Shown here: piece after piece, positions 1 to 64,000 of the stretch
How the letters are laid out: each line of letters begins with the position of its first letter
Position numbering within the stretch: the first letter of the stretch is position 1
Source: Candidatus Latescibacterota bacterium
Lineage (GTDB): Bacteria; Latescibacterota; UBA2968; GCA-2709665
Direction: 5' to 3'
NCBI GenBank assembly: GCA_965203805.1
Contig: OZ241917.1
Coordinates: 4,224,001-4,288,000, forward strand
Length of the DNA stretch: 64,000 nt
The notes under the pieces: generated by a model
Told to the model about the DNA's origin: nothing
The model's input: the letters and a program-made list of their open reading frames with translations, nothing else
The model's database searches: none
Made by a program: the position numbers and the translations under genes

Positions 1-1
1 G

Positions 2-3000
2 ACGATAGCAAGTGTGCTTTCGGGCGATCTCGATGACGCCTCGCGCCATTACGCCAGCGCGTTTGACTGGATACGTCACGATATCGAAAGCGCAAGAGAC
101 AATGATCACAGCCGGCAAAGGCCGGAGCAGATCGACCACGCCTCGATTCCATTCTTTCGCGTGGCACAGGGAAGACAACGCCGAGCCATCCGCTTTATGG
201 GAATCTGGTATCCTTGGTACGCGTTTGAGATAAGTGGACAATTCTTCGAACTGTGCCGTCAAGCCATCAGGCGTGATCCTGAGTTTCGTCCACAGCTTGA
301 CGCATTCCTCGACGCATTGACTAGCCAGATTGGCCTTCTCGCAGGTGCGATGTCGTTTGTGGACTTAAGCGACGAAAGAAGCCAGGAATTGCTAGGAAAA
401 CTGGCAAAGGTGTGCAAACGCACTACAAATGTCAAGACGGCTGGGGGATACACTGAGGAGCGACGGCACGAGCTACCGGACGGGTTGCGGAAAGCTGCCG
501 CTATAGCGGCTTCATTTGGAATGGCCGAGGAGGCTCTTGGGATTTCGCTTCGGGCACCACACGCGCGTCCCCGGGTCTGGTCGATGGTAGACTTGTACTC
601 GGATGGGGAGCTTCTCCCGTTCTTGTTCAGAGTCGCACTTCGCGCGGCTGTGACGAGCACCGAAGTGCATCAGCGTGACATTCTCCCGAGCGAGTTGTAC
701 GGACTGGCGAAAGGGATCGATAAATCGTTGCCTCGTGACCAGTTTCAGAAAAAGCTGAAAGAAAAGCTCCAAAAGCAAATCGATCGGGATAGAGACCTTG
801 CAGAAAACGAGCGCCAGATTCGTGAAGGCGTTGAACGCGATATTGATCGCTTTCTCAATCACCGACTAGGCCCCCTACTCGAACTCACCCGTGCTTTTGC
901 GTCGTTTCTTGGCAGCCGTGTAGGGCAAGCGGACAGGCCGTTTACAGAGCTTGTTAACGTATGGGCGCGAGTCCGAACCAATCCGGAGGGTTATCACATT
1001 GAGTCGCAAATCAGTCGCTTCTTTCACCTGCTTGGAACCCGTGTGGTCATATTTGCCCTGTGGGCGCGCAGAGACATCAGGGCAGCCTCCGCAAGATTCT
1101 TACTGAAACACCTGCATCAGTCGAATAACCTGCCCCCGTCAACGCTGATTGAAATCATTGCAACCGTCGCGAGAAGGCCTCGGTTCGGTGTAATCTCTGG
1201 AGAGCAGGCGGTTAGAGCAAGGTCTCTGATCGAACGCGAGGACGACGTCAACACCCGCACGGTGTTATTCGCGAAACTGGCGCGAGCTATTCTACCAGTA
1301 AGCGCAGACGAAGCAGCTGAGTATTTTCGGACAGGGCTCGAACAGCTGGATGCGATTGGCTCTGGTGACTATGACTTCACGAACGCGCTTCTCCAATTCG
1401 CGTCTGCCATAAAGGGCGATGAACTCTCGGAAGAGAGTTTTCATACTTTCACTAATATATGTGAACTCAATACACTCTATAATGAGGAGGAGAAGTTTAC
1501 GTGGGCAACCTTCGGAACAGCTATGTCGAAGGTCTCAGGCCCGCGCGGACTTACAAAGCTCTCACGTTGGCATGATCGAGGCAAGGTTAGCCTGAAGTAC
1601 ACGTTGCTTCCATACCTAGCCGCTCTCTTGAGGGACGGGAAGATCGACCCAGAAGATGCCGTAGCGCTCAATTGTCTGGCAGATCCTGCTGAGCTTTGGG
1701 CATGCAATACTGAGACATTTGCGAACATTATACATAAGGGACGTTTTTCCAACGCCGAAATTCTCATTACGGAGTCTGTACAGCAATACGAGGCGAACAA
1801 TCCACTCTTTCCTTCGGCAAACATACTGAAAACGCTGGCTGCTATCGCAGGCGATGTCTTCGGCAAACGGCACGCGAAGACAAAGAACCTAATGAGAACA
1901 CATCGACGAATCAGCGAGGTCAATCACGATCTAAACCGACAGCAAGATTACAATCCAGCAGGCGGTGTACGGCTTGGAGAATTGGCCGACGATGCCCAGC
2001 AGAAATCAATCCAGGCGCGAGATACCGCCGCGAAAACTAACCCTCTAGACGAAGATTCCCTACGGAACGCTATCAGTCAGATGAAGGACGCGAGATTCTC
2101 TGGCGAGCTTAAGTCGGAATTCTTCCGTAGGCTTCGCGCAAGAGTGCGCCTTGCGGACCGCTCAAAATACATATGGCTTGTAGCGTGTCTTGAAGAGCTG
2201 GATACGTACGCCAAATTCGAGGAACTGGCGGAGTGCAAGAGTGCTTGGTCAGCCAGTTCCGCCGGTTTGAACTCCCTCTACAAGACTCTCGCGACACCCA
2301 TACTCGATATTCATGCCGAAGACTTGCTGGATTTCGGAAGACTTTCCACCTATCAACTCAAGAATGTATCGGACCTTACAGGCGTGCCCGTGGGGGCGCT
2401 GGCCATCGAACTTGCTAACGTCTTTTCAATGGCGGATTGGACCGTACCCTCATCAGCATGGTTGGGACTTGCCTCCATTATTTGTAAGGATGCAGACAAG
2501 GGACAAGGTCAGAAGGCCCTGAGAAATCTATTCAATAGCGCTCCCGCGAGAATGACGTCGACGGTTGTGGACGGGCCATGGAAACCGGGCCTGTATCCAG
2601 CCAGCGAAGTGAGCGCTATCGCCTCGGGTCTTGTTTGGCAATTGCTCGGATCTCCTCGTGCAACCGACCGTTGGCGTGCTGCGCACAGCGTTCGATGCTT
2701 CGCAAGGATGGGTCGCTGGGAAGTCATTGATGCGCTCGCGCACAAGCTGCCGTCGATGGATTCGAAGGGGTACGGTGCGCCGGAACTGCCGTTCTATTAC
2801 CTTCATGCGCGACTGTGGTTGCTTATATCGCTTGCTAGGATTGCCCTTGATTTCCCTGAGGAGATAGCGAATTATCGAGAGAAACTTATGTGTTTCGCTC
2901 TTGACGACTCTCACCCCCACGTCGTAATTCGACACTTCGCCAAGGAAGCCATTCTTGCTTGTGATAGAGCCGGTGCATTATCACTTTCTCAGAAACAGCG

Positions 3001-4258
3001 CGAACAGCTGCGAACTGTGAATGATTCTCCGTTTCCGCACCGAATCAATCGAGGGAGGCGTTACGACAGGGCTGATTTTTATAAACGACATTCAGACGAT
3101 GGTTCAAATCCAGATGACAGGTTCTTTGTAGATTGGGACTTTGACAAGTATGATGTCCACGACCTTGCCAATGTCTTCGCTCAACAGGGCTGGGCCGTAA
3201 GGAACCTCATCTCGGACGAAGTTCACAGGCTCGATCCTTCCGTGACTAGCATGTACGACGATGCAGACCGCGAGATTCCCTTTCGCCGTCCCTCAGCTGG
3301 ATTGACTTCAAGTATTGATGTTTATGGACAATACCTCGCATGGCATGCGCTTGGTTTCGTTTCAGCATACCTGCTTTCACAGCATCCCATCGCAGAAGAC
3401 CAGGAACATTGCGAGCGCTGGACAAGTTGGCTTTCAAACAAACTACTAACACGTAGCGATGGCCTATGGCTTTCAGATGGAATGGACCGTCAACCGTTAA
3501 GTGTAAAAGTCAATTTACTTAATAAAGGAGAAGAAGGACTCGTGCTGACTGGCGACCGGAAAAAGCTAACAGGCTTGGTAGGGATCGATGGTCCGACAGT
3601 CGGTCGTGAACTTGTCGTCGAAGGCGATTGGAAATCGCACGACGGGATCGACGTTCAAATCAGCTCTGCTTTAGTAAATCTAGGCAAGGGTAGAAAGCTC
3701 GCCAAAGAACTCCTTGAGAAAAACGACGCGTTTTCCATGTGGCTCCCAACGTTAAATTACGATGGCGAAGAGAACGAGCCCTTCCTTACCGAAGAGAACG
3801 AGTATATGCCTTGGATCGTTAGTCCGACATACGAAGGAGAAAAGCTTGATCGATATGATCCCCTAAGCGTTATTACTGTCGAACGACGTCCCCGCTTTGC
3901 GGCAAGCGTCGCCGAGAAATTCTCACTTAAGCCTGGCGATCACTTCGGACGAAAATGGCTGTTGCCAAGAAGAAAGATTGCTGCGACAACAGATTCGTGG
4001 GGCTTCGAGATACCCTATGAGGACGGCGGCCAGAGGTGTGCGAGGCTTGTTTGCAGGACGGAGTTTCTCAGCAGAGTGCTGGAATGGAAAAAGGCCGATC
4101 TCATATTAATGATCAAACTCAGCCGATATGTTGAAGGAGACCGGGTCAATCGGAAAAGTCGATTTTCTAAAACTGTCGCCGTTTTGCGGGTTAGAAAGGA
4201 TCTGACGTTCGAGTATTTCGCCGGTCCCGTGAATCAAGTAAAACAGTCGGGTTTCTGA
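2..4258 (+). CDS. Avs3a-like (AVAST type 3) STAND anti-phage protein, C-terminal helical/TPR sensor region; 5'-truncated by the window edge
   Basis: Frame is open from nt 2. The C-terminal blocks LLGSPRATDRWRAAHSV, LPFYYLHARLWLLISLAR, PHVVIRHFA, YLAWHAL, LTRSDGLWLSD, ISSALV and LDRYDP match my recollection of the Avs3a C-terminus. The NTPase and effector domains lie outside the window. Confidence 0.75.
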   Translation, partial: TIASVLSGDLDDASRHYASAFDWIRHDIESARDNDHSRQRPEQIDHASIPFFRVAQGRQRRAIRFMGIWYPWYAFEISGQFFELCRQAIRRDPEFRPQLDAFLDALTSQIGLLAGAMSFVDLSDERSQELLGKLAKVCKRTTNVKTAGGYTEERRHELPDGLRKAAAIAASFGMAEEALGISLRAPHARPRVWSMVDLYSDGELLPFLFRVALRAAVTSTEVHQRDILPSELYGLAKGIDKSLPRDQFQKKLKEKLQKQIDRDRDLAENERQIREGVERDIDRFLNHRLGPLLELTRAFASFLGSRVGQADRPFTELVNVWARVRTNPEGYHIESQISRFFHLLGTRVVIFALWARRDIRAASARFLLKHLHQSNNLPPSTLIEIIATVARRPRFGVISGEQAVRARSLIEREDDVNTRTVLFAKLARAILPVSADEAAEYFRTGLEQLDAIGSGDYDFTNALLQFASAIKGDELSEESFHTFTNICELNTLYNEEEKFTWATFGTAMSKVSGPRGLTKLSRWHDRGKVSLKYTLLPYLAALLRDGKIDPEDAVALNCLADPAELWACNTETFANIIHKGRFSNAEILITESVQQYEANNPLFPSANILKTLAAIAGDVFGKRHAKTKNLMRTHRRISEVNHDLNRQQDYNPAGGVRLGELADDAQQKSIQARDTAAKTNPLDEDSLRNAISQMKDARFSGELKSEFFRRLRARVRLADRSKYIWLVACLEELDTYAKFEELAECKSAWSASSAGLNSLYKTLATPILDIHAEDLLDFGRLSTYQLKNVSDLTGVPVGALAIELANVFSMADWTVPSSAWLGLASIICKDADKGQGQKALRNLFNSAPARMTSTVVDGPWKPGLYPASEVSAIASGLVWQLLGSPRATDRWRAAHSVRCFARMGRWEVIDALAHKLPSMDSKGYGAPELPFYYLHARLWLLISLARIALDFPEEIANYREKLMCFALDDSHPHVVIRHFAKEAILACDRAGALSLSQKQREQLRTVNDSPFPHRINRGRRYDRADFYKRHSDDGSNPDDRFFVDWDFDKYDVHDLANVFAQQGWAVRNLISDEVHRLDPSVTSMYDDADREIPFRRPSAGLTSSIDVYGQYLAWHALGFVSAYLLSQHPIAEDQEHCERWTSWLSNKLLTRSDGLWLSDGMDRQPLSVKVNLLNKGEEGLVLTGDRKKLTGLVGIDGPTVGRELVVEGDWKSHDGIDVQISSALVNLGKGRKLAKELLEKNDAFSMWLPTLNYDGEENEPFLTEENEYMPWIVSPTYEGEKLDRYDPLSVITVERRPRFAASVAEKFSLKPGDHFGRKWLLPRRKIAATTDSWGFEIPYEDGGQRCARLVCRTEFLSRVLEWKKADLILMIKLSRYVEGDRVNRKSRFSKTVAVLRVRKDLTFEYFAGPVNQVKQSGF

Positions 4259-4372
4259 CCGTACCCAGTTCTATCGTGGACATTACGCCGCTTTCGTCCG
4301 GCGAGTTCTTGAGGTGCAACAAGGAAATGTGCAATGAAATAGTGGCTGCATCAATCCTTCTAGGAGACGCCC

Positions 4373-5143
4373 ATGCTTACGCAAGCGCAGTTGGCGCAAT
4401 ACGACCGGGACGGGTTCGTGCTGGTGCGGGGACTGATTCCGGAAGGGACGATTGCGAGCGCGGAGGCGGCGATGTGGTCTGTCCTAGGCATGGACCGGGA
4501 CGATCGAGCTTCGTGGTCTCCGTTGCCCGGGGACTCAGATGGGGTGACGACCGTCGGCAGCCAGGGGGTGATTGAACACTTCGGGCTCAAGGACCACGCG
4601 TTAATGGCCTGTTATACTCCCACATTCGATGAAGTGCAGAGCCAACTTGCCGGGAAAAACGCGGATGCATTTCACTGTCCGAAACCGCAGCCGGAGGCGG
4701 TTTGGACGCGCAGTGTCTTTCCGGTTTCGGATAGCTGGAATCATCACAGCGGGCATGCCGATGGCCAACATCGACCATTCGATGTCTTTCCGGGGTCCTT
4801 CCGCGTCTCGTCCCTGACGTATCTCGATTCCGGCGTCGCGCAGGGCGGCGGAACCGTGGTCTGGCCTGGATCGCACCGGACGCTGGGCGACGCTGCGACG
4901 AAGGATCCCGGAAGGTATCGTACGCTGTCTGACTTTGAGAGACCGACCCGGAAGTTCGACTTGGGCGATCCGATTGAGATGAGGCCGTCCCGGGGAGAAG
5001 TACTCTTTTTTCACTATCTGCTTGTTCACGCCGGATCGCTCAATACAGGTCACAAACCGCGTTTCGCGCTACGGTGGATGTGCACGTGCGACACGTGCCG
5101 CATCTGGGAAAAGTACGGCAAGTGGAATATTTGGATGCCTTGA
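4373..5143 (+). CDS. Phytanoyl-CoA dioxygenase (PhyH) family Fe/2OG oxygenase
   Basis: MLTQAQLAQYDRDGFVLVRG start, HAD (HxD), GGTVVWPGSH, distal H in LVHAGSLN, conserved R; RBS AGGAG. Confidence 0.85.
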   Translation: MLTQAQLAQYDRDGFVLVRGLIPEGTIASAEAAMWSVLGMDRDDRASWSPLPGDSDGVTTVGSQGVIEHFGLKDHALMACYTPTFDEVQSQLAGKNADAFHCPKPQPEAVWTRSVFPVSDSWNHHSGHADGQHRPFDVFPGSFRVSSLTYLDSGVAQGGGTVVWPGSHRTLGDAATKDPGRYRTLSDFERPTRKFDLGDPIEMRPSRGEVLFFHYLLVHAGSLNTGHKPRFALRWMCTCDTCRIWEKYGKWNIWMP

Positions 5144-5186
5144 AGGTGGGGGCGTCGGGCAGCGAAACGGTGGCATTTCGACAAGC

Positions 5187-6194
5187 TCAGCGTCCACATA
5201 GAATTCGTTCGACTTGATTCTCGTCGAGAAAATCTAATGCGTTACGTAATACGGAGTCGCACTGTCCTGGTGGCTGAGCCGGTAATAGTTCGAACCACGG
5301 TTCTGCATAGTCGGCCCTGACTTGCAGTAAAGGAGACCTGAGCAAGGGTAATGCCGGATGACGACCAGATAACATATGGGAGGGGGTCACGTCATAAGCA
5401 AAGTGCAGCATAGGAGTCTTGTTTGCTCCATTGTACAAAACAGTCGGCCTGGCTGACACACAGACATCCGAGTTACCTGCGGCTATAGCAATCATGTAGC
5501 CTAATGTGCCGTGAACCAGTCTTGCCGCCTCTTCGCCTGGAGATTCAGTTTCCTCCAACAAAAAGCTGATCGTATCGCTGGTTTCGGCATTCTCCATTTC
5601 CATTGAAGCAGTCAAGAACTGCCGCATTTGTCGCCTATCGCTAGCCCCATAGAGCTTGGACTCCACCGTGAGCATCAGAAGCCACGGTTGCCATGCATCT
5701 TGGCGATCAGCATCAAAGAGGCGCCTAAGGGCATGGGCTCTGTTTTGGACACTTAAGTTACCGCGTTCATATGGCAGAAATTTGCCATAGTAGTCAAGGT
5801 AAATGACGTCAAAATCCCATATGTACCCCGCGTCGGTCCGGAAAGTGGTTGAGACAAATTCCGAAGGTGGCTTCCCGCTCTTGTTTCTCAATATGATCTT
5901 GTCGACGTCACCCAAATGGGCTCGATGGCGTATGCTACTAAACTGAGTCCTTAGAACATGCTTAACAGACTGAAACCTTTCACTGCTGAATTCTACGGCG
6001 GCTATGTACTCGCAGAGGCGGCCCCAGCAGCGCAAGTCCAACGCTTCCTCACCAGGCAAGCCGAAATATCTGATTTTACCCTTCTTTCGACGTACTGCTG
6101 CCTCGACCAACGGTTGATCATACTTTTCTCTAACTACGTTTTTTTCTGCACTGGAATAGTAGCTCTTTCCTTGACGACTGGGGCTTCTTCCCAT
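5187..6194 (-). CDS. Divergent class I SAM-methyltransferase-fold protein
   Basis: Rossmann-like motif order YFGLPG, IAAVE, GDV, FDVIYLDYYG; GGGAGG RBS in the 8-nt gap after the upstream ATPase stop. Confidence 0.6.
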   Translation of the reverse strand: MGRSPSRQGKSYYSSAEKNVVREKYDQPLVEAAVRRKKGKIRYFGLPGEEALDLRCWGRLCEYIAAVEFSSERFQSVKHVLRTQFSSIRHRAHLGDVDKIILRNKSGKPPSEFVSTTFRTDAGYIWDFDVIYLDYYGKFLPYERGNLSVQNRAHALRRLFDADRQDAWQPWLLMLTVESKLYGASDRRQMRQFLTASMEMENAETSDTISFLLEETESPGEEAARLVHGTLGYMIAIAAGNSDVCVSARPTVLYNGANKTPMLHFAYDVTPSHMLSGRHPALPLLRSPLLQVRADYAEPWFELLPAQPPGQCDSVLRNALDFLDENQVERILCGR

Positions 6195-6202
6195 TGCCTC
6201 CC

Positions 6203-8065
6203 TTAGCTCCCTATTTCCTCGGCAATCGCTTCAACAATAGCTCGTAGCACTGTTTCATATCCCTCACCTCTCCCACCCATTCCAATCACCAGACCTCGGT
6301 CGATTGCTTTTACAAGGGCATCCTCAGGCGTGCTTTCTAGCGAAACACCATGCTGTGCCAACGCCTCTCCCAGTGACACTGGTGCTAAGGGTGACCAACC
6401 CAGTAGGGTTCTCAACTCCCTACGAGAGGACTCCAATTCGGGACGAAGGTCGACACCTGTTGCCTTAAGTTCGTCAAGAACCCCTATGGCTCTCGTAACT
6501 GACCTAGTATTGATCGAGGATACCAAAGCCTCTGCCGCTTTCTTATATTGAACATCGCGAGTCTCTTCGGCTATCCGCAGTGCAATGCTGAGTGCGTTCT
6601 TTAATAACATCTCTTGAGGAGGAGGTTGGGTAACTTTGCGTCGTTTTCGTTCTGTACTCCTTTGTGCGGCCCTAGCGACACCTCCCAATTGGCTGATAGC
6701 CGACTGAAGTCTGCTGATTACGTCGTCCAAGAGACCCTGTTGTACGTCATCAAATTGGACTCGCGGCCGTCCGCGTGGCTTTCGCTTATGGGTCGCGATC
6801 TGTTGATGCACGTTCTCAAGTTCTTTGCGATAGTTTTCACTGTTCCTATAGACCTCGTAGCTGTCTGAATTCGGTGCATCCTTTTGTTTCCGTAGCTGTT
6901 CGATGGTGGTGTCGATTCCCTCAAGTAGCCGGTCTGCCCTAATCATCGCCTGCATAGCGCGAGCCTTGCGACTGAGAGGATAAAAGAAATCTTCTGCTTG
7001 CTTTGCGAAAAGTTGCCTGGCTGGGCTGGATTCTAGGTCATTCCGCGCAGCATTAGGAAAGATCTGATCAGTTACCAATATGTGGACTTCCCCCGTATAG
7101 TGATGGTATAGAGTTCCTCCCCCAACGGCGGGCCAAAGCCCTTTGAGCGCAAGCCTATCCCCTAAAGTGAACCCCTTTACCTTTAATAGGAAGCCACTTA
7201 CTTCTGAACCCTCATGCATGGGTAGCTGCTTTCCATTAGCAGACAGTGCGTACCACACGAAGGCCAATGCTGTGCCGTCCGGTGCCTTTATCCAATTAGA
7301 TTCCGGGCTGTATACTCCTGTCGCGACTGGAGGAAATACCTCTACGTCACTCTCGTCAGCGATTCGTAGAGTAATCCGAACTGGATTTAGCCTAACGTTG
7401 TCTTCAAGCCATCCATTGACTTTTTCACCATAGCCATCTTCTGAGAAAGCCACAGGAATCGTTCTTAGAAGATAATCGTTGACCTCTGCCGCATTGTTTA
7501 ATTGCGCTCTGTATTCGTCGCCCAATCCATCTAACTCCACCACAGTAAAGTGCTCGCCGACATCGCCATAGTAAGGTTCAACGAACAATTCACTATACTG
7601 ATACATTAGGTCTGGAAGTCCAACACCCTGACGGGCATCAGAAGCTTTGTCAGCTTCAAGCAGGCGGCGCATTTCGCCAAATTGAAAGGTCCAACCAACG
7701 AGGTTTTCCATCCCGACTTTCTTGCTTGTGATCGTCATCTCTTCACATATTCCGAACGCCGAATAGATGCCAATGCCGCGATACCCGACCATTTCTCTGG
7801 GGCTTTTTTCAGACATTCCAAATCGCCGAGCGACCCGGATCCCCTCCTGATTCATGCCGTAGCCATCATCTCTAATCACAGCTTGGGAGCCATCAACCGT
7901 AATGAGAATGTGACCGGCTTCAGCATCCACCCCGTTTTGGACATATTCCCTGAGTGCATCTTTCGCGTCGGAGTACAGGCCTCGTGAAAGGATGTCCAAT
8001 AGCTCCCCGCCTACCTCCCAACTCTCTAGCTGAACTCGCCGCGTTTGGCGTTCACTTTGATTCAT
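6203..8065 (-). CDS. GHKL (Hsp90/MORC-like) ATPase with S5-like domain, helical C-terminus and AT-hook
   Basis: REYVQNGVDA (ExxxN), DDGYGM, GYRGIG, YTGEVHI..PNAARNDLE; KRKPRGRPR. Confidence 0.85.
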   Translation of the reverse strand: MNQSERQTRRVQLESWEVGGELLDILSRGLYSDAKDALREYVQNGVDAEAGHILITVDGSQAVIRDDGYGMNQEGIRVARRFGMSEKSPREMVGYRGIGIYSAFGICEEMTITSKKVGMENLVGWTFQFGEMRRLLEADKASDARQGVGLPDLMYQYSELFVEPYYGDVGEHFTVVELDGLGDEYRAQLNNAAEVNDYLLRTIPVAFSEDGYGEKVNGWLEDNVRLNPVRITLRIADESDVEVFPPVATGVYSPESNWIKAPDGTALAFVWYALSANGKQLPMHEGSEVSGFLLKVKGFTLGDRLALKGLWPAVGGGTLYHHYTGEVHILVTDQIFPNAARNDLESSPARQLFAKQAEDFFYPLSRKARAMQAMIRADRLLEGIDTTIEQLRKQKDAPNSDSYEVYRNSENYRKELENVHQQIATHKRKPRGRPRVQFDDVQQGLLDDVISRLQSAISQLGGVARAAQRSTERKRRKVTQPPPQEMLLKNALSIALRIAEETRDVQYKKAAEALVSSINTRSVTRAIGVLDELKATGVDLRPELESSRRELRTLLGWSPLAPVSLGEALAQHGVSLESTPEDALVKAIDRGLVIGMGGRGEGYETVLRAIVEAIAEEIGS

Positions 8066-8451
8066 ATGGCAGGCCTCTGTAGCTTGTGAAATTCAGGAAT
8101 CTCGGATTGAGATTTCCGACCAACTCTTGAATTGCCGATAACAGAATCGCAGATTCGTTGAACTCGTCGTGAGTGATGTTGAAATCCAGAATTGAGACTG
8201 AAAAGCCGCCGGTCAGTTCATCTTGGACCTGCCACCACCATAGGAACGTTAGAGAATTCACCGAAACGTCCACCGAATATTCTCACTTCGATGCAGAATT
8301 CGTGATGCAACTTGGAGCACTTTCCGTTCAGGCGAAGACTGAATCTCTCGCAAAGACTATAAACCACCATTTACGTCAATTGGACGAAATGAACATGCAA
8401 ACCGAGCTTAATCCGCCGTGGTTTGAATGACCAACGACCTGACGGAGCCAA

Positions 8452-10020
8452 TCAGACGGACATCGACTCCATCGCGTTGTACACTTTTCGGAACGCCTTC
8501 GCTACCCGGCCCTCGCCGCCGAGATTAAAGCTCGCATTGCGAACTCTTGCATTCAATCGCCACATTAGTCCCTCAATGGAGTTGTAGTCTTGCACTGATA
8601 ACGATTTGTACTTGCGGCGATTGTAATCGAGGAAGGGGAGTAGCTTTCCATTCAAGTGATGTAGATCAAAGCCTTTTTCTTCGATATAGGGACGGTATTG
8701 CTCGAACAATGGCGTGCTTGGCACCGGAGTAAACAGCATTGGAATCACGGAGCCGACACGGCTAGAGGCAAATGTGACTGTGTCGTATACCGCTTGCAGG
8801 TCTTCGTCTGGCAGGCCGAAGAGAATGAAGCAGTTGATGTCCTGGCAACGCGACTTGAATCCGGCCTTCTCAGCATTGTTCAACGCATAGAAAAACTTGT
8901 CCATGTTTGTGTGAGTCCGTTGCCACGATTTGGCCATGTTCGCGTTGACAGTTTCTAGCGGTAAATACAACCTCTTAAAGCCTGCGTCACGCATCAGTTG
9001 GACGGTGTCTTCGTGCAGCAGGCGCACTTCTATACCCTCTGGTGCGTGTAGTTTGATCCCTTTCAAATCGCGATCGTTGCAAATGAGTCGGCAAAGCTGC
9101 TTGAAATTCTCTCTGCCGAGCAGCAGGTTGTCTTCGTAAAAACAGAATTCGCGAATTCCTTGCTCAAACCGCCGCTTGATCTCATCGTACGCGACTTCGG
9201 ATTCCCGAACCCAGATCTTTCGGCCTTCGTTCAATACGTTTGCCGAACAGTAAGAACATTTAAAGGGGCAGCCTCGACTCGTCGTCATGATGAGGTAATC
9301 GGGCAATCTCTCGCCTTCTTCACCATCTTCGACGTCCCCTGCACCGTCTCTGTCGTACAACTCGATGGCAAGTGGAAGTGGATTCGCGTCCGGTATTGTC
9401 GCGGACACTACGATATCTCGCTTCTTCTGTTCGGGGTCAAGTGGATCAAGCTCACGACCCATCACGTGCATTGGATCATTCAACCCGAGGTTCTGCATGG
9501 CGTGGTCGGGAATAAGTGTGGGATAGATTCCACCAACACGGAAAACGGCCCTTGGAAACACCTGCCGACAGACTTCAATTACGTCACGGGTACTTTCCCA
9601 CCAGTACGTCATGATCGACGATATCCATATTTCATCTGGTTCTGGAAATACTACCTCGTCGAAAGGCGATTCATTCGCACTTCGTGCACGCGCTTTTATC
9701 GCTTCGAGCCGTTTTCGCAGTTCCTCGAGCGACATGCCGAAAACGTATTCGATCTTTTCGTCGGGCTGCGATTCGTAATTCGTCCATTTATCCGGGGTGA
9801 AGGGTTCGTCTGCGGAACAGAGTTTTCGTACACAGCGCTTTCGCTTTGGCACGGTTCGCCGCTTGTTGGCCTCCATGCAGTCAATCAGCTTCAGCATGTA
9901 GCCCTTGCCCTGAAGCCACGACGCAACGCGCAACAGCCCATAGGGCATACTCCAGTTTGCCCAATACTGTACGTCGTAGACAGGCGGGCTAATCAATAAC
10001 GCTGAGGGGGAACGCTTCAA
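8452..10020 (-). CDS. Cobalamin-binding radical SAM enzyme (class B methylase-like)
   Basis: N-terminal B12-binding domain (LLISPP..PYGLL..IWISSIMTYWW..VGGIYPT) plus SRGCPFKCSYC (CxxxCxxC, nt 9247-9270). Start placed at TTG 10020 behind a GGGAGGT RBS; the ORF track starts at 10077. Confidence 0.9.
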   Translation of the reverse strand: MKRSPSALLISPPVYDVQYWANWSMPYGLLRVASWLQGKGYMLKLIDCMEANKRRTVPKRKRCVRKLCSADEPFTPDKWTNYESQPDEKIEYVFGMSLEELRKRLEAIKARARSANESPFDEVVFPEPDEIWISSIMTYWWESTRDVIEVCRQVFPRAVFRVGGIYPTLIPDHAMQNLGLNDPMHVMGRELDPLDPEQKKRDIVVSATIPDANPLPLAIELYDRDGAGDVEDGEEGERLPDYLIMTTSRGCPFKCSYCSANVLNEGRKIWVRESEVAYDEIKRRFEQGIREFCFYEDNLLLGRENFKQLCRLICNDRDLKGIKLHAPEGIEVRLLHEDTVQLMRDAGFKRLYLPLETVNANMAKSWQRTHTNMDKFFYALNNAEKAGFKSRCQDINCFILFGLPDEDLQAVYDTVTFASSRVGSVIPMLFTPVPSTPLFEQYRPYIEEKGFDLHHLNGKLLPFLDYNRRKYKSLSVQDYNSIEGLMWRLNARVRNASFNLGGEGRVAKAFRKVYNAMESMSV

Positions 10021-11344
10021 GATCCCAGACCTCCCTACGTAAACTGTTTCGCAGCAACTCGGCACCCATACTTCCATTCAAAAAATCGAATGACCGGCTG
10101 CGGACTTTCTCGTTGAGGAACGCCGCCATCCTGTAAAGGTCATGGTACTCGTATCGGGTGATTCCGTTATGCTCGGCGAACGGAAATCTGTGAGGGGACA
10201 GATCAGCGTACGAAAGATCGTCAAGATACTCCTTATGTTGTTCGTACAGTTCTGTTCCCGGCGTTGCGGTGTATGGCTTGAGGATGACACTTCCAAACGT
10301 CCTGAGAACGGTGAAACAACGATGGACGATCCCTTCCAGGGTTTCGCCAGGGCGCCCAATCCATACGAATCCGCAAGTCCTGTTTCCGTCCGCAAGATCA
10401 ATCCCCGCTTCCAGTAAGTGGGCTCTACACTGCTTGTATACGACCTCGTCTAGATCCAATTCCTCCTCGGACTGCTCAAAGTGAAGCTCCGCGAACGTAC
10501 GATCTGCGAACATCCTCGCTAAGTCTGGTGTGACCCGTTCGGGATGCAGCCCTGACACCGCATGAAACTGCAGATGTGGGTGGAGTCCTTTCGTACTCTC
10601 GACGATCTCTCGAAGTAGCTTGCCCTCGTCGCGACAAATGTCGTCCTCGGCATCAAACACGGCAACGCGAAATATTCCAAGATCGATTGCTTCCCTAATC
10701 GTGGGAATGGCCGTAGCTGGATTGAGAGTAATCGAAACGAACGACGGTTTTTCGCCTTTGTAGAGCTTCAGTGATGATCCATTGTCGGCATGCCTAAGTG
10801 GCGTCCTGACGAACAAGTCGGCATCACAAAAGTCTACTGCGTTGTCCAGCATAAATCGTGGGTAATTGCCCAGTACCGCCAGTTTCGCGTCTGGAAGCCA
10901 AAGGCGTAGCTTCGTGCATAATTGGTGAATGCTGGCGAACCAATAGCTGCACAGCGAAGTAATCCACACTTGAGTTGGCTCGTTTCGCTCGCCTTCAGCA
11001 CGTCGCTCGACGACCCAATCCTTGAGTGCGTCGAATGGTTTTCCGAATCTCCACATTGGATATTTGTAAGCAAATTGACCATTGCCGACTTGCTTGTATC
11101 TCTCTCGCCCGTTCAACGCTTTTTTTTGTACGCGGCCTTTGTTGTTCGGCACCATGAAGTCAAACAGCTCAACCCCACATCCCTTGCTGTTGTTGAGATA
11201 CGCCCCAATTCCGAGTAGGTCCAATGGTTGATTCCACTGCAGCCAGCTATAGCGTGTCTCGAACACTGGCGGGTTTACCAGCAGTATCCTGTCGCGCTCT
11301 TCGACTTGGTTCAGTAGTATTTGTCCTGTGACAGAATTAGTCAT
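9989..11344 (-). CDS. B12-radical-SAM paralogue lacking the CxxxCxxC loop (probable pseudo-enzyme or partner subunit)
   Basis: Colinear with 8452..10020 along its whole length (LLVNPP, QPLDLL, VWITSLCSYW, IGRPGETL, GSVILKPYTATPGTELY, LNEKVRSRSFDF), but about 25 aa containing the Fe-S motif are absent. Overlaps both neighbours. Confidence 0.8.
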   Translation of the reverse strand: MTNSVTGQILLNQVEERDRILLVNPPVFETRYSWLQWNQPLDLLGIGAYLNNSKGCGVELFDFMVPNNKGRVQKKALNGRERYKQVGNGQFAYKYPMWRFGKPFDALKDWVVERRAEGERNEPTQVWITSLCSYWFASIHQLCTKLRLWLPDAKLAVLGNYPRFMLDNAVDFCDADLFVRTPLRHADNGSSLKLYKGEKPSFVSITLNPATAIPTIREAIDLGIFRVAVFDAEDDICRDEGKLLREIVESTKGLHPHLQFHAVSGLHPERVTPDLARMFADRTFAELHFEQSEEELDLDEVVYKQCRAHLLEAGIDLADGNRTCGFVWIGRPGETLEGIVHRCFTVLRTFGSVILKPYTATPGTELYEQHKEYLDDLSYADLSPHRFPFAEHNGITRYEYHDLYRMAAFLNEKVRSRSFDFLNGSMGAELLRNSLRREVWDLEAFPLSVID

Positions 11345-13328
11345 TGGATTGCATCGTGAAAGACAATAGTGTCACGGCCATTTCCATCATCTGTTCGGCG
11401 TCGCCTTCCGCCGCTGTGCGTGCCAATACCAATGCCAGGGCGGTGCGTAGGAATCCCCGCTCATCCATCTGGGACTTTGCAGCATGGCCCCAATTAACGT
11501 GAATTCTGTCCCGCTTGAAGTCTATTTCAGCGATGGGTTGGCTCGCCGTGCCCTTCTTGTGTACGACGTCGAACCGCCGTTTGAACAACATAATACCGTT
11601 GTCCCATTCAGGTCGCGATACGTCGATTGTCACCTGTTTTTTTTCATAGTCTATTGTTGCTGCTTCTGACTGACGACTTGCCTGATTTACGGCCATACCA
11701 GCCACTTTGTTGGGAACGTCAAATCCTGCCGGCTTCGCAGATGCTAACCCGTTCGGGCGCGGGCTGTTCGACTTGAGCATATCCCGTATCGCGTTGGCTT
11801 GTTGTCCGCCTTCGGTCATAAGGTGAGTTATCCCCGCCGACACATCATCCATCGCACGCCGGATGTACGCCGCGCGACTCAACGTGCTATCGATTGACGA
11901 CCTCGCCTGGCTTCGTTTTAGGACTGCATCAATGGTCCTGCCGAGATATCCGCCAACCCTTTCACCCTCTCCCCGGAAATACTTACGCAAGGTGAGAAAA
12001 TCACCACTCTCCTCGTAAAAGCCCTCGCGACCAGGATTGATCGCATCTACCGCGTCCAAGCCGCTCAGCACATTTATCTCACCCGTGATCTGGCTCAATG
12101 CGGCCTTGTGGGCTCCAGTAAGAAGGAATTCGGCGCCGAGAAAGGTCGGATCGCCGATTGCGACACCTTGGACACGTATAGAAACGCCTCGATACTCGGC
12201 CGGGAACACAACGCTTTCGTAGCCGAGAAGGAATCCTTTCGCGATAAGACCACCCTCGTTTATGTCTACTGCCGTGATCATATCCTTGTATAGCGTCGCT
12301 GCGTCCGGTTCGAACGGATAGAGTGGACGAGCCAACTCTCTCTCCGAATTGCCGTGCCGGAGAGTCACTTTTTCCAGTGTGGGTGGCGATGCATCCTCCA
12401 AGAGGGCTTCAAGATGTTCAGCTTGATCTGGCGCCGTCGTGTACCCGATTGGTGTACATCGTGACAAATGCCACGCGACCTGTTCAAAGCCGCTGCGACT
12501 GGCAACATTTCGAACGAAGCCCTTCCGGCGCCCGGCTCGGAGTTCGCGCTTTACAAACGACTTGAGTCCCTCTATTGCGACCGTTGTCCCTCCCGTCGAT
12601 TCCCGCTGCAGCTCTTGAATTTCGATCAACGCGAAATCGGACAGTTTTTCAAGGTCGGCAGAATCCGCGAGCTTGAGCAAGCGATCAAAGTCCAGAGTCG
12701 CTCGAAAACCCAACCTAGTGCAGTCGATGTCAAATTCAATGTCAACCTCACCGAAATCCTTCTTGAAGTCGAGACTACCAGTCTTCGCGTTCAACTCGTA
12801 GTCGGTTGCATCAACCTTCAGCCGTTTTCCAGATTGGATCACCTCGAAACTGCACAACCTATTGAGTAACTGCGGGTCAATGGGTACGCCCAGAGCGCTG
12901 ACGAGATCTATGGACGGGTATGCCTTTACGATCGAATGTGTCCGTTTGAACTGACGAGGACTGCTTGAAGTGATGATCATCCGGTGGCAGTAGCGTGCGA
13001 GCGCGAGGAATCCTATCCCTTTGTTCCCGATGCGGCTTCGATTTTTCTTTGGCGTCCTTTCCCCTGACCATTTACGACTGCTGCCGCCGATTCGAGTGAA
13101 GTCGCATCTGAACTCAAACGGACTCATCCCGTTGCCGTCATCCGATATCGTGGCAGACGTGAAGTCGTCAGCAAACTCGATCGAAACTTCTGTCGCGTCG
13201 GCATCGTAAGCGTTACTGACGAGTTCCTTGAACGCTTTGACGAACGGCTTATAGACGCCGGACAGCTCTCGAAGAATCGAAGGATCAACGCCTCCAACGC
13301 TCATTCCATGTTTCGATGCTTCTCTCAC
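11337..13328 (-). CDS. MORC-like GHKL ATPase (HATPase_c_3) with S5-like domain
   Basis: KELVSNAYDADA, DDGNGM, RIGNKGIG, GTTV; ITGEINV..INPGREGF; 8-nt overlap with the next gene. Confidence 0.85.
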   Translation of the reverse strand: MREASKHGMSVGGVDPSILRELSGVYKPFVKAFKELVSNAYDADATEVSIEFADDFTSATISDDGNGMSPFEFRCDFTRIGGSSRKWSGERTPKKNRSRIGNKGIGFLALARYCHRMIITSSSPRQFKRTHSIVKAYPSIDLVSALGVPIDPQLLNRLCSFEVIQSGKRLKVDATDYELNAKTGSLDFKKDFGEVDIEFDIDCTRLGFRATLDFDRLLKLADSADLEKLSDFALIEIQELQRESTGGTTVAIEGLKSFVKRELRAGRRKGFVRNVASRSGFEQVAWHLSRCTPIGYTTAPDQAEHLEALLEDASPPTLEKVTLRHGNSERELARPLYPFEPDAATLYKDMITAVDINEGGLIAKGFLLGYESVVFPAEYRGVSIRVQGVAIGDPTFLGAEFLLTGAHKAALSQITGEINVLSGLDAVDAINPGREGFYEESGDFLTLRKYFRGEGERVGGYLGRTIDAVLKRSQARSSIDSTLSRAAYIRRAMDDVSAGITHLMTEGGQQANAIRDMLKSNSPRPNGLASAKPAGFDVPNKVAGMAVNQASRQSEAATIDYEKKQVTIDVSRPEWDNGIMLFKRRFDVVHKKGTASQPIAEIDFKRDRIHVNWGHAAKSQMDERGFLRTALALVLARTAAEGDAEQMMEMAVTLLSFTMQSND

Positions 13329-13682
13329 GCAATTTGCCCGATTCCACCGGTGGTTAGGACATTAAAAAAACGTGGTTTCTTTTTCCCAGGCAAGGGGAAT
13401 TTGGATGCGAAATTGGCAGAGTTGCGGGCCTCCAACACCCACAATCGCGTTGCTGCATGTGAGCATTCACCGACGATTCCACGCGACGAGAGGCAACTCA
13501 TCCCAGGTCATGTTGGTCCACTGTGTACGTGTTCAGTTGACTGCATAGTTCCCGTATTGGTATGTCTTTTCTATAAATACCAACTAATTGCGATCTTTGC
13601 AATACCGGCTGCAGACCTTGTTAATGAAATGGAAGGTCTACAGCGAAAAAGTGCGATTTTCCTGGTGATTCCAAAGCAGCCC

Positions 13683-14561
13683 CTACCCTTTCTCATCCAT
13701 AAACGCCTCGTATAGCGCCAGTGGTTGGGACATCGAGTCGTCGATTTCGGTGACGGCGAACCGGACCTCCACGGTACGTTCGTCGCCAACGCGGAAATCG
13801 TCCCCGAACAGCGAGAGGTAGAGGGGGTTCTGGTCCCTGAACGGGTCCTTCATGTTCTCGCTCTCGTACCCGCTGATCACCGCATAGCAGTCCTGCGGGC
13901 GCGACATCAGCACGCCCGCAATGCCTTTCTCCAGGTTCGCGCTCATGATCACGGGCGCCTCGAAATACCGTTGCGGATTCCACTGGTAGAGGCCCCAGAT
14001 CCGGTCCCATCGCCCGTCGGTCGACCGCCGGGCCGCGTGCTGGTCCCTCGAGAAGACCAGTCCCGTTCCCACGAAGACGTCGTTCACCTCCGGCGCGATC
14101 CACCGCGCCCGGTCCGCGGGAATGTCGAACGGACTGCCCTGAACGTACACGTACGGCCGCAGCGACAGATCGAAATAGTTCGACAGGAACACTTCGTAGG
14201 CCGGGTAGGGCCAGTTGGACTTCACGGTAATGGACAGGTCCACCGCATTGGGCTCGACCACCTCGTACCTGGCCGTCATCTCCGCCTTGTGATCGTCCGT
14301 CGGCGCCCAGTGCACGTCGATCGCATTGCCCCCGGACGTGATGCTGCGCGCGTTTTCCCGGGCCTGCCCCATGCAGTGATTCTGTGAAAACATGAAAAAC
14401 AGATTCAGGAGGTCGTACTTCGGATGAACCACCTGTGCGCCCGTCGGTTTGTGCGTCAATTCCTTGATCCCATGCCGGTCCCCGTCCGGCTGAATGTGCC
14501 CCGCCATCTGCTCCGTATCAAAGTGCCACACGTTCTGTTCCGCATCGTGCCTCAGCGCCAT
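13683..14561 (-). CDS. Hypothetical protein, beta-rich (possibly mutarotase-like fold)
   Basis: Clean ORF with host-like GC3 bias; AAAGGAGG RBS before ATG 14561. Confidence 0.6.
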   Translation of the reverse strand: MALRHDAEQNVWHFDTEQMAGHIQPDGDRHGIKELTHKPTGAQVVHPKYDLLNLFFMFSQNHCMGQARENARSITSGGNAIDVHWAPTDDHKAEMTARYEVVEPNAVDLSITVKSNWPYPAYEVFLSNYFDLSLRPYVYVQGSPFDIPADRARWIAPEVNDVFVGTGLVFSRDQHAARRSTDGRWDRIWGLYQWNPQRYFEAPVIMSANLEKGIAGVLMSRPQDCYAVISGYESENMKDPFRDQNPLYLSLFGDDFRVGDERTVEVRFAVTEIDDSMSQPLALYEAFMDEKG

Positions 14562-14610
14562 CTCAACGCCTCCTTTCAGATCTCCAGCCAAAACCGGGTC
14601 GCGGGCCCTC

Positions 14611-17145
14611 TCACGTGAGTCTCAGACATCTCGAAAACCCGTACGGATGCGCCGGAAGCAGGGCGCCGGGCATCGGCGGCGTTTCACGGACTATCGCCTG
14701 CCTGGCGGGCGCCTCGTATCCGGCGACCCATGCCTCCACCGTCAGTTCGTCGAGATCGTCACCGGTTATGTCCAGCGTTACGGACGCCCATCCACTTTCG
14801 TGAATGGTGAACAGATAGTCGTCACGTTCCCTCGGTCCCACGGGAGGCAGGAACCTGGCCGATCCGTGGCTGCTCCGCCCCTGCCGGTGGATGCGCTGGC
14901 TCACATAGGCGTATCGCGCCGGCACACCCTTGTACCGCGACCCGCCGGCTCGGACGTGCACGCCGTCCAGCACCTTTTCCGGTCCGTGCAGGACAACCTG
15001 CAGTTCCGGACGCTCGAATCGATGGGGAACCGCAACGTACCATTGCCTCCTGTGGGTACCGTCATTCAATTCGTCGCAGGTCGTCTCGGCGGATAGACCG
15101 GGGATTTGCATATCTGGATGTACCGCGGGACCCACGTCGCCCGTAAGCCGCCGGTCCCCTGGAAACAGGTATTCACATCCGCCATCGCACAACCGGGCCA
15201 TGAACGCCGCGCCGGGAATCGGCGACGCGTCCTCCTGTGCGTCGGCGAAGAATTTCAACAACCGCACTTCGTTCCCCAATATCGTCACCGACCCTTCCAG
15301 GTCCTGGCAGAAGGGATAGACCTGCCGAATCGTGCCCGGCGCATATCCCAATTCATCGTCCTGACCGAGATCCACGACCTGTGGTTCAGGGGAAGGATTT
15401 CTGAGCAGGAGCCAGGCGCTTCCGTCCGACGGATGCAGGAAGCCGTACACCTCGCCGAAGGCCGGATTCCCCAGCACCATCCGCGTCTCCTTCGTCCCCA
15501 ACGCGTCCGCGTTGAATCGCATCCAGTCCATCATCGCCTGCAAGTGTTCCGCCCGGTCCGCCCTCAGGCTTTCGGGATTTATAGGCATCGGCATATAGGT
15601 GGTGCCGCGGCAGGCCGCCAGCACCAGATTGTCCAGCCATGTATGGGGCGGATCGCCGAACGCGTTGGTCAACGCCTGTACGAATTCGTGATTGTCATAC
15701 GCGTCGAAGAAGATCGGCGTCTCCGCACGGCGCATGATCTGATAATAAACCGTGTCCCGATGCGTCAGGGCCCGGTCGCGCTGGGTGCGAGACGGCCACG
15801 ACGCGTATTCACAATCTCCCGAGTGAACCAGCCATACGTGGTTCGCCAGACACAGCCACCAGGGGCTGGGCCACCACCCGTTCCGCGTCACCAGGTCCGG
15901 GTTGACGGCCCGAAGCCGGCGGTCGATCCTGTTGAACGCGTTCACCGACGCCTCGCGCATGTGATCGGGTGACGGGTAGCGGTCCGCAAAGTCGGGATGG
16001 GTGGCGCACTCGTTGTCCCAATCGATCTTCAAATGAACGGCCCCCACGTCTCCCACCAGCGCCTCCCAGCGCCGGGCGAGGGCTTCTTCGAAGGAAGGCT
16101 GCGCCATCACCACAAAAGTACCGCTTCCGTAGGAACCTGGACCTTCGCCGACCCGCCATCCCTGCTCCTGAATCCAATCGGTGTCGAATCCCACCGGACC
16201 GTTGTGCGTGACCCACAACGCCAGCGAGAATCCCGTTTGTTTCAGATCCTCGGAAAACGCGACGAGCCGGGAATCGTCCTCGTCGTCGCCCTTGTGCCGG
16301 TAGATTGTCTTCCTGTCGAACCAGCCCGCGTCAAACGCGAGAGAATCCGGCTTCAGGCCCAGGTCCGAAACCGCCTCTGCGTAGGCCTGGTTCATTTCGA
16401 ACGAGTCGAGATACTCCCGATTGCCCAGATAACGGACCGACCATCCCACCGAAAGATGGAATATCGGCTTTGACAGCCGGGGCAGGCGGATCTGCCACAT
16501 GTAGTCCATGAATGCGTCTCGCACGGCCTGGTGGCTCTCCGCCGCGCCGTAGACCGCGGTGTAGCTCTCGATGCGTCGTTCATCGTCCCAAACCGGGTGG
16601 TGGAAGAGCTCCAGCCTGTCTCCAGGAACCACAAAGCCCACCGGATGCTCCAGCCCGGCAAACCAGTCTCCGGCCCACACCGGATACCCGCAGCCCGGTA
16701 CAGGCGGGGCGTACGAGTCGAGCCCGGACTGTTCTTCCGCGCCCGGCCCGCCTCGGACACCGTATCCCACGCGTCTCATGGGCCTTGGAGGACTGTCCTG
16801 AATGTCCACCCAGAGCCGGTCCGGCGTGGGCGCGCCCGGACTTTCCGGGGCCTCGAGCGTCAACTGTTTACTGAACCAGGGATCCTCTCCATCGATCCAG
16901 TACCGCACCCGGGCTCGAATGCCGGTCGTTTCGTGGCGGTAATCAAACGCAATCTCATTCTTACCGGGTTCAACACCGGTCCGGACAAACAGGTCCGCCG
17001 GAATCTCCACGTCGCCGAGCCGGATCATGAACGCGGGAAAGTCGAACGCGCGGCGCGAGCCCGACAGCCGATTCTCCAACTGCAGATGTCCGCCCTCCCA
17101 TCGCAGACAGAGGGCGTTGTTTTCGAGTACCCAATGATCGGTCAC
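14611..17145 (-). CDS. Putative glycoside hydrolase, clan GH-D (GH27/36-like) TIM barrel
   Basis: LAFDAGWF and HLKIDWD resemble the DDGW and KxD motifs; GGAGG RBS before GTG. Confidence 0.55.
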   Translation of the reverse strand: MTDHWVLENNALCLRWEGGHLQLENRLSGSRRAFDFPAFMIRLGDVEIPADLFVRTGVEPGKNEIAFDYRHETTGIRARVRYWIDGEDPWFSKQLTLEAPESPGAPTPDRLWVDIQDSPPRPMRRVGYGVRGGPGAEEQSGLDSYAPPVPGCGYPVWAGDWFAGLEHPVGFVVPGDRLELFHHPVWDDERRIESYTAVYGAAESHQAVRDAFMDYMWQIRLPRLSKPIFHLSVGWSVRYLGNREYLDSFEMNQAYAEAVSDLGLKPDSLAFDAGWFDRKTIYRHKGDDEDDSRLVAFSEDLKQTGFSLALWVTHNGPVGFDTDWIQEQGWRVGEGPGSYGSGTFVVMAQPSFEEALARRWEALVGDVGAVHLKIDWDNECATHPDFADRYPSPDHMREASVNAFNRIDRRLRAVNPDLVTRNGWWPSPWWLCLANHVWLVHSGDCEYASWPSRTQRDRALTHRDTVYYQIMRRAETPIFFDAYDNHEFVQALTNAFGDPPHTWLDNLVLAACRGTTYMPMPINPESLRADRAEHLQAMMDWMRFNADALGTKETRMVLGNPAFGEVYGFLHPSDGSAWLLLRNPSPEPQVVDLGQDDELGYAPGTIRQVYPFCQDLEGSVTILGNEVRLLKFFADAQEDASPIPGAAFMARLCDGGCEYLFPGDRRLTGDVGPAVHPDMQIPGLSAETTCDELNDGTHRRQWYVAVPHRFERPELQVVLHGPEKVLDGVHVRAGGSRYKGVPARYAYVSQRIHRQGRSSHGSARFLPPVGPRERDDYLFTIHESGWASVTLDITGDDLDELTVEAWVAGYEAPARQAIVRETPPMPGALLPAHPYGFSRCLRLT

Positions 17146-17165
17146 GGAATTACCTCCAGGTCTCC

Positions 17166-19580
17166 CTATCCTGTGCGAATCGTCTGCCCCGCGCCGATAG
17201 AATGCTCGTCGCCGGTACCTTCACCACTCACGATCTCCACGACCAATTGACCGCTGCCGGTGTTCGTCACGTGGATCCCGCCGCCGGGCACGGCATCGGC
17301 CCTGATATCTCCATTCGCGCGCAGCGAATGCGTCACGGCCAGCAGACACGCGCTCTCGCTGTTGAGCGAAACGTGGTAGCGCACAATATCGTCAGTTACG
17401 TCGACCGAGGCGCCGGCATACACGAGGACGTCCTCCTGCCGGGCCTGCGTAAATGTACAAACCTTGCGTTTCTCCTCGAAATTCGCCGCCGCGAGGTATC
17501 CGTCCGTTACCAGGCAGGCGCTCCGGTCCGGTCCCGCAAGGACGTCGAGCCGGCTGGCAGGCGTGTCTTCGCGGGCCTGCTCGGGAATCAGCAGCGCGGC
17601 CAGAGACGCGGCTTCCTCGCCCGCCGGCAATGCCCTTGCTTCCGTCTGGTGCGAAAGGGTAAGATCATCGGCGATTGCACGATATGGTTTATAGAAGTGC
17701 CGGTTCAGATAACCCGCCTCGCCGGTGGCCGAAAACACAATGCCGAGGCGGTCGTCGATATTCAGCCATTCCGGCCTGCCGAGGCCGTCCTCGATATCCT
17801 CGTCCTCGCGATCGCCGAGCCAGCCTCTGTAATCGGTTGACCCATCGGGGCGGTACAGTGTGCGGATCCCTCTGCAGTTCGGTTCGAGCAGCGGGAAATG
17901 CTCGTTGGTAATCCGCAGGAACCCCTGGTCGAGCGATTCCAGCGTCAGGTCTTCCAGGGCCGTGAACCGCTCGAAGGACAGCGCCCGCCCATCCGGCAGG
18001 CTGGCGAACAACACCTGCTGCCGCAATGACTCCTGGCACCGGTCCATGGTCATCGCCACCGCAAACCCGTCGTCATAGTCGGTCACGCGCGCCCGCTTCA
18101 AGCGATGGCTGTCCGGGCGCCCCTTTACCACCGGCCTGCCCAGCCAGCTGTCCGAACAGGGCGCGATCGTGTAGATTCCCTCCCTGGTCAACGGCATTGC
18201 CATGACGGAGTTTCGCCACGAAAACGACGTCTGTCCTTTCGGATGACGATGATGGACGAAACCCGCGTGCGGGTATTCACGCACCCCGGCCAGTCGCCGC
18301 TCGAGTTCGTCTTCCGGGGTGGGTTTCGGCCCCGGCCCGAACAGCCGGTGGAACAGGTACTGGTGCGCAACCGCGCTGATGGTGACTTCCCGCATGATCA
18401 TCGGGTCCTGCTGATCGTGCGCCCGTTCCGCAAAGTCCCTGTCGTACATCCGCCCGCCGTTTCCATCCTGCCGCAGTTCCGCGTTCCGGAGCCCTCTGCG
18501 CAGAAGCGCCGCGGCATCCGCGTCGTCGAAGAATACGGCGGCAGCAGCATGCGGGTTCTCGCTGCCGGTTGCGGGCAGATAGTGCCAGTCCATCCCCTGC
18601 ACGGCCTGGGCGTACCCCCACCCGTCGGTCATCGCCTTGAGATTCTCGTAGACCCTGCGCCGGTTCCAGAACAACTCCGGCGGCAGTTCCCGTCCCCACA
18701 GCTTCAATTGCACCCCCGCCGAACTGAGCGGCCGGACGCCCGAAGCGGTGTAGTTCGGATGCACCATCCCGTGGTTTTCCGCCCAGTAGTCCGGCAACGC
18801 CGTGAATATCTTCCCCGCGAGCGCTCCCGCCGTGGTCCGGCCCAATTCGCCGCGGTCCTTCGCGTCCTGCGGCGCCGAGCAGGTGGAATACATCCACCGC
18901 CTGCACGTTGCCTCCCACTCGGCGGCGTCTTCGTGCCGCTCCAGAAACAGATGGCAGGAGGTCAATCCGTTGGACGTCCAGGCATTCTCTTCCATCTGCG
19001 TATCCACGTAGATCCCGCTCTTCGGGGCCATGTTCCCGAATCTGGCGGCATAGTCCGCGTGCACACGCGCCATCATCATCCACGTCTCGTCGTCAATCCG
19101 GTCCCGCAGCAACAGGCATACGCGCGCCAGCGTTGAGATCCCATGGCCGCACTGGCTTTCCTTGAAGAACCCCAGCCCGCGTTCGCCCCACTTGGTACCG
19201 CAAATCTCGGGGCGTCCCAGTCCCACGCTGGGCCTGACGCAGTCAGGGGGCCCGGAGTCGTGCGTGAAACAAAGGTACCTCAGCCCCATAATCGCCATGC
19301 GTTGAAGGTCGCTCCGGGAAACGCCGACCCCTTTCTCGTCGTACTCCGGGGAGATGCTGGCGAGGGCGAATGTCTCCACGGGCGGCGTCGTATCGGCGCC
19401 ATACCAGTGGCACCCGCCGAAGAAGTGCCCGCAGTCCGGGCGGTCCGGCCATTCCTCGAAATACTCGACGCCCGTGGGAATCCACTTCTCCATCATCCGC
19501 AGGTAGCGGCGGCTGAGTTCGTTCTCTTCCGCCGGAAGGAATGGCGCCTTCAGTTCAGTCGTGTCTGACATTCTGACCAT
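17166..19580 (-). CDS. Uncharacterised alpha/alpha-toroid + beta-sandwich protein (PL8/heparinase-like?), paralogue of 24236..26650
   Basis: DTQMEENAW, ENHGMVHPNY and SWRNSVMA are shared with the paralogue; AAGGAG RBS. Confidence 0.6.
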   Translation of the reverse strand: MVRMSDTTELKAPFLPAEENELSRRYLRMMEKWIPTGVEYFEEWPDRPDCGHFFGGCHWYGADTTPPVETFALASISPEYDEKGVGVSRSDLQRMAIMGLRYLCFTHDSGPPDCVRPSVGLGRPEICGTKWGERGLGFFKESQCGHGISTLARVCLLLRDRIDDETWMMMARVHADYAARFGNMAPKSGIYVDTQMEENAWTSNGLTSCHLFLERHEDAAEWEATCRRWMYSTCSAPQDAKDRGELGRTTAGALAGKIFTALPDYWAENHGMVHPNYTASGVRPLSSAGVQLKLWGRELPPELFWNRRRVYENLKAMTDGWGYAQAVQGMDWHYLPATGSENPHAAAAVFFDDADAAALLRRGLRNAELRQDGNGGRMYDRDFAERAHDQQDPMIMREVTISAVAHQYLFHRLFGPGPKPTPEDELERRLAGVREYPHAGFVHHRHPKGQTSFSWRNSVMAMPLTREGIYTIAPCSDSWLGRPVVKGRPDSHRLKRARVTDYDDGFAVAMTMDRCQESLRQQVLFASLPDGRALSFERFTALEDLTLESLDQGFLRITNEHFPLLEPNCRGIRTLYRPDGSTDYRGWLGDREDEDIEDGLGRPEWLNIDDRLGIVFSATGEAGYLNRHFYKPYRAIADDLTLSHQTEARALPAGEEAASLAALLIPEQAREDTPASRLDVLAGPDRSACLVTDGYLAAANFEEKRKVCTFTQARQEDVLVYAGASVDVTDDIVRYHVSLNSESACLLAVTHSLRANGDIRADAVPGGGIHVTNTGSGQLVVEIVSGEGTGDEHSIGAGQTIRTG

Positions 19581-19610
19581 TTCGTTTTCTCCTTGCATCA
19601 AATTAGCCGT

Positions 19611-19949
19611 CAGCGATCAGCCATCAGCAGTCAGCCTGAACCTGAAACCAAAAGGCGGAACCTCTCCCCCCGAGCCCCTTCCCCTTACAGCTCATTGAAA
19701 CGGCGTTCCGGGCGGTCCCGGGCATTGTCTTACCATTCAACTTTCCCCCATCCCCTACCCCCCTGTCCGCGAGAAAGGGGGACCTGTGAACCGCTCAGGT
19801 TCTCGTGTTTTTCTCCCCCTCTCCACCCGGGAGAGGGGGTTGGGGGGAGAGGTCTGCGTCATTCAAGGCCCTGCCACTTCACTGCGTTGAAGTCAACTGA
19901 TTTTGATTCTTGGTTTTGCTTCAAGCTGACGGCTGACTGCTGATCGCTG
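19611..19949. repeat. Miniature inverted-repeat element with heptamer (TCAGCnn) termini and internal REP-like palindrome
   Basis: Left end cagcgatcagccatcagcagtcagcctgaa versus reverse complement of right end cagcgatcagcagtcagccgtcagcttgaa; nested IR cctctcccccc/ggggggagagg. Confidence 0.75.
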
Positions 19950-19984
19950 TTCTTGCTGCTTCCGGCCCGTCGAATTTCGCCACC

Positions 19985-22708
19985 CTATTTCCGGGGCAGA
20001 ATTAGATGCCTCACGTCCATGATCTCATATCGATTCTCGCCAACCCAGGTCCGTCGCGGGAAATAGACATGCCGGCTTGTCCCGTCCGGGTCGATTTCGA
20101 ACCCGGGATCGTCGGCCAGTACCAGGACGGTCCGGCCATCCCGATTCACGACGTCCGCCAACCCGATCCCCAGCGTAAACCCGGCCCCGTCTTCGACCAC
20201 GACCGTCGAACCTGTTATCCTGTCCCCATCAGGAACATTGCCCTCCACAACCAGTCCGTTGACGTCGGAACCGGTTTCCTTACGCAGCACCTCCAGGATC
20301 GCGCCTCTGAAGATTCCTCGGCCCGTGAGTCTGGCGTTGCCCTTTTGCAGCAGCGACCCGCCCACCAGGGTCATCCGTTCGACGCCGCCGTCGCGCTCCC
20401 GGACAAACCCGATCCGGCCATCCAGCAATGCGTCTCCAGCTACCATCCGTCTGCCATTCGGGTTGCAGAACAAATAATCCGTATAGTCCACCCCGACGAT
20501 CTTCAGCGCCACACCGTCGAAACCGGTGCGCAGTCGCTCCACCGAGCGCAGGAACGGCGCTTCGCCGAACGGTTCCAGCACATTCACGAATGTGCTGGAG
20601 AGATCTTTCCCCTGACGCCGATGGATCAATGCCGGCATGGTGACGTCATCCAGCCTGGCTTCGCTTTCTTCCGCGCGCCGCACGGACGGCATGCTCCCGA
20701 AGAGCAGTTCCCCGTCCAACTCCGAGACCCCGTGGACGCGGACCCCGCCTTCCGGTTCGCCCGTGCTGGTGAATATCACCTCCCACGGCCCGGCAATTTG
20801 CGCGCGGCTGACGTCTCGCACGTACGCGTAGACGAAGTTGTGACCCTCGGCATATCCGGGTACGGTTTCCCCGCTGGGCAGCACGACCTTCACATCGGGC
20901 GGCAGCAGCGTTTCGCCGCAGGCCGTCCGATCCAGGTCCGTCTCGGTCGAACCGTCGTTGTTCGCGTCTCCCACAAGCACGAAATCGTGCTGCGATCCCC
21001 CTTCAACCCGAAACACATCCACCACGTACGCGTCCTGCTCCGAAACGCCGATCATCACGAGCAATCTAATGTAATCCTGTACGACCCCGGGATACGCCCG
21101 GTTGCCCTGCGCGGCCACCGCCTGAAACCCGCTGTTTCCCGGCACAAACAACAGCAGGTTGCCGTCGGAAGGGTTGTTTTCATTGCCCTGCGCCTGGTCC
21201 TCGCCGTTCACGACCACTGTGCTGTGTGACAGCGTGCTGGACGCCCACTGCCGCTGGTGGGTCCAGGTGTATCCTAAGTCGGACAGCCGCTCCTGACCAT
21301 GCGAAAACAGCGTAATGCTCAACAGGTCCGCGTGCGCGTGTCCGTACGCGCCGGAAAAGTGCAGGTGAGCCTGCATCTGATTCGCGCCATCGCCACGGCC
21401 GAGCCAGGCGTGCCCCGCGCCGCCAAGCAGATAAGGGCGGGAGCATTCGGTGGGCGCACGATGCTCCCGCGCCCATGTGTCGTGTACCGCAACCACGCGC
21501 CCGTTCGGGTATCGCAGGAGATCCGGAATCCGCCTCGCCTTTTCGAAGAGCGGAAACCGGTCCGAGAGATCCAGATTCCCGTAACGCGCTCCGGTCTCGG
21601 GATGGACATAGCCTTCCGGATCGCTATACCCATCCAGCAGGCGCATCGCGCCGGCCAGGCCGCCCACTGTCTGATTATGATACGAGACCGCCGCTTCCCG
21701 CCACATCCCATCCACGAAAAACTGTTTGCGGATCAGGTCGCCAATCCAGTCCACCGCCTCGTGCACGTACGCGGGCTCGGCAAGGACCCGTCCCGCCGAA
21801 ATCAGGCCGTGCAGGATCGTCGGATCCATATTGCTGAGCGTAATCGGATAGGAACGCACAAACGAAACGCTGCCTCGAATCAGATCGTCTTCGATTCTTC
21901 GCTTCATTCCGTCGTCAATCTGGCCGCTCTCGCGAATCAGATCGTAGGCAAGGACCAGGTTTGACGGAATATCCCCGTACGCCCAGTAGTCCCACTTCGC
22001 CGCCAGATACGGTGACACCGGAAAGGGGAACGTCCGGTATCCCTCAAAAACCACCTTGGGCCGGAACGGCGCGTCGAACCGCGCGCAGTATCCGGGATAG
22101 ACCTGGGCAAAGCGATCCAGGATCAGCGCCGCTCTGCGGGCGAATTCCGGTTTCCCTGTGAGAAAATACAGCTTTCCGAGATGATGGGCCGCATCCGAAA
22201 AATACATCCGGGCCACGTACCATCCCTTGGCCCGGAAATAGTGCCGGTACTTTTCGTCCGGCGCGAACTGCGAGAGCGATCCGGGCAACTCCGCCGGCGG
22301 TGGAAACGGCGCCTCCCAGTAAGGATATTCCTGGACCTCGCCCCGCGGATTGGTCACCCGCATCACCCCGTTTTCGGGGAACTTCGGGTTCGGAAACCTC
22401 ATCTTGCAGAACAGGCAGAAGACCCGGTCGGGCTCCTCGATCGACCACGACAGTTGATTTTCCTCGGCGCCCCCCTCGCAATTCGGACAGTCCACAAACC
22501 GGAAGCCGGACCGGTCCGGAATCAACCGCGCAAGCTCGTCTTCGGAAAGCGCCATGAGGGGCGCCAGGCTCTTCTCGAGACCCGCAACGTGACCTTGGTC
22601 GACGTCAGGATGGAACACCGGATCCGCGTAAATACGTTCAGGCATCAGAATCAGCAGCAACACCAGGGCCGACACCACAAAGGTCAATATCATTTCCCGG
22701 TCCGTCAC
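19985..22708 (-). CDS. Secreted heparinase II/III family protein
   Basis: Hydrophobic N-terminal signal; GHAHADLLSITLF..DLGY..SHSTVVVNG; N-terminal CPNC/CLFC pair. Confidence 0.75.
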   Translation of the reverse strand: MTDREMILTFVVSALVLLLILMPERIYADPVFHPDVDQGHVAGLEKSLAPLMALSEDELARLIPDRSGFRFVDCPNCEGGAEENQLSWSIEEPDRVFCLFCKMRFPNPKFPENGVMRVTNPRGEVQEYPYWEAPFPPPAELPGSLSQFAPDEKYRHYFRAKGWYVARMYFSDAAHHLGKLYFLTGKPEFARRAALILDRFAQVYPGYCARFDAPFRPKVVFEGYRTFPFPVSPYLAAKWDYWAYGDIPSNLVLAYDLIRESGQIDDGMKRRIEDDLIRGSVSFVRSYPITLSNMDPTILHGLISAGRVLAEPAYVHEAVDWIGDLIRKQFFVDGMWREAAVSYHNQTVGGLAGAMRLLDGYSDPEGYVHPETGARYGNLDLSDRFPLFEKARRIPDLLRYPNGRVVAVHDTWAREHRAPTECSRPYLLGGAGHAWLGRGDGANQMQAHLHFSGAYGHAHADLLSITLFSHGQERLSDLGYTWTHQRQWASSTLSHSTVVVNGEDQAQGNENNPSDGNLLLFVPGNSGFQAVAAQGNRAYPGVVQDYIRLLVMIGVSEQDAYVVDVFRVEGGSQHDFVLVGDANNDGSTETDLDRTACGETLLPPDVKVVLPSGETVPGYAEGHNFVYAYVRDVSRAQIAGPWEVIFTSTGEPEGGVRVHGVSELDGELLFGSMPSVRRAEESEARLDDVTMPALIHRRQGKDLSSTFVNVLEPFGEAPFLRSVERLRTGFDGVALKIVGVDYTDYLFCNPNGRRMVAGDALLDGRIGFVRERDGGVERMTLVGGSLLQKGNARLTGRGIFRGAILEVLRKETGSDVNGLVVEGNVPDGDRITGSTVVVEDGAGFTLGIGLADVVNRDGRTVLVLADDPGFEIDPDGTSRHVYFPRRTWVGENRYEIMDVRHLILPRK

Positions 22709-24093
22709 GCGGGGAAATCGACGTCCTCGTCCAGTGGAAACACGGGCCGTCGAATCCGTTCATAGGGTAATGTCTCCAGCGCCAGGGTGGTACATCCCGG
22801 GCTGACCGCCATCAGCGCCGTGCCCGCGATTTCTCGCAGTTCCGGTGCGAGATACCCGTGTTTTACAACCACGATCCGGTGTTCCGCGGGATTCACGTTC
22901 GCCTCTTCGAAGCTTCGCAGTTCCAGGAAGGGCATGCGGTCGGCCGTCAACACGACCCTGACGCCGTCCACCTGAAACACGGCAATCCGCGGCGGATTCA
23001 CGGAGACGACCCTGCCCGCGACCTCCAGAGGAGACCCGTTTACCCTGTCGAGCTTGCCGCCGACATTCAGCGTCAGCCGGGCGCCGGTTCCCGCTTCGAG
23101 ACACCGCGCCACGGCTTCGGCATCGGCGATCCCCGCGACAACCGCGTCTCCGGCGCCCGCCTCCAACAGCGCTCTCAACACCACGGGAACATCCCCCGCC
23201 GCCCCGGCCGTGACGTTGTCTCCCGAGTCGGAAACAAATACGGGATGGCGGTTCTCGCGGACCGCCCGCCGAACGACGTCTTCCACGGGCAGCGTCACCA
23301 CGTCCGGCGCGAATTCATCGCGGCGGCGCCAGATTTCCCGCGCCATGCGTTCCGCCTGCTCCCCGGCCGCGTCGCGATTCTCCGAAACCACGATCGCCGC
23401 CGCGGACGTAAAGGGAGAGTCGGTCCACGCGCACCCGATCATGATCGACGCGTCCAGAACGTCGGGTTGCGCTTCCACGTCCCGAAGTCCCGCGTACAGG
23501 GACCGGGCGGGCTCCACCCCCGTGGCCGCGTGTTCGCCCGGAAGCAGCATGGGCAGCCTTACGATGGCATTCAGCGGCAGGATGCCTTCCTTTACGCAGC
23601 GGACCAGATGCCCGATCGCCCGCATCTGGGTCTCGCGCCTGTCCACGTGGGGCGCGGTCCGCAACGCTGTCAGCACATTGGTCTTCTCCACGACGTCGTG
23701 CGCGAGATTGGCGTGCAGATCCAGGCTGGCGACAATCGGAATCTCGTCGCCGACCGCCTCGCGCACGCGGCAGACCAGGTCGCGCTCCCCGTCGCCAACG
23801 TCCTCCACCTCCATCGCTCCGTGCAGATCCAGGTACACGCCGTCCACCGGGGATGCTCCGCGCAGTCGATCCACCAGTTCGTCCGCCATGGACTCGTACG
23901 CCTTCCGAAGGACCAGCCCATGCGGCTGCGCCTTCGAGACCAGCGCAGGCGCCCATTCGACGTTGCCGAACGCCTGCCAGGGGACATCGGCCAGAATTTC
24001 CTCCCCGCGCAGGACGCGGAAGTCCTCGATACCCGCCCGAAGCGGAGAAAACGTGTTCGTTTCATGCCTGATCCCGCAAATCGCCAGCCGCAT
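22705..24093 (-). CDS. M81 family metallopeptidase (MlrC-like)
   Basis: HETNTFS, LDLHGAM, SLDLHAN, RTAPHVD, DSGDNVTAGAAGD. Confidence 0.9.
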   Translation of the reverse strand: MRLAICGIRHETNTFSPLRAGIEDFRVLRGEEILADVPWQAFGNVEWAPALVSKAQPHGLVLRKAYESMADELVDRLRGASPVDGVYLDLHGAMEVEDVGDGERDLVCRVREAVGDEIPIVASLDLHANLAHDVVEKTNVLTALRTAPHVDRRETQMRAIGHLVRCVKEGILPLNAIVRLPMLLPGEHAATGVEPARSLYAGLRDVEAQPDVLDASIMIGCAWTDSPFTSAAAIVVSENRDAAGEQAERMAREIWRRRDEFAPDVVTLPVEDVVRRAVRENRHPVFVSDSGDNVTAGAAGDVPVVLRALLEAGAGDAVVAGIADAEAVARCLEAGTGARLTLNVGGKLDRVNGSPLEVAGRVVSVNPPRIAVFQVDGVRVVLTADRMPFLELRSFEEANVNPAEHRIVVVKHGYLAPELREIAGTALMAVSPGCTTLALETLPYERIRRPVFPLDEDVDFPA

Positions 24094-24235
24094 TTGAGCT
24101 CAATTCGAAAAAAGATAACCGTCAAATTGGCCACAAAAAGCACAAGAGGTATCGGTGCGAAACGGCGTGTGTCGTAACGCCGTGACCCAGCAGATACGTA
24201 TCATTGACCGTCCCGCCGGGATTAGATTCCCGATC

Positions 24236-26650
24236 TCATACGGGCGCCACCTGGCCCACGTCCAGACACAATTCGAGGACTTTGCCGTCTTTCAGAACAC
24301 TCACGTCCACGCTTTGTCTCGATTCGTTGGTGAGGTATGCGCCGCCGCCGGAAACCGCTTCGATCCGAATGTCGCCGCCGGACCGGACCGTCATCACCTC
24401 TTTCGCGTAGAAGGCCTTTCCTCCTTCGATGGGCACTGCATACGCCACGCGCTGTCCGGAGACGCGCGTGATGCTCCCGAAAACCGGCACCTCACTCCCG
24501 GCGACGGTCTCAAACGTGCACAGCTTCCGCTTCGAACCAAAGTTGCCCGCGCAGAGATATCCGTCCACGATCAGCCCGACCGTATCGTCGGACGATTCGG
24601 CTACGCTCAGGAACTGGGCCGGCGTTTCCTCGTGGGGCTGTTCGGGACAGATCAGCATCGCCAGCGCGCCCACCTGCTCACCGGCGCGGTACTCCTTCGC
24701 CGCCTCGTCCAGGCTCAGGAACAGATCGTCGGCGACCGCCCTGAAGGCGAAGGGCGGAAAATAGTGGCGGTTTACATAGCGGGTCCCGCCGGTCCCTTTG
24801 AAGACGATCCCCAGCTGATCGTCCACGTTCAGCCACCCGGGATCGCGCAGGTCGAACACGACGTCGGCGTCGGGATCGTTGCCGGGAAACCCCGGAAACG
24901 TCTCCGCTCCATTCGAATGGTGGAGGATGCGCTCTCCGTCACACGCGCCGCCGACGAGGGGGAAGTCTTCGTTGACAATTCTGATGAATCCCTGATCGAG
25001 CCGCTCTACGATGCAGTCTTCCAACGCACCGAGTCGTTCACTGACCACCATCCGTCCATCCGGAAGCGAGCAGCACAACACGCGCTGGCGAATCGTGTCC
25101 TGAGCCCGGTGGTTTACCATCAACGCCGCAAAGCCGTCGTCGTTCCGGGTCACCTCCATCACAATCAGGTCGTGGCTTTGCGGACGGTCCCGCACGGTCA
25201 CGTTGGCCAGCAGACTCCACCGGCTGGGCCCCACCGTGTGTACCCCGTCGCGCGTAAACGGCAGCGCCATCACGTAATTTCGCCAGGACAGGGAATTCTG
25301 GCCCTTTGCGTGGCGATGATGCACAAATCCCGAGTGCGCGAAAATCCGGACCCCGTTGAATTTCGCCGCAATCTCCGCCTCCGACGCGGGCGCCGGCGCT
25401 TCCGCATCCATCAGCCGGTGCAGGAGGTAGGGCTTCACGATCAAGGCAATCATCTCCGACTCCTTGATCTCCATGGGGTCCTCCACCTCGTGGCAGGTTT
25501 CCGCAACGACGGGATCGATCAGACGCCCGCCGTTCCCCTCCTGTTTTTTCTCTCGGATCGCCAGCGATACTTCCTCGAAATACCCCGCATCGGGGTCCTT
25601 CAAAAACAGATAGGCCGATGCATGCAGCGCGTGCTGTTCCCCCAGATAAAGGCGGTCCATCCCCTGTGTGGGCATTGCCGATCCGGTCTCGTCCGTCAGC
25701 AGTTTGATCGCATCGTAGACACGCTGGCGATTCCAGTAGGCTTCCGGAGGTTCGGTCCTTCCGTACATCCGGTAGAGCAGTCCCAGAGCGGCCACCGACT
25801 GGACCCCGGAGGCGGTATAGCCGGGGTGGACCATGCCGTGGTTCTCGGCCATGTAGTCCGGCAGCGTGGTAAACGTCTTGCCGGTCAGCGCAGCGGCCGT
25901 CAACCCGGATTTCAGCGCCCCCTCGTTGAACCGGTCCTGCGGGGCCGCGCATGCCGAGAACATCCATCGCCGCGCGCAGGTTTCCCACGCTTCCGCCCGC
26001 TCGTGTCCGGACAGAAACAGATAACACGCCGCCAGTCCGTGCGCCGTCCACGCGTTCTCTTCCATCTGCGTATCGGCAAAGACCCCGCTCTTCGGCGCCA
26101 TGTCAGCGAACCGATCGAGATAGTCCAGACAGATCTCCGCCAGCATCATCCGCGTTTCGTCGTCCACGTACGGCTGCAGCATCAGGGCGGCGGAGGTCAT
26201 ATTCGCGACGGTCCCGCCGCACTGGCTCTCCGGGAAGAACCCCCGGCCCCGTTCGCCCCACTTTGTGCCCCAGGACCTGGGCATGCCCAGCCCCGTGGAC
26301 GGCCGGAGACATTCCTCAGGGCCCGTATCGTGCGTGAAACACAGGTATCGGATGGCCTTGATGACAACCTCCCGGAGGTTGTCGATGGAGAGTCCCGTTG
26401 TCTTCTCGTCGTACTCCGGTGAGGTGCCCACCGCGGCCAGGGCGTGCAGCGGGACGGCCGTCTCGATGCCGTACCAGTGGACCCCGCCGAAAAAGTGTCC
26501 GCAGTTGGGGCGCTCCCCCCAATCGTGGAAATAGCTCAGCGCGGTGGGAAACCACTTCTGCGCCATCCGCAGATATCGCCGGCTCATCGGGGTTTCGGCG
26601 GCGGGTGTGCACGCGCCTTTCAGGCTGGTGATCATGTCGGGCGTGACCAC
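24236..26650 (-). CDS. Uncharacterised PL8/heparinase-like protein, paralogue of 17166..19580
   Basis: CGHFFGG, LCFTHDTGP, DTQMEENAW, ENHGMVHPGY. Confidence 0.6.
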   Translation of the reverse strand: MVTPDMITSLKGACTPAAETPMSRRYLRMAQKWFPTALSYFHDWGERPNCGHFFGGVHWYGIETAVPLHALAAVGTSPEYDEKTTGLSIDNLREVVIKAIRYLCFTHDTGPEECLRPSTGLGMPRSWGTKWGERGRGFFPESQCGGTVANMTSAALMLQPYVDDETRMMLAEICLDYLDRFADMAPKSGVFADTQMEENAWTAHGLAACYLFLSGHERAEAWETCARRWMFSACAAPQDRFNEGALKSGLTAAALTGKTFTTLPDYMAENHGMVHPGYTASGVQSVAALGLLYRMYGRTEPPEAYWNRQRVYDAIKLLTDETGSAMPTQGMDRLYLGEQHALHASAYLFLKDPDAGYFEEVSLAIREKKQEGNGGRLIDPVVAETCHEVEDPMEIKESEMIALIVKPYLLHRLMDAEAPAPASEAEIAAKFNGVRIFAHSGFVHHRHAKGQNSLSWRNYVMALPFTRDGVHTVGPSRWSLLANVTVRDRPQSHDLIVMEVTRNDDGFAALMVNHRAQDTIRQRVLCCSLPDGRMVVSERLGALEDCIVERLDQGFIRIVNEDFPLVGGACDGERILHHSNGAETFPGFPGNDPDADVVFDLRDPGWLNVDDQLGIVFKGTGGTRYVNRHYFPPFAFRAVADDLFLSLDEAAKEYRAGEQVGALAMLICPEQPHEETPAQFLSVAESSDDTVGLIVDGYLCAGNFGSKRKLCTFETVAGSEVPVFGSITRVSGQRVAYAVPIEGGKAFYAKEVMTVRSGGDIRIEAVSGGGAYLTNESRQSVDVSVLKDGKVLELCLDVGQVAPV

Positions 26651-26675
26651 GCTCTATCGCTCCTTGAAGAGAATA

Positions 26676-27476
26676 TCAACTCAACATCCGTTCGGCTCGC
26701 TTGTGGCAGATTTCCTCCAGCGTTTCTTCGTCCACCGGCAACACCGCGCACTTCACCGTCGCGGCGGAGGGATACGAGAACGGCGCGTGGGTGCCGAATA
26801 CGAGGTGGTCCGCGCCGCCCTGCGCGATGAAATTCGCCAGATCTCCCAGGTCGTTCACGTTTCGGTTCAACGAGTAGTGGACTTCAGCAAGGGACAGGTC
26901 GAAATACCAGTCGCGGTCCCGAATCTCGTGTCGCCGCCACACGGGGGAACCTGCAATGCCCCGTGCATTGGGTATCACGATCGTCGCTCCCGGTACCGCG
27001 GCGATCAGATTCGCCGCGCCGTCCAGGTCCAACATCCGTCCGGGATCCATCCAGTGCCTCTGCCGGACGTCCTCGATCCGATGCGGAAGGAACACGGGAA
27101 GGCCCCGTTCGGCGCAGGCCGATACGACCTTTCGCGCTTCGGGTCCATCCACGGCGAATTCATGGTATTGCGGGAACAGCCTCGCGCCCTTCATGCCCAG
27201 GTCTTCGTGACACCGGCGCAGGTCGCCTTCCCAATTCGCGTCGGCCGCATTGATCGTCGCCATCGGAATCAACCGATCCGTAAACCCCTCCAGGTCCTCC
27301 GCCAACCGCTCGTTTGCCGGCTGTACGCTCCGGTGCAGAATCGCTTCGATCCTGGAGACGGCGGCCTTGCCGATGCCTGCCCGGTCCAGCCGTCTGATGA
27401 GTGTATCGGGCGTATTGTCCCGCAATGCCCGAAAGGGCCATGAACCCAACCATGCATTGACATCGATGTATTTCAC
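26676..27476 (-). CDS. Amidohydrolase_2 family protein (metal ligands appear degenerate)
   Basis: IDVNAWLGSWPF, RLFPQYH, LVFGTHAPF; overlaps the upstream amidohydrolase by 4 nt. Confidence 0.75.
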   Translation of the reverse strand: MKYIDVNAWLGSWPFRALRDNTPDTLIRRLDRAGIGKAAVSRIEAILHRSVQPANERLAEDLEGFTDRLIPMATINAADANWEGDLRRCHEDLGMKGARLFPQYHEFAVDGPEARKVVSACAERGLPVFLPHRIEDVRQRHWMDPGRMLDLDGAANLIAAVPGATIVIPNARGIAGSPVWRRHEIRDRDWYFDLSLAEVHYSLNRNVNDLGDLANFIAQGGADHLVFGTHAPFSYPSAATVKCAVLPVDEETLEEICHKRAERMLS

Positions 27477-28315
27477 GCCGCAACCTCCTTCCCCTGCCGG
27501 AGCGGCGCCGCGCCCTGGGCGGCCAGAATCCGCTCCGCGTTTTCCCAGAAAATCATGTCCTTTTCCTTATCCGTCAGCGTGGCGTCGATGACCTTTCCCA
27601 CGCTGCCGGACATGGTGCCGTCTGTGCCGAACAGCACCCGGTCCGCGCCCATTTCGGCCACCGCCAGTTCGACCTGCCCGTCGTCCAGATTGCTGCCACT
27701 GACGTCGCAGACCAGGGCGCGCGACGTGCCCCGCATCGCGCGAATGGTGTTTTCCCAGTCGCCGCCGCCGCCGATGTGCGCGTGGATGACCATCGCCTCC
27801 GGATACCGCCGGTTCATTGCGGCAAAGTGGCGTCCGTTGGAAATCAGCGGCTGCGCGTCGAGGTGTTCTCTGGCGGTCGGGAGGCCCGCGTGCTCCAGAA
27901 GGGGGACCTTGCGCTCGACGATGCGTTCGATGACCGGATACACGGCCGGATCGTCGATGCGGTACTGGTTGTAGAGTTTCAGGCCGATCATACCCGCATC
28001 CAGGCAACGGTCAATCTCGTCCAACGCGTGACGATAATGTCCCGGAATGACGAAACACAGGCCCCGGATATGGTCGGGAAAGCGTTTCATTGCCCTCAGC
28101 ACGGCATCGTTTTCCGCGCGTACTTCCTCGATACCGGCAAGCCGCCCGCCCGTAATGGGCGACGAACACCAGAATTCCGTGATGCCCAGCATGTCGCCCG
28201 TCGAGATCAGCCGCTCGGCGGACGTCGCCTCGTCCGCCTCGTTCCCAAGATTCCAGACGTGGCAGTGCGCGTCGATCTTGGGCCGTCGGAGCCATCTTTC
28301 GATATCCAGACTCAT
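27473..28315 (-). CDS. Amidohydrolase_2 family metallohydrolase
   Basis: IDAHCH, LEHAG, IHAHIGGGG, VLFGTD. Confidence 0.85.
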   Translation of the reverse strand: MSLDIERWLRRPKIDAHCHVWNLGNEADEATSAERLISTGDMLGITEFWCSSPITGGRLAGIEEVRAENDAVLRAMKRFPDHIRGLCFVIPGHYRHALDEIDRCLDAGMIGLKLYNQYRIDDPAVYPVIERIVERKVPLLEHAGLPTAREHLDAQPLISNGRHFAAMNRRYPEAMVIHAHIGGGGDWENTIRAMRGTSRALVCDVSGSNLDDGQVELAVAEMGADRVLFGTDGTMSGSVGKVIDATLTDKEKDMIFWENAERILAAQGAAPLRQGKEVAA

Positions 28316-28404
28316 TTCAAATCCTCCGAAGGTTTGAACGTAACGACAATTTCAAGATACCTTTAAGGACGACCGCTCCCGTGGCCGTCGAAATGCAGCA
28401 AAAA

Positions 28405-28629
28405 CAGCTATCAGCGGTCGGCTTTCAGCTTTCAGCTTGAATCAAAATCTCAATTCGTTCACGTGAGCGCCGTGAAGCGGCAGGGCTATAACGGGCGCAA
28501 CGAGGGCAAGAATGCCCTCGCTCCCGGGAAACCGGTCCCTCTCCCGGAGGGAAAGGAGGAGCGGAACCGGAGTGCCTCAGGGGTGGTTGGGCGGGGAGCT
28601 GACCGCTGACAGCTAACGGCTGACAGCTA
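28405..28629. repeat. Second heptamer-ended inverted-repeat element
   Basis: cagctatcagcggtcggctttcagctttcagcttgaa ... gctgaccgctgacagctaacggctgacagcta; internal palindrome cgagggcaagaatgccctcg. Confidence 0.7.
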
Positions 28630-28630
28630 C

Positions 28631-30391
28631 TTATTCCCTGTCCCATGGAAAAACGAACGTCGGCGGGTTCACGTACCGGTTCGTGGTGACCACGAGCCGG
28701 CTGCCGCTTCCTGGCGCCAGTCGTACCGTGAAGAAGGGCGAATCCACAGATTGGGTCCTGCCATCGACCTCGACCGCGGTTACCTGGTGCTCGGCATAGG
28801 CCCCCGCTTGCACAATCACGGTCCGATGATCCACCGGATTCACGTTCACCAGCGAGACCGTGGCCGTTTCGTCCGTCAGCCCCTCCACGAGCGCCGCTAC
28901 GTCCGCGGGTATCCCGGCGCGCCGCCGCGCGGGATCGAAGTACCGCAGGCGGCAGTGCAGCGGTTCGCCGTACCGGGGGTTCAATCCACCCAGCATCAAC
29001 TGGGTCAGACAGCTGTTGATGGCCGGATTGAACTTCAGCGTATCGTCCGACATCCGGGTATCGGGGGTACTTGCATCCGCGCGCATGCCGTTCATCTTTT
29101 CGCGGATGGACGCGAATTCCCGGCGCAGCGCCGCCTCGGCAAATCCCCCGTTCTCTCCATCCAGAAACTTCAGCCACGCATTCTCCGGCACGTATTTCAG
29201 GTCCGCCCGATCCATCGACCAGTAGTAGACGTCCAGCGCGCCCTGGCTGTAGGGCGATTGCTGGTAGTCGTACCAGCCGTCGTCGCCGTACATATGCGGG
29301 TACATCGTTCGGTCGTCCACCGTGCGGGTGTTCGCGTTCACGGCCGCGAGCATCCCGCGCCAAACGTCCACGTATTTCTGCTGTCCCGTCAACAACAGCG
29401 CATTTCCGAAGCCCGCCACGCCCCGGACAATCGCATTCCTGTTGGACAGTTCACCCGTCTGCGGCACGACTACCGTGAACCCCCAGCCGTAACACCCGCC
29501 ATACCACTTGCCGTCGCATTCGCCTCCGATTTTCCCGTCCAGTCCGATGTTGCTGGGGAGGATGCCGTTGTTCGCGGCGGCCCGTTCCGCCCATGCATCC
29601 ACGTAATCGACGACCCAGTCCCTGTATTTTTCCTCCGCATCGACCATAAAAGCGTTGAGGCCGAGGGTCGTGGCCGCCAGATTGATGGGATGGTCGCCGA
29701 CCACGTCCGTGTATTCCTCGAAGTGCGCCAGCATTTCCTCGAAATTGCGCTCGCCGTGCGCCGGGTCGAACCGCCCCTCCACCTCGACGGGGTCTCCCGC
29801 CCAGTCCAGCGCGGTCGCTTTCCGTAGCAAGGGCCCCCTGCTTCCGGTAAACAGGCTGCGGATGATCCTGTGCTCCGGATCGTAGTTCTTTGCCTGCGGG
29901 TCCTCATCCATATAGAGTCCGGCGTACCGCCTCGCGCGGTGCCTGAAGTTCATATCGTACGGATCCGACAATCCCTGCAGATTGAAGACGGCCAGGCTCT
30001 CGCCGTGGTGGAACCAGTCCAGGCTCACCGGGAACTCTTTATAGATCATCCCGTCCCGGGCCAGCGGTACCTCGACGGTCTTCGCCTCCGTATACTGCAG
30101 GAGGTGGCCTTCCCATCCCAGTTTGTACATGTCCAGAATACAGTCCGGAGCGCCAATCGCGTGCAGGATGGGCCAGCCCGTGAGATTCTCGATCGCGTCG
30201 TCAGGACCGTCGTTGCCGCCCCATCGGGGCACGCATTGCAAATAACCCCGCGCATCGAAATACCGATTGAAAAACGCCTCGCACGCCCGCGTCTGCGCCC
30301 GGATCAACTCTCTTTCGAGCAACGCCCATTCCGGCGGCGGCGTGGGCGTCTCGATCGAAACGGTCAACGCATTGGGATTCACCTTTGACAT
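28631..30391 (-). CDS. Hypothetical protein, probable (alpha/alpha)6-barrel enzyme
   Basis: 586-aa ORF with strong coding bias; GPDDAIEN, DWFHHGE, WYGGCYGWGF. Confidence 0.6.
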   Translation of the reverse strand: MSKVNPNALTVSIETPTPPPEWALLERELIRAQTRACEAFFNRYFDARGYLQCVPRWGGNDGPDDAIENLTGWPILHAIGAPDCILDMYKLGWEGHLLQYTEAKTVEVPLARDGMIYKEFPVSLDWFHHGESLAVFNLQGLSDPYDMNFRHRARRYAGLYMDEDPQAKNYDPEHRIIRSLFTGSRGPLLRKATALDWAGDPVEVEGRFDPAHGERNFEEMLAHFEEYTDVVGDHPINLAATTLGLNAFMVDAEEKYRDWVVDYVDAWAERAAANNGILPSNIGLDGKIGGECDGKWYGGCYGWGFTVVVPQTGELSNRNAIVRGVAGFGNALLLTGQQKYVDVWRGMLAAVNANTRTVDDRTMYPHMYGDDGWYDYQQSPYSQGALDVYYWSMDRADLKYVPENAWLKFLDGENGGFAEAALRREFASIREKMNGMRADASTPDTRMSDDTLKFNPAINSCLTQLMLGGLNPRYGEPLHCRLRYFDPARRRAGIPADVAALVEGLTDETATVSLVNVNPVDHRTVIVQAGAYAEHQVTAVEVDGRTQSVDSPFFTVRLAPGSGSRLVVTTNRYVNPPTFVFPWDRE

Positions 30392-30429
30392 TTCCAGATC
30401 CTCTCAATCATCGTTTCCTGGACGCCTGG

Positions 30430-30678
30430 TTTTCTCCCCCTTTCCCTCCGGGAGAGGGGGCTGGGGGGAGAGGTCTGCGCCTCGTCAGGTCCTGCTACCT
30501 CACAGCGCACGCGGCAATGGGTTTGCCTTTTGCTGTTTGTCTTTGCTTCAAGCTGATTGCTGAATGCTGACCGCTGAAGGCTGCTCTTCGACGGCAGGGA
30601 ATTTGGGGAGATGTGGATGTTGAAGTTGAATCTCGTCTTTTGGTTCAAGCTGACTGCTGAAAGCTGATGGCTGATGGC
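30430..30678. repeat. Partial copies of the same repeat family (REP-like hairpin plus two right-end heptamer runs)
   Basis: ttctccccctttccctccgggagagggggctggggggagaggtctgcg nearly matches nt 19811-19858; ttcaagctga(nn gctga)n at about 30547 and 30645. Confidence 0.7.
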
Positions 30679-30763
30679 CGTTTCTCAACAAAATAGCCAA
30701 TGAAAACTCCGGATACAACGCAAAAGGGCGCGGCCTCAAGGGTGTGCGCCAGAAAGAAAAACC

Positions 30764-30792
30764 TTGACGCGCAAATTCTGCTTCTCTATCTT
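30764..30792 (+). promoter_or_regulatory. sigma70-type promoter for the His leader/operon
   Basis: TTGACG-17 nt-TATCTT. Confidence 0.6.
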
Positions 30793-30801
30793 AAGGCCGC
30801 G

Positions 30802-30951
30802 ATGAAGACATTGAATGACATACGGGACACGTTCAGGAATTCGATTCCCAATCCATCAGGGATGACGTGCGCCCACACCGCCCATCGGCATGCGCACCAT
30901 AGCGCTTACGCGACCCTTCGCGCAATTCGCTCGGCGGTGGACTGGACCTGA
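30802..30951 (+). CDS. His-rich leader peptide (attenuator); alternative start ATG 30862
   Basis: ...MTCAHTAHRHAHHSAY..., with 5 His in 9 codons, followed by an intrinsic terminator and then hisI/hisG. Confidence 0.7.
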   Translation: MKTLNDIRDTFRNSIPNPSGMTCAHTAHRHAHHSAYATLRAIRSAVDWT

Positions 30952-30968
30952 TTTGATCGCGCAGAAGC

Positions 30969-31004
30969 AAAAAGGCCCGCTGTCGAGAGACAGCGGGCCT
31001 TTTT
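30969..31004 (+). terminator. Intrinsic terminator (attenuator)
   Basis: AAAAAGGCCCGCTGTC-GAGA-GACAGCGGGCCTTTTT perfect hairpin with U-tract. Confidence 0.85.
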
Positions 31005-31080
31005 AATTGGCAGCGATGAACGGTTCTGGCAATGAATGTCAATGGACTGATTTGGCTTGATCCGGAAAGGGATCTGAAAA

Positions 31081-31803
31081 ATGCCGCACAATGACGACGC
31101 TTACGGGCGCATGACGTGGGACTTCCATCGCGGCATTCCCGCCAGGGAAATCGTGGAACGCGAAGACGGATGCATCTCCGCCGGCAAGTCGAGCGACTAC
31201 TTCAAGCCGTTTTCCGAGTGGCCGCCACAGCAGCAGGAGGCGATGAACTTTGTGTCGGGACGCGTCCTGGACATCGGCTGCGGGCCGGGACGGCACGCCC
31301 TCCACCTTCAGCAGAAGGGGTTCGACGTCCTGGGCATCGACCGGTCTCCCCTGGCGATCAGAGTCGCCCGTGAACGGGGTCTGACGAATGCCAGGGTTCT
31401 GAGCGTAACGCAGATTTCCCATCGGCTCGGCCAGTTCGATACAACTCTGATGCTAGGCGCCAATTTCGGCCTGTTCGGGAACCTGAAACGCGCCCGGTGG
31501 CTGTTGCGGAAGATGCGAAATATGACGCCTTCCGACGGTCGGATTATCGCCGAGACCAGGGACCCCTACGAAACCACGAGCAAAGTGCATCTGGACTATC
31601 ACGAATCCAACCGCAGACGCGGCAGGTTCTCCTGTCAACTCAGAATCCGGATCCGCTACGAACGGTACATCGATGCGTGGTTTGACTATCTTCAGGTGTC
31701 CCGAACAGAGATGGCATTCATTCTGAAAGACACCGGTTGGCGGATATCAAGATTCATCCCCGAAACCGGCGCCGTGTACGTCGCGATTATTGAGAAAGCA
31801 TGA
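31081..31803 (+). CDS. Class I SAM-dependent methyltransferase
   Basis: VLDIGCGPGRH, LGIDRS, FDTTLML. Confidence 0.85.
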   Translation: MPHNDDAYGRMTWDFHRGIPAREIVEREDGCISAGKSSDYFKPFSEWPPQQQEAMNFVSGRVLDIGCGPGRHALHLQQKGFDVLGIDRSPLAIRVARERGLTNARVLSVTQISHRLGQFDTTLMLGANFGLFGNLKRARWLLRKMRNMTPSDGRIIAETRDPYETTSKVHLDYHESNRRRGRFSCQLRIRIRYERYIDAWFDYLQVSRTEMAFILKDTGWRISRFIPETGAVYVAIIEKA

Positions 31804-31843
31804 AGAGAATCGAACTCGAATCCCGCTCAACGAGGAAATCGCC

Positions 31844-32272
31844 ATGGCTGTCGACAACAAACTCGAAGAAGGCACATCGATTCAACTCGACTTCGGGAAG
31901 TTGAACCGGGTTGCACAGACCGGCCAATCAGTCATCCCCGTCGCAGTACAGGACGTGGAGAGCAAAGCCGTTCTTCTCATCGGCTATGCCAATCGACAGG
32001 CGCTCGACCACGCGCTGAAACACGGCGTGGCGACGTTCTGGAGTACGTCGCGCAACGAACTCTGGATCAAGGGGGCAACGTCGGGAGACATGCTCGAACT
32101 GGTCGACGTGCGCGTGAACTGCGAGCAGAATTCCCTGCTATACATGGTGCGCCTGAAGGGCGAGGGATCGTGTCACACGAAGGAAAACGGCCGCGCCCGG
32201 TATGGTTGCTATTACCGCAGCATCGACAACGGGAGTCTGGCGTTTGTGGATCCCGGAACCATCTCGGAGTAA
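31844..32272 (+). CDS. hisI: Phosphoribosyl-AMP cyclohydrolase
   Basis: FWSTSRNELWIKGATSG, NCEQNSLL, SCHT..CYYR; GAGGA RBS. Confidence 0.85.
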   Translation: MAVDNKLEEGTSIQLDFGKLNRVAQTGQSVIPVAVQDVESKAVLLIGYANRQALDHALKHGVATFWSTSRNELWIKGATSGDMLELVDVRVNCEQNSLLYMVRLKGEGSCHTKENGRARYGCYYRSIDNGSLAFVDPGTISE

Positions 32273-32275
32273 TCC

Positions 32276-33136
32276 ATGAATTTCACACTTGGCCTGCCAA
32301 ACGGCAGCATGCAGGGGCCGCTTTGCGACCTGCTCTCCCGGGTCTGCCTGGACGTTCGCCCCAGGGGACGCAACGGCCAGGTTGCGATGGACGGACTGGA
32401 CCTCTTCGGTCAGGCCGTCTATATGCGTCCCCAGGATATTCCCTGGGCGCTCCTGAAGCAACAGATCGACTGCGGCATCTGCGGCCTGGACTGCGTTGTC
32501 GAAACCGAACTCGCGCAACGGTCCGGATCCGACACACAGATTCGACGCCTGGCGGAACTGAATCTCAGCCGCGAGACCCGCACGCCCGCGCGCGTCGTTC
32601 TATTCGGCCGGCCGGACAGTCGACTACTGTCGCAAAATGCGACAGTCACCATCAGCTCCGAATATCCGGCGATTACCCGCGCGCGCTATCCCCATGCGGA
32701 GATTGATTTCTCGCACGGGAGCACGGAAATCAAGGTGGCGATGGAGCTCTTCGACTACGGTGTGGGGGTCACGATCACGGGCGACAGCCTGCGCGAGAAC
32801 GGGCTCGAACTCGTTGAGGAGTTCATGGTATCGCCCGTCGTCATCATTGCGCGAGAATCCAGGACCGAATTCGCAGCCCTCGGAGACCTCATGGCGGGCG
32901 CACTGGATGCCGAAAACTATCAACTCGTCAAATTGAACGTCGACAACGGGCACAGGCCCGCCGTTCTGAGTATCCTGCCCTCCCGACGCGCTCCCACGCT
33001 CAGCGCCCTGTCGGACAGCGCAAGCGCAATCGAGACCCTCGTCCCCAGATCACAGACGGCAGCCCTCCTGATCCGCCTCCGAACCCTTGGCGCGACGGAT
33101 ATCGTCGTCCAGGACATCAATGCGATCGTGGGATAG
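32276..33136 (+). CDS. hisG: ATP phosphoribosyltransferase, long form
   Basis: LGLPNGSM, RPQDIP, GLDCVVE, SEYP, HGSTE, TGDSLRENGL, C-terminal ACT-like domain. Confidence 0.85.
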   Translation: MNFTLGLPNGSMQGPLCDLLSRVCLDVRPRGRNGQVAMDGLDLFGQAVYMRPQDIPWALLKQQIDCGICGLDCVVETELAQRSGSDTQIRRLAELNLSRETRTPARVVLFGRPDSRLLSQNATVTISSEYPAITRARYPHAEIDFSHGSTEIKVAMELFDYGVGVTITGDSLRENGLELVEEFMVSPVVIIARESRTEFAALGDLMAGALDAENYQLVKLNVDNGHRPAVLSILPSRRAPTLSALSDSASAIETLVPRSQTAALLIRLRTLGATDIVVQDINAIVG

Positions 33137-33265
33137 GATCATCCGACCGGTGGCGTACGTGAAAGAGGCGAGGGCGGGTGATCGAAGGACAACAAAGCAG
33201 AGGAGGGAAACTGCGGAGAGTGCTAACGGGGAAGCAGCGCAGGGACGGGTCGCGAGGAACGGAGG

Positions 33266-34432
33266 CTACGCCGTTGGGACGATCGCGCCGTTCCAGAGAC
33301 GCTCCAGAAAATCCTGCCAGGGCAATATCAGGATGCCGTCGGTAGTCATCCTCGGCGACGAGTCCTGTGAAACGACGAGACATCGGGCGACGTCGAATTC
33401 CTCCTTGAATGCTCGGATACCCTTCAGGTGTCTGTCCTGGATCCGGGAGGTCGATTTCACTTCGATGGCGGCGTCGCCGTTTCCAAGGATGAAATCGACC
33501 TCGAAACCGGACGTCGTGCGCCAATATGTGATCGGATAGAACGACCCGGAATAGCTGGAATGAGCCGACACTTCCAAATAGATGAAGTGTTCGAACGCTC
33601 TTCCGAACAATTCCGATCCCGGCCGGACCTGCCCGCGGCCGGTGAGGTGCGCCACCACGCCAATATCGAAGAAATAGAACCGGGGCGCCCCGACAACGCG
33701 GCGTTTCGCGCGCCTGCGAAACGGAGATACATGGCTCCCGATTAACGTGTCTACCAGAATCTGAAAATATCCTCTCGCCGTGGGCGCGCTGACACCGCAT
33801 TCCGCGGCGATTGTATTGTAGTTTATCAATTCGCCGTTGGACATGGCCGCGATTTCGAGAAACCGACTGAAGGCAGGGATATTTCGCGTCAGCGCTTCAG
33901 CTGCGATTTCCTCACGCAGATAGTCGCCAACGTACGCTTGAGTCAACCGGCGCGGCCGATCGCTCCGATAGTGCCGCGGCAGCAGGCCGGCATTCAACGC
34001 GCGTTCGAGTGAGAAATCGGGAATCTCGGAATAAACCAGGGGATGTAACTGATAGCGAACGGCACGCCCGCCCAGCAGATTGCTGCCGCCCAGCCTCAAC
34101 TTTCGCGTGCTCGATCCACAGAGGAGAAAGCGCAATCCCCTGTTTTCCATGAGCCAATGCACTTCGTTCAACAGGTCAGGGATCCTCTGCACCTCGTCGA
34201 TGACGATCGGATCGACCTGGGAATCGCCGTCCAGTCGGGCTGCAAGGCACTCCTCGCGAATCATCTCAGGACGATCGATCAGCGCGCGGTACACGTCGGC
34301 AAGCAGGAGATCGTAACGCCTTGACTTCGGAAACAATGTCCGGATGAGCGTGGACTTTCCAGTCTGGCGCGGACCCCAGAGAAAACACGTCTCTTGTTCG
34401 ATAAAATCTAAATGTAATATTCGATTATACAT
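33266..34432 (-). CDS. AAA_14 ATPase with DUF4143 domain
   Basis: GPRQTGKST, IDEVQ, LCGSS, YFFDIG, EVDF..IEVKS. Confidence 0.9.
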   Translation of the reverse strand: MYNRILHLDFIEQETCFLWGPRQTGKSTLIRTLFPKSRRYDLLLADVYRALIDRPEMIREECLAARLDGDSQVDPIVIDEVQRIPDLLNEVHWLMENRGLRFLLCGSSTRKLRLGGSNLLGGRAVRYQLHPLVYSEIPDFSLERALNAGLLPRHYRSDRPRRLTQAYVGDYLREEIAAEALTRNIPAFSRFLEIAAMSNGELINYNTIAAECGVSAPTARGYFQILVDTLIGSHVSPFRRRAKRRVVGAPRFYFFDIGVVAHLTGRGQVRPGSELFGRAFEHFIYLEVSAHSSYSGSFYPITYWRTTSGFEVDFILGNGDAAIEVKSTSRIQDRHLKGIRAFKEEFDVARCLVVSQDSSPRMTTDGILILPWQDFLERLWNGAIVPTA

Positions 34433-34469
34433 GAATATCTAAAATAGACATTTAGATATTCATTGTCAA
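34431..34469 (-). promoter_or_regulatory. Promoter with operator; near-leaderless start for the AAA_14 gene
   Basis: Minus-strand TTGACA-17-TATTTT; perfect 13-bp IR atgaatatctaaa/tttagatattcat over the -10 box and start codon. Confidence 0.6.
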
Positions 34470-34622
34470 TCGGTATATTGGAGACCGTGCATGATTCGTT
34501 GGAGAGAGCCTTCGGCTGACGTACAACAGGTTGGGCGGGAGATAGTTCTGGAAATGACAGGTCGGCTGGTTGCCAGGACGTTCATCCTGAGGAGGCCGCC
34601 TGGCCGAAGAGAATCCGTGCCG

Positions 34623-35165
34623 TCAACTGGCCTTATAGAAGAGCCGCAGGGTATTTTCGTCTCCAAACAGGATATCCAGCAGCGCCTGTATCTCCGGGTC
34701 GACCTCTACCGAACCTCCGGACTGCCTGATCAGGTTCAGGTAACGCTCCTTGTTCAGGACAAGTGTCAGGTCGTCGCCGTCCACGGAGTACTGGCACTGA
34801 ATTGTAAATCCATCTTCGGCGACCATCGTCAGGACGTCGCCCTGCACCGACCATACGCCCGTCGTGCCTGCGTTGTCTTCGTACGTTCTATCGGCGTTAA
34901 ACCGCACAGTCGACAGCCCGGTGTCGCGGAAACCGGCTTCCATTTCGTTCCGGAATCCAGCGACCATTCGTTGTGCAGCCGTCAGGTTCCAGCCCAGATC
35001 CAGCAGGTAATTCTGCAGGTTTGCCGCTGCCGTGGAACCGAAATCGGTACCCCGGTAAGTCCACGACCCAACCAGATCATTGACCGGCTCCGTGGGTTTG
35101 TCGACGCCACAGGACATCGCAATCCCAACAAGCAGATTCAATCCGACCAGCGATCTCCGGCTCAT
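34623..35165 (-). CDS. Lipoprotein, lipocalin-like; tandem paralogue
   Basis: Lipobox IAMSC, LVGSW; similar to the neighbour. Confidence 0.7.
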   Translation of the reverse strand: MSRRSLVGLNLLVGIAMSCGVDKPTEPVNDLVGSWTYRGTDFGSTAAANLQNYLLDLGWNLTAAQRMVAGFRNEMEAGFRDTGLSTVRFNADRTYEDNAGTTGVWSVQGDVLTMVAEDGFTIQCQYSVDGDDLTLVLNKERYLNLIRQSGGSVEVDPEIQALLDILFGDENTLRLFYKAS

Positions 35166-35239
35166 CAGGACGCCCTTCGCCTTTGTCACAGACCCGGGCT
35201 CGTGCCCACAGCCGCCAACTGCTCGAAATCTCACGCCCG

Positions 35240-35782
35240 CTACCGGGCCTTATAGAAGAGCCGCAGCGAGTCGCCGTCGCCAAACAGGATATTCAGAAGC
35301 GCCAGTGTATCCGCGTCAAGCTCAACCGCACCCTCCGTTTGCCTGATGACGTTCAGGTACCGGTCCTTGTTCAGGATGAGCGTCAGGTCTTCGCCGTCCA
35401 CGAAGTACTGACATTGAATGGTGAGTCCATCATCCTGGACGATGGTGAGGACGTCGCCCAGGACCGACCAGATTCCCGAATTGCCTGAATTATCTTCGAA
35501 GGTCCGGTCCTCATTGAATCGCACGATTTCCAGGCCTGTCTCCCGGAATCCTCTATCCATCTCGTTCTTGAATTCTGCGACCAGTTGCTGCACTACAGCC
35601 TGTTCCAGACCCTGGTCCAGCAGGTGATTCTGCAGGTTGGTCGCCGCCGTCGAACTGAAATCGGAATTCTGGAATGTCCAGGACCCGACCAGATCCTGAC
35701 CCGGAGGCACGGGTTTGTCGTCACCGCAGGACAACACGCAAGCAATAAAGACTGCCAGACCGAAAATACCCGCCCGCCACAT
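35240..35782 (-). CDS. Lipoprotein, lipocalin-like; tandem paralogue
   Basis: Lipobox VLSC, LVGSW, shared STAAxNLQN and LNILFGD..LRLFYKA. Confidence 0.7.
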   Translation of the reverse strand: MWRAGIFGLAVFIACVLSCGDDKPVPPGQDLVGSWTFQNSDFSSTAATNLQNHLLDQGLEQAVVQQLVAEFKNEMDRGFRETGLEIVRFNEDRTFEDNSGNSGIWSVLGDVLTIVQDDGLTIQCQYFVDGEDLTLILNKDRYLNVIRQTEGAVELDADTLALLNILFGDGDSLRLFYKAR

Positions 35783-35874
35783 AGAATCTCCCTGAATTAT
35801 CGTCAAAGCGACGTTGTTTGGCGCAACGGGTTCGCGCTACGCCCGTTCGGGCCCGGACAGATCAGCTGGAACGA

Positions 35875-37509
35875 TCAGAAGAGCGAGAATTCGATCTCCT
35901 TCGCCGTGATGAACTCCAGCAGCACCGGGACGCCTTCCTCCGTTTTTCTGATTCCCCGCTCGATGGCCGGCACGATGTCGTCGGGCGATTCCACGCGTTC
36001 GCCGTAGCCTCCGAACGCCTTCGCCATGTCGGCGTAGTGACCGGAAATGTCCGTGCTGCGGTATTTTTCCGTGGATACGGGCATTATCGGAAGCTCGATC
36101 GCCATGCTGAAATTGTTGAAGAGCACCGACAGTATGGGAATGCGCTCGCGCACGGCCGTCTCGAAGTCCATTCCCGTAAAGCCGATGGCGGCATCGCCCC
36201 AAACGTTGATGCACAGCTTGTCCGGGCTGGCCAGCTTTGCGCCCATGGCAAGACCCAGACCGTAACCGAGCTGGGTCGTCTTGCCCCAGCCGATGTATGA
36301 GAGCGGCGTATGGGACTCCCAGAACGGAGAAAGCTGGTCTCGGGGGCTGCCGGCGTCGTGTGTGATGATCGTGTTCGGGACGTCGACGGTCTGCATCAGG
36401 TCCCGGATCACCCGGTACGGCGAAAGCGGTGCTTCGTTCAGCGTCAGTTTCGGCATCCACTGAGAGAGCCATTCGCGCTTTACCGAGGCGATCTCCCGCG
36501 CCACCTGTTCGGCCCGGCCCCTGGGCTGTCCGTCCAGCCGCTCTCTGACTTCCTCCGCCAGGGCCTCCAGGGTGAGTTTCGCGTCACCCAACAGTGCGTG
36601 CTCGACTTCGACGTCTTTGTTGATATCCTCCGGATCCAGCGTGGCGTGGACGATCCGCTTACCATCGGGCATGGGCACCCCGAAATTGGTGCGTGAGAAA
36701 CTGCATCCGATCCCGAAGATCAGGTCCGCCTCCTGCAGGAAGTGGTGCACGGGTTTGGGAATGGACCTGCCGCCGGAACCCAATGACAGATGGTGGTTCT
36801 CCGGAAAGGCGCTCTTTCCCCCCAGACTGGTGGTGACGGGCGCCTCGAGCAGTTCCGCGAGGTCCCGCAGGGCCTCCCAGGCCTCCGCGTAGTGCACGCC
36901 CTGGCCCGCATAGATCACGGGCCGTTGCGCGTCCAGCAACATGGTTGCCGCCTTCTCGACCTCGCGAGGGTCCGGACCTGTCCTCAGCGACGGCGCCGGA
37001 CGGTAGTGGAGAGGCCCGGCAATCTCCTCGTCGAATACATCACCCGGGAATTCCACGAGCACAGGGCGGGGGCGGCCATTGCGCACCTGCGTGAATGCCC
37101 GCCTCATCACTTCAGGCACGGTTTCCGAAAGGATGACCTGCTCGGAAAGCTTGGTGACGTGGCGGTAGTTCAGCGCCGAGTTGAAATTCGGCTGCACGTT
37201 GGTCAGCCCTCTGGAATAACCCAGCGGCAGTACGAGGATCGGCGCCGAATCCCCGTATGCCTGTGCGACGCCGCCGAATGCGTTCTCGGAACCGGGGCCG
37301 CTCTGCATACAGAAGACGCCAATCTGCCTGCCGGACGTCATTCGGCTCAGCGCGTCGGCCATGTGCAGGCCTATCCGTTCCTGGCGGACGAGAATGGGCC
37401 GGATATCCACCTTGGCCGCGGCCTCGATGAGAGGATTCACCGGATAGGCGAACAGGTACTCCACGCCCTCCGCTTTCATGATATGGGCGACCACGTCTGC
37501 AACGTTCAT
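35875..37509 (-). CDS. Thiamine-pyrophosphate-requiring enzyme (acetolactate synthase-like)
   Basis: RQER, QSGPG, YAGQG, WGDAA..FNN TPP motif. Confidence 0.9.
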   Translation of the reverse strand: MNVADVVAHIMKAEGVEYLFAYPVNPLIEAAAKVDIRPILVRQERIGLHMADALSRMTSGRQIGVFCMQSGPGSENAFGGVAQAYGDSAPILVLPLGYSRGLTNVQPNFNSALNYRHVTKLSEQVILSETVPEVMRRAFTQVRNGRPRPVLVEFPGDVFDEEIAGPLHYRPAPSLRTGPDPREVEKAATMLLDAQRPVIYAGQGVHYAEAWEALRDLAELLEAPVTTSLGGKSAFPENHHLSLGSGGRSIPKPVHHFLQEADLIFGIGCSFSRTNFGVPMPDGKRIVHATLDPEDINKDVEVEHALLGDAKLTLEALAEEVRERLDGQPRGRAEQVAREIASVKREWLSQWMPKLTLNEAPLSPYRVIRDLMQTVDVPNTIITHDAGSPRDQLSPFWESHTPLSYIGWGKTTQLGYGLGLAMGAKLASPDKLCINVWGDAAIGFTGMDFETAVRERIPILSVLFNNFSMAIELPIMPVSTEKYRSTDISGHYADMAKAFGGYGERVESPDDIVPAIERGIRKTEEGVPVLLEFITAKEIEFSLF

Positions 37510-37550
37510 AGGTTACTCCTCGCGCTTACGTTTTTTTTCAATCTGATCGC

Positions 37551-38948
37551 TTATCGCTGCTTTCCGCGAAACGCATCGCCGTGACGTTCCCACTCCCCTC
37601 CGAGCGGCCGTTGTTGTCCGCTGCCCGTCACGCCGCGCTCGCGCCCGTCTTTCTCCGGGCTGGCATAGATTGCGAACCAATCTTCCAGCATTGCCCCCAT
37701 CTCCGCAACACGCGGCGCATGAACGGCTTCTCCAATCCGATTCGTGCGTTCATCGGGATCGTTCACGAGGTCGTAGAGTTCGTTCGGTCCATCCGGATGG
37801 CGGTGAATGAACTTCCATTCACGCGTCCTGACCATTCTGGTGGGGCCGTATTCGTCGTAGACCACCACTGACTCCCGGCCCGAATCGTCGCGGCCGAGCA
37901 ACTCGGGCAGAAAACTCTTCCCCGGCAGATTGCGACCCTCCGGAAGCGGCAGGTCCAGGTACTCAAGAAGCGTCGGCATAAAGTCATACGCGCTTACCAT
38001 CGCGGGCTGAACGAGTCCTTCAGGAATCCGTCCGGGATGGCTCATCACTGCGGGTACCTTGATCGAATTCTCGTACATGTTCAGGGGGCGCGTGCCGTTC
38101 CCTTTTCCCCAGAATCCGTGGTGCCCGCAGCTGAACCCGTTGTCGCTGACGAAGACAACCAGCGTCTCTTCACGAATGCAGTTTGCCTCCAGCCGGTCGA
38201 GAATCCGCCCCACGTCCGTGTCCATCGCGGTCACGGCCGCGAAATATCCCTTCAACATCCCGCGGTTGCCCAGGCATTGGTCCGTCAATCCGATGGCCCA
38301 TGGATGCCGGGGTTCCTGCGGGCAGGAGTCGAACGCGCAGTCGTCGTAGGAATCCACCACGTCCCGCGGATGCCCGGTCCATGGGCTGTGCGGCGCGGTA
38401 TAGTGGACGCTCAGGTAGAACGGGTCTTCATCGTCCGCGTGCCGGTCGATGAATGCCAGCGCGTCGTCCGTAATGACGTTGGTCACGTATCCCGGCGCAT
38501 CGATCAGCCTGCCGTCCCGCACCATTGGCGCATCGTTGTATTTGCCGCCGCCCCGCTGGTGCACGAACCAGTGCGCGAACCCGTGCTGCGGAATCCGGCT
38601 GTTGCCAAGGTGCCATTTGCCGCTGATCCCGCACGTCCATCCGTGTTCCGACAACACGTCCGTGTACGTGACTTCTTCCGCCAGGTAGGATGCCGCGTCC
38701 TCTCCGACGTTTCCACCGCTGATCCAATCGTGAACGCCATGCTGAGAGGAAATTCGGCCTGTAAGAAACGTCGCGCGGCTCGGAGAACAGACGGGCGTTG
38801 CCACGAAGAAGCTCTCGAAACGCACGCCGGTATTCGCGATCCTGTCGATATTGGGCGTGCGTATCTCGGGATTGCCGTAGCACCCCGCCGCCCAGACGCC
38901 CTGGTCATCGGTCAGAATGAACACGACATTTGGTTTTTCAGATCCCAC
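37551..38948 (-). CDS. Sulfatase (FGly-dependent)
   Basis: PNVVFILTDDQG, CSPSRATFLTG, GKWHLG, SDNG; GTG start after GGAGAGG. Confidence 0.9.
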   Translation of the reverse strand: MGSEKPNVVFILTDDQGVWAAGCYGNPEIRTPNIDRIANTGVRFESFFVATPVCSPSRATFLTGRISSQHGVHDWISGGNVGEDAASYLAEEVTYTDVLSEHGWTCGISGKWHLGNSRIPQHGFAHWFVHQRGGGKYNDAPMVRDGRLIDAPGYVTNVITDDALAFIDRHADDEDPFYLSVHYTAPHSPWTGHPRDVVDSYDDCAFDSCPQEPRHPWAIGLTDQCLGNRGMLKGYFAAVTAMDTDVGRILDRLEANCIREETLVVFVSDNGFSCGHHGFWGKGNGTRPLNMYENSIKVPAVMSHPGRIPEGLVQPAMVSAYDFMPTLLEYLDLPLPEGRNLPGKSFLPELLGRDDSGRESVVVYDEYGPTRMVRTREWKFIHRHPDGPNELYDLVNDPDERTNRIGEAVHAPRVAEMGAMLEDWFAIYASPEKDGRERGVTGSGQQRPLGGEWERHGDAFRGKQR

Positions 38949-39147
38949 AATCCTCTCCAGCTCCCGGATATACGCGACTGCGACTCCGGTTTTCCGGCCG
39001 ATCGGAACATTGCGCAACGGTGAGCCGCGCGTCGAAAAGTCCCCCGCAATCTAACGCCGGCGCACGAGAAAATCAACGCGAATGACCTCCGACCCCCGCC
39101 TCTTTTGTCCTTGCCTTTTCGAAATCTGCCCGATATTCTAAAACGGC

Positions 39148-39297
39148 GGGGAGACGGTAGAAAAAAGCGGTGAGACGGTAGACGTTAGACGGTAGATGAC
39201 ATCCTTGCCCGATTGAGTCTTCCCTTATGCCTCCGGCAAGAAATGATACCGAACAGGCACTCATGTCATCTCACGTCTCCCGTCTTACGTCTCCCCC
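39148..39297. repeat. Heptamer (AGACGnn) inverted-repeat element between divergent genes
   Basis: tgagacggtagacgttagacggtagatgacat ... atgtcatctcacgtctcccgtcttacgtctccc. Confidence 0.7.
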
Positions 39298-39391
39298 GGG
39301 GTTGAGGGGCTGCGGGGGGAAGCGCCCGAAGAATTGTGGAACAGTTCTGTGCAGGGAATCAAGAGCACATGCATAAGCTGGAGAAATCGAA

Positions 39392-40303
39392 ATGGATATC
39401 ACCTGCCTTGACCATTGCATGACGGACGAACAGCGGGACCACTTCGACCAGCAGGGCTTTCTGATCGTTGAAAACGCACTGAATTCGGAAATGCTGGATC
39501 GGATGGCGGCGGCCGGCGATCGCGTCGACGCGCGGGAACGCGAAAAACAGAGGCTCGGCTCCGGTCAACTCATGAACAGATTCCGAACCATTGTCGAAGA
39601 CGACGCCTTCCTTGAATTGCTGGATCTGCCGAAGACGTTCCCGCTTATCTGGGACATCCTGGGCTGGAACGTCCAGCACTATATTTCGCATTTGATCTAC
39701 TACCCGCCGGAACCGCACGACAGGGTCGATACGAAGACCGGCGGCTGGCACCAGGACGGCGGCCGCCCCGTACCGGAAATGGAGCGCCCGCATCCCCGGC
39801 TCTCCCTGAAGGTCGCCTTCTGGCTGACCGATACCCGCGAGCCCGACCGGGGCGGGATTCGTATCGTACCCGGCAGCCACAAGCGCGATATCCCGCCGGA
39901 CCGCTGGCCTGAAGATGGAAACGGGCCCTCCGGAACTGCGGGGTTCGAAGACATGATGCAGGTCCGGGTAAAGGCCGGAACGGCGGTCCTGTTCGACAGG
40001 CGTCTATGGCATTCCCGCGGCATGAATACGTCCGATACGACGCGAAAGGTGTTGTTCCTCGGATACAGCTATCGCTGGCTGAGAGGCCTGGACTACAACC
40101 TGATTCCGGACAATATTCTCGAAAAATGCGATCCGATCCGCCGCCAGCTTCTGGGGGACGGGGTGGACGTCAAGGGATGGTGGCAGCCGACGGATGCCGA
40201 CGTACCGCTCAAGGGATGGCTTTTGAAGCACAAGGGCGCGTCATACGTGGAAAGGATCGGACAGAAGCAGTGGGAACGGGAAAAATGGGCGGCTGTGTCC
40301 TGA
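39392..40303 (+). CDS. PhyH family dioxygenase
   Basis: WHQDG, IVPGSH, FDRRLWHSR. Confidence 0.9.
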   Translation: MDITCLDHCMTDEQRDHFDQQGFLIVENALNSEMLDRMAAAGDRVDAREREKQRLGSGQLMNRFRTIVEDDAFLELLDLPKTFPLIWDILGWNVQHYISHLIYYPPEPHDRVDTKTGGWHQDGGRPVPEMERPHPRLSLKVAFWLTDTREPDRGGIRIVPGSHKRDIPPDRWPEDGNGPSGTAGFEDMMQVRVKAGTAVLFDRRLWHSRGMNTSDTTRKVLFLGYSYRWLRGLDYNLIPDNILEKCDPIRRQLLGDGVDVKGWWQPTDADVPLKGWLLKHKGASYVERIGQKQWEREKWAAVS

Positions 40304-40658
40304 TTCCCGTTCCCCGTTTCAGAAGCTGTCTCAAAATTCCCAGCGGTCTTCGCACGGCTGCAAAAGTGCCGGTCGGCGTTGGTCAAATCCACCCGTATAG
40401 ACAAATATGGGCGGATTTTCCCGCCTTGACCGCCACTTTTTCGCTCGCGCTCGGGAACTCACCGGTAATTTTAAAACAGTTGTCATGCGCCCTCTGGGGC
40501 ACCCATAATGATGAAAATGGTTGCATTGCCAGGCTGACCTGCAACATTGTGGTTTTGCGCGTCTTGTGGCAATTAATATCAGCCACGGTTTTTTCGTTTT
40601 TTTCGCGTGTTTCGTAGTTTCCAATGTTATTTTCTAAGTAGCTTCTCAGGGAGGAAGC

Positions 40659-42437
40659 GTGATGGACAGCGAATCGATGAGCCACGAAGAGAACTACTGC
40701 TTCGACGTCGCCGGTTACCTCATCGTCAGGGGCGTCCTGAGCAGAGGCGAGATTGCCGCCCTGAATTCGGCGATCGACGCGAGTGGGAAGTCGCAGGGCA
40801 TGCTGGGGTGGCCGCACCCCCTGCGCGAACCCTTTCGCGAACTGCTGGTCCATCCCCAGCTCGTCTGGTACCTGAATCAGATTGTGGGGCAGGGCTTCCG
40901 TCTGGAGACCGAACCGGAATTGCTTTACAACGCCGCGCGCGATCCGGATGCGCCCCTCGAGGGCGGCAACGAACCGCGGGATCCCACCCGGGCCTACTAT
41001 TACCAGAACGGACGCCGCTTCAGTGAGACGGTACGGGTCGTATGGGCCCTCGCCGACGTCGAGGCGGGTGCGGGCGGTTTCGCCATTGTGCCCTGCTCGC
41101 ACAAATCCAACGTGGAAACCCCGGACGACGTTCTCACCGGCAGTGACGATATGGGCCTCACGCTTCAGCCCGAACTCAAGGCGGGCGACCTCCTCCTTGT
41201 CGCCGGCGCCCTGCTTCAGGGCATGCGACCCTGGAATGGACGCGGTCAGCAGCGTCTTCTTTCATTTGATTTCGCGGGACGGGGCGCCATCCGCTCCGCC
41301 GGGACCGGGCCGAAAACCGGAGAAGCCCCCACGCCCGAATGGATGTCCGACCTTTCAGCCGAACAGCGAGCCTCGATCTGGCGGCCCGGATACCGAAGCA
41401 CGTCGCCTCCGCCAACGATCCATACGGACGGAGAGTCGGTGCGTCTCGACGAATCGCGGGACGTCTTCCATCCATCCATCTACGTCAGGAATCCCGACTC
41501 AGGCATCGACGAGAAGGAGTTCTATTTCTGGGACCTCTGCGGGCACCTCGTCCTCCGAAACGTGATGGACGAAGCGTGGCTGGAACAGGCCAACGAAGCC
41601 ATCGATCGATTCGAAGACAGGATCGAGGTGGGCGGGGAACTCTCCCGCGGATCGAAAGCGCTGGCCGGAACCGGCCGGCCGCTGCTGCCCGACCTGCTGC
41701 GCCTTCCGGAACCTCATTGCGATCCCTTCCGGCGCATGGTCGCGCACCCTGCGGTGGAGCACCGGCTCAACTGGATGGGCGCCAGCGGCGTAAGGTTCGG
41801 CGACGCCACCGCATTCTGTTCCGTGAAGGGCGGGTCGGGTCATTCCCTGCACGACGCGAACGAACCACTCAATCCCGGCCGGGGATATGTCTACCAGAAC
41901 GGCCGCAGCTATTGCGAGGCCGTGACGGTCAGCTGGCAGCTGAGGGACGTGCCCGCGGGTCTGGGCGGGTTCGCATGCGTACCAGGCAGCCATAAAGCCC
42001 AGTACCGCCTGCCCCCGGGGGTCCGGTCCTGCGATGACCCCATGGGCCTGGTCGTCCAGCCCGAAATGAAGGCCGGCGACGTGCTCTTCTTCATGGACGG
42101 GGGCCAGACCCACGGCGCCCTGGCGTGGAAGAACGAGATCGGCCGCCGTGCCATCCTGATCAAGTATTCATCCCGCAACTTCAACCGCAGCGGCGGCGAA
42201 ATGGTCCACCCCGAGAACCGATGGGGCGATCTCGTCGAGGATATGACCGACGCCCAACTGGCGGTTATGCGCGGACCTGACCGGGACGTCTTCAACCAGA
42301 ACGTCCCGCGGCTCGAAGTCCACGGCGGTCGCGTTTCGGTTTCCTATGAACGCGGCGGCGCTCTTTATAGCAGGGATGCCCCCACCGGTCCGGTCGCAAA
42401 ACGAGGCGGTGACGTATCCGGAAAGAGCACGGGATAG
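40659..42437 (+). CDS. Two-domain PhyH-like Fe/2OG protein
   Basis: Two repeats of FD/WDxxG.L, VPCSH/VPGSH and KAGD.L. Confidence 0.85.
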   Translation: MMDSESMSHEENYCFDVAGYLIVRGVLSRGEIAALNSAIDASGKSQGMLGWPHPLREPFRELLVHPQLVWYLNQIVGQGFRLETEPELLYNAARDPDAPLEGGNEPRDPTRAYYYQNGRRFSETVRVVWALADVEAGAGGFAIVPCSHKSNVETPDDVLTGSDDMGLTLQPELKAGDLLLVAGALLQGMRPWNGRGQQRLLSFDFAGRGAIRSAGTGPKTGEAPTPEWMSDLSAEQRASIWRPGYRSTSPPPTIHTDGESVRLDESRDVFHPSIYVRNPDSGIDEKEFYFWDLCGHLVLRNVMDEAWLEQANEAIDRFEDRIEVGGELSRGSKALAGTGRPLLPDLLRLPEPHCDPFRRMVAHPAVEHRLNWMGASGVRFGDATAFCSVKGGSGHSLHDANEPLNPGRGYVYQNGRSYCEAVTVSWQLRDVPAGLGGFACVPGSHKAQYRLPPGVRSCDDPMGLVVQPEMKAGDVLFFMDGGQTHGALAWKNEIGRRAILIKYSSRNFNRSGGEMVHPENRWGDLVEDMTDAQLAVMRGPDRDVFNQNVPRLEVHGGRVSVSYERGGALYSRDAPTGPVAKRGGDVSGKSTG

Positions 42438-42540
42438 TCGCGCCCGCGCACGTTCCGAACACAGGTCGCCAGGACCGGATGTGCGCACGGAATGGACGTC
42501 CGCGCGCAAATACCCACAGCCGCCGGGAAGGACCCCGATC

Positions 42541-43218
42541 TTGACACCGCCCGTCACCACGATTTTCTTCGACGCTTACGAGACCCTTCTGGCGGGCGCC
42601 ATGGAAGAACTCCATGCCCTGTGCGACCGCATCGTCCGTGAACAGGACCTCGATTTGTCCGGGCAGGATTTCTTCGAGGCCTGGGACCGGTCGTTTTTTC
42701 CGCTTCTCCAGGGCGAGACGTTTTTTACGATGCGGCAAGCCCACCTCATCAGCCTCGAACAGACGCTCGAGAGCTTCGGCAGACACGTTTCTTTCGTGCA
42801 CTACACCGACGACCTTTTTGCGACATTCTCGGAGGTGCCCGTCTTCGATGACGTCATGCCCGCGCTGGCCGGTCTTGAGTCGTTCCGGACCGGGGTGGTC
42901 TCCAATGCCGACCACGGTCACCTGACCCGTGCGCTCAGGAAAAACAACCTGGCGTTTCCCGTGGTCGTCAGTTCCGAGTCCGCACGCGCCTACAAACCCG
43001 CGCCTGGCATCTTCCACGAAGCCCTGCGGCTGATCGGCAGCCGTCCGGAAGAGACTCTCTACGTGGGCGATTCCCAGGGCGACGATATCGTCGGCGCTCG
43101 GCGGGCGGGCATCCGCGTCGCGTGGCTGAACCGTAACGGTGAAGCACTCAGGCCGGACATTCCGGAACCGGACCACGAGATATCCAGCCTGCGGGAGGTT
43201 CCCGGTCTCGCTGCATGA
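42541..43218 (+). CDS. HAD-superfamily hydrolase (2-haloacid dehalogenase-like)
   Basis: FFDAYETL, VSN, YKP, YVGDS..DIVGA. Confidence 0.8.
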   Translation: MTPPVTTIFFDAYETLLAGAMEELHALCDRIVREQDLDLSGQDFFEAWDRSFFPLLQGETFFTMRQAHLISLEQTLESFGRHVSFVHYTDDLFATFSEVPVFDDVMPALAGLESFRTGVVSNADHGHLTRALRKNNLAFPVVVSSESARAYKPAPGIFHEALRLIGSRPEETLYVGDSQGDDIVGARRAGIRVAWLNRNGEALRPDIPEPDHEISSLREVPGLAA

Positions 43219-43416
43219 ATCCCGGCGACCCGCAGGATTGTTCCGGCTTCCGTTAACCGGATCTCCCCGTTTCGCCTCTTGCCGCAAGTGTTTCCCAATA
43301 CGCGAAACGTAACGCCCCCTGCCCCGAAGCGTGCTCGTCACCAGCAAAAAGACAGCCTGCAACGCATCTCCAGGGGAGGCGCATCGCAGGCTGAAGGGGT
43401 TCGATTCAGAAGCCGG

Positions 43417-44052
43417 CTACTTGTTCGGCTGCGGGGTATACCTCAGGTACGGCTTGATGGTTGTGAATCCTTTGGGGAATTTTTCGACCGCCTCTTCGTC
43501 GGTCACCGCGGGAACGATGATGCAGTCTTCGCCGTCCTCCCAGTTGACGGGCGTTGCCACCTGGTGGTAGGCCGTGAGTTGCAGCGAGTCGATCACCCGA
43601 AGGATCTCGGCGAAGTTCCGGCCGGTAGACGCGGGATAGGTCAACGTCAGTTTGACCTTCTTGTCCGGGCCGATGACGAATACGGACCGTACCGTGGCCT
43701 TGTCGTCTTCGTTCGGGTGAATCATATCGTACATGCTGGCCACCGTCTTGTCCGGGTCGGCAATCAGCGGGAAGTTGACCGTGGTGTTCTGGGTCTCGTT
43801 GATGTCGCTGACCCAGCCCCTGTGGTCATCCAGCGGGTCCACGCTTACGCCGATTACCTTGACGTTGCGCTTTGCAAACTCCGCCTTCAGCTTGGCGACC
43901 ACACCCAGTTCGGTGGTGCAGACCGGCGTGAAGTCGGCGGGATGGGAGAACAGAACGCCCCAGGCGTCTCCCAGCCATTCGTGAAAGCGGACAGTACCTT
44001 CGGTTGTCTCCGCTGTAAAATCGGGTGCGTCGTCCCCCAATCGCAATGGCAT
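43417..44052 (-). CDS. 1-Cys peroxiredoxin (Prx6)
   Basis: FSHPADFTPVCTTE, YPASTGRNF. Confidence 0.95.
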   Translation of the reverse strand: MPLRLGDDAPDFTAETTEGTVRFHEWLGDAWGVLFSHPADFTPVCTTELGVVAKLKAEFAKRNVKVIGVSVDPLDDHRGWVSDINETQNTTVNFPLIADPDKTVASMYDMIHPNEDDKATVRSVFVIGPDKKVKLTLTYPASTGRNFAEILRVIDSLQLTAYHQVATPVNWEDGEDCIIVPAVTDEEAVEKFPKGFTTIKPYLRYTPQPNK

Positions 44053-44283
44053 AGCATTCCTCCCTTTTTCGTGTGTGTCGTTGAGATGTTCCGGTGAAAC
44101 GAGAATTCCCGATAACCGGAACGCCCGCAACGCGTTTTCGCAACCCTGAATCAGGTATCGGATAGGATATTAATAAAAGGGTACTGAAATATCAATGTCA
44201 AGCGATTTATTGAAAATCGGGAGCGTCCCGTCCGTTCCGCGTCGCGGATCCTGCCGTCGTCCCGACTGATCGGAGAGGCCACC

Positions 44284-46734
44284 ATGCAAACCCACGCGCG
44301 CCTGGTTGTCATCGGCGCCGGCATCGTCGGCTGCAGCACCGTCTACCATCTCACGCGCCAGGGCTGGAAGGACATTGTGGTCCTGGACCAGGGACCCCTC
44401 TTCGATACCGGCGGGTCGACGTCCCATGCGCCGGGGCTGGTGTTCCAGACCAACTTTTCGAAGACAATGACCGACATTTCCAGGAACACGGTTGCCCTTT
44501 ACAACTCGCTGCGCCTGGACGGACAACCCTGTTTCCATCCTGTCGGAAGTTTCGAGGTCGCGTACACGCCCGAGCGGATGGAGGACCTGAAGCGTAAACT
44601 GGGCGTCGCCAAATCCTGGAACCTCGAAGCCTGCCTCACTTCGCCCGAAGAGACCCTGGTAAAGCTCCCCCTGCTGGATGCCGGCCGAATCCATGGCGCG
44701 TACTATGTGCCATCGGACGGCATTGCGAAGGCCGTGCGCGCCTGCGAAGCCATGGCGCGCGCCTCGGATCCCGGCGCCGCGTTTCACGGACGAACCACGG
44801 TGACCGGCATCGAAGTGAGGAACGGCCGCGTCCGCGGGATAAAGACCGACCGGGGGCGCATCGCCGCGGACCAGGTGTTGATCTGCGCGGGCATCTGGGG
44901 GCCGCGCATCGGGCGCCTGGCGGGCATCTCCATCCCGCTTACGCCCGTTCAGCATCAATACGCGCTCACGGCGCCGCTTCCGGAACTGGCGGGAGAAACC
45001 CGGGAAGTCGTCCACCCGATCCTGCGCCACCAGGACTCCGCCATGTATTTCCGGCAGCAGGCCGACCGGTACGGCATCGGGTCCTACAGGCACGAACCGC
45101 TCCTGGTGAGCCCGGACGACCTCCTCAGCCCGGATGAAGCCAGGCTCTCGCCGTCGATTATGGACTTCACGCCGGAACACTTCGCGGTTGCGCGAGAGGC
45201 CGCGGACGAACTTATACCGGCGTTGAAACACGCCGGTCTCGACTACAGGATCAACGGCCTCTTCTCCTTCACGCCGGACGGGTTGCCCCTGCTCGGTGAG
45301 TCCGTCGACGTTCGCGGGCTCTGGGTTGCCGAGGCCGTGTGGATCACCCACGGCGGCGGCGTGGGACAGGCGGTGGCGGAGTGGATGGAATCCGGCGCGC
45401 CCGAAATCGATCTCAGGGACGCCGATATCAACCGCTTCGGCCCGCACGTCCACACCCGTGAATACGTTGAAGCCCGGGGGGCGCAGCAATACCGCGAAGT
45501 CTACGATATCATCCATCCGCTGGAACAGATGGAGCATCCGCGCGGCCTGCGTCTCAGCCCGTTTCATCCCCGCCTGAAGGAACTGGATGCCGTGTTCTTC
45601 GAAGGCGCGGGATGGGAACGCCCGCAATGGTTCGAAGCCAACAATGTCGGGCTGGACGAAGAGAAGGGTCTGCCGTCGCGAACCGGCTGGGAGGCGCGGT
45701 ACTGGTCTCGCGTTCAGGGCGTGGAACACCGGGCCACCCGGAGCCGCGCGGGGCTGTGCGACATTACGCCGTTCACGAAGATCGAAGTCGCCGGCGCGGG
45801 CGCACCGGGTTTTCTTCAGCGCATGGCCGCCAACCGTATGGACCGCCCCGTCGGCAGGGTGATCTATACGGCCCTGCTCAATTGGCGGGGAGGCGTCGCT
45901 GCCGACCTGACCGTCACCCGGCTGGCCGCGGACCGCTTCCTGGTTCTCACGGGGGCCGCCTCAGGGATGCGGGACCTGGCATGGTTCTCCCGCCACGCCC
46001 GGGAGGAACGCGACGTTCGCATTGCCGATGTGACCTCCGCCTGGTGCGGCCTGGGCCTCTGGGGGCCCGAAGCCCGAGAGATCCTTCAAGGCGTCTGCAG
46101 CGACGATCTTACCAACCGGGGGTTCCCGTATTTTACCGCAAGACGGATTCAGATCGGGTCCATTCCCGCCCTCGCGCTGCGCATTTCCTACGTGGGGGAA
46201 CTGGGATGGGAAATCTATGCGCCCACTGAATTCGGGCTTCGGCTCTGGGACACGCTCTGGGAGGCCGGACGTCCGCACGGGCTCGTCGCCCTCGGCGGCG
46301 GGGCATTCGACGCGCTCCGGCTCGAAAAGGGATTCCGCCTCTGGGGCGCGGATATCCATACGGAGTACAATCCCTACGAAGCCGGACTCGGCTGGGCCGT
46401 CAGGCTCGACAAGGGTGACTTCCTGGGACGGGCCGCCCTGTTGAAAATCCGCGAGAAGGGAATCGACCGGAAGCTCTGCTGCCTCACCCTGGACGAACCG
46501 GGCGCGGTTGTGATGGGGAAGGAGCCCATTCTGGCCGGCAGCCGCGTACTCGGGTACGTCACCAGCGCCAACCACGGGTACACCGTCGGCAAGTTCATCG
46601 CGTACGGCTATCTCCCGCTGGAGTACGCAATGCCGGGAACATCCGTCGAAGTCGAAACCTTCGGCAATCGCCATCGCGCCACGGTCTCGAGCGAACCGCT
46701 CTACGATCCCCGCGGCAAAAAAATGAAAGTCTGA
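44284..46734 (+). CDS. Dimethylglycine oxidase/dehydrogenase-like (FAD oxidase + GcvT domain)
   Basis: GAGIVG, GSTSHAPG, FSFTPDG, GWERP, SYVGELGWE, LRLEKG. Confidence 0.9.
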   Translation: MQTHARLVVIGAGIVGCSTVYHLTRQGWKDIVVLDQGPLFDTGGSTSHAPGLVFQTNFSKTMTDISRNTVALYNSLRLDGQPCFHPVGSFEVAYTPERMEDLKRKLGVAKSWNLEACLTSPEETLVKLPLLDAGRIHGAYYVPSDGIAKAVRACEAMARASDPGAAFHGRTTVTGIEVRNGRVRGIKTDRGRIAADQVLICAGIWGPRIGRLAGISIPLTPVQHQYALTAPLPELAGETREVVHPILRHQDSAMYFRQQADRYGIGSYRHEPLLVSPDDLLSPDEARLSPSIMDFTPEHFAVAREAADELIPALKHAGLDYRINGLFSFTPDGLPLLGESVDVRGLWVAEAVWITHGGGVGQAVAEWMESGAPEIDLRDADINRFGPHVHTREYVEARGAQQYREVYDIIHPLEQMEHPRGLRLSPFHPRLKELDAVFFEGAGWERPQWFEANNVGLDEEKGLPSRTGWEARYWSRVQGVEHRATRSRAGLCDITPFTKIEVAGAGAPGFLQRMAANRMDRPVGRVIYTALLNWRGGVAADLTVTRLAADRFLVLTGAASGMRDLAWFSRHAREERDVRIADVTSAWCGLGLWGPEAREILQGVCSDDLTNRGFPYFTARRIQIGSIPALALRISYVGELGWEIYAPTEFGLRLWDTLWEAGRPHGLVALGGGAFDALRLEKGFRLWGADIHTEYNPYEAGLGWAVRLDKGDFLGRAALLKIREKGIDRKLCCLTLDEPGAVVMGKEPILAGSRVLGYVTSANHGYTVGKFIAYGYLPLEYAMPGTSVEVETFGNRHRATVSSEPLYDPRGKKMKV

Positions 46735-46793
46735 CGCGACTATACGATGAGATATTGGCACGCAGGAAAAGGTTTTGTCAAGAGCAAGACAAA

Positions 46794-46823
46794 ACCCCCG
46801 GGCATATTGAATTGCCCGGGGGT
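46794..46823. terminator. Intrinsic terminator between convergent genes
   Basis: acccccgggca-8nt-tgcccgggggt, with a U-tract on the minus strand. Confidence 0.7.
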
Positions 46824-46851
46824 CATAAGTTTGTTGTGCAGAAGGATTGTG

Positions 46852-47313
46852 CTATTCCTCCTCGCTGCGCTCTCTTTTCAGCAATAAACAACCGGCTATC
46901 AAGTCGTGAAGGGCCTGTTTTCGTTCCGTAAAGGCCGCTAGAACATAACCAATGTATGCGGTCATTCTGGAGATTATCTTTGCAAAATGTCGTCCGGAAG
47001 CCCGCCCGAAGGAAATTCGGTTTCCTTCAAGGTCCGTGACTCTAATGCCGAGCGCCAACTTGCCCAATGTGGCTTGAAGATTGGATGACTCCAATATGGC
47101 ATAGTAGAGCCAATCGAAGGAGAAAAAGCAGATCAAGAACCCGATCACGACGGTTGTGAATAATGCATCTCCTACGAGAAATGTACCTGCTGTACCCGTT
47201 CCGAAGGCATAGAACCAACCGCCCAGAGCAGCATAGATTCCAGCAAATGCGCCGGTGATCAATTTATCGATGATCGCTGCTGCGAACCGCTGCCAGAATC
47301 TCGCATAGGTCAT
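46852..47313 (-). CDS. RDD family membrane protein
   Basis: YARFWQRFAAAIID, QATLGK, QALHDLIAG. Confidence 0.9.
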   Translation of the reverse strand: MTYARFWQRFAAAIIDKLITGAFAGIYAALGGWFYAFGTGTAGTFLVGDALFTTVVIGFLICFFSFDWLYYAILESSNLQATLGKLALGIRVTDLEGNRISFGRASGRHFAKIISRMTAYIGYVLAAFTERKQALHDLIAGCLLLKRERSEEE

Positions 47314-47480
47314 TTTCGCCTCCTTCGATATCTGCTGCCACCCCAGACCGCGACTACCGCGAGATTAGACAGCACGATTTGATTATTGGTTTCAGGAATA
47401 AAACAGTCCCGCATTCTTCATACACAAAACGGTCCCGGTCCCTGGATCGTCCGTTTAAGTGAAATGCTTGTCTAAACTCC

Positions 47481-47516
47481 TTGACTCGACTGTAAATATA
47501 GTCTATATTGGACTAT
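47481..47516 (+). promoter_or_regulatory. TA promoter with palindromic operator
   Basis: TTGACT-17-TATATT; ATAGTC/GACTAT IR around the -10 box. Confidence 0.6.
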
Positions 47517-47537
47517 TATTTAATGAAGGGAGACGAT

Positions 47538-47822
47538 ATGTCCATCCAATATCCCAAACCAGACCGGGTCTGGACTGTCGCGGAGGCCAAGGCGAGGCTG
47601 TCTGAAATTCTTCGTCTGTCCGAGGCGGAAGGCCCGCAGCGAATCGGCGCGCGGAAGGCTTTCGTTGTCGTGCCCGAGCATATCTGGAAGGCTCAGTCGT
47701 CACCGCGCAAGCCGCTTGGCCAGTGGCTGATCGACAATATGCCGCGCGGGACGAATCTCGATATACCTGTCGATCGAACGTCCCGGCGGGAGATCCCGTT
47801 CGCTGACGGAGATGCGGGATGA
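47538..47822 (+). CDS. Phd/YefM family antitoxin
   Basis: WTVAEAKARLSEIL..EGPQRI. Confidence 0.8.
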   Translation: MSIQYPKPDRVWTVAEAKARLSEILRLSEAEGPQRIGARKAFVVVPEHIWKAQSSPRKPLGQWLIDNMPRGTNLDIPVDRTSRREIPFADGDAG

Positions 47823-48238
47823 ACGGGTTTCTCGTGGACACCAACGTGGTCTCTGAACTCACCCGAACCGCGCCGGACGCGAATGTGATGGCATTTCTGT
47901 CTAAACCGCACGATCTGTGGCTGTCGGCGGTGGTGGTGCATGAGTTGGCGTTCGGTTTGCAGCTTTTGCCTCACGGACCACGGCGCGACGTACTGCGCGC
48001 GGCGCTGTCGGGGATAATCGCAGACTACCAGGACCGTATTCTTCCTGTCGACAGAGCGGGCGCGGAATGGGCGGCCTCTTTTCGAACGCAGGCGCATCGC
48101 GCCGGACGGGTTCTGGATCTGGGTGACGCGCTCGTCGCCGGAACCGCCAGGGCCCACGATCTGTCCGTTGCAACGAGAAACGTCACGGATTTCAACGGCC
48201 TGGACGTCGACGTCACGAATCCCTGGGAATCATCGTGA
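47819..48238 (+). CDS. vapC: VapC PIN-domain toxin
   Basis: LVDTNVVSE, GDALVAGTA, ATRNVTDF; ATGA overlap. Confidence 0.9.
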   Translation: MNGFLVDTNVVSELTRTAPDANVMAFLSKPHDLWLSAVVVHELAFGLQLLPHGPRRDVLRAALSGIIADYQDRILPVDRAGAEWAASFRTQAHRAGRVLDLGDALVAGTARAHDLSVATRNVTDFNGLDVDVTNPWESS

Positions 48239-48261
48239 CCGGGAAAGAAAGGGCGACCACA

Positions 48262-48366
48262 ATGGAACCCGACAAGCCGCCGTGGGAGGAAACATACCGC
48301 GCCATGGCTGCCGCCGGCGAAGACTGGGGCGATTTCGACTCAACGGTAGCAGATGGTCTGGATTGA
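48262..48366 (+). pseudogene. 34-aa remnant resembling the C-terminus of AbrB/MazE-type antitoxins
   Basis: MEPDKPPWEETYRAMAAAGEDWGDFDSTVADGLD. Confidence 0.5.
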
Positions 48367-48499
48367 TGTATGGATTTCCCAGGCGATGCCTGAATGACTG
48401 CGTCGACGAGACTGGATCGCGACTCTCTGCGGCTTGAAGTTCCAAAGAATCTGTATACTATCCGTAGGGATATGGAATAACCTGCCATATGGAGGAAAC

Positions 48500-48784
48500 A
48501 TGATCCGACCAACCGATGTCGAGCCGCGAAGTGGCCACCGAATCTGGCTTCGCTTCTCGGACGGCGCGGCCGGAGAAATCGACCTGTCTGATCTCGCCGG
48601 GCGCGGTGTCTTCTGGTCCTGGAACAGCCGGACGTTCTTTGAAACTGTACATATTACGAAGAACGGAAGCATCGCCTGGGGTAAGGACGTGGAACTTTGT
48701 CCGGATGCTCTCTATTTGCGGCTTACCGGCAAATCCGTTGAAGATGTAATGCCGGATGCAAAGGCGCTGTTGGAAGATGCCTGA
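48500..48784 (+). CDS. DUF2442 family antitoxin-like protein
   Basis: IWLRFSDG..IDL..GVF..IAWG..ELCPDALY; GGAGG RBS. Confidence 0.85.
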   Translation: MIRPTDVEPRSGHRIWLRFSDGAAGEIDLSDLAGRGVFWSWNSRTFFETVHITKNGSIAWGKDVELCPDALYLRLTGKSVEDVMPDAKALLEDA

Positions 48785-48951
48785 ACTTTGTCGCTCCCGC
48801 GGGCTTAACATTGCAGACCTCACGGCGGATTCTGGATGTGTTGTGCGAAAGGGATGTCCTGCAGGTGTTTCATCAGGGCAGGGGCCGTAAGGCAGCCGTT
48901 CTTGTGTTTTCCGAACTGCTGAACGTTGCGGAAGGCAGAAAGGTGTTTTGA
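48777..48951 (+). pseudogene. Chimeric remnant: DUF4160-like 5' end (MPELCR) joined to a Fic 3' end
   Basis: 48826-48951 encodes RILDVLCERDVLQVFHQGRGRKAAVLVFSELLNVAEGRKVF*, a near copy of the Fic C-terminus at 52151-52276. Confidence 0.75.
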
Positions 48952-49041
48952 CGGCCAATCATGTCCCACAATGCCATTTGTTGGTCAATAACGATAATAA
49001 GTGGCCAATAAGCTCATCTGTCGGCAATGGGTGGCCGACAA
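48948..49041 (+). repeat. 94-bp triple-hairpin repeat, copy 1
   Basis: Alternating TTGTYGGYCA / TGRCCRACAA decamers. Confidence 0.8.
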
Positions 49042-49147
49042 CAACTGTCGATTCCGTCGAGTGCCCAAACGGTACCTATTGACGTGAATCCGTGAAATAA
49101 GACTCGATTTGTTATCGTTTCGGTAGAAAATCCGAAGGGAGTTCTCT

Positions 49148-50344
49148 ATGGATGGCAAGAGGCTGTTTCGAACAATTCGTCTGGACAACATATTGTCCTA
49201 CGGTTCCTGGGACGGCGAGTTTCAACTTGAGCCGTTAAATGTCCTGATCGGGCCGAATGCATCGGGAAAGTCAAACCTCATAGAAGTAATATCTCTACTC
49301 GCTGCCGCGCCTGGTGGGGATCTTCAGGCACCGATTCGCGAGGGAGGAGGCGTTATCGAGTGGCTATGGAAGGGAGCCACTCGCCTGGGCACGGCAATGA
49401 TCGACGTAACCGTCGAATTTCCGGATAACCGACCGCTCAGATACCGGCTGAGGTTCACTGAGACTGCGTCACGGTTCGAACTCGTGGGTGAGGCAATCGG
49501 GAATGATAGGCCTAAAAAAAAGAACGAAGATCCATTTCCTTTCTATCGAAATCAGGGGGGACGGGCGAGGCTCAGCGTGTTGTCTCCGGATGAGTCTCGG
49601 TCCAATCAACCCCTTACGCAGGAAGAGTTAAGTCAGGAACAGTCGATTCTCTCCCAGCGTCGCGATCCCAACACCTATCCAGAATTAACCTATCTGGCTC
49701 ACGCATTCGAACGTATACGCTTTTATCGAGATTGCAACTTCGGGCGCTCGAGTCCGCCCCGACTACCGCAACAAGCCGACATGCGGCAGGACATTGTGCT
49801 GGAGGACGCCTCGAATATTGGATTGGTTCTGAACAGCTTGCTAAATCAACCACCCGTTAAACGCCAGATCATGGATCGCTTACGGGCTTTTCACCAGTCG
49901 ATCGAGGACATTCTCTGCGTCTTTCACAGTAATACTGTCCAGATATTCTTTCACGAAGAAGGTTTGCATCACTCGATACCCGCCACACGGCTATCCGACG
50001 GGAGCTTGCGCTACCTTTGCCTCCTGGTACTACTGTGTGATCCCAATCCGCCGCCGGTTGTCTGCATCGAGGAACCGGAGATCGGCCTGCACCCGGACGT
50101 AATCCCGGAGTTGGCGGGGCTATTGGTTGAGGCGTCTTCCCGCTGCCAGATATTCGTGACAACGCACTCCGATATTCTCATTGATGCACTCACCGACACC
50201 CCGGAAGCCGTGATTGTCTGTGAGAAGTCAGAGGGAGCGACCAAACTTCGACGGCTGGACGCCTCGGAACTCGAGCTATGGCTTAAGGATTACCGACTCG
50301 GAGAGCTATGGATAAATGGGGAAATCGGAGGCAACCGGTGGTGA
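49148..50344 (+). CDS. ABC-type (AAA_21) ATPase
   Basis: GPNASGKSN, LSDGS, IEEPE, TTHS. Confidence 0.9.
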   Translation: MDGKRLFRTIRLDNILSYGSWDGEFQLEPLNVLIGPNASGKSNLIEVISLLAAAPGGDLQAPIREGGGVIEWLWKGATRLGTAMIDVTVEFPDNRPLRYRLRFTETASRFELVGEAIGNDRPKKKNEDPFPFYRNQGGRARLSVLSPDESRSNQPLTQEELSQEQSILSQRRDPNTYPELTYLAHAFERIRFYRDCNFGRSSPPRLPQQADMRQDIVLEDASNIGLVLNSLLNQPPVKRQIMDRLRAFHQSIEDILCVFHSNTVQIFFHEEGLHHSIPATRLSDGSLRYLCLLVLLCDPNPPPVVCIEEPEIGLHPDVIPELAGLLVEASSRCQIFVTTHSDILIDALTDTPEAVIVCEKSEGATKLRRLDASELELWLKDYRLGELWINGEIGGNRW

Positions 50345-50961
50345 AAATAAAGGTGTACGTGGAAGGCGGTGGCTATAGAAAGACCACAAGCAGCGCTTGT
50401 CGCAGGGGCTTTATTAGATTCATTGAGAGATCCGGATTGCAGGGAGAGATGCCGAAAATTGTTGCCTCCGGCAGTCGTACGAACACGTTCAGACGTTTTG
50501 CAAAGAGAAGCAAAGACGCTGCAAATGAAGAAGAATACGCTCTGCTCTTATTGGACGCTGAGGGGCCGCTCAGGAAACCCCAGCCGTGGCAACATCTCAA
50601 GGAATGTGACGGTTGGAATCCTCCCGAAGACACGAAGGAATATCAATGCCATTTGATGGTGCAAGCGATGGAATCATGGTTTCTTGCAGATCGTGCATCG
50701 CTTATGGAATTCTACGGTCAGGGTTTTCTGTCAAACGCGCTACCGCAGAATCCGCAGATTGAGGAAGTCCCCAAAGGCGATGTCATCAATGGAATACGCG
50801 GCGCTACCAGAAGTACCACAAAAGGACGATATGACAAGGGGTCCCATAGTTTCGAGATCCTCGCGAAGATAGATCCAGGAAAGGTTATGGCTGCGTCGGA
50901 CCACGCAAGACGATTTATCAACGTGCTGGTGGGGCTTGCGGAAGGCAGGGAAGTATTTTGA
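50341..50961 (+). CDS. DUF4276 family (TOPRIM-like) partner protein
   Basis: VYVEGGG, LLDAE, MVQAMESWFLAD, YDKG; overlaps the ATPase stop. Confidence 0.8.
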   Translation: MKIKVYVEGGGYRKTTSSACRRGFIRFIERSGLQGEMPKIVASGSRTNTFRRFAKRSKDAANEEEYALLLLDAEGPLRKPQPWQHLKECDGWNPPEDTKEYQCHLMVQAMESWFLADRASLMEFYGQGFLSNALPQNPQIEEVPKGDVINGIRGATRSTTKGRYDKGSHSFEILAKIDPGKVMAASDHARRFINVLVGLAEGREVF

Positions 50962-51051
50962 CGGTCACTTATGTCCAACAACGCCACTTGTTGGCCAATA
51001 TCGAGAGAAAGTGGCAAACAAACTCATTTGTCGGCCATTGATGACCGACAA
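50958..51051 (+). repeat. 94-bp triple-hairpin repeat, copy 2
   Basis: Direct repeat of copy 1, 2010 bp downstream. Confidence 0.8.
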
Positions 51052-51163
51052 CGACCGTTTTATACCGAGCCAGCGGACATGGTACCCTGCCTTTTCCACA
51101 AAAGCGCCGCGATTTCACCCCGGGTTGCGGCCAACACACGCAACGAAAGCTTGGAGGCAATTA

Positions 51164-52276
51164 ATGGCGCCAGTACAATACCATGCCGGCCGGTTCCCTC
51201 CCGATAATCTCGACTGGCCAGCGCTTATTCCACTCATTGGTCCTGCTGCGACGGCTGTGGCACGTTACGACGGTACTCTCGCTGCGACTCCTAACGCCGA
51301 TATTCTGCTCGCGCCACTCACCACGCAGGAAGCTGTCCTCTCCTCTCGCATCGAGGGTACTCAGGCCACCATGGGCGAGGTGCTGCAGTTCGAGGCCGGT
51401 CGGGAGCCAGATTCTCCGACACGCCGTGAAGATATCCACGAAGTGATCAACTATCGCATCGCCATGCGGCGGGCGGAAGAAATGCTGGACAAGATACCTC
51501 TTTCCCTTCGGGTGGTCCGAGAAGCCCATAGAATGTTGCTTGCCGGGGTGAGGGGAGAGGGTCAGTCGCCGGGCGATTTTCGTCGCGTTCCCAACTGGAT
51601 CGGTCCGCCTGGATGCTCGATCGAACAAGCCACGTTTGTGCCGATAGGCGCAGACATGCTTCCCGAGGCCATGAGTTCTTGGGAACGATATATCCACTGC
51701 GAAGCGCCAGATCAACTAGTACAACTGGCGATTCTGCATGCCGAATTCGAAGCCCTTCACCCGTTTCTGGATGGCAACGGACGCCTCGGGCGCATGCTGG
51801 TGCCGCTGTTCTTGTGGCAGTGTGGCCTCATCAGAGCTCCCATGTTTTACATCAGCGCTTACTTCGAAGCCCACCGAGACGCGTACTATGACAGCCTGCT
51901 TGCCGTGTCCCGCGACAACGACTGGACGGGATGGTGCGGGTTTTTTCTTGAGGCGGTTCGAGTGCAAGCCCAGGACAACCTTACAAAGGCGCAGGGCATC
52001 ATTGACCTGTATGAGGAAATGAAGCGGCGTGTCGCCGATCTAACCCGCTCCCGCTACGCAGTGCATGCATTGGACTGGATTTTTGAACGTCCGATTTTCC
52101 GAAGTTCTGACTTTGCGGCTTCCGCAGGCTTTACTCATCGCACCGCGCGCCGGATTCTGGATGTCTTGTGCGAAGGGGATGTACTGAAGGTGTTTCATCA
52201 GGGCAGGGGCCGCAAGGCAGCAGTCCTTGCGTTTCCCGAACTCATAAACGTTGCAGAAGGCAGAGACGTATTTTGA
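51164..52276 (+). CDS. Fic family protein (class II, with inhibitory motif)
   Basis: HPFLDGNGRLGR, SSRIEG; GGAGG RBS. Confidence 0.9.
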   Translation: MAPVQYHAGRFPPDNLDWPALIPLIGPAATAVARYDGTLAATPNADILLAPLTTQEAVLSSRIEGTQATMGEVLQFEAGREPDSPTRREDIHEVINYRIAMRRAEEMLDKIPLSLRVVREAHRMLLAGVRGEGQSPGDFRRVPNWIGPPGCSIEQATFVPIGADMLPEAMSSWERYIHCEAPDQLVQLAILHAEFEALHPFLDGNGRLGRMLVPLFLWQCGLIRAPMFYISAYFEAHRDAYYDSLLAVSRDNDWTGWCGFFLEAVRVQAQDNLTKAQGIIDLYEEMKRRVADLTRSRYAVHALDWIFERPIFRSSDFAASAGFTHRTARRILDVLCEGDVLKVFHQGRGRKAAVLAFPELINVAEGRDVF

Positions 52277-52366
52277 CGGTCACTTATGTCCCACAACGCC
52301 ATTTGTTGGCCAATATCGAAATAAAGTGGCCAACAAACTCATTTGTCGGTCATAGATGTCCGACAA
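52273..52366 (+). repeat. 94-bp triple-hairpin repeat, copy 3
   Basis: ttgacggtcacttatgtcccacaa..ttgttggcca..tggccaacaa..ttgtcggtca..tgtccgacaa. Confidence 0.8.
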
Positions 52367-52424
52367 CGAATTGATTTCTCGGCGCGTCGCCATGGGTTGG
52401 CAATCGGGACGGACGAAGAGTGCG

Positions 52425-52518
52425 TTGACGGTCACTTTTGTCCCACAAACTCAGTTGTCAGACAAAAATGGTGATAAGTGACCAACAAAATACGTTGTCG
52501 GCCATCGATGACCGGCAA
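52425..52518 (+). repeat. 94-bp triple-hairpin repeat, copy 4
   Basis: Same length and decamer layout. Confidence 0.75.
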
Positions 52519-52654
52519 CGGCCGTCTATTCATCAGGAGTTGATTTGTCCTACACAGCAGCAGGCGTCCGTGATGTCCCGTGTGATTAAATCGACACACA
52601 AACTCCGTCAACATCCGTCAATCCGGATTCACAGAATAGAGAGAACACTCCCGA

Positions 52655-55453
52655 ATGCGTCTATCCTGGAATGAAATCCGAGCTCGAGCGGCCCGATTTG
52701 CTGAGGAATGGAAGGATTCGGGGTACGAAAAGGGTGAGACCCAGAGTTTCTACAACGAATTCTTTGAGATCTTCGGCGTGAAACGCCGCACGGTCGCACG
52801 CTACGAGGAACACGTTCAACGTCTGGATGACTCCAGTGGATTCATCGATCTCTTCTGGCCGGGCGTATTGCTTGTCGAGCAGAAGAGTGCGGGCGTCAGC
52901 CTGAAGAAGGCACGAGAACAGGCGGACGCCTATTTCGACGCGCTGCAGGAGCACGAGAGGCCGCGTTACCAGTTACAGTGCGACTTCCAGACTTTCGATC
53001 TAATTGACCGGGATGAACGCGAGGAAGTGCGTTTCGCCCTGGCCGACCTTCCTGACCATGTCGAGAAGTTCGGCTTTATCCTCGGTGTTCAGAAGCGGAC
53101 CTTTAAGGACCAGGATCCGGTCAACATCGCTGCGGCCGAACGCGTCGGCCTTCTCCACGACGCGCTGGCGGCTTCCGGCTACACCGGACACGACCTGGAG
53201 CAATTCCTGGTTCGCATTGTTTTTTGCTTTTTTGCGGACGACACCGGCATCTTCGAACCGCGCGACATCTTTCTCGATTACCTGGAAAACCGTACGAGTG
53301 CTGACGGGACGGATGTCGGAAGCCGCCTTATGCACCTGTTCCAGGTTCTCAACACCCACCAAGAACATCGCCCTACCACGCTCGATGAAGACCTCGACCG
53401 CTTCCCATACGTCAACGGCGAGCTATTTCGTGACCCATTACCCATCCCGTCATTCAATTCTGAGATGCGCGACAGGCTAATAGACGCATGTAACTTCAAT
53501 TGGTCGAACATTTCTCCGGCGATATTCGGGTCGTTATTCCAGTCGGTTATGGACACGAACGAACGACGCCGACAAGGCGCACATTATACCACAGAGCAGA
53601 ACATCCTAAAGGTAATCGAACCCCTCTTCCTGGACGATCTGCGAGCGGAATTTCAACGCCTGAAGGCACGCCGGGACACCCGTCGCATTCCCGATCTGAT
53701 CGCCTTTCAGCAGCGACTCGGAAACCTTCGTTTTCTTGATCCGGCTTGCGGATGCGGGAATTTCCTGATCATCGCCTACAGGGAATTGCGCGAGTTGGAA
53801 ATCGAGGTCCTCAAGGAGATTCGCCCAAAGCGGCAGGTCGACGCTTTTGCAGAGTTGCTTTCGGTGGTAGACGTCGATCAGTTTTACGGTATTGACATAG
53901 GAGAGTTTCCGGCACACATCGCCAGAGTCGCGTTGTGGATGATGGATCATATCATGAATAATCGCCTCAGCCTCGAGTTCGGTCAGACCTACACCCGCAT
54001 TCCACTCGAGAAGTCGCCGCACATCCGGCAGGGAGACGCGCTCGAAATTGATTGGGGGAAACAGCTTCCGCCGGAACAATGTTCATATGTGCTGGGCAAT
54101 CCGCCGTTCGTGGGTGCCAAGTTCCAATCTCAGCTACAACGGGAACAGGTGAGGAGAATTGCCGCGCTGGGGAAGAGCGGCGGCACGCTCGACTATGTGA
54201 CTGCGTGGTTCATCAAGGCTGGGGAATACGTGAAGAATAGCGCGGCACGAATCGGTTTTGTGGCGACAAATTCCATCACGCAGGGCGAACAGGTCGCGCA
54301 ACTCTGGCCGATTCTGTTCGAGCGGCACAAACTGGATATCACATTCGCGCATCGTACGTTTGCGTGGGGATCGGACGCTCGCGGCATGGCGCACGTCCAC
54401 GTCGTCGTCATTGGATTGTCAAAACGTGACGATTCGCCGCGGCAAAAACGTCTGTTTTCCTACGAAACCCCGAAGAGTGATCCGCAACAGAGCCAACACC
54501 ACGCCCTGTCGCCCTACCTTTTCGACGCGGGAGGTTTGACGGATCCCAAAACGGTAGTAAAGGAAACGGCACACCCCTTGAATGGACTTCCGGCCTTGTT
54601 AAGCGGCTCGCAACCCATCGATAATGGAAACTACATTTTCAATGCCGATCAAAGGGTCGCGTTCCTTGCAGAAGAACCAGAGGCGGAGAAATTTATGCGA
54701 CCGTATGTCGGCGCACGTGAGCACATTCAAGGCCGAGAACGGTGGATTTTGGCTCTTCATGACGCGAGCCCCGCCGAACTCAAGGCGATGCCGAATGTCA
54801 TTGAGCGCATGAGAGCCGTCAAGGCGTTTAGGGCGAAAAGTAAACGCAAGAGCACCCTCGCCATTGCCGGCTATCCGGCGCAATACAACGTTAATGTCGT
54901 ACCTACCGCACCGTTCTTAGTCGTTCCAGAGGTAAGTTCCGAACGTCGAGAATACATCCCGATCGCTTGGCTGCAGCCGCCGGTAATTCCGAGTAATCTC
55001 GTCCGCATTGTCGAGAACGCCAGCAAACACTTATTCGCACTTCTCACTTCTGCAATGCACGTTGGATGGATGCGCAATATTGGCGGGCGATTGGAGAGCC
55101 GTTACCGATATTCTATCGGTCTGGTCTACAATACCTTTCCCCTACCACCGGTACCGCCAGAACGCCTGAAACGCCTTGAAACCCACGCCGACGCCGTTCT
55201 ATCCGCTCGCGCGAATCATCCTGACTCGACACTGGCAGACCTGTACGACCCAGACTTGATGCCTGCCGATCTCCGCAAAGCCCATCAGGCGCTGGACCGC
55301 GCCGTCGATAGGCTATACCGGCGCACTGGCTTCACCTCCGAGCGCGAACGTGTGGAACATCTCCTCGGGCTATATGAAAAAATGGTCGCGCCGCTTGCGG
55401 CAAAGGCGAAACCGAAGCGACGGCGAAGGGGTAGACAAGTGCCTGAAGAATGA
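52655..55453 (+). CDS. MmeI-like type IIL restriction-modification enzyme (endonuclease + m6A MTase + TRD)
   Basis: IDLFWPG..VEQKS, GAHYT, FLDPACGCGNF, GNPPF, TLADLYDP. Confidence 0.92.
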   Translation: MRLSWNEIRARAARFAEEWKDSGYEKGETQSFYNEFFEIFGVKRRTVARYEEHVQRLDDSSGFIDLFWPGVLLVEQKSAGVSLKKAREQADAYFDALQEHERPRYQLQCDFQTFDLIDRDEREEVRFALADLPDHVEKFGFILGVQKRTFKDQDPVNIAAAERVGLLHDALAASGYTGHDLEQFLVRIVFCFFADDTGIFEPRDIFLDYLENRTSADGTDVGSRLMHLFQVLNTHQEHRPTTLDEDLDRFPYVNGELFRDPLPIPSFNSEMRDRLIDACNFNWSNISPAIFGSLFQSVMDTNERRRQGAHYTTEQNILKVIEPLFLDDLRAEFQRLKARRDTRRIPDLIAFQQRLGNLRFLDPACGCGNFLIIAYRELRELEIEVLKEIRPKRQVDAFAELLSVVDVDQFYGIDIGEFPAHIARVALWMMDHIMNNRLSLEFGQTYTRIPLEKSPHIRQGDALEIDWGKQLPPEQCSYVLGNPPFVGAKFQSQLQREQVRRIAALGKSGGTLDYVTAWFIKAGEYVKNSAARIGFVATNSITQGEQVAQLWPILFERHKLDITFAHRTFAWGSDARGMAHVHVVVIGLSKRDDSPRQKRLFSYETPKSDPQQSQHHALSPYLFDAGGLTDPKTVVKETAHPLNGLPALLSGSQPIDNGNYIFNADQRVAFLAEEPEAEKFMRPYVGAREHIQGRERWILALHDASPAELKAMPNVIERMRAVKAFRAKSKRKSTLAIAGYPAQYNVNVVPTAPFLVVPEVSSERREYIPIAWLQPPVIPSNLVRIVENASKHLFALLTSAMHVGWMRNIGGRLESRYRYSIGLVYNTFPLPPVPPERLKRLETHADAVLSARANHPDSTLADLYDPDLMPADLRKAHQALDRAVDRLYRRTGFTSERERVEHLLGLYEKMVAPLAAKAKPKRRRRGRQVPEE

Positions 55454-55635
55454 GAGCTATACAGGTCGTTAACGCCGAGCTTTCTTTATTCACGGTAGTT
55501 CGAAAACCCTGATGGATCACGTCTCAAAGGAGGTGGTTAAAAAGTGACAAAAGGGGTACACAGATAAAATCAATATATCCGTAGTCAAAATCAAAATTTC
55601 AGAACTGGCTCTCGCGTAAATAGGACGTACATGCG

Positions 55636-56535
55636 ATGACATACTCCGTGGTACAATACGCAAATACGGGAAGTGGAAAAATCACTGTGGGTGAATCTGG
55701 ACTTTGCAGATATTGCCAAAAAGAAAAACCAGAAGTTTCATTCTCAAACAGAGCCCATGCGATACCTCAGTTTATTGGCAATAACGAGATATTTTCTAAA
55801 GATGAATGCAACTCCTGCAATAAGTTCTTCGGAGCCGGGTACGATGATGATTTATCCAAATATCTCGGGGGAAGACGTACCGTTTCGCAAATGCGAGGGA
55901 GGACTGGTATTCCAAGTTACAAGACACATACGGAACTGTCGAGAATTGATGTAAATAAGTCCGGCATGAGAATGTTGGGTACCGAAGGTGACGACACAAT
56001 TCACTTAAACGAGGAATCAAACACTGTGGGCATCAAAATACGAAAGCAACCATACTCACCGTTGGGTGTGTATAAGTCTTTCCTCAAGATGGCCATCGCC
56101 TTGGCTCCTCGAACTCTCTTGTCGCCGCTTGACGTCACCAGGCAGTTTCTGATGCGAAAAGATAATATTAGATGCCCATGCTTTAGGCCCTTTTTGATAG
56201 AGACCTTCATCCCTGGACCATTGAACAACGAGTTATTCACGATGCTCTTGAAAAGATCAGAAGAGGTGGACATTCCATCACTGATGTTTCTTCTTTATGT
56301 ATCCAACTACTGCTTTCAAATAGTAGTGCCCTGCCCTGAATTGGATCAAAAGCTCGCTGGCCAGGACGTAAGGGTTCCCAGAATTACCCATCCGCTTGAA
56401 CATATGAATCATCCCTATGGCTCCTCGATATCACGAAAAGTTGATCTTTCGCAATTGGAGAAGGTTCGGGATCAATACGAAATCATTACGATGCACTATG
56501 ACCGTATTGTGCCCGAATGTACCGATACACAATGA
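55636..56535 (+). CDS. HNH endonuclease-domain protein
   Basis: CRYC..AHAIP..IGN..ECNSCN. Confidence 0.75.
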   Translation: MTYSVVQYANTGSGKITVGESGLCRYCQKEKPEVSFSNRAHAIPQFIGNNEIFSKDECNSCNKFFGAGYDDDLSKYLGGRRTVSQMRGRTGIPSYKTHTELSRIDVNKSGMRMLGTEGDDTIHLNEESNTVGIKIRKQPYSPLGVYKSFLKMAIALAPRTLLSPLDVTRQFLMRKDNIRCPCFRPFLIETFIPGPLNNELFTMLLKRSEEVDIPSLMFLLYVSNYCFQIVVPCPELDQKLAGQDVRVPRITHPLEHMNHPYGSSISRKVDLSQLEKVRDQYEIITMHYDRIVPECTDTQ

Positions 56536-56722
56536 GATAATTTCAACTCAGCTTTTATTGTTATAAATTCGGCGATGGGGGAGGGCATGAAATGCCAGAG
56601 AGAATGAATATATGAGACGATGGTAGGTGGAAATCGATGGTGATGGACGGGCGTAGACGGACGTCCAAGACCGAACCGAAAGCACAGGATTCGATGTAGG
56701 ATGCGAAACAATCGAGAACGAG

Positions 56723-57844
56723 ATGGAAATATCCGCTGAAATCGACCTTGGAAATCCACCAGCCGGCTACGTTCTTACATCTGGCAGAAAAGGCGAACAC
56801 GCTAAGGTCGCCTACCGTGAATTCACATCGACTGAGGACGGCCAACATTTCACTCTAAGGCTTGAAGGGTGGCCGAACAATATTCTAAATCGTCTGCCGT
56901 CACAAATTCGGCCGTCGGAAGTGGATCACATGCTTGCGATTTGCTATAGTGACGGCAGGGCGAATGTTTTCGTGAACAATCTTGAATTATCTGCTATGGC
57001 TCGTTTTAAGAGAACGATCCCATCAGGTTCCCCAATCAGTAGAGAGGACTACGCCGATGTGGAGCGACTTGAACTTGGCGTGCCCGTACCCACTGATGCT
57101 GGCTTCGTGTTCGTCTTTTCCGTCGGATGGCGAAAGGGGCTTTTTTACGATTTCGGCCCGATAGCCGGACCAGATCCTCCTCCGCGGCGATTTGACATAG
57201 GCGCAGTCTTGGGCCAAGCGTATTGTCATGTGTTATTTCAGGAAAGGTTTAGCATTTCCGATGCAGAATGGGACGCATTGTTGGAGGCACAATGGTTCCC
57301 ATTTGTCGGCCTTCGCCACGAGAGGATCGATGCCCTCATTGGTCATATTCGATCAGGATGGAATCTAGATGAAGAACTCGATAGAATCGTCTCGGAAACA
57401 AAGGTACAAGTAAGACAAATGCTGGATATCTGGCGTACCAAAACCTCATTTCGACCCCATATGAGGATCCTTGAACGTGCTGTCGAACGATTTCAAAGCG
57501 ACGATCACATTAGTTGTACCGGATTATTGATCCCTCGTATAGAGGGGATCCTACGCACTCATCACGCAAGTCTTGGTACTCAGGCGCCTCCATCCGCCAG
57601 CAACTTAACGCGTTCGGCGGTGGCGTCCAAATCCCAGAGTGACAGGAGGTTGTTGTTGCCGCTTCGTTTCTCAAAATACCTTCAGGGCGTATACTTTGCA
57701 GATTTCAAGCCTAATGTCAAGGATATCGACGTGTCGAGACACAGTGTTGCACACGGTGTTGCGGATGCAGGGAAGTTCGATCAGAAATCTGCAGTTGTCG
57801 GTATACTCACGGTTCATCAGTTGTCTTACTTCCTCCAAGACTGA
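56723..57844 (+). CDS. Hypothetical protein with C-terminal HEPN-like motif
   Basis: PRIEGIL..SRHSVAHG (Rx4H). Confidence 0.55.
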   Translation: MEISAEIDLGNPPAGYVLTSGRKGEHAKVAYREFTSTEDGQHFTLRLEGWPNNILNRLPSQIRPSEVDHMLAICYSDGRANVFVNNLELSAMARFKRTIPSGSPISREDYADVERLELGVPVPTDAGFVFVFSVGWRKGLFYDFGPIAGPDPPPRRFDIGAVLGQAYCHVLFQERFSISDAEWDALLEAQWFPFVGLRHERIDALIGHIRSGWNLDEELDRIVSETKVQVRQMLDIWRTKTSFRPHMRILERAVERFQSDDHISCTGLLIPRIEGILRTHHASLGTQAPPSASNLTRSAVASKSQSDRRLLLPLRFSKYLQGVYFADFKPNVKDIDVSRHSVAHGVADAGKFDQKSAVVGILTVHQLSYFLQD

Positions 57845-58007
57845 GTATCCAGCAGGGTAAGGAGGTACAATGGTGAGCGCATTGTTGCAGTAGAACATGC
57901 AACGATTGGCTGAAATCCTCGGTGCTCGAACCTCATGCACCGAGTATATTAGATACCGCGCTGTGGTTTGGCGATGCAAAAACAACAACCGGAACTGGGA
58001 CGATCGC

Positions 58008-58508
58008 ATGACCGCTGCGCTGATGACAGATTCCGACCAGAAAGAAGCGCTGTCTTTTGTCTATGTACGCGCGGTCGCGGCGCGGGCAGGTTATGTCATA
58101 GGCCGCTCTGAACTGGACCGGGACAGCATAGACTTGAGGATTGAATCGGGTGAGCCGATGCGCCCTGCGCTCGATTTGCAATTGAAAGCAACGGCAAATC
58201 TAAATGGACGGGATGACTGTTACTTTCGATTTACTTTGAATCGGAAGAACTACGACGATCTGCGCATACCAACTCAGACTCCGAGGTTGCTCGTGGTGCT
58301 AGACTTGCCGAGAAGAAGGGACCAGTGGGTGACGATCACCGAAGATAGACTGGTGCTTAGGCGCCGTGCCTATTGGTTGAGTCTGGTCGGTCGTCCGCAA
58401 ACGGACAACCAAGTGTCGGTGACGGTTCAGATACCGCGAAGAAATGTGTTTGACGTCAATGGTCTGCGAACGCTCATGGATCAGTCAAGAGAAGGGAGAA
58501 TCCAATGA
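58008..58508 (+). CDS. DUF4365 family PD-(D/E)xK nuclease-like protein
   Basis: DRDSID..LQLKAT..YDDLR..AYWLSL. Confidence 0.8.
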   Translation: MTAALMTDSDQKEALSFVYVRAVAARAGYVIGRSELDRDSIDLRIESGEPMRPALDLQLKATANLNGRDDCYFRFTLNRKNYDDLRIPTQTPRLLVVLDLPRRRDQWVTITEDRLVLRRRAYWLSLVGRPQTDNQVSVTVQIPRRNVFDVNGLRTLMDQSREGRIQ

Positions 58509-59641
58509 GGGTTAGCATTAGAGACCTCAAGCCGTTGAAAGAGATTTCGCCTGCGGCTCTGTCGACATATGCTCAAGCTGCGGGATGGACCCGCACGAGC
58601 AGCTATGGTGAATATTCAGACATATACGCGTCGGACGGATTACCCGAAATCATCTTGCCGCGGACTCAACACTTGGGTGATTATACCAGCGTCGTATCGC
58701 GACTCATTGGAATTTTCGCAGATGTCGCCGGTTCCGATGAACTTTCTCTGTACCGCGACCTGGTTACTGCCGACCGCGATCTCATTCGCGTGCGGGCAGC
58801 AGATGACGGCGAGGGAGCAGTGTCGATTGGCGACGGGATTGACCTTGTCTGTGGCGCATACGATATGATCCTGGCGGCAGCCTGTTCTCTGTATAATCCG
58901 AAGTCGGTTTATCGCCCGGGCGCCAACAAGCGGGCCAGAGATTTTGTAAAAGCTTTAAGCATGGGGCAGACCGAGCAGGGGAGCTTTGTTGTTACGCTGC
59001 TTACTCCTGTGGTCTCGCCGCCCTTGCAGCAATCCGGCATATCGGATTTGAGGCACAACGACGACCCACTTGAGCGGAAAATGACAAGACGTCTTGCTAC
59101 TGCGTTGCAAGCCACACGGCGCGCAACGGAAAGATCGGTCGGAGGAAACACCGACGCCTTCCCGCTGGCTGTGAACAATGGTGTAAGCGCGAATCTCTGC
59201 GAAGCGCTTGCAAGGTTGGTCGAACCCTTTGTGTCGCTGGATGTCAGTATGACCTGGGCACGCACATATCCGATGAATACGGCGCGGGAGGTGGTTCGCT
59301 TTGACAAGGGTGATGCCGTGACTCTCCGCGCGGCTGCGAAGTTATTCCGTGATCATAAACCGCGCCCCAACGTCCGCCTCAGTGGCCCGGTGCACAGACT
59401 AATACGCTATGAGCAGGATTTCGGTACTATCGCGCTACGAGCGTCTATTGACAACCAAATGAAGTCAGTGGTTGCCGTTTTGAATCAAGCCGATTACGCA
59501 CTGGCGATCCAGGCTCACATGGAAAAGGCCTCGATCGTTGTAGACGGCGACCTAGACCGCTATGGTCAGCGCTGGCACCTGATGAATCCGCGGGTCGTCG
59601 CCCTCAATCCGCAAGAAAACTTGCAGGAAGAGGGAAAATGA
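58505..59641 (+). CDS. Hypothetical protein, DUF4365 partner
   Basis: ATGA-coupled on both sides; GQTEQGSFVV, GVSANLCEAL. Confidence 0.65.
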   Translation: MRVSIRDLKPLKEISPAALSTYAQAAGWTRTSSYGEYSDIYASDGLPEIILPRTQHLGDYTSVVSRLIGIFADVAGSDELSLYRDLVTADRDLIRVRAADDGEGAVSIGDGIDLVCGAYDMILAAACSLYNPKSVYRPGANKRARDFVKALSMGQTEQGSFVVTLLTPVVSPPLQQSGISDLRHNDDPLERKMTRRLATALQATRRATERSVGGNTDAFPLAVNNGVSANLCEALARLVEPFVSLDVSMTWARTYPMNTAREVVRFDKGDAVTLRAAAKLFRDHKPRPNVRLSGPVHRLIRYEQDFGTIALRASIDNQMKSVVAVLNQADYALAIQAHMEKASIVVDGDLDRYGQRWHLMNPRVVALNPQENLQEEGK

Positions 59642-61398
59642 GGTCAATCGATCCCGTCCACTCACTGGCATTTTCAATTCAGGCGAATCCCGGTGTCTAT
59701 GCCGTTCTTGTGGGCTCAGGCGTATCCCGGGCTGCGAAGATTCCGACGGGATGGGAGATCACGCTGGATTTGATCCGCAAGCTCGCGAAGCTTCATGGCG
59801 AGGAACCCGAACCAGATCCGGAACAGTGGTATCTGAAGGAATTCGATAAAGAGCCATCATACTCCGACTTGCTCGATGAACTCGCGAAGACGCAGGCCGA
59901 GCGACAACAGTTGCTCCGGGGATATTTCGAGCCGACTGACGAGGAGCGCGAGGAAGGGGCTAAAGCATCAACAGCAGCGCATCGGGCGATTGCCGCACTG
60001 AGCGCGAAAGGATTCGTAAGGGTCATCATCACGACGAACTTCGACCGACTCGTCGAAACCGCCTTGAATGACGTCGGGGTTGTACCTGCGATCCTCAGTT
60101 CGCCCGATCAGGTCAAAGGCGCCCTCCCGTTGATTCACACGAAGTGTTGCGTCTTCAAGGTAAATGGCGATTATCTCGATACCCGAATTCGAAATACCCC
60201 AGCCGAACTTGATGAGTATCCGAAAGAGTTTAACGAACTTCTGGATCGGATCTTCGACGAGTTCGGTGTTATCGTATGCGGATGGTCAGCGGAATGGGAC
60301 GGTGCATTGCGAAGCGCATTGATCCGAGCCCCCTCACGCCGATTTACCATGTACTGGGCGTCGAGGGGCGAACCAAGCGAAGAGGCACAACGGTTGATTG
60401 ACCATCGCCAAGCCAACTCGATTCTCATCGAAGATGCTGGTTCATTCTTCATGACTGTTCAGCAACACGTCGAATCCATTGAAGAATATTGTAAGCCCCA
60501 TCCGCTTTCCACCGAAGCTGCAGTGGCAAGTCTGGAACGATTACTTCCAGATCCTCGGTACCGAATTCAGTTGTCAAATCTAATCCAGGACGCAGTTGAG
60601 CGAGTTGTCAAAGTGACATCCGGCGAGGATTTCGCGGTGCAAGGTGGCCCGACTCCAGATCGTGAATCAGCCACTGCGCGTGTGCGAAAATACGACGACG
60701 CCTGCTCAACGTTGCTGGCAATGGCGACCGTGGGTGGTAACTGGGCGGAAGAGGAGCACGACAACATCTGGCAAAAGGCGTTGCAGCGTCTTGGTTCTAC
60801 TGAAACGACAGGTGGAGTTAGATTTTGGATTGAGTTAATGAAATATCCGGCCACGCTCCTGCTTTATGCGCTAGGGCTTGGTGCGGTTGAAGCCGGTCGC
60901 CTACGGTTTCTTGGAAATCTATTGGAGACTGAGATTTATAGACAACACGAAGAGAGTTTAGCTGCCGCACGGATGCTTCCACCATTTTGCATGTTTTATG
61001 AAGGCGGACAGATAATGCAGGCCCTGGAAGGCATGGGTGACCGCTACGCACCGCTGAACGACTGGATTCACGAAGTAATGCGAACACATGCCAAGCACAT
61101 CATCCCCGACGACAATCGCTACAGATTGGTTTTCGACAAGCTTGAAATTCTCATTGCACTTGGCTGTGCCTACCGAGACGATCGCGAGCCGGAATGGTAC
61201 TGGGCACCTCCCGGGGCATTCGGTTATAGAACTGAGAACATGCATCGGATCTTTAAAGAGATCAGACAATCCCTCTCGACCATGCAGAATGAATCCCCGT
61301 ATGTAAAGAGCGAAATTTTCGGAGAAACCTCGGATGAGTGTAAGCAGGGACTTGCGGATTTGGAGGCGTTTATATCGAAGTTGGGTTGGTGGAGATAA
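59638..61398 (+). CDS. SIR2-like (SIR2_2) domain protein
   Basis: VGSGVS..IPTGW, ITTNFD, KVNGD, VCGWS. Confidence 0.85.
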   Translation: MRSIDPVHSLAFSIQANPGVYAVLVGSGVSRAAKIPTGWEITLDLIRKLAKLHGEEPEPDPEQWYLKEFDKEPSYSDLLDELAKTQAERQQLLRGYFEPTDEEREEGAKASTAAHRAIAALSAKGFVRVIITTNFDRLVETALNDVGVVPAILSSPDQVKGALPLIHTKCCVFKVNGDYLDTRIRNTPAELDEYPKEFNELLDRIFDEFGVIVCGWSAEWDGALRSALIRAPSRRFTMYWASRGEPSEEAQRLIDHRQANSILIEDAGSFFMTVQQHVESIEEYCKPHPLSTEAAVASLERLLPDPRYRIQLSNLIQDAVERVVKVTSGEDFAVQGGPTPDRESATARVRKYDDACSTLLAMATVGGNWAEEEHDNIWQKALQRLGSTETTGGVRFWIELMKYPATLLLYALGLGAVEAGRLRFLGNLLETEIYRQHEESLAAARMLPPFCMFYEGGQIMQALEGMGDRYAPLNDWIHEVMRTHAKHIIPDDNRYRLVFDKLEILIALGCAYRDDREPEWYWAPPGAFGYRTENMHRIFKEIRQSLSTMQNESPYVKSEIFGETSDECKQGLADLEAFISKLGWWR

Positions 61399-61435
61399 TC
61401 TCGATGCCTGTCCTGTGCCGGAGGATCGTGCGCAT

Positions 61436-62416
61436 ATGATACCTGAAAATTTGGGAAAACTGGAGCGAGTTGACCTTCGTGAAGTATGGCGGAATGAAGC
61501 TGATGATTTCACGCCATGGTTGGCGACGCAACGAAACCTGGAGGATCTCGGAGAAACGCTCGGTATGCAGATAGAGTTTCAGGCGCGTGAGGAAGCCGTT
61601 GGTCCATATGCCGCGGACATATTGTGTAGAGATATCGACGACGATAGTTATGTCGTTATCGAAAACCAGCTTGAGGAAACGAACCATGATCATCTTGGAA
61701 AGCTTCTTACGTATGCGGCGCACTTCAAGGCGTCAACGGTGGTCTGGGTCGCGAAAGCCTTTACCGATCAGCACCGAGCAGCGATTGACTGGCTGAATGA
61801 AACCTCGGCCGAGGGGACCCAATTCTTCGCGTTGGAAATTGAGGTCTGGCGAATCGGTGAATCCGCGTACGCGCCGAAATTCAATATCGTGGCCAAACCG
61901 AACAACTGGACGAGGGGAGGGAGATCAACTGTCGCAAGTTTGACAGATACACGGCGAGTTCAGCTTGAATTCTGGAATGGATTTAATGACCACGTTTCAC
62001 GGTTTGGACAGCAGGTCAAACTTACTGGGAGTCCCAAGGCGGGACGCAGTATGGCCGCTGGCGGTTTGGGCGTACCGGGCTTCCTCCTCAGCGCTGTGGC
62101 ATCGACGCATTCCGAGACCAGGGGTTGGAATGGCCAGGAATTAAGGGCGGAACTGCACATCAACCAGGGGGAACTCTCAGACCAATATCTCGATCTTCTC
62201 AAGTCTCAAAGGACCGAGATCGAACGTGAGATGGGCGGAGAGCTGAACTGGTACAGTCCCGAGGATGCCAATGCCTGCAGAATATACTCTCGTAAGGATG
62301 TGAATCTATACGATCCAGATGCCCGCAACGAACAATACTCGTGGCTAGTGGATCAACTTGAGCGCCTCCGTCGGGTCTTTGAAGGGCGCATCCAAGAACT
62401 GGAGCCTGCTTCCTAA
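61436..62416 (+). CDS. NucS-like endonuclease + DUF4268 protein
   Basis: EADDFTPWL, ADIL..IENQL..HDHLGKLLTYAA; FW..F. Confidence 0.8.
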   Translation: MIPENLGKLERVDLREVWRNEADDFTPWLATQRNLEDLGETLGMQIEFQAREEAVGPYAADILCRDIDDDSYVVIENQLEETNHDHLGKLLTYAAHFKASTVVWVAKAFTDQHRAAIDWLNETSAEGTQFFALEIEVWRIGESAYAPKFNIVAKPNNWTRGGRSTVASLTDTRRVQLEFWNGFNDHVSRFGQQVKLTGSPKAGRSMAAGGLGVPGFLLSAVASTHSETRGWNGQELRAELHINQGELSDQYLDLLKSQRTEIEREMGGELNWYSPEDANACRIYSRKDVNLYDPDARNEQYSWLVDQLERLRRVFEGRIQELEPAS

Positions 62417-62548
62417 TGCATCGGGATGACACACGATTTTTATAGACACCCGTATGATAACGCTCCGGATGTGAAATGGTCATTGAAACCAAACGATCTA
62501 AGGGGATATTGAGCATTCACAAGATGGTTAATTAAGGCAGAAAGACGG

Positions 62549-62998
62549 ATGGCAGACCTCGACCTCACTCAAGCAGAAGCAGACGCGTTGATTGAAATGG
62601 AAAAACACCGGGTAAATGATGACCAGGCAAGCTTCCCGATGGGTGGCGAGTCCGTTGTTATCCCACTTCAGTCGGTCGAAAGGCGAGAGCAGTTCCTGCT
62701 CGACTTGAGTCGCGCGAGCATCAATCTTTCAAAAGTCAAAATGCAGACTCGCGGGCGGCAAGTCGTCGTGCTGGTTCGTCTCGATCTGGGTGGTGCGCCA
62801 CATCGAAATCCGGATGGCGAAGAAATACCCGTACCGCACGTCCACGTTTACCGCGAAGGCTACGGCGACAAGTGGGCGGTAGTTGTCCCCACGGACGGGT
62901 TCCTTGCTGTCGGTGATGCCTGGACGATGTACGAACAGTTTCTGCAGTTCTGCAACGTCACGCGACCGCCGAATGTCGTAAGGGAGCTTTTTACATGA
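62549..62998 (+). CDS. DUF6978-like protein
   Basis: [34 protein letters not shown]. Confidence 0.7.
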
Positions 62999-63759
62999 TT
63001 CGAGAAATTCAGATTCTCATTGATGATTATTATGCTTGGCTCAAGGACAAGACAATCCTGAACCAAATCGACCAGTGGGTCGAGATTACCACGCCTTATT
63101 TGGATAGACACAACGACTACCTACAGATCTATGCGAGAGATGCGAACGGAGGCTTTGTGTTAACGGATGACGGATATACAATTGAGGATCTTGCCCAAAG
63201 TGGTTGCAATCTCGAAAGTCCCAAACGGCAAGATCTGCTGCAAATGACACTCAACGGTTTTGGAGTCCATAGAGACGGACGTGAGTTACAGGTCCTTGCA
63301 TCAGCCGACAACTTTGCGATCCGAAAACACAATCTCTTACAGGCGATGCTGGCCGTCAACGATATGTTCTATATGGCGGCACCCACGGTGGCGAACATCT
63401 TTTATGAAGATGTGGAAGCTTGGCTTGATCTCTACGATATTCGCCACACGCCAAAGGTGAAGTTTACAGGTCAAACGGGGTATGATCATCTCTTTGATTT
63501 CGTGATTCCGAAATCTCGGGAGCGGCCGGAGCGGCTCATACAGACAGTCAACCGCCCAAGTCGTTCAACCGCTCAGAACGTTGTACTTGCTTGGATTGAC
63601 ACAAAGGAAGTCCGCACGCCGGGGTCACGTGTGTACGCATTTCTGAACGATTCGGAAAGAAAGGTCGATCAGACAGTGATGGCCGCACTACGGAGCTACG
63701 ACGTCAGACCAGTGGTTTGGAGTCAGCGTGAAGACGCGAGAATGGAATTGGCGGCTTGA
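62995..63759 (+). CDS. DUF1828/DUF1829 domain protein
   Basis: [29 protein letters not shown]; ATGA overlap. Confidence 0.8.
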
Positions 63760-63873
63760 ACATCGACGCGTGATTTTCGTCGTCGGTGCTATTGATTCAT
63801 CTCCATCTGCTCCATCACCCGCCGACTAAAAATCACTACCATTTACTCAATGTATTGAGTATAATTACTCATT

Positions 63874-64000
63874 ATGTTGAGTAAATTGTCATATACGCGT
63901 CCGCACGCGGAGGATCTGCTGCGTCGATTGCGTGAGCCGCGGCGTTTTATTCAGGTTGTCGCCGGGCCGAGGCAGGTGGGGAAGACGACCCTGATCACAC
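63874..64000 (+). CDS. AAA_14-type ATPase, 3'-truncated by the window edge
   Basis: MLSKLSYTRPH..FIQVVAGPRQVGKTT; preceded by ACTCA/TGAGT palindromes at 63841-63886. Confidence 0.75.
   Translation, partial: MLSKLSYTRPHAEDLLRRLREPRRFIQVVAGPRQVGKTTLIT

Follow-up and report, generated by a model that had tools for sequence, protein, structure and literature searches.

Prokaryotic GHKL ATPases of the MORC/paraMORC type have been linked to restriction-modification (Iyer, Abhiman and Aravind 2008, PMC2292703), and the term "radical SAM" does not occur in the part of that paper available to us. The available part of a 2026 review of B12-dependent radical SAM enzymes mentions DNA modification for the radical SAM superfamily in general only (PMC12931638). 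In Dnd/Ssp (DndABCDE-FGH), a multi-gene and mobile system, an Fe-S enzyme puts the mark on DNA and restriction falls to separate ATPase modules, while MADS (mad1-8) is a large modular operon of methyltransferase, ATPase and nuclease modules, with MAD7-MAD8 described as an ATPase-nuclease module in the accessible part of its description (PMC13662399). Radical SAM enzymes are also found in anti-phage defence as the prokaryotic viperins, which are single-domain enzymes of free nucleotides. The cluster described here matches no described system: PADLOC places its five genes in no known system, as the original prediction had anticipated, and literature searches returned no description of it.

The cluster occupies positions 5187-13328 on the minus strand of a 64,000-nt stretch of Candidatus Latescibacterota DNA (the window). 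In the direction of transcription its genes encode a GHKL ATPase (ATP1), a Cys-less radical SAM paralogue (dSAM), an active radical SAM enzyme (rSAM), a second GHKL ATPase (ATP2) and a class I methyltransferase-fold protein (MTl). The coordinates, the GC content and PADLOC all agree with the original prediction, which had placed five co-oriented genes in a low-GC island about 0.9 kb from an Avs3a-like gene. GC content is 0.49-0.54 over positions 1-13500 and 0.60-0.65 beyond them, and the island begins about 4 kb upstream of the window; the Avs3a-like gene (PADLOC Avs3a, 1.8e-86) ends at 4258, 929 nt from the end of MTl. The PhyH gene that lies between the two adjoins MTl here as well as in two congeners, and such an adjacent copy was seen in close relatives only; PhyH genes are common elsewhere in the window. 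The gene junctions are also as predicted, the ORF coordinates giving an 8-nt overlap of ATP1 with dSAM, an overlap of dSAM with rSAM, and a gap of 8 nt between ATP2 and MTl.

The rSAM gene (8452-10077, 541 aa) matches the Pfam Radical_SAM family (8.6e-17) through a barrel carrying the motif CPFKCSYC, which follows an N-terminal B12-binding-like Rossmann domain. Its true start is likely to be the TTG at 10020, which lies 9 nt after GGGAGG and is favoured because homologues are 513-525 aa long; the overlap with dSAM is 32 nt with this start and 89 nt with the longest ORF. The dSAM gene (9989-11344, 451 aa) has no match in Pfam, NCBIfam or PADLOC, and its product aligns end to end with rSAM (BLASTP 1e-16, 21% identity) and has no Cys triad. 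The same division holds wherever the pair occurs: CxxxCxxC is found in 42 of the 88 ORFs of the protein cluster that contains both paralogues (cluster 0), each of them the downstream gene, and it is absent from the upstream copy in every locus, while the downstream copy carries CP[FWH]xCxYC in every locus. The two genes overlap or are separated by at most 12 nt at 37 of 38 junctions. Modelling of the complex, which had been proposed with the prediction, supports this pairing: a model of dSAM with rSAM, fed with custom-made alignments, reaches an ipSAE of 0.79 against 0.00 for the best control, a value that 58 of 80 solved complexes and 2 of 110 mismatched pairs also reached, with at least 87% of contacts common to three runs and partner pLDDT of at least 84. 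The two proteins are thus predicted to form a heterodimer.

The description of the pair as an active and a dead cobalamin radical SAM enzyme therefore stands as to active and dead, but not as to cobalamin. Cobalamin binding by rSAM is not established because its match to the B12-binding family PF02310 (18.9 bits, E 1.4e-3) is below the Pfam cut-off of 32.1; cobalamin dependence is consequently unproven, and so is methylation chemistry. Sub-threshold NCBIfam matches are to the PhpK, HpnJ, BchE and AprD4 family models and further to the HpnR, ladderane-lipid, ApyD and MCR glutamine methylase models, and the closest solved structure is the diol dehydratase AprD4 (6fd2, 1.1e-7).

ATP1 (11337-13328, 663 aa, cluster c2) and ATP2 (6203-8065, 620 aa, cluster c1) both match HATPase_c_3 (1.9e-15 and 5.4e-15, respectively, in Pfam), and homologue alignments indicate that both keep their ATP-binding motifs. 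The Bergerat motifs of ATP1 (E35, N39, D42, D63-G65-G67, G101-K103-G104-G106) are invariant in 20 homologues, and the invariant residues of ATP2 are E40, D66, G70, K87, G94, G97 and G99. The ATP1 model (pLDDT 83.7), which has a MutL/MORC/Hsp90-type transducer, finds MORC2, MORC3, MutL N40 and Hsp90 as its best Foldseek matches (E 3e-11 to 2e-9); a long coiled coil at about 460-520 is followed by a conserved C-terminal beta/alpha domain of unassigned fold. In 23 of 45 loci the gene immediately upstream of dSAM is ATP1, and 10 of those 23 show the 8-nt overlap. The prediction of two GHKL/MORC ATPases fits ATP1, which is MORC/MutL-like, but only the GHKL part of it fits ATP2: profile comparison with the PDB returns the N-domains of HtpG, TRAP1 and Grp94 (1e-17 to 1e-13), so that the N-domain of ATP2 is nearest to HtpG/TRAP1/Hsp90 (1e-17) and not to MORC. 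The middle region of ATP2 has a weak similarity to ATP1 (E 0.047).

MTl (5187-6194, 335 aa, cluster c3) always adjoins ATP2, with a gap of at most 12 nt in 15 of 18 pairs. It belongs to the PF28273 (PP_RS20740) family, an assignment precomputed on the window's own protein (P0127), and Atlas clusters with PF28273 or Methyltransf_35 score 0.94-0.96. The predicted methyltransferase fold is upheld by its model (pLDDT 81.6, pTM 0.86), for which the best 50 of 246 Foldseek matches to the PDB at E<=0.001 are, with few exceptions, class I SAM methyltransferases or proteins of the same fold; the best is the tRNA methyltransferase Trm1 (3axs, 7.7e-7, TMq 0.48), and many rRNA or tRNA methyltransferases are among the further matches listed.

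A 386-nt spacer (8066-8451) separates rSAM from ATP2 and marks a module boundary. It contains no conserved small ORF and no terminator-like site on the minus strand, it is 76% conserved, with indels, among four close relatives, and the DNA contig of one relative diverges from the window at 8522. The distribution of the genes reflects the same boundary. The cluster consists of two modules, ATP1-dSAM-rSAM and ATP2-MTl, and either can be found without the other. Two genomes (G083 and G085) have the rSAM pair and MTl nowhere, two Chloroflexota genomes carry ATP2-MTl but lack the pair, and in one locus (L051) ATP2-MTl stands beside DUF5131 alone. In the 45 loci found, which come from about ten phyla (among them Latescibacterota, Planctomycetota, Binatia, Chloroflexota, Acidobacteriota and Bacillota), dSAM and rSAM stand side by side. 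These loci are not independent, since they include near-identical copies (L021 with L022, and L032 with L033 and L044), and L001, L003 and L005 belong to congeners of the window. The survey of homologues that the prediction called for thus found a pair that does co-occur elsewhere, but not one indivisible unit of five genes.

It is possible, given this separability, that two unrelated systems with no functional link merely stand side by side. The spacer in the window, the opposite-strand position of ATP2-MTl in several loci and its occurrence with DUF5131 alone are all in keeping with such an arrangement. We nevertheless consider it doubtful, since 19 of the 45 loci have MTl, and 27 have ATP2, no more than 10 kb from the pair, whereas the frequency of each module among 301 sampled Chloroflexota genomes is only about 1-3%. 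ATP2-MTl recurs near the pair in several phyla and in differing gene orders, which is unlikely to be due to chance, although shared residence in defence islands could inflate the count.

The cluster acts as an accessory, mobile and horizontally spread element, because its presence is patchy, inter-phylum identity is up to 67-75%, it lies in a low-GC island by an Avs3a-like gene, and mobility genes are among its neighbours. Active rSAM occurs in 3 of the 14 other species that represent the genus, in none of 66 others of the class and in 8 of the 301 Chloroflexota genomes. The pair was not found in phage or plasmid collections, and the sole yield of an IMG/VR search was one distant radical SAM match (26%).

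The recurrent neighbours of the pair, judged by their sequence matches, are DNA-directed. Among the 31 of 45 loci that have 5 kb or more of flank on each side, a GHKL ATPase (c1, c2 or c7) is near the pair in 29, an MTase-like gene (c3, c13 or c16) in 21, a HerA/FtsK-like ATPase (c5 or c8) in 18 and DUF5131 in 14 (15 of 46 loci overall). Cluster c5 matches the DndH C-terminal region (2.1e-49) and mad8 (6.3e-20), c8 matches mad8 (2.5e-8), c14 is a DGQHR/DndB/DpdB-like protein (2.2e-40), c17 is a type IIG REase-MTase (E 0) that also matches mad2, c22 is an SPL-like radical SAM protein (3e-6, under the Pfam cut-off), and c4 is DUF5131, a radical-SAM-superfamily protein matching the PADLOC candidates PDC-M41B and PDC-M30B (about 1e-120). 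These neighbours are of DNA-modification or restriction type or are candidate defence genes, which supports that part of the original interpretation. Of the 108 neighbours that do not recur, most are housekeeping genes or have no annotation, and the set includes transposase, integrase, ResIII and PIN genes.

Our preferred reading, to which we assign a probability of about 0.4, is that the cluster is a modular, horizontally mobile defence-island system that performs radical chemistry on DNA. In this system a heterodimer of rSAM and the Cys-less dSAM, with one catalytic site, would be loaded or positioned on DNA in an ATP-dependent manner by the translationally coupled, MORC/MutL-like ATP1 and would install a radical-derived mark on base, sugar or backbone. 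A methyl group on C or P would be the mark only if the N-domain of rSAM truly binds cobalamin. The second module, ATP2 with the Trm1-like, SAM-dependent methyltransferase-fold MTl, may add or read a second mark. In many relatives the DndH/MAD8-like HerA/FtsK-type ATPase modules would supply restriction of unmarked DNA. These modules, common in relatives, are absent from the window, so the window copy may be a reduced variant or one that only modifies, or else unmarked DNA may be countered by the GHKL ATPases themselves. The DndH-like ATPase (c5) was found nowhere in the window's genome, the DGQHR gene is absent from the window, and the genome's sole DUF5131 copy is about 680 kb away, with none in the locus. 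Gene content, folds, the missing Cys motif, synteny, patchiness and neighbours are observed and the heterodimer is modelled, whereas DNA as the substrate (suggested by context only), self-marking and a role in anti-phage defence are inferences. Against this reading, the DNA-directed neighbours might do no more than share defence islands with the cluster, each module can occur by itself, cobalamin binding is unsupported and the nearest solved relative of rSAM is a dehydratase, and searches of Pfam, NCBIfam, PADLOC and structures identified no nuclease or other effector among the window's five genes. The claim that no obvious nuclease is present accordingly holds for the window, but many relatives carry the HerA/FtsK-type modules. 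As a whole, the observation in the original prediction is confirmed and its interpretation is partly supported.

The lack of a nuclease in the window would also suit a heterodimer that resembles viperin in producing a modified nucleotide or other small antiviral molecule, or one that modifies tRNA or rRNA, with MTl serving as an RNA or nucleotide methyltransferase akin to Trm1 and the ATPases as sensors. The structural matches of MTl to Trm1 and to rRNA and tRNA methyltransferases point in this direction, and the prokaryotic viperins, as far as the accessible literature describes them, provide a precedent for radical SAM nucleotide modifiers in defence. We regard this as unlikely, because the architecture differs from that of viperin, the recurrent partners (DndH-like, DGQHR, type IIG and SPL-like) handle DNA, a MORC/MutL-type ATPase is translationally coupled to the pair, and a housekeeping role in RNA modification is at odds with presence in 3 of 14 congeners.

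The Hsp90-like N-domain of ATP2 raises the alternative that the two ATPases, one Hsp90-like and one MutL-like, hand a protein or peptide to the heterodimer and the methyltransferase for post-translational modification, and many enzymes with the B12-domain architecture of rSAM modify peptides or proteins, the ApyD and MCR glutamine methylase models being among its sub-threshold matches. Such a role is distinctly improbable, since the spacer and flanks contain no conserved small ORF or precursor gene, genes for proteases, transporters or RiPP recognition do not recur in the vicinity, and the neighbours are DNA-directed. Least probable is a lipid or secondary-metabolite tailoring pathway, for which the hopanoid (HpnJ/HpnR), ladderane-lipid and phosphinothricin (PhpK) models and the PhyH dioxygenase adjoining MTl could be cited, but those models score 33-50 bits against family cut-offs of 360-650, the PhyH copy has the restricted distribution given above, and no NRPS, PKS, lipid or scaffold gene recurs beside the pair, the prediction having noted the lack of scaffold genes for the locus itself.

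Compared with the described systems, the cluster is unlike viperins, which have no dead paralogue, GHKL partner or B12-like domain and whose PADLOC and NCBIfam models are unmatched by the window's proteins. With class B radical SAM enzymes such as AprD4 it shares the Rossmann-like domain followed by a CxxxCxxC barrel, and the weak PhpK, HpnJ, BchE and AprD4 matches, but rSAM is far below every curated family cut-off, always accompanies a Cys-less paralogue (its predicted partner in a heterodimer) and is linked to a GHKL ATPase. The GHKL domain, S5-type transducer and restriction-modification-like context of ATP1 recall MORC/paraMORC systems, as do its structural matches, but ATP1 is accompanied here by a radical SAM heterodimer and a PF28273 protein rather than by a classical MTase or REase. 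DUF5131, a component of the candidates PDC-M30 and PDC-M41, recurs beside the pair and beside ATP2-MTl alone; however, the window locus has no DUF5131, and MTl, c13 and c16 match no PADLOC model. MADS has a comparable modular organization, and neighbours in relatives match mad8 (c5 and c8) and mad2 (c17), but the mad models are unmatched by the window's five proteins, and the accessible part of the MADS description names no radical SAM or GHKL component. Dnd/Ssp offers a parallel in overall plan, with relatives of the locus carrying both a DndH-C-terminal-like ATPase and a DGQHR/DndB-like protein; PADLOC finds no homologue of DndA, DndC, DndD, DndE or Ssp in the window, and the core here is instead a radical SAM TIM-barrel pair with GHKL ATPases.

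The five genes all lie on the minus strand of the window and encode, in order of transcription, the GHKL ATPase ATP1 (11337-13328, 663 aa; HATPase_c_3 1.9e-15, 57.5 bits), the Cys-less radical SAM paralogue dSAM (9989-11344, 451 aa; no match in Pfam, NCBIfam or PADLOC), the radical SAM enzyme rSAM (8452-10077, 541 aa; Radical_SAM 8.6e-17; CPFKCSYC), a second GHKL ATPase, ATP2 (6203-8065, 620 aa; HATPase_c_3 5.4e-15), and the methyltransferase-like protein MTl (5187-6194, 335 aa; sub-threshold NCBIfam match to the PP_RS20740 family). The original prediction described five co-oriented genes in a low-GC island beside an Avs3a-like gene, a description that the ORF, GC and PADLOC results bear out, and both the 8-nt overlap of ATP1 with dSAM and the 8-nt gap between ATP2 and MTl are recovered from the ORF coordinates. 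The true start of rSAM is probably the TTG at 10020, which follows a GGGAGG box and would give a protein of 522 aa, similar in length to its homologues (513-525 aa), and a 32-nt overlap with dSAM.

The GC content is 0.49-0.54 from the start of the window to about 13.5 kb and 0.60-0.65 past that point, and the low-GC stretch sets in about 4 kb upstream of the window. The same island contains the Avs3a-like STAND gene, which is cut by the window start (L049:17770-20000 together with window 1-4258, plus strand); its length of about 2,160 codons is close to that of the 2,090-position PADLOC Avs3a model, and the score of 1.8e-86 against this model refers to the C-terminal two thirds of the gene only. 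A PhyH dioxygenase gene at 4373-5143 (plus strand), between the Avs3a-like gene and MTl, was rejected as a member of the system because it is adjacent in congeners only and because PhyH genes are frequent elsewhere in the window; another gene of this family lies at 40659-42437 (plus strand), and further PhyH genes (ORF clusters c18 and c19) flank the system in loci L001, L004 and L005. The genes upstream of ATP1 at 13683-19601 (c11, c12 and c15) were likewise rejected and are treated as flanking host genes: they have no Pfam or PADLOC match, lie in higher-GC sequence and co-occur in close relatives only. This interval holds a 302-aa ORF (13683-14591) and two large minus-strand ORFs of 844 and 811 aa (14611-19601), which are kept upstream of ATP1 only in L001, L003, L005 and L006, and a heparinase II/III-like gene adjoins them. 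Some 40 kb from the system, on the plus strand (50936-61398), a further defence-type cluster encodes a Fic protein (50936-52276), a SIR2_2-domain protein (59638-61398) and, between them, a complete MmeI-type IIG restriction-methylase (52655-55453).

rSAM carries the motif CPFKCSYC, matches PF04055 at 62.2 bits against a cut-off of 29.5, and has cysteines (C270, C274 and C277) that are invariant among 24 homologues. dSAM and rSAM align over their full length (BLASTP 1e-16, 21% identity), with a gap in dSAM at the position of the Cys triad, and neither dSAM nor any upstream orthologue contains CxxxCxxC or a looser Cys motif. Both paralogues fall into one ORF cluster of 88 ORFs, of which 42 carry CxxxCxxC; every carrier is the downstream gene, and the motif is absent from all upstream copies. 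When the two proteins are modelled as a complex the score is 0.79, against 0.00 for the best control, a level that 58 of 80 solved complexes attain, as do 2 of 110 mismatched pairs; these counts hold only roughly, since the complex model was built from custom alignments. Three runs share at least 87% of contacts, the pLDDT of the partner is at least 84, and the modelled interface is formed by the C-terminal parts of both chains. The prediction supports, rather than proves, a heterodimer with one catalytic site.

The original prediction spoke of an active and a dead cobalamin radical SAM enzyme, and the active and Cys-less paralogues are indeed present, but the dependence of rSAM on cobalamin is not established from its sequence, which matches the B12-binding family PF02310 at 18.9 bits against a Pfam cut-off of 32.1. 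Precomputed PF02310 annotation is found on 3 of 120 rSAM homologues among the matches listed, and rSAM scores far below the cut-offs of curated B12-radical SAM family models. The closest solved sequence is that of AprD4 (1.1e-7, barrel only), an enzyme that has a B12-type domain and is not known to use cobalamin. The profile of dSAM, searched against the PDB, returned biotin synthase alone (E 0.093). In three RNA libraries of one study, contigs cover parts of the ATP1, dSAM and rSAM genes (90-100% identity), which is not proof of transcription; they do not cover ATP2-MTl, an absence that carries no weight.

Both ATPases contain a GHKL domain, as had been proposed, and residues of the ATP-binding motif are kept across the homologues of each, and the proposed MORC character is better supported for ATP1 than for ATP2. 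The model of ATP1 (pLDDT 83.7) matches MORC2, MORC3, the 40-kDa N-terminal part of MutL and Hsp90 (E 3e-11 to 2e-9), with a TMt of 0.51-0.56 to MutL N40 and 0.52 to MORC3, and so points to a GHKL plus transducer architecture; the Bergerat motif residues are invariant and the predicted transducer is of S5 type, consistent with a MORC/MutL-type ATPase. Beyond the transducer follow a long coiled coil and a conserved C-terminal domain. A nuclease was sought in ATP1, where the whole-model Foldseek matches were dominated by the GHKL and transducer part and an Atlas search with residues 455-663 returned unnamed clusters only. The GHKL domain of ATP2 is clear and is closest to the Hsp90 family (HtpG, TRAP1 and Hsp90 N-domains, 1e-17), and its middle domain has weak similarity to ATP1 (E 0.047).

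The methyltransferase-like assignment of MTl is upheld by predicted fold matches and by the precomputed presence of PF28273 (PP_RS20740). Its model (pLDDT 81.6) is best matched by the tRNA m2,2G methyltransferase Trm1 (7.7e-7, TMq 0.48) and also matches KsgA and many other methyltransferases, so that MTl is predicted to be a class I SAM-dependent methyltransferase-fold protein and is a putative methyltransferase. Against the NCBIfam equivalog model NF047698, MTl reaches 41.5 bits where the cut-off is 200, which makes it a relative of that family rather than an equivalog. The invariant residues Y43, G45, P47, D53 and D134 include those of a YxGLPG motif and the Asp of an NLDFxGG-type motif, and the profile of MTl found nothing at E<=1 among PDB sequences. 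For the methyltransferase-like neighbour clusters c13 and c16, profile-profile comparison with MTl (E 0.0056, probability 6.5%, colinear motifs) is suggestive of kinship without establishing it.

Relatives of rSAM, sought in one genome per species, define 45 loci in groups including Latescibacterota, Binatia, Planctomycetota, Poribacteria, Chloroflexota, Acidobacteriota, Armatimonadota, Verrucomicrobiota, Desulfobacterota and Bacillota; these loci are not independent, as they include some near-duplicates and three congeners of the window. By tblastn and ORF clustering across the 45 loci, dSAM and rSAM are adjacent wherever both are readable, ATP1 is directly upstream in 23 (with the 8-nt overlap in 10 of these), ATP2 (c1) is present in 27, and MTl (c3) is present in 19 and invariably beside ATP2. 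Neighbours were counted in the 31 loci with at least 5 kb of flank on both sides, where at least one GHKL ATPase occurs in 29 (a third type, c7, exists besides ATP1 and ATP2), a methyltransferase-like gene (c3, c13 or c16) in 21, a HerA/FtsK-type ATPase in 18 and DUF5131 in 14. The identity of rSAM between Latescibacterota and Planctomycetota is 67-75%, which points to strong constraint together with recent horizontal spread. L003 is labelled Gemmatimonadota yet groups with the genus of the window (G006), the record label of L006 is also at odds with its kinship, and L021 (Anaerolineaceae) and L022 (Caldisericales) share one locus, for which all five queries gave the same tblastn coordinates and scores; binning or labelling artefacts may thus account for some of the apparent transfers between phyla.

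Within the window's genus, 3 of the 14 other species encode the active rSAM, and none of 66 additional genomes from the class does (E<=1e-80); among Chloroflexota the enzyme occurs in 8 of the 301 genomes sampled (E<=1e-60), six of them below 1e-150. Searches of 72,556 plasmids (E<=1e-20) and 50,697 phage records (E<=1e-10) did not recover it, and a search of IMG/VR with the single rSAM protein gave no match, while one with a 24-sequence rSAM alignment gave a single distant radical SAM gene of 26% identity. The idea of a phage DNA-hypermodification module was dropped on account of these searches. The distribution is that of a cellular, horizontally exchanged accessory system.

Co-occurrence of the genes recurs across phyla, as the proposal of a conserved five-gene synteny requires, but they do not form a single inseparable unit. 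The pair is found without MTl anywhere in the genome in G083 (of the Bacillota type) and G085, and of the four among 301 Chloroflexota genomes that encode MTl, one has it beside the pair, one on another contig and two without the pair; in these last two MTl follows ATP2-type genes, in one case also with DUF5131. These ATP2-MTl modules without the pair lie at L051:4665-8934 and L050:9082-13569, one of which has DUF5131 directly upstream and the other a second ATP2-like gene. The DNA contig of a relative matches the window over ATP1-dSAM-rSAM and diverges just past the rSAM stop codon. Because each part is found without the other and because of this break, the five genes are best described as two separable modules, ATP1-dSAM-rSAM and ATP2-MTl. 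They are separated in the window by an AT-richer spacer of 386 nt (8066-8451), which has 76% identity with indels among four close relatives; a precursor peptide or small RNA there was rejected, since the ORFs are short and unconserved, and consensus scans found fewer promoter-like and terminator-like sites in it than in shuffles. The separability of the modules would fit a chance adjacency of two systems, the alternative that survives best, but they associate far above base rates of 1-3%, if not obligatorily, and this alternative is unlikely. ATP2-MTl appears to combine with either radical-SAM-superfamily partner, the pair, DUF5131 or both, which suggests a wider family of modules that join a GHKL ATPase, a PF28273 protein and a radical-SAM-superfamily partner.

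The neighbours in relatives include several DNA-directed proteins. For c5 the matches are to the C-terminal ATPase region of DndH (2.1e-49) and to mad8 (6.3e-20); c8 also matches mad8 (2.5e-8), and its partner c9, present in L018, L025, L032, L033, L043 and L045, has no Pfam match and an insignificant best PDB profile match to NurA (E 0.34). c14 is a DndB/DpdB-like DGQHR protein (2.2e-40), c17 is a type IIG restriction-methylase, and c22 resembles spore photoproduct lyase (3e-6, just under the Pfam cut-off). c4 is DUF5131, matched by the PADLOC candidates PDC-M41B and PDC-M30B at about 1e-120; RadicalSAM.org places DUF5131 beside the SPL megacluster (PMC9477430). The small protein c6 (11 loci), whose alignment reads as a KOW-like N-terminus and a ribbon-helix-helix-like C-terminus, may be a regulator. 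The 108 non-recurrent neighbours include ResIII (3), HerA-type DUF87 (3), DDE transposases (3), TnpB (2), integrases (2) and PIN (2), and many of the rest are housekeeping or unannotated. The genome of the window encodes DUF5131 about 680 kb from the locus and lacks a DndH-like ATPase, so that the window's copy is without the putative restriction modules of its relatives. The Avs3a-like neighbour, the DNA-directed neighbours in relatives and the patchy distribution place the system in defence islands.

Starting from the gene content, synteny and neighbours, together with the predicted folds, the consistent loss of the cluster motif and the distribution, a DNA substrate, a marking role and a defence role can be proposed. 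In the favoured reading, to which a probability of roughly 0.4 is assigned, the genes form a modular defence system in which radical chemistry marks DNA: the predicted dSAM-rSAM heterodimer would be brought to DNA by the MORC/MutL-like ATP1 and would mark it, ATP2-MTl would add or read a second mark, and HerA/FtsK-type modules, where present, would act on unmarked DNA. A nucleotide or RNA target, with which the Trm1-like fold of MTl is compatible, is a fairly improbable alternative given DNA-directed neighbours, and a protein target, which the Hsp90-like ATP2 might bring to mind, is less probable still. Tailoring of a lipid or natural product is very improbable, as neither the recurrent nor the 108 non-recurrent neighbours resemble any biosynthetic cluster, in agreement with the earlier statement that biosynthetic genes are absent nearby. 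A more specific form of the DNA-marking reading is doubtful: the MORC-type ATPase would guide a heterodimer with one active site that writes a novel radical-derived DNA mark, such as a C- or P-methyl group, and in nuclease-free versions, of which the window's copy is one, GHKL clamps would silence or block unmarked incoming DNA. If this form is correct, it would be the first DNA modification by a B12-domain radical SAM architecture, used for self/non-self discrimination, and the clamps would be a bacterial counterpart of eukaryotic MORC-based silencing.

Known bacterial DNA modifications comprise methylation, phosphorothioation, 7-deazaguanines and glycosylated bases. Action of the heterodimer on DNA would add a new chemical class to these and would be the first role in nucleic-acid immunity for the B12-domain radical SAM architecture. 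An unexplored feature, common to all 45 loci, is that the active radical SAM enzyme is obligatorily paired with a paralogue lacking the cluster. The link to MORC/MutL- and Hsp90-like GHKL proteins offers a tractable bacterial model for the coupling of ATPases to nucleic-acid marking. Should the target prove to be something other than DNA, the loci still delineate a large group of conserved operons without an assigned function.

As the original prediction expected, comparison with PADLOC-DB 2.0.0 gave no full-system match. The matches obtained are local, confined to GHKL N-domains (REase_II, TmtA and MzaB; 6e-11 to 9e-6) and spanning about 90-120 residues each; rSAM has one negligible match (PDC-M51A, 4.7e-3), and dSAM and MTl have none. 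By these models the locus therefore belongs to none of RM, BREX, DISARM, Dnd, Ssp, Dpd, MADS and Mza, and the full-text literature searched yielded no description of a system that combines GHKL ATPases with a radical SAM pair. No system described in these models or in that literature corresponds to the five-gene set, which is a genuine gene system, conserved across phyla and strongly tied by its context to DNA-directed defence; the chemistry proposed for it is putative. The likeness of the system to prokaryotic MORC-RM associations lies in the ATPase, and its likeness to Dnd/Ssp and to MADS lies in modular logic and in some of the accessory genes of its relatives.

Follow-up and report, generated by a model that had tools for sequence, protein, structure and literature searches.

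An intact B12-type radical SAM gene in the 64,000-nt stretch of DNA analysed here (the window) is preceded by a paralogue that carries no Fe-S cluster loop and whose product, PSEUDO, is very probably a maintained non-radical protein. Judged by its sequence, PSEUDO is an ancient paralogue of the adjacent enzyme (RSAM) kept under selection, and it is likely to pair with that enzyme, as its non-catalytic partner, in a heterodimer whose predicted targets in an anti-invader system are DNA or nucleotides. The genes belong to a five-gene operon with the following features.

11337..13328 (-): GHKL1, a GHKL (MutL/Hsp90/MORC-type) ATPase, 663 aa
9989..11344 (-): PSEUDO, 451-aa cluster-less paralogue of a B12-type radical SAM enzyme
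9989..11344 (-): domains of PSEUDO, with Rossmann domain, partial TIM barrel and helical C-terminus (predicted structure)
10673..10747 (-): strand 1-helix 1 junction of the PSEUDO barrel, aa 200-224
at about 10723/10724 (-): absent 25-aa CxxxCxxC loop of PSEUDO (alignment gap against RSAM)
10018..10036 (-): RSAM Shine-Dalgarno (AGGGAGG, 10030-10036) and TTG start (10020), within the PSEUDO REVWxL codons
8452..10020 (-): RSAM, intact B12-type radical SAM enzyme, 522 aa from TTG
9247-9270 (-): RSAM CxxxCxxC sequence motif
6203..8065 (-): GHKL2, a second GHKL ATPase, 620 aa, variable cargo module
5187..6194 (-): ORF5, 335 aa, putative methyltransferase with Rossmann methyltransferase-like motifs

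RSAM is recognised by Pfam (Radical_SAM, 62 bits, E 9e-17, cut-off 29.5), and its C251, C255 and C258 are invariant across 93 sequences. It scores below the cut-off of 32.1 against Pfam B12-binding (18.9 bits, E 0.0014) and weakly, far under every cut-off, against the NCBIfam models PhpK, HpnJ and BchE; its structural model matches AprD4 (Z 23.2) and TsrM (Z 20.7). PSEUDO had zero matches in Pfam (B12-binding included), PADLOC and NCBIfam profile searches, and its family profile hit UvrB alone among PDB sequences (E 0.095, taken as chance). An atlas look-up with the homologue P0021 returned B12-type radical SAM clusters only (score 0.95) and no pseudo-family cluster. PSEUDO nevertheless aligns with RSAM over its whole length at 21% identity (BLASTP, E 1e-16, the alignment having a gap of 25 residues at CxxxCxxC), and profile-profile comparison of the two families (hhalign) gave a probability of 100% and E 3e-86. 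The AF2 model of PSEUDO (pLDDT 87.7) resembles AprD4, MgmA and TsrM (Z 16-19), with AprD4 the best solved fold (Z 18.7, rmsd 3.7, 349 residues aligned). As modelled, its partial TIM barrel is homologous to that of radical SAM enzymes, and PSEUDO belongs to the superfamily by descent.

PSEUDO aa 200-224 read PSFVSITLNPATAIPTIREAIDLGI (nt about 10673-10747, placed at ~10690-10750 in the preliminary description) where RSAM has PDYLIMTTSRGCPFKCSYCSANVLNEGRKIWVRESEVAYDEIKRRFEQGI, and barrel strand 1 runs straight into helix 1. CxxxCxxC is present in 0/121 close PSEUDO homologues, and the loop region spans 6-29 aa in 39 motif-less proteins versus 30-49 aa in 22 partners; the aligned sequences indicate a deletion that is graded across the family, with clean loss a trait of PSEUDO's sub-clade only. 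The SAM-binding sites are eroded as well: the residue equivalent to RSAM E328 is retained in none of the 39 motif-less proteins and E356 in 5, the first Gly of the GG motif persists in just 13/39, and the GxxxGxP Gly is the sole SAM-binding motif residue retained (38/39). The SAM-binding motifs in question are the GGE-equivalent, the ribose Glu and GxIxGxxE. No alternative conserved Cys set was found in the 39 motif-less proteins, where the best Cys column reached 20/39 and some proteins have a single Cys. As a candidate cluster site, the close-clade cysteines C56, C132, C143, C173, C237 and position 264 failed on the wider alignment; position 264, a conserved Cys in the close clade, is Ser in PSEUDO. 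Neither of the two findings named in the preliminary description as fatal to a maintained non-catalytic copy, a motif-bearing close homologue or a substitute Cys set, was therefore observed. At the sequence level, PSEUDO lacks both marks of an active radical SAM enzyme, the three-Cys cluster site and the SAM-binding motifs. A preliminary description of this DNA had proposed a clean loss of the Fe-S loop from an otherwise intact paralogue with an open frame and a retained C-terminal match. The loss was borne out, as were the frame (451 aa, zero internal stops) and the match, LNEKVRSRSFDF / LNARVRNASFNL, which is real. 'Clean' applies to the sub-clade and not to the family, and 'intact' to the fold but not to the length (71 aa shorter than RSAM) or the eroded glutamates.

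PSEUDO and RSAM are closely coupled, on both sides as previously proposed. The PSEUDO start is overlapped by 8 nt by the upstream GHKL1 gene, and RSAM most likely starts at TTG 10020, 32 nt inside PSEUDO, behind a GAGG Shine-Dalgarno. GAGG-TTG stands 21 nt ahead of the first strand motif at 26 of the 32 loci listed (window included) and at 18 nt in 2 further loci, while 4 distant loci differ. RSAM directly follows PSEUDO in 48/53 testable loci, all five misses having a broken pseudo-gene, although several loci are near-duplicates, so that loci are not independent and kin share trees. An intact enzyme adjoins the pseudo-copy in all four distant pairs, and no whole pseudo-gene was found without an intact enzyme among testable loci. 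Three related intact enzymes (G441, G494 and G1500) have no adjacent pseudo-copy and form a sister clade of the paired enzymes (100/99), so the wider enzyme clade does not need a dead subunit; the suggestion that the two copies are always paired holds from pseudo-copy to enzyme and fails in the other direction.

With loop columns removed, a single branch sets the motif-less proteins apart (39 rows, SH-aLRT 100), they form one clade in a 17-row tree (100/97), and the partner tree mirrors the main splits of the pseudo tree. The pseudo lineage branches outside the lone and paired enzymes, so a simple homodimer-to-heterodimer order is not supported by the tree. Each motif-bearing protein among 150 listed 50%-cluster representatives scores higher against RSAM than against PSEUDO. 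The dN/dS of PSEUDO is about 0.2 (0.15-0.23 in nine computable pairs), compared with 0.06-0.11 for RSAM and 0.11-0.31 for GHKL1. In one protein of 948 aa, a motif-less half (aa 12-404, without the last ~35 residues) is fused in frame to an intact half (aa 412-936); this fusion is a single sequence on a single contig and could be a misassembly.

The gene overlap, mirrored trees and fusion lend indirect support to a heterodimer, and a stable complex of PSEUDO with RSAM appears probable. The two proteins would pack via surfaces conserved in both but not in more distant relatives, marked by W34/W20 in PSEUDO/RSAM (38/39 pseudo, 19/22 partner, 2/32 others), G351/G423 (36/39, 20/22 and 2/32) and F419/F498 (38/39, 19/22 and 2/32). 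Such common residues are expected if a homo-oligomer became a heterodimer. The dead subunit would then complete or position the substrate site, probably still holding cobalamin, and RSAM would carry out the radical chemistry, for which methylation of an unactivated position in DNA with the help of cobalamin is the most likely reaction, with GHKL1 as an ATP-driven clamp or switch delivering or activating the pair. DNA methylation is proposed by analogy, because methyltransferase-like genes follow other GHKL genes; DNA specifically as the methylated substrate is doubtful.

Both models contain an N-terminal five-stranded Rossmann domain, as in class B radical SAM enzymes, and the loop that follows Rossmann strand 3 has kept a Trp in 38/39 pseudo-copies and 22/22 partners. 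In OxsB, TsrM and TokK, this loop bears the residue under cobalt (PMC13331322). AprD4 does not bind cobalamin (PMC12931638), and because it is the closest solved fold, cobalamin or methyl relay by PSEUDO is unproven. PSEUDO might instead be a separate helper that carries or loads cobalamin, or that regulates the enzyme through transient contact, a rather unlikely reading that would suit a pseudo-clade conservation centred on the Rossmann domain (W135 38/39, G159 39/39, Y161 36/39, H168 position 35/39), the decay of the SAM sites in the barrel and the existence of lone enzymes. A carrier would have no need of the full-length barrel and C-terminal helices that PSEUDO retains, with residues specifically common to its partner, and the fusion also argues for a lasting association.

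The setting of the pair, absent from the preliminary description, is one of GHKL genes and defence islands. GHKL1 lies directly upstream of the pseudo-gene in the close clade; no GHKL gene is upstream in the three of four distant pairs that have enough flank. Pfam HATPase_c_3 exceeds its cut-off in GHKL1 and GHKL2, and E28, N32, D56, G58, G60 and the G94-G99 lid are invariant in 14 GHKL1 sequences, with no nuclease domain recognised in GHKL1. Among 19 genome loci, 15 have a further GHKL and methyltransferase-like pair, 11 a HerA/DndH-like ATPase, 10 DUF5131 and 1 Pbe/Dnd genes; type IIG restriction-modification genes adjoin 2/4 distant pairs. ORF5 relatives lie directly behind a GHKL gene. ORF5 matches the PP_RS20740 family under the cut-off (E 1e-10) and one relative matches Methyltransf_35 (E 7e-4); the family had nothing significant in the PDB (best E 1.3) and no similarity to a TcmP sequence, so its methyltransferase label derives from motifs. 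An Avs3a-like gene lies about 1 kb away from the window operon, and NT5C nucleotidase and nucleoside deoxyribosyltransferase genes stand beside some loci.

Against PADLOC models (2023 library), PSEUDO and ORF5 had zero matches, the GHKL genes matched via their ATPase domain only, and RSAM gave one 17-residue match (E 0.005) that is not meaningful. The gene cluster is uncatalogued and patchy, its context predicts defence against invading DNA, and a defence role on nucleic acid or nucleotide is reasonably likely. Tentatively, the genes would form an undescribed defence system in which a GHKL ATPase of its own loads or switches a live/dead cobalamin-dependent radical SAM heterodimer, which writes a new DNA mark (methylation of unactivated carbon or phosphorus) or turns a nucleotide into an antiviral product.

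MORC/paraMORC neighbourhoods (PMC2292703) are likewise sporadic mobile operons combining one or two GHKL ATPases with methylases, and the window operon shares with them a GHKL ATPase with intact ATP-binding motifs. Those neighbourhoods also contain SF2 helicases, nucleases and DNA methylases of the classical kind, whereas none of these was recognised in the five genes of the window operon; its relatives have HerA-like and methyltransferase-like genes in place of the MORC-type helicase, endonuclease and methylase. The word 'radical' is absent from the main text of Iyer et al. 2008 (PMC2292703).

An unlikely alternative to defence is that the pair modifies a protein or small molecule, with GHKL1 as its Hsp90-like chaperone and the island location reflecting mobility only. 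It would account for a core operon without recognisable nuclease, for GHKL1 scoring alike against MutL/PMS1 and Hsp90 N-terminal domains, and for metabolic neighbours at L095, a distant pair among sugar-transport genes, and L097, a lone enzyme adjoining a xanthine dehydrogenase-like gene. A basic hairpin in the Rossmann domain, which we had considered as a DNA-binding sign, is not specific to the PSEUDO/RSAM clade, the outgroup being more basic (median +6 versus +3). Around the loci, DNA-directed neighbours recur across phyla (type IIG REase-MTase, HerA/DndH-like, SNF2, Pbe/Dnd, DUF5131-TcmP) and genes for peptides, PKS, transporters or other pathways do not, and both observations speak for the defence reading.

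It is improbable that PSEUDO is an enzyme with non-radical chemistry, such as polar methyl transfer from methylcobalamin as in TsrM. TsrM, a non-radical member, is among its top fold matches, and close-clade sequences show good conservation of six cysteines and of the acidic residues that follow barrel strand 2; TsrM, however, retains its cluster (PDB 6wte title), these residues are not conserved over the wider clade, and a whole PSEUDO gene never occurs without an intact enzyme. A decaying duplicate or recent lesion has a negligible chance, as the preliminary description had argued: the pseudo-gene is frameshifted or truncated at some loci (L016, L017, L035, L038, L040 and L043), with neighbouring genes broken as well at L016 and L017, but the motif count of 0/121, the single clade, the dN/dS, the mirrored trees, the divergence from RSAM, the confident fold and full-length homologues down to about 23% identity rule it out.

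Subunits that are pseudo-enzymes are a familiar phenomenon, and the catalogued families include one pseudo-rSAM for peptide maturases. TIGR04150 (pseudo_rSAM_GG, GG-Bacteroidales) is, like PSEUDO, a motif-less radical SAM copy; PSEUDO differs in its Rossmann domain and defence-island context, with no Cys-rich tail and no precursor peptide seen. PSEUDO had no NCBIfam match at E 0.01, TIGR04150 had no match in the whole genome, and the two are of independent origin. OxsA/OxsB and prokaryotic viperins perform radical chemistry on nucleotides, as considered for PSEUDO/RSAM. Viperins are nucleotide-acting radical SAM enzymes without a Rossmann domain or dead partner, and they match the RSAM model at Z 10-11 only. 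The Dph1-Dph2 fold is not a TIM barrel. According to PMC11048331, Dph1 and Dph2 are two paralogous subunits of one radical SAM enzyme, as proposed for PSEUDO and RSAM, but carry Fe-S clusters on both subunits, unlike PSEUDO. The class B enzymes TsrM, TokK, CysS, OxsB and MgmA and the cobalamin-free AprD4 have the Rossmann domain and partial TIM barrel of PSEUDO and RSAM; they have CxxxCxxC in common with RSAM, while PSEUDO lacks the cluster loop, and the portions of their literature consulted mention no dead paralogue or GHKL partner. In searches of the open-access literature we came across neither an account of the GHKL operon nor one of a B12-domain radical SAM enzyme with a cluster-less partner.

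If the complex is obligate, some B12-domain radical SAM enzymes would need a paralogous partner for reconstitution, for which the lone sister clade offers a natural comparison to the paired enzymes. Should the reading of the context hold, immunity would include radical reactions of DNA or nucleotides that current defence catalogues miss. The tentative reading as an undescribed defence system, if true, would give bacterial immunity a class B radical SAM enzyme that depends on a catalytically dead paralogue.

The system was found in 3/14 same-genus genomes and 0/26 other relatives. With 4-5 candidates scored per genome, new pairs appeared in 4/400 genomes of the phylum of G045 and in none of 400, 300, 300 and 300 genomes of the phyla of G041, G043, G044 and G042, respectively; 72,556 plasmids and 50,697 phage records gave no match. 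In four metatranscriptome runs from one study, GHKL1, PSEUDO and RSAM were partly covered by low-depth contigs, but so were flanking genes; with no silent control, these contigs were set aside as a sign of expression. One carrier is in culture (Aneurinibacillus terranovensis DSM 18919, L019), which makes the claim testable.

On the reverse strand, the gene at 9989-11344 (PSEUDO) is a stop-free open reading frame of 451 amino acids that aligns end to end with the neighbouring enzyme (RSAM) at 21% identity (profile comparison probability 100%), with a 25-residue gap spanning CxxxCxxC. RSAM is itself intact, scoring 62 bits against the Pfam radical SAM model; PSEUDO had no match in Pfam, PADLOC or NCBIfam. 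Both lie in a five-gene operon:

11337-13328, reverse strand: GHKL1, GHKL ATPase
9989-11344, reverse strand: PSEUDO, radical SAM paralogue without CxxxCxxC
8452-10020, reverse strand: RSAM, radical SAM protein
6203-8065, reverse strand: GHKL2, GHKL gene
5187-6194, reverse strand: ORF5, putative methyltransferase

GHKL1 and PSEUDO overlap by 8 nt, and RSAM likely starts at a TTG at 10020, preceded by a Shine-Dalgarno sequence within the REVWxL codons of PSEUDO, an arrangement common to 26 of the 32 loci listed. The preliminary description of a paralogue that had lost its CxxxCxxC loop, without a stop and coupled on both sides, thus holds.

A protein search returned 213 homologues of PSEUDO, and neither CxxxCxxC nor a looser variant occurred in the query or the 120 homologues listed (0/121), which removes the concern that close homologues might keep the motif. 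Searching representatives of 50% clusters with a profile recovered full-length motif-less proteins down to ~23% identity. The wide set of 39 full-length proteins (5 from the close set and 34 from the representatives) lacks the motif by selection, having been picked as motif-less; independently of that selection, all 39 fell on one side of one branch when the loop columns were removed (SH-aLRT 100). Their loop region spans 6-29 residues, versus 30-49 in 22 partners, and one member retains a single cysteine. Homologues therefore share the cysteine loss generally, and the full deletion is limited to one sub-clade, as a later state. PSEUDO is a real, conserved pseudo-enzyme.

We compared 65 loci (19 from genomes and 46 from metagenomes, several being near-duplicates). 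The intact enzyme directly followed the pseudo-gene in 48 of the 53 loci with room for the test, the pseudo-gene being broken off in all five others, and GHKL1 lay upstream in 53 of 57 by scripted count, with GHKL1 matches also in three of the four misses. Four more distant pairs, among 400 genomes of one phylum, were adjacent in unchanged order. In a tree built from 17 pairs, 3 lone enzymes and 16 further relatives, the pseudo-copies (100/97) and the partners (100/99) each formed a clade, with the same main splits in both; pairwise identities correlated (Spearman 0.77), a figure that common descent by itself inflates. One 948-aa protein combines a motif-less half with an intact one; it is a single record, and its pseudo half lacks the last ~35 residues. 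The expectation of constant pairing stood from pseudo-gene to enzyme and failed in reverse: three intact enzymes (G441, G494 and G1500), the sister clade of the paired ones, have no adjacent pseudo-copy, and a search of the G441 genome found none (E 0.001). The lone enzymes count against obligate partnership. The nearest relatives are Candidatus Latescibacterota assemblies; of 14 genomes from the same genus, 3 have the pair, and none of 26 further relatives does.

We favour a heterodimer: the dead copy would give structure and position substrate or cofactor, and the live copy, controlled by GHKL1, would modify DNA or a nucleotide by radical chemistry that probably depends on cobalamin. Methylation is favoured because a gene for a SAM-using protein recurrently lies behind a GHKL gene. 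The product might be a self mark or a weapon, the core operon having no recognisable nuclease to tell which. The AlphaFold2 model of PSEUDO comprised a confident Rossmann domain and partial barrel (pLDDT 87.7) matching AprD4 (Z 18.7), MgmA (17.2), TsrM (16.0) and CysS (15.5); the RSAM model matched the same set, AprD4 foremost (Z 23.2). Motif-less proteins retain the Rossmann-domain residues W135, G159, Y161 and a histidine at 168, and the W135 loop follows strand 3, where the residue beneath the cobalt sits in OxsB, TsrM and TokK, according to the accessible text of PMC13331322 and the TokK preprint. Because AprD4 has a similar domain without cobalamin binding (PMC12931638, accessible text), cobalamin use is plausible rather than certain. 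That the dead copy serves instead as a transient cobalamin carrier or regulator is unlikely.

A defence role for the heterodimer would fit its gene neighbourhoods. The operon lies ~1 kb from the first of these window features:

14-4258, forward strand: full-length Avs3a-like STAND gene, beginning before the window, with its upstream part at locus L080:17770-20000 (PADLOC E 2e-86 and 1e-106)
49148-63759: second defence island, with a HEC-01A/B pair, an MmeI-like type IIG enzyme (52655-55453), PDC-M02A/B, PDC-S65 (SIR2-like), PDC-S11 and PDC-M24B

Of the 19 genome loci, an additional GHKL gene together with an ORF5-like gene occurs in 15, a HerA/DndH-like ATPase in 11 and DUF5131 in 10; the Aneurinibacillus terranovensis locus adjoins DndB-, PbeA- and PbeC-like genes. 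The motifs YxGLP..D and LDxxG are common to ORF5-like proteins and appear to resemble Rossmann methyltransferases, with database support below cut-off. Type IIG REase-MTase genes adjoin two of the distant pairs and also one lone enzyme. Exceptions are one locus among sugar transport genes (L095) and one beside a xanthine dehydrogenase-like gene (L097). A non-defence pathway in which the pair works with an Hsp90-like chaperone is unlikely.

By descent PSEUDO is a class-B-type radical SAM protein, lacking the cluster cysteines and SAM-motif glutamate that define the enzymes. Partner residues E328 and E356, which we take to be SAM-binding motif positions, are retained in 0 and 5 of the 39 motif-less proteins. 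The alternative cysteine set that the preliminary description had allowed for was not conserved, the best column reaching 20 of 39. W34, G351 and F419 are common to motif-less proteins and partner and rare in 32 more distant relatives. Independent, non-radical catalysis by the dead copy is improbable. PSEUDO dN/dS was 0.15-0.23 (nine of the ten pairs listed; the tenth saturated) versus 0.06-0.11 for the partner, so the copy is maintained and, on these ratios, selection on it is purifying, but relaxed; decay of a duplicate has next to no probability.

The system is apparently uncatalogued. The operon resembles MORC/paraMORC neighbourhoods but lacks the helicase, nuclease and classical methylase described in the accessible part of PMC2292703. 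We found no description of it in the accessible text of PMC10853773, PMC7159879 or the Tiamat preprint, nor of a cluster-less partner or the operon among the listed matches of searches in the main text of open-access papers. TIGR04150, the catalogued pseudo-rSAM, was ruled out as the identity of PSEUDO, which did not match its model.

Between the window and its relative L001, dS was 0.010 for PSEUDO, 0.044 for GHKL1 and 0.39 for RSAM (window 8452-13328), and downstream genes were 89% and 77% identical; this suggests recombination close to where PSEUDO meets RSAM, exchanging downstream cargo. Cargo differs around the same core in close relatives (L002, L003 and L004 versus the window, L001, L005 and L009), being either co-directional GHKL2 and ORF5 or convergent GHKL and methyltransferase-like genes with HerA-like and another CxxxCxxC gene; L005 still holds a remnant of the other type. 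The extra CxxxCxxC protein, without a Pfam match, lies between HerA-like and GHKL genes (L003:15349-16770, L002, L038).

A four-part layout recurs at two loci from different phyla (L076:1927-10753, L096:9503-19135): a presumably NurA-like gene, a HerA-like gene, a type IIG REase-MTase gene and then the radical SAM gene, which is a lone enzyme at L076 and belongs to a pair at L096; integrase genes lie beside L076. Another lone enzyme follows an SNF2 helicase, last in an operon with three unannotated genes and IS and prophage-like flanks (L108:5408-10984). An accessory family recurs (L056:12943-14164, L057, L020:5054-7329, L011, L017, L031, L032), its split form in L056 including an NT5C-type 5'-nucleotidase, and a nucleoside 2-deoxyribosyltransferase adjoins the L020 gene. 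The A. terranovensis intact enzyme (L019:5470-7386; 638 aa) carries an insertion inside the barrel, giving two separate matches.
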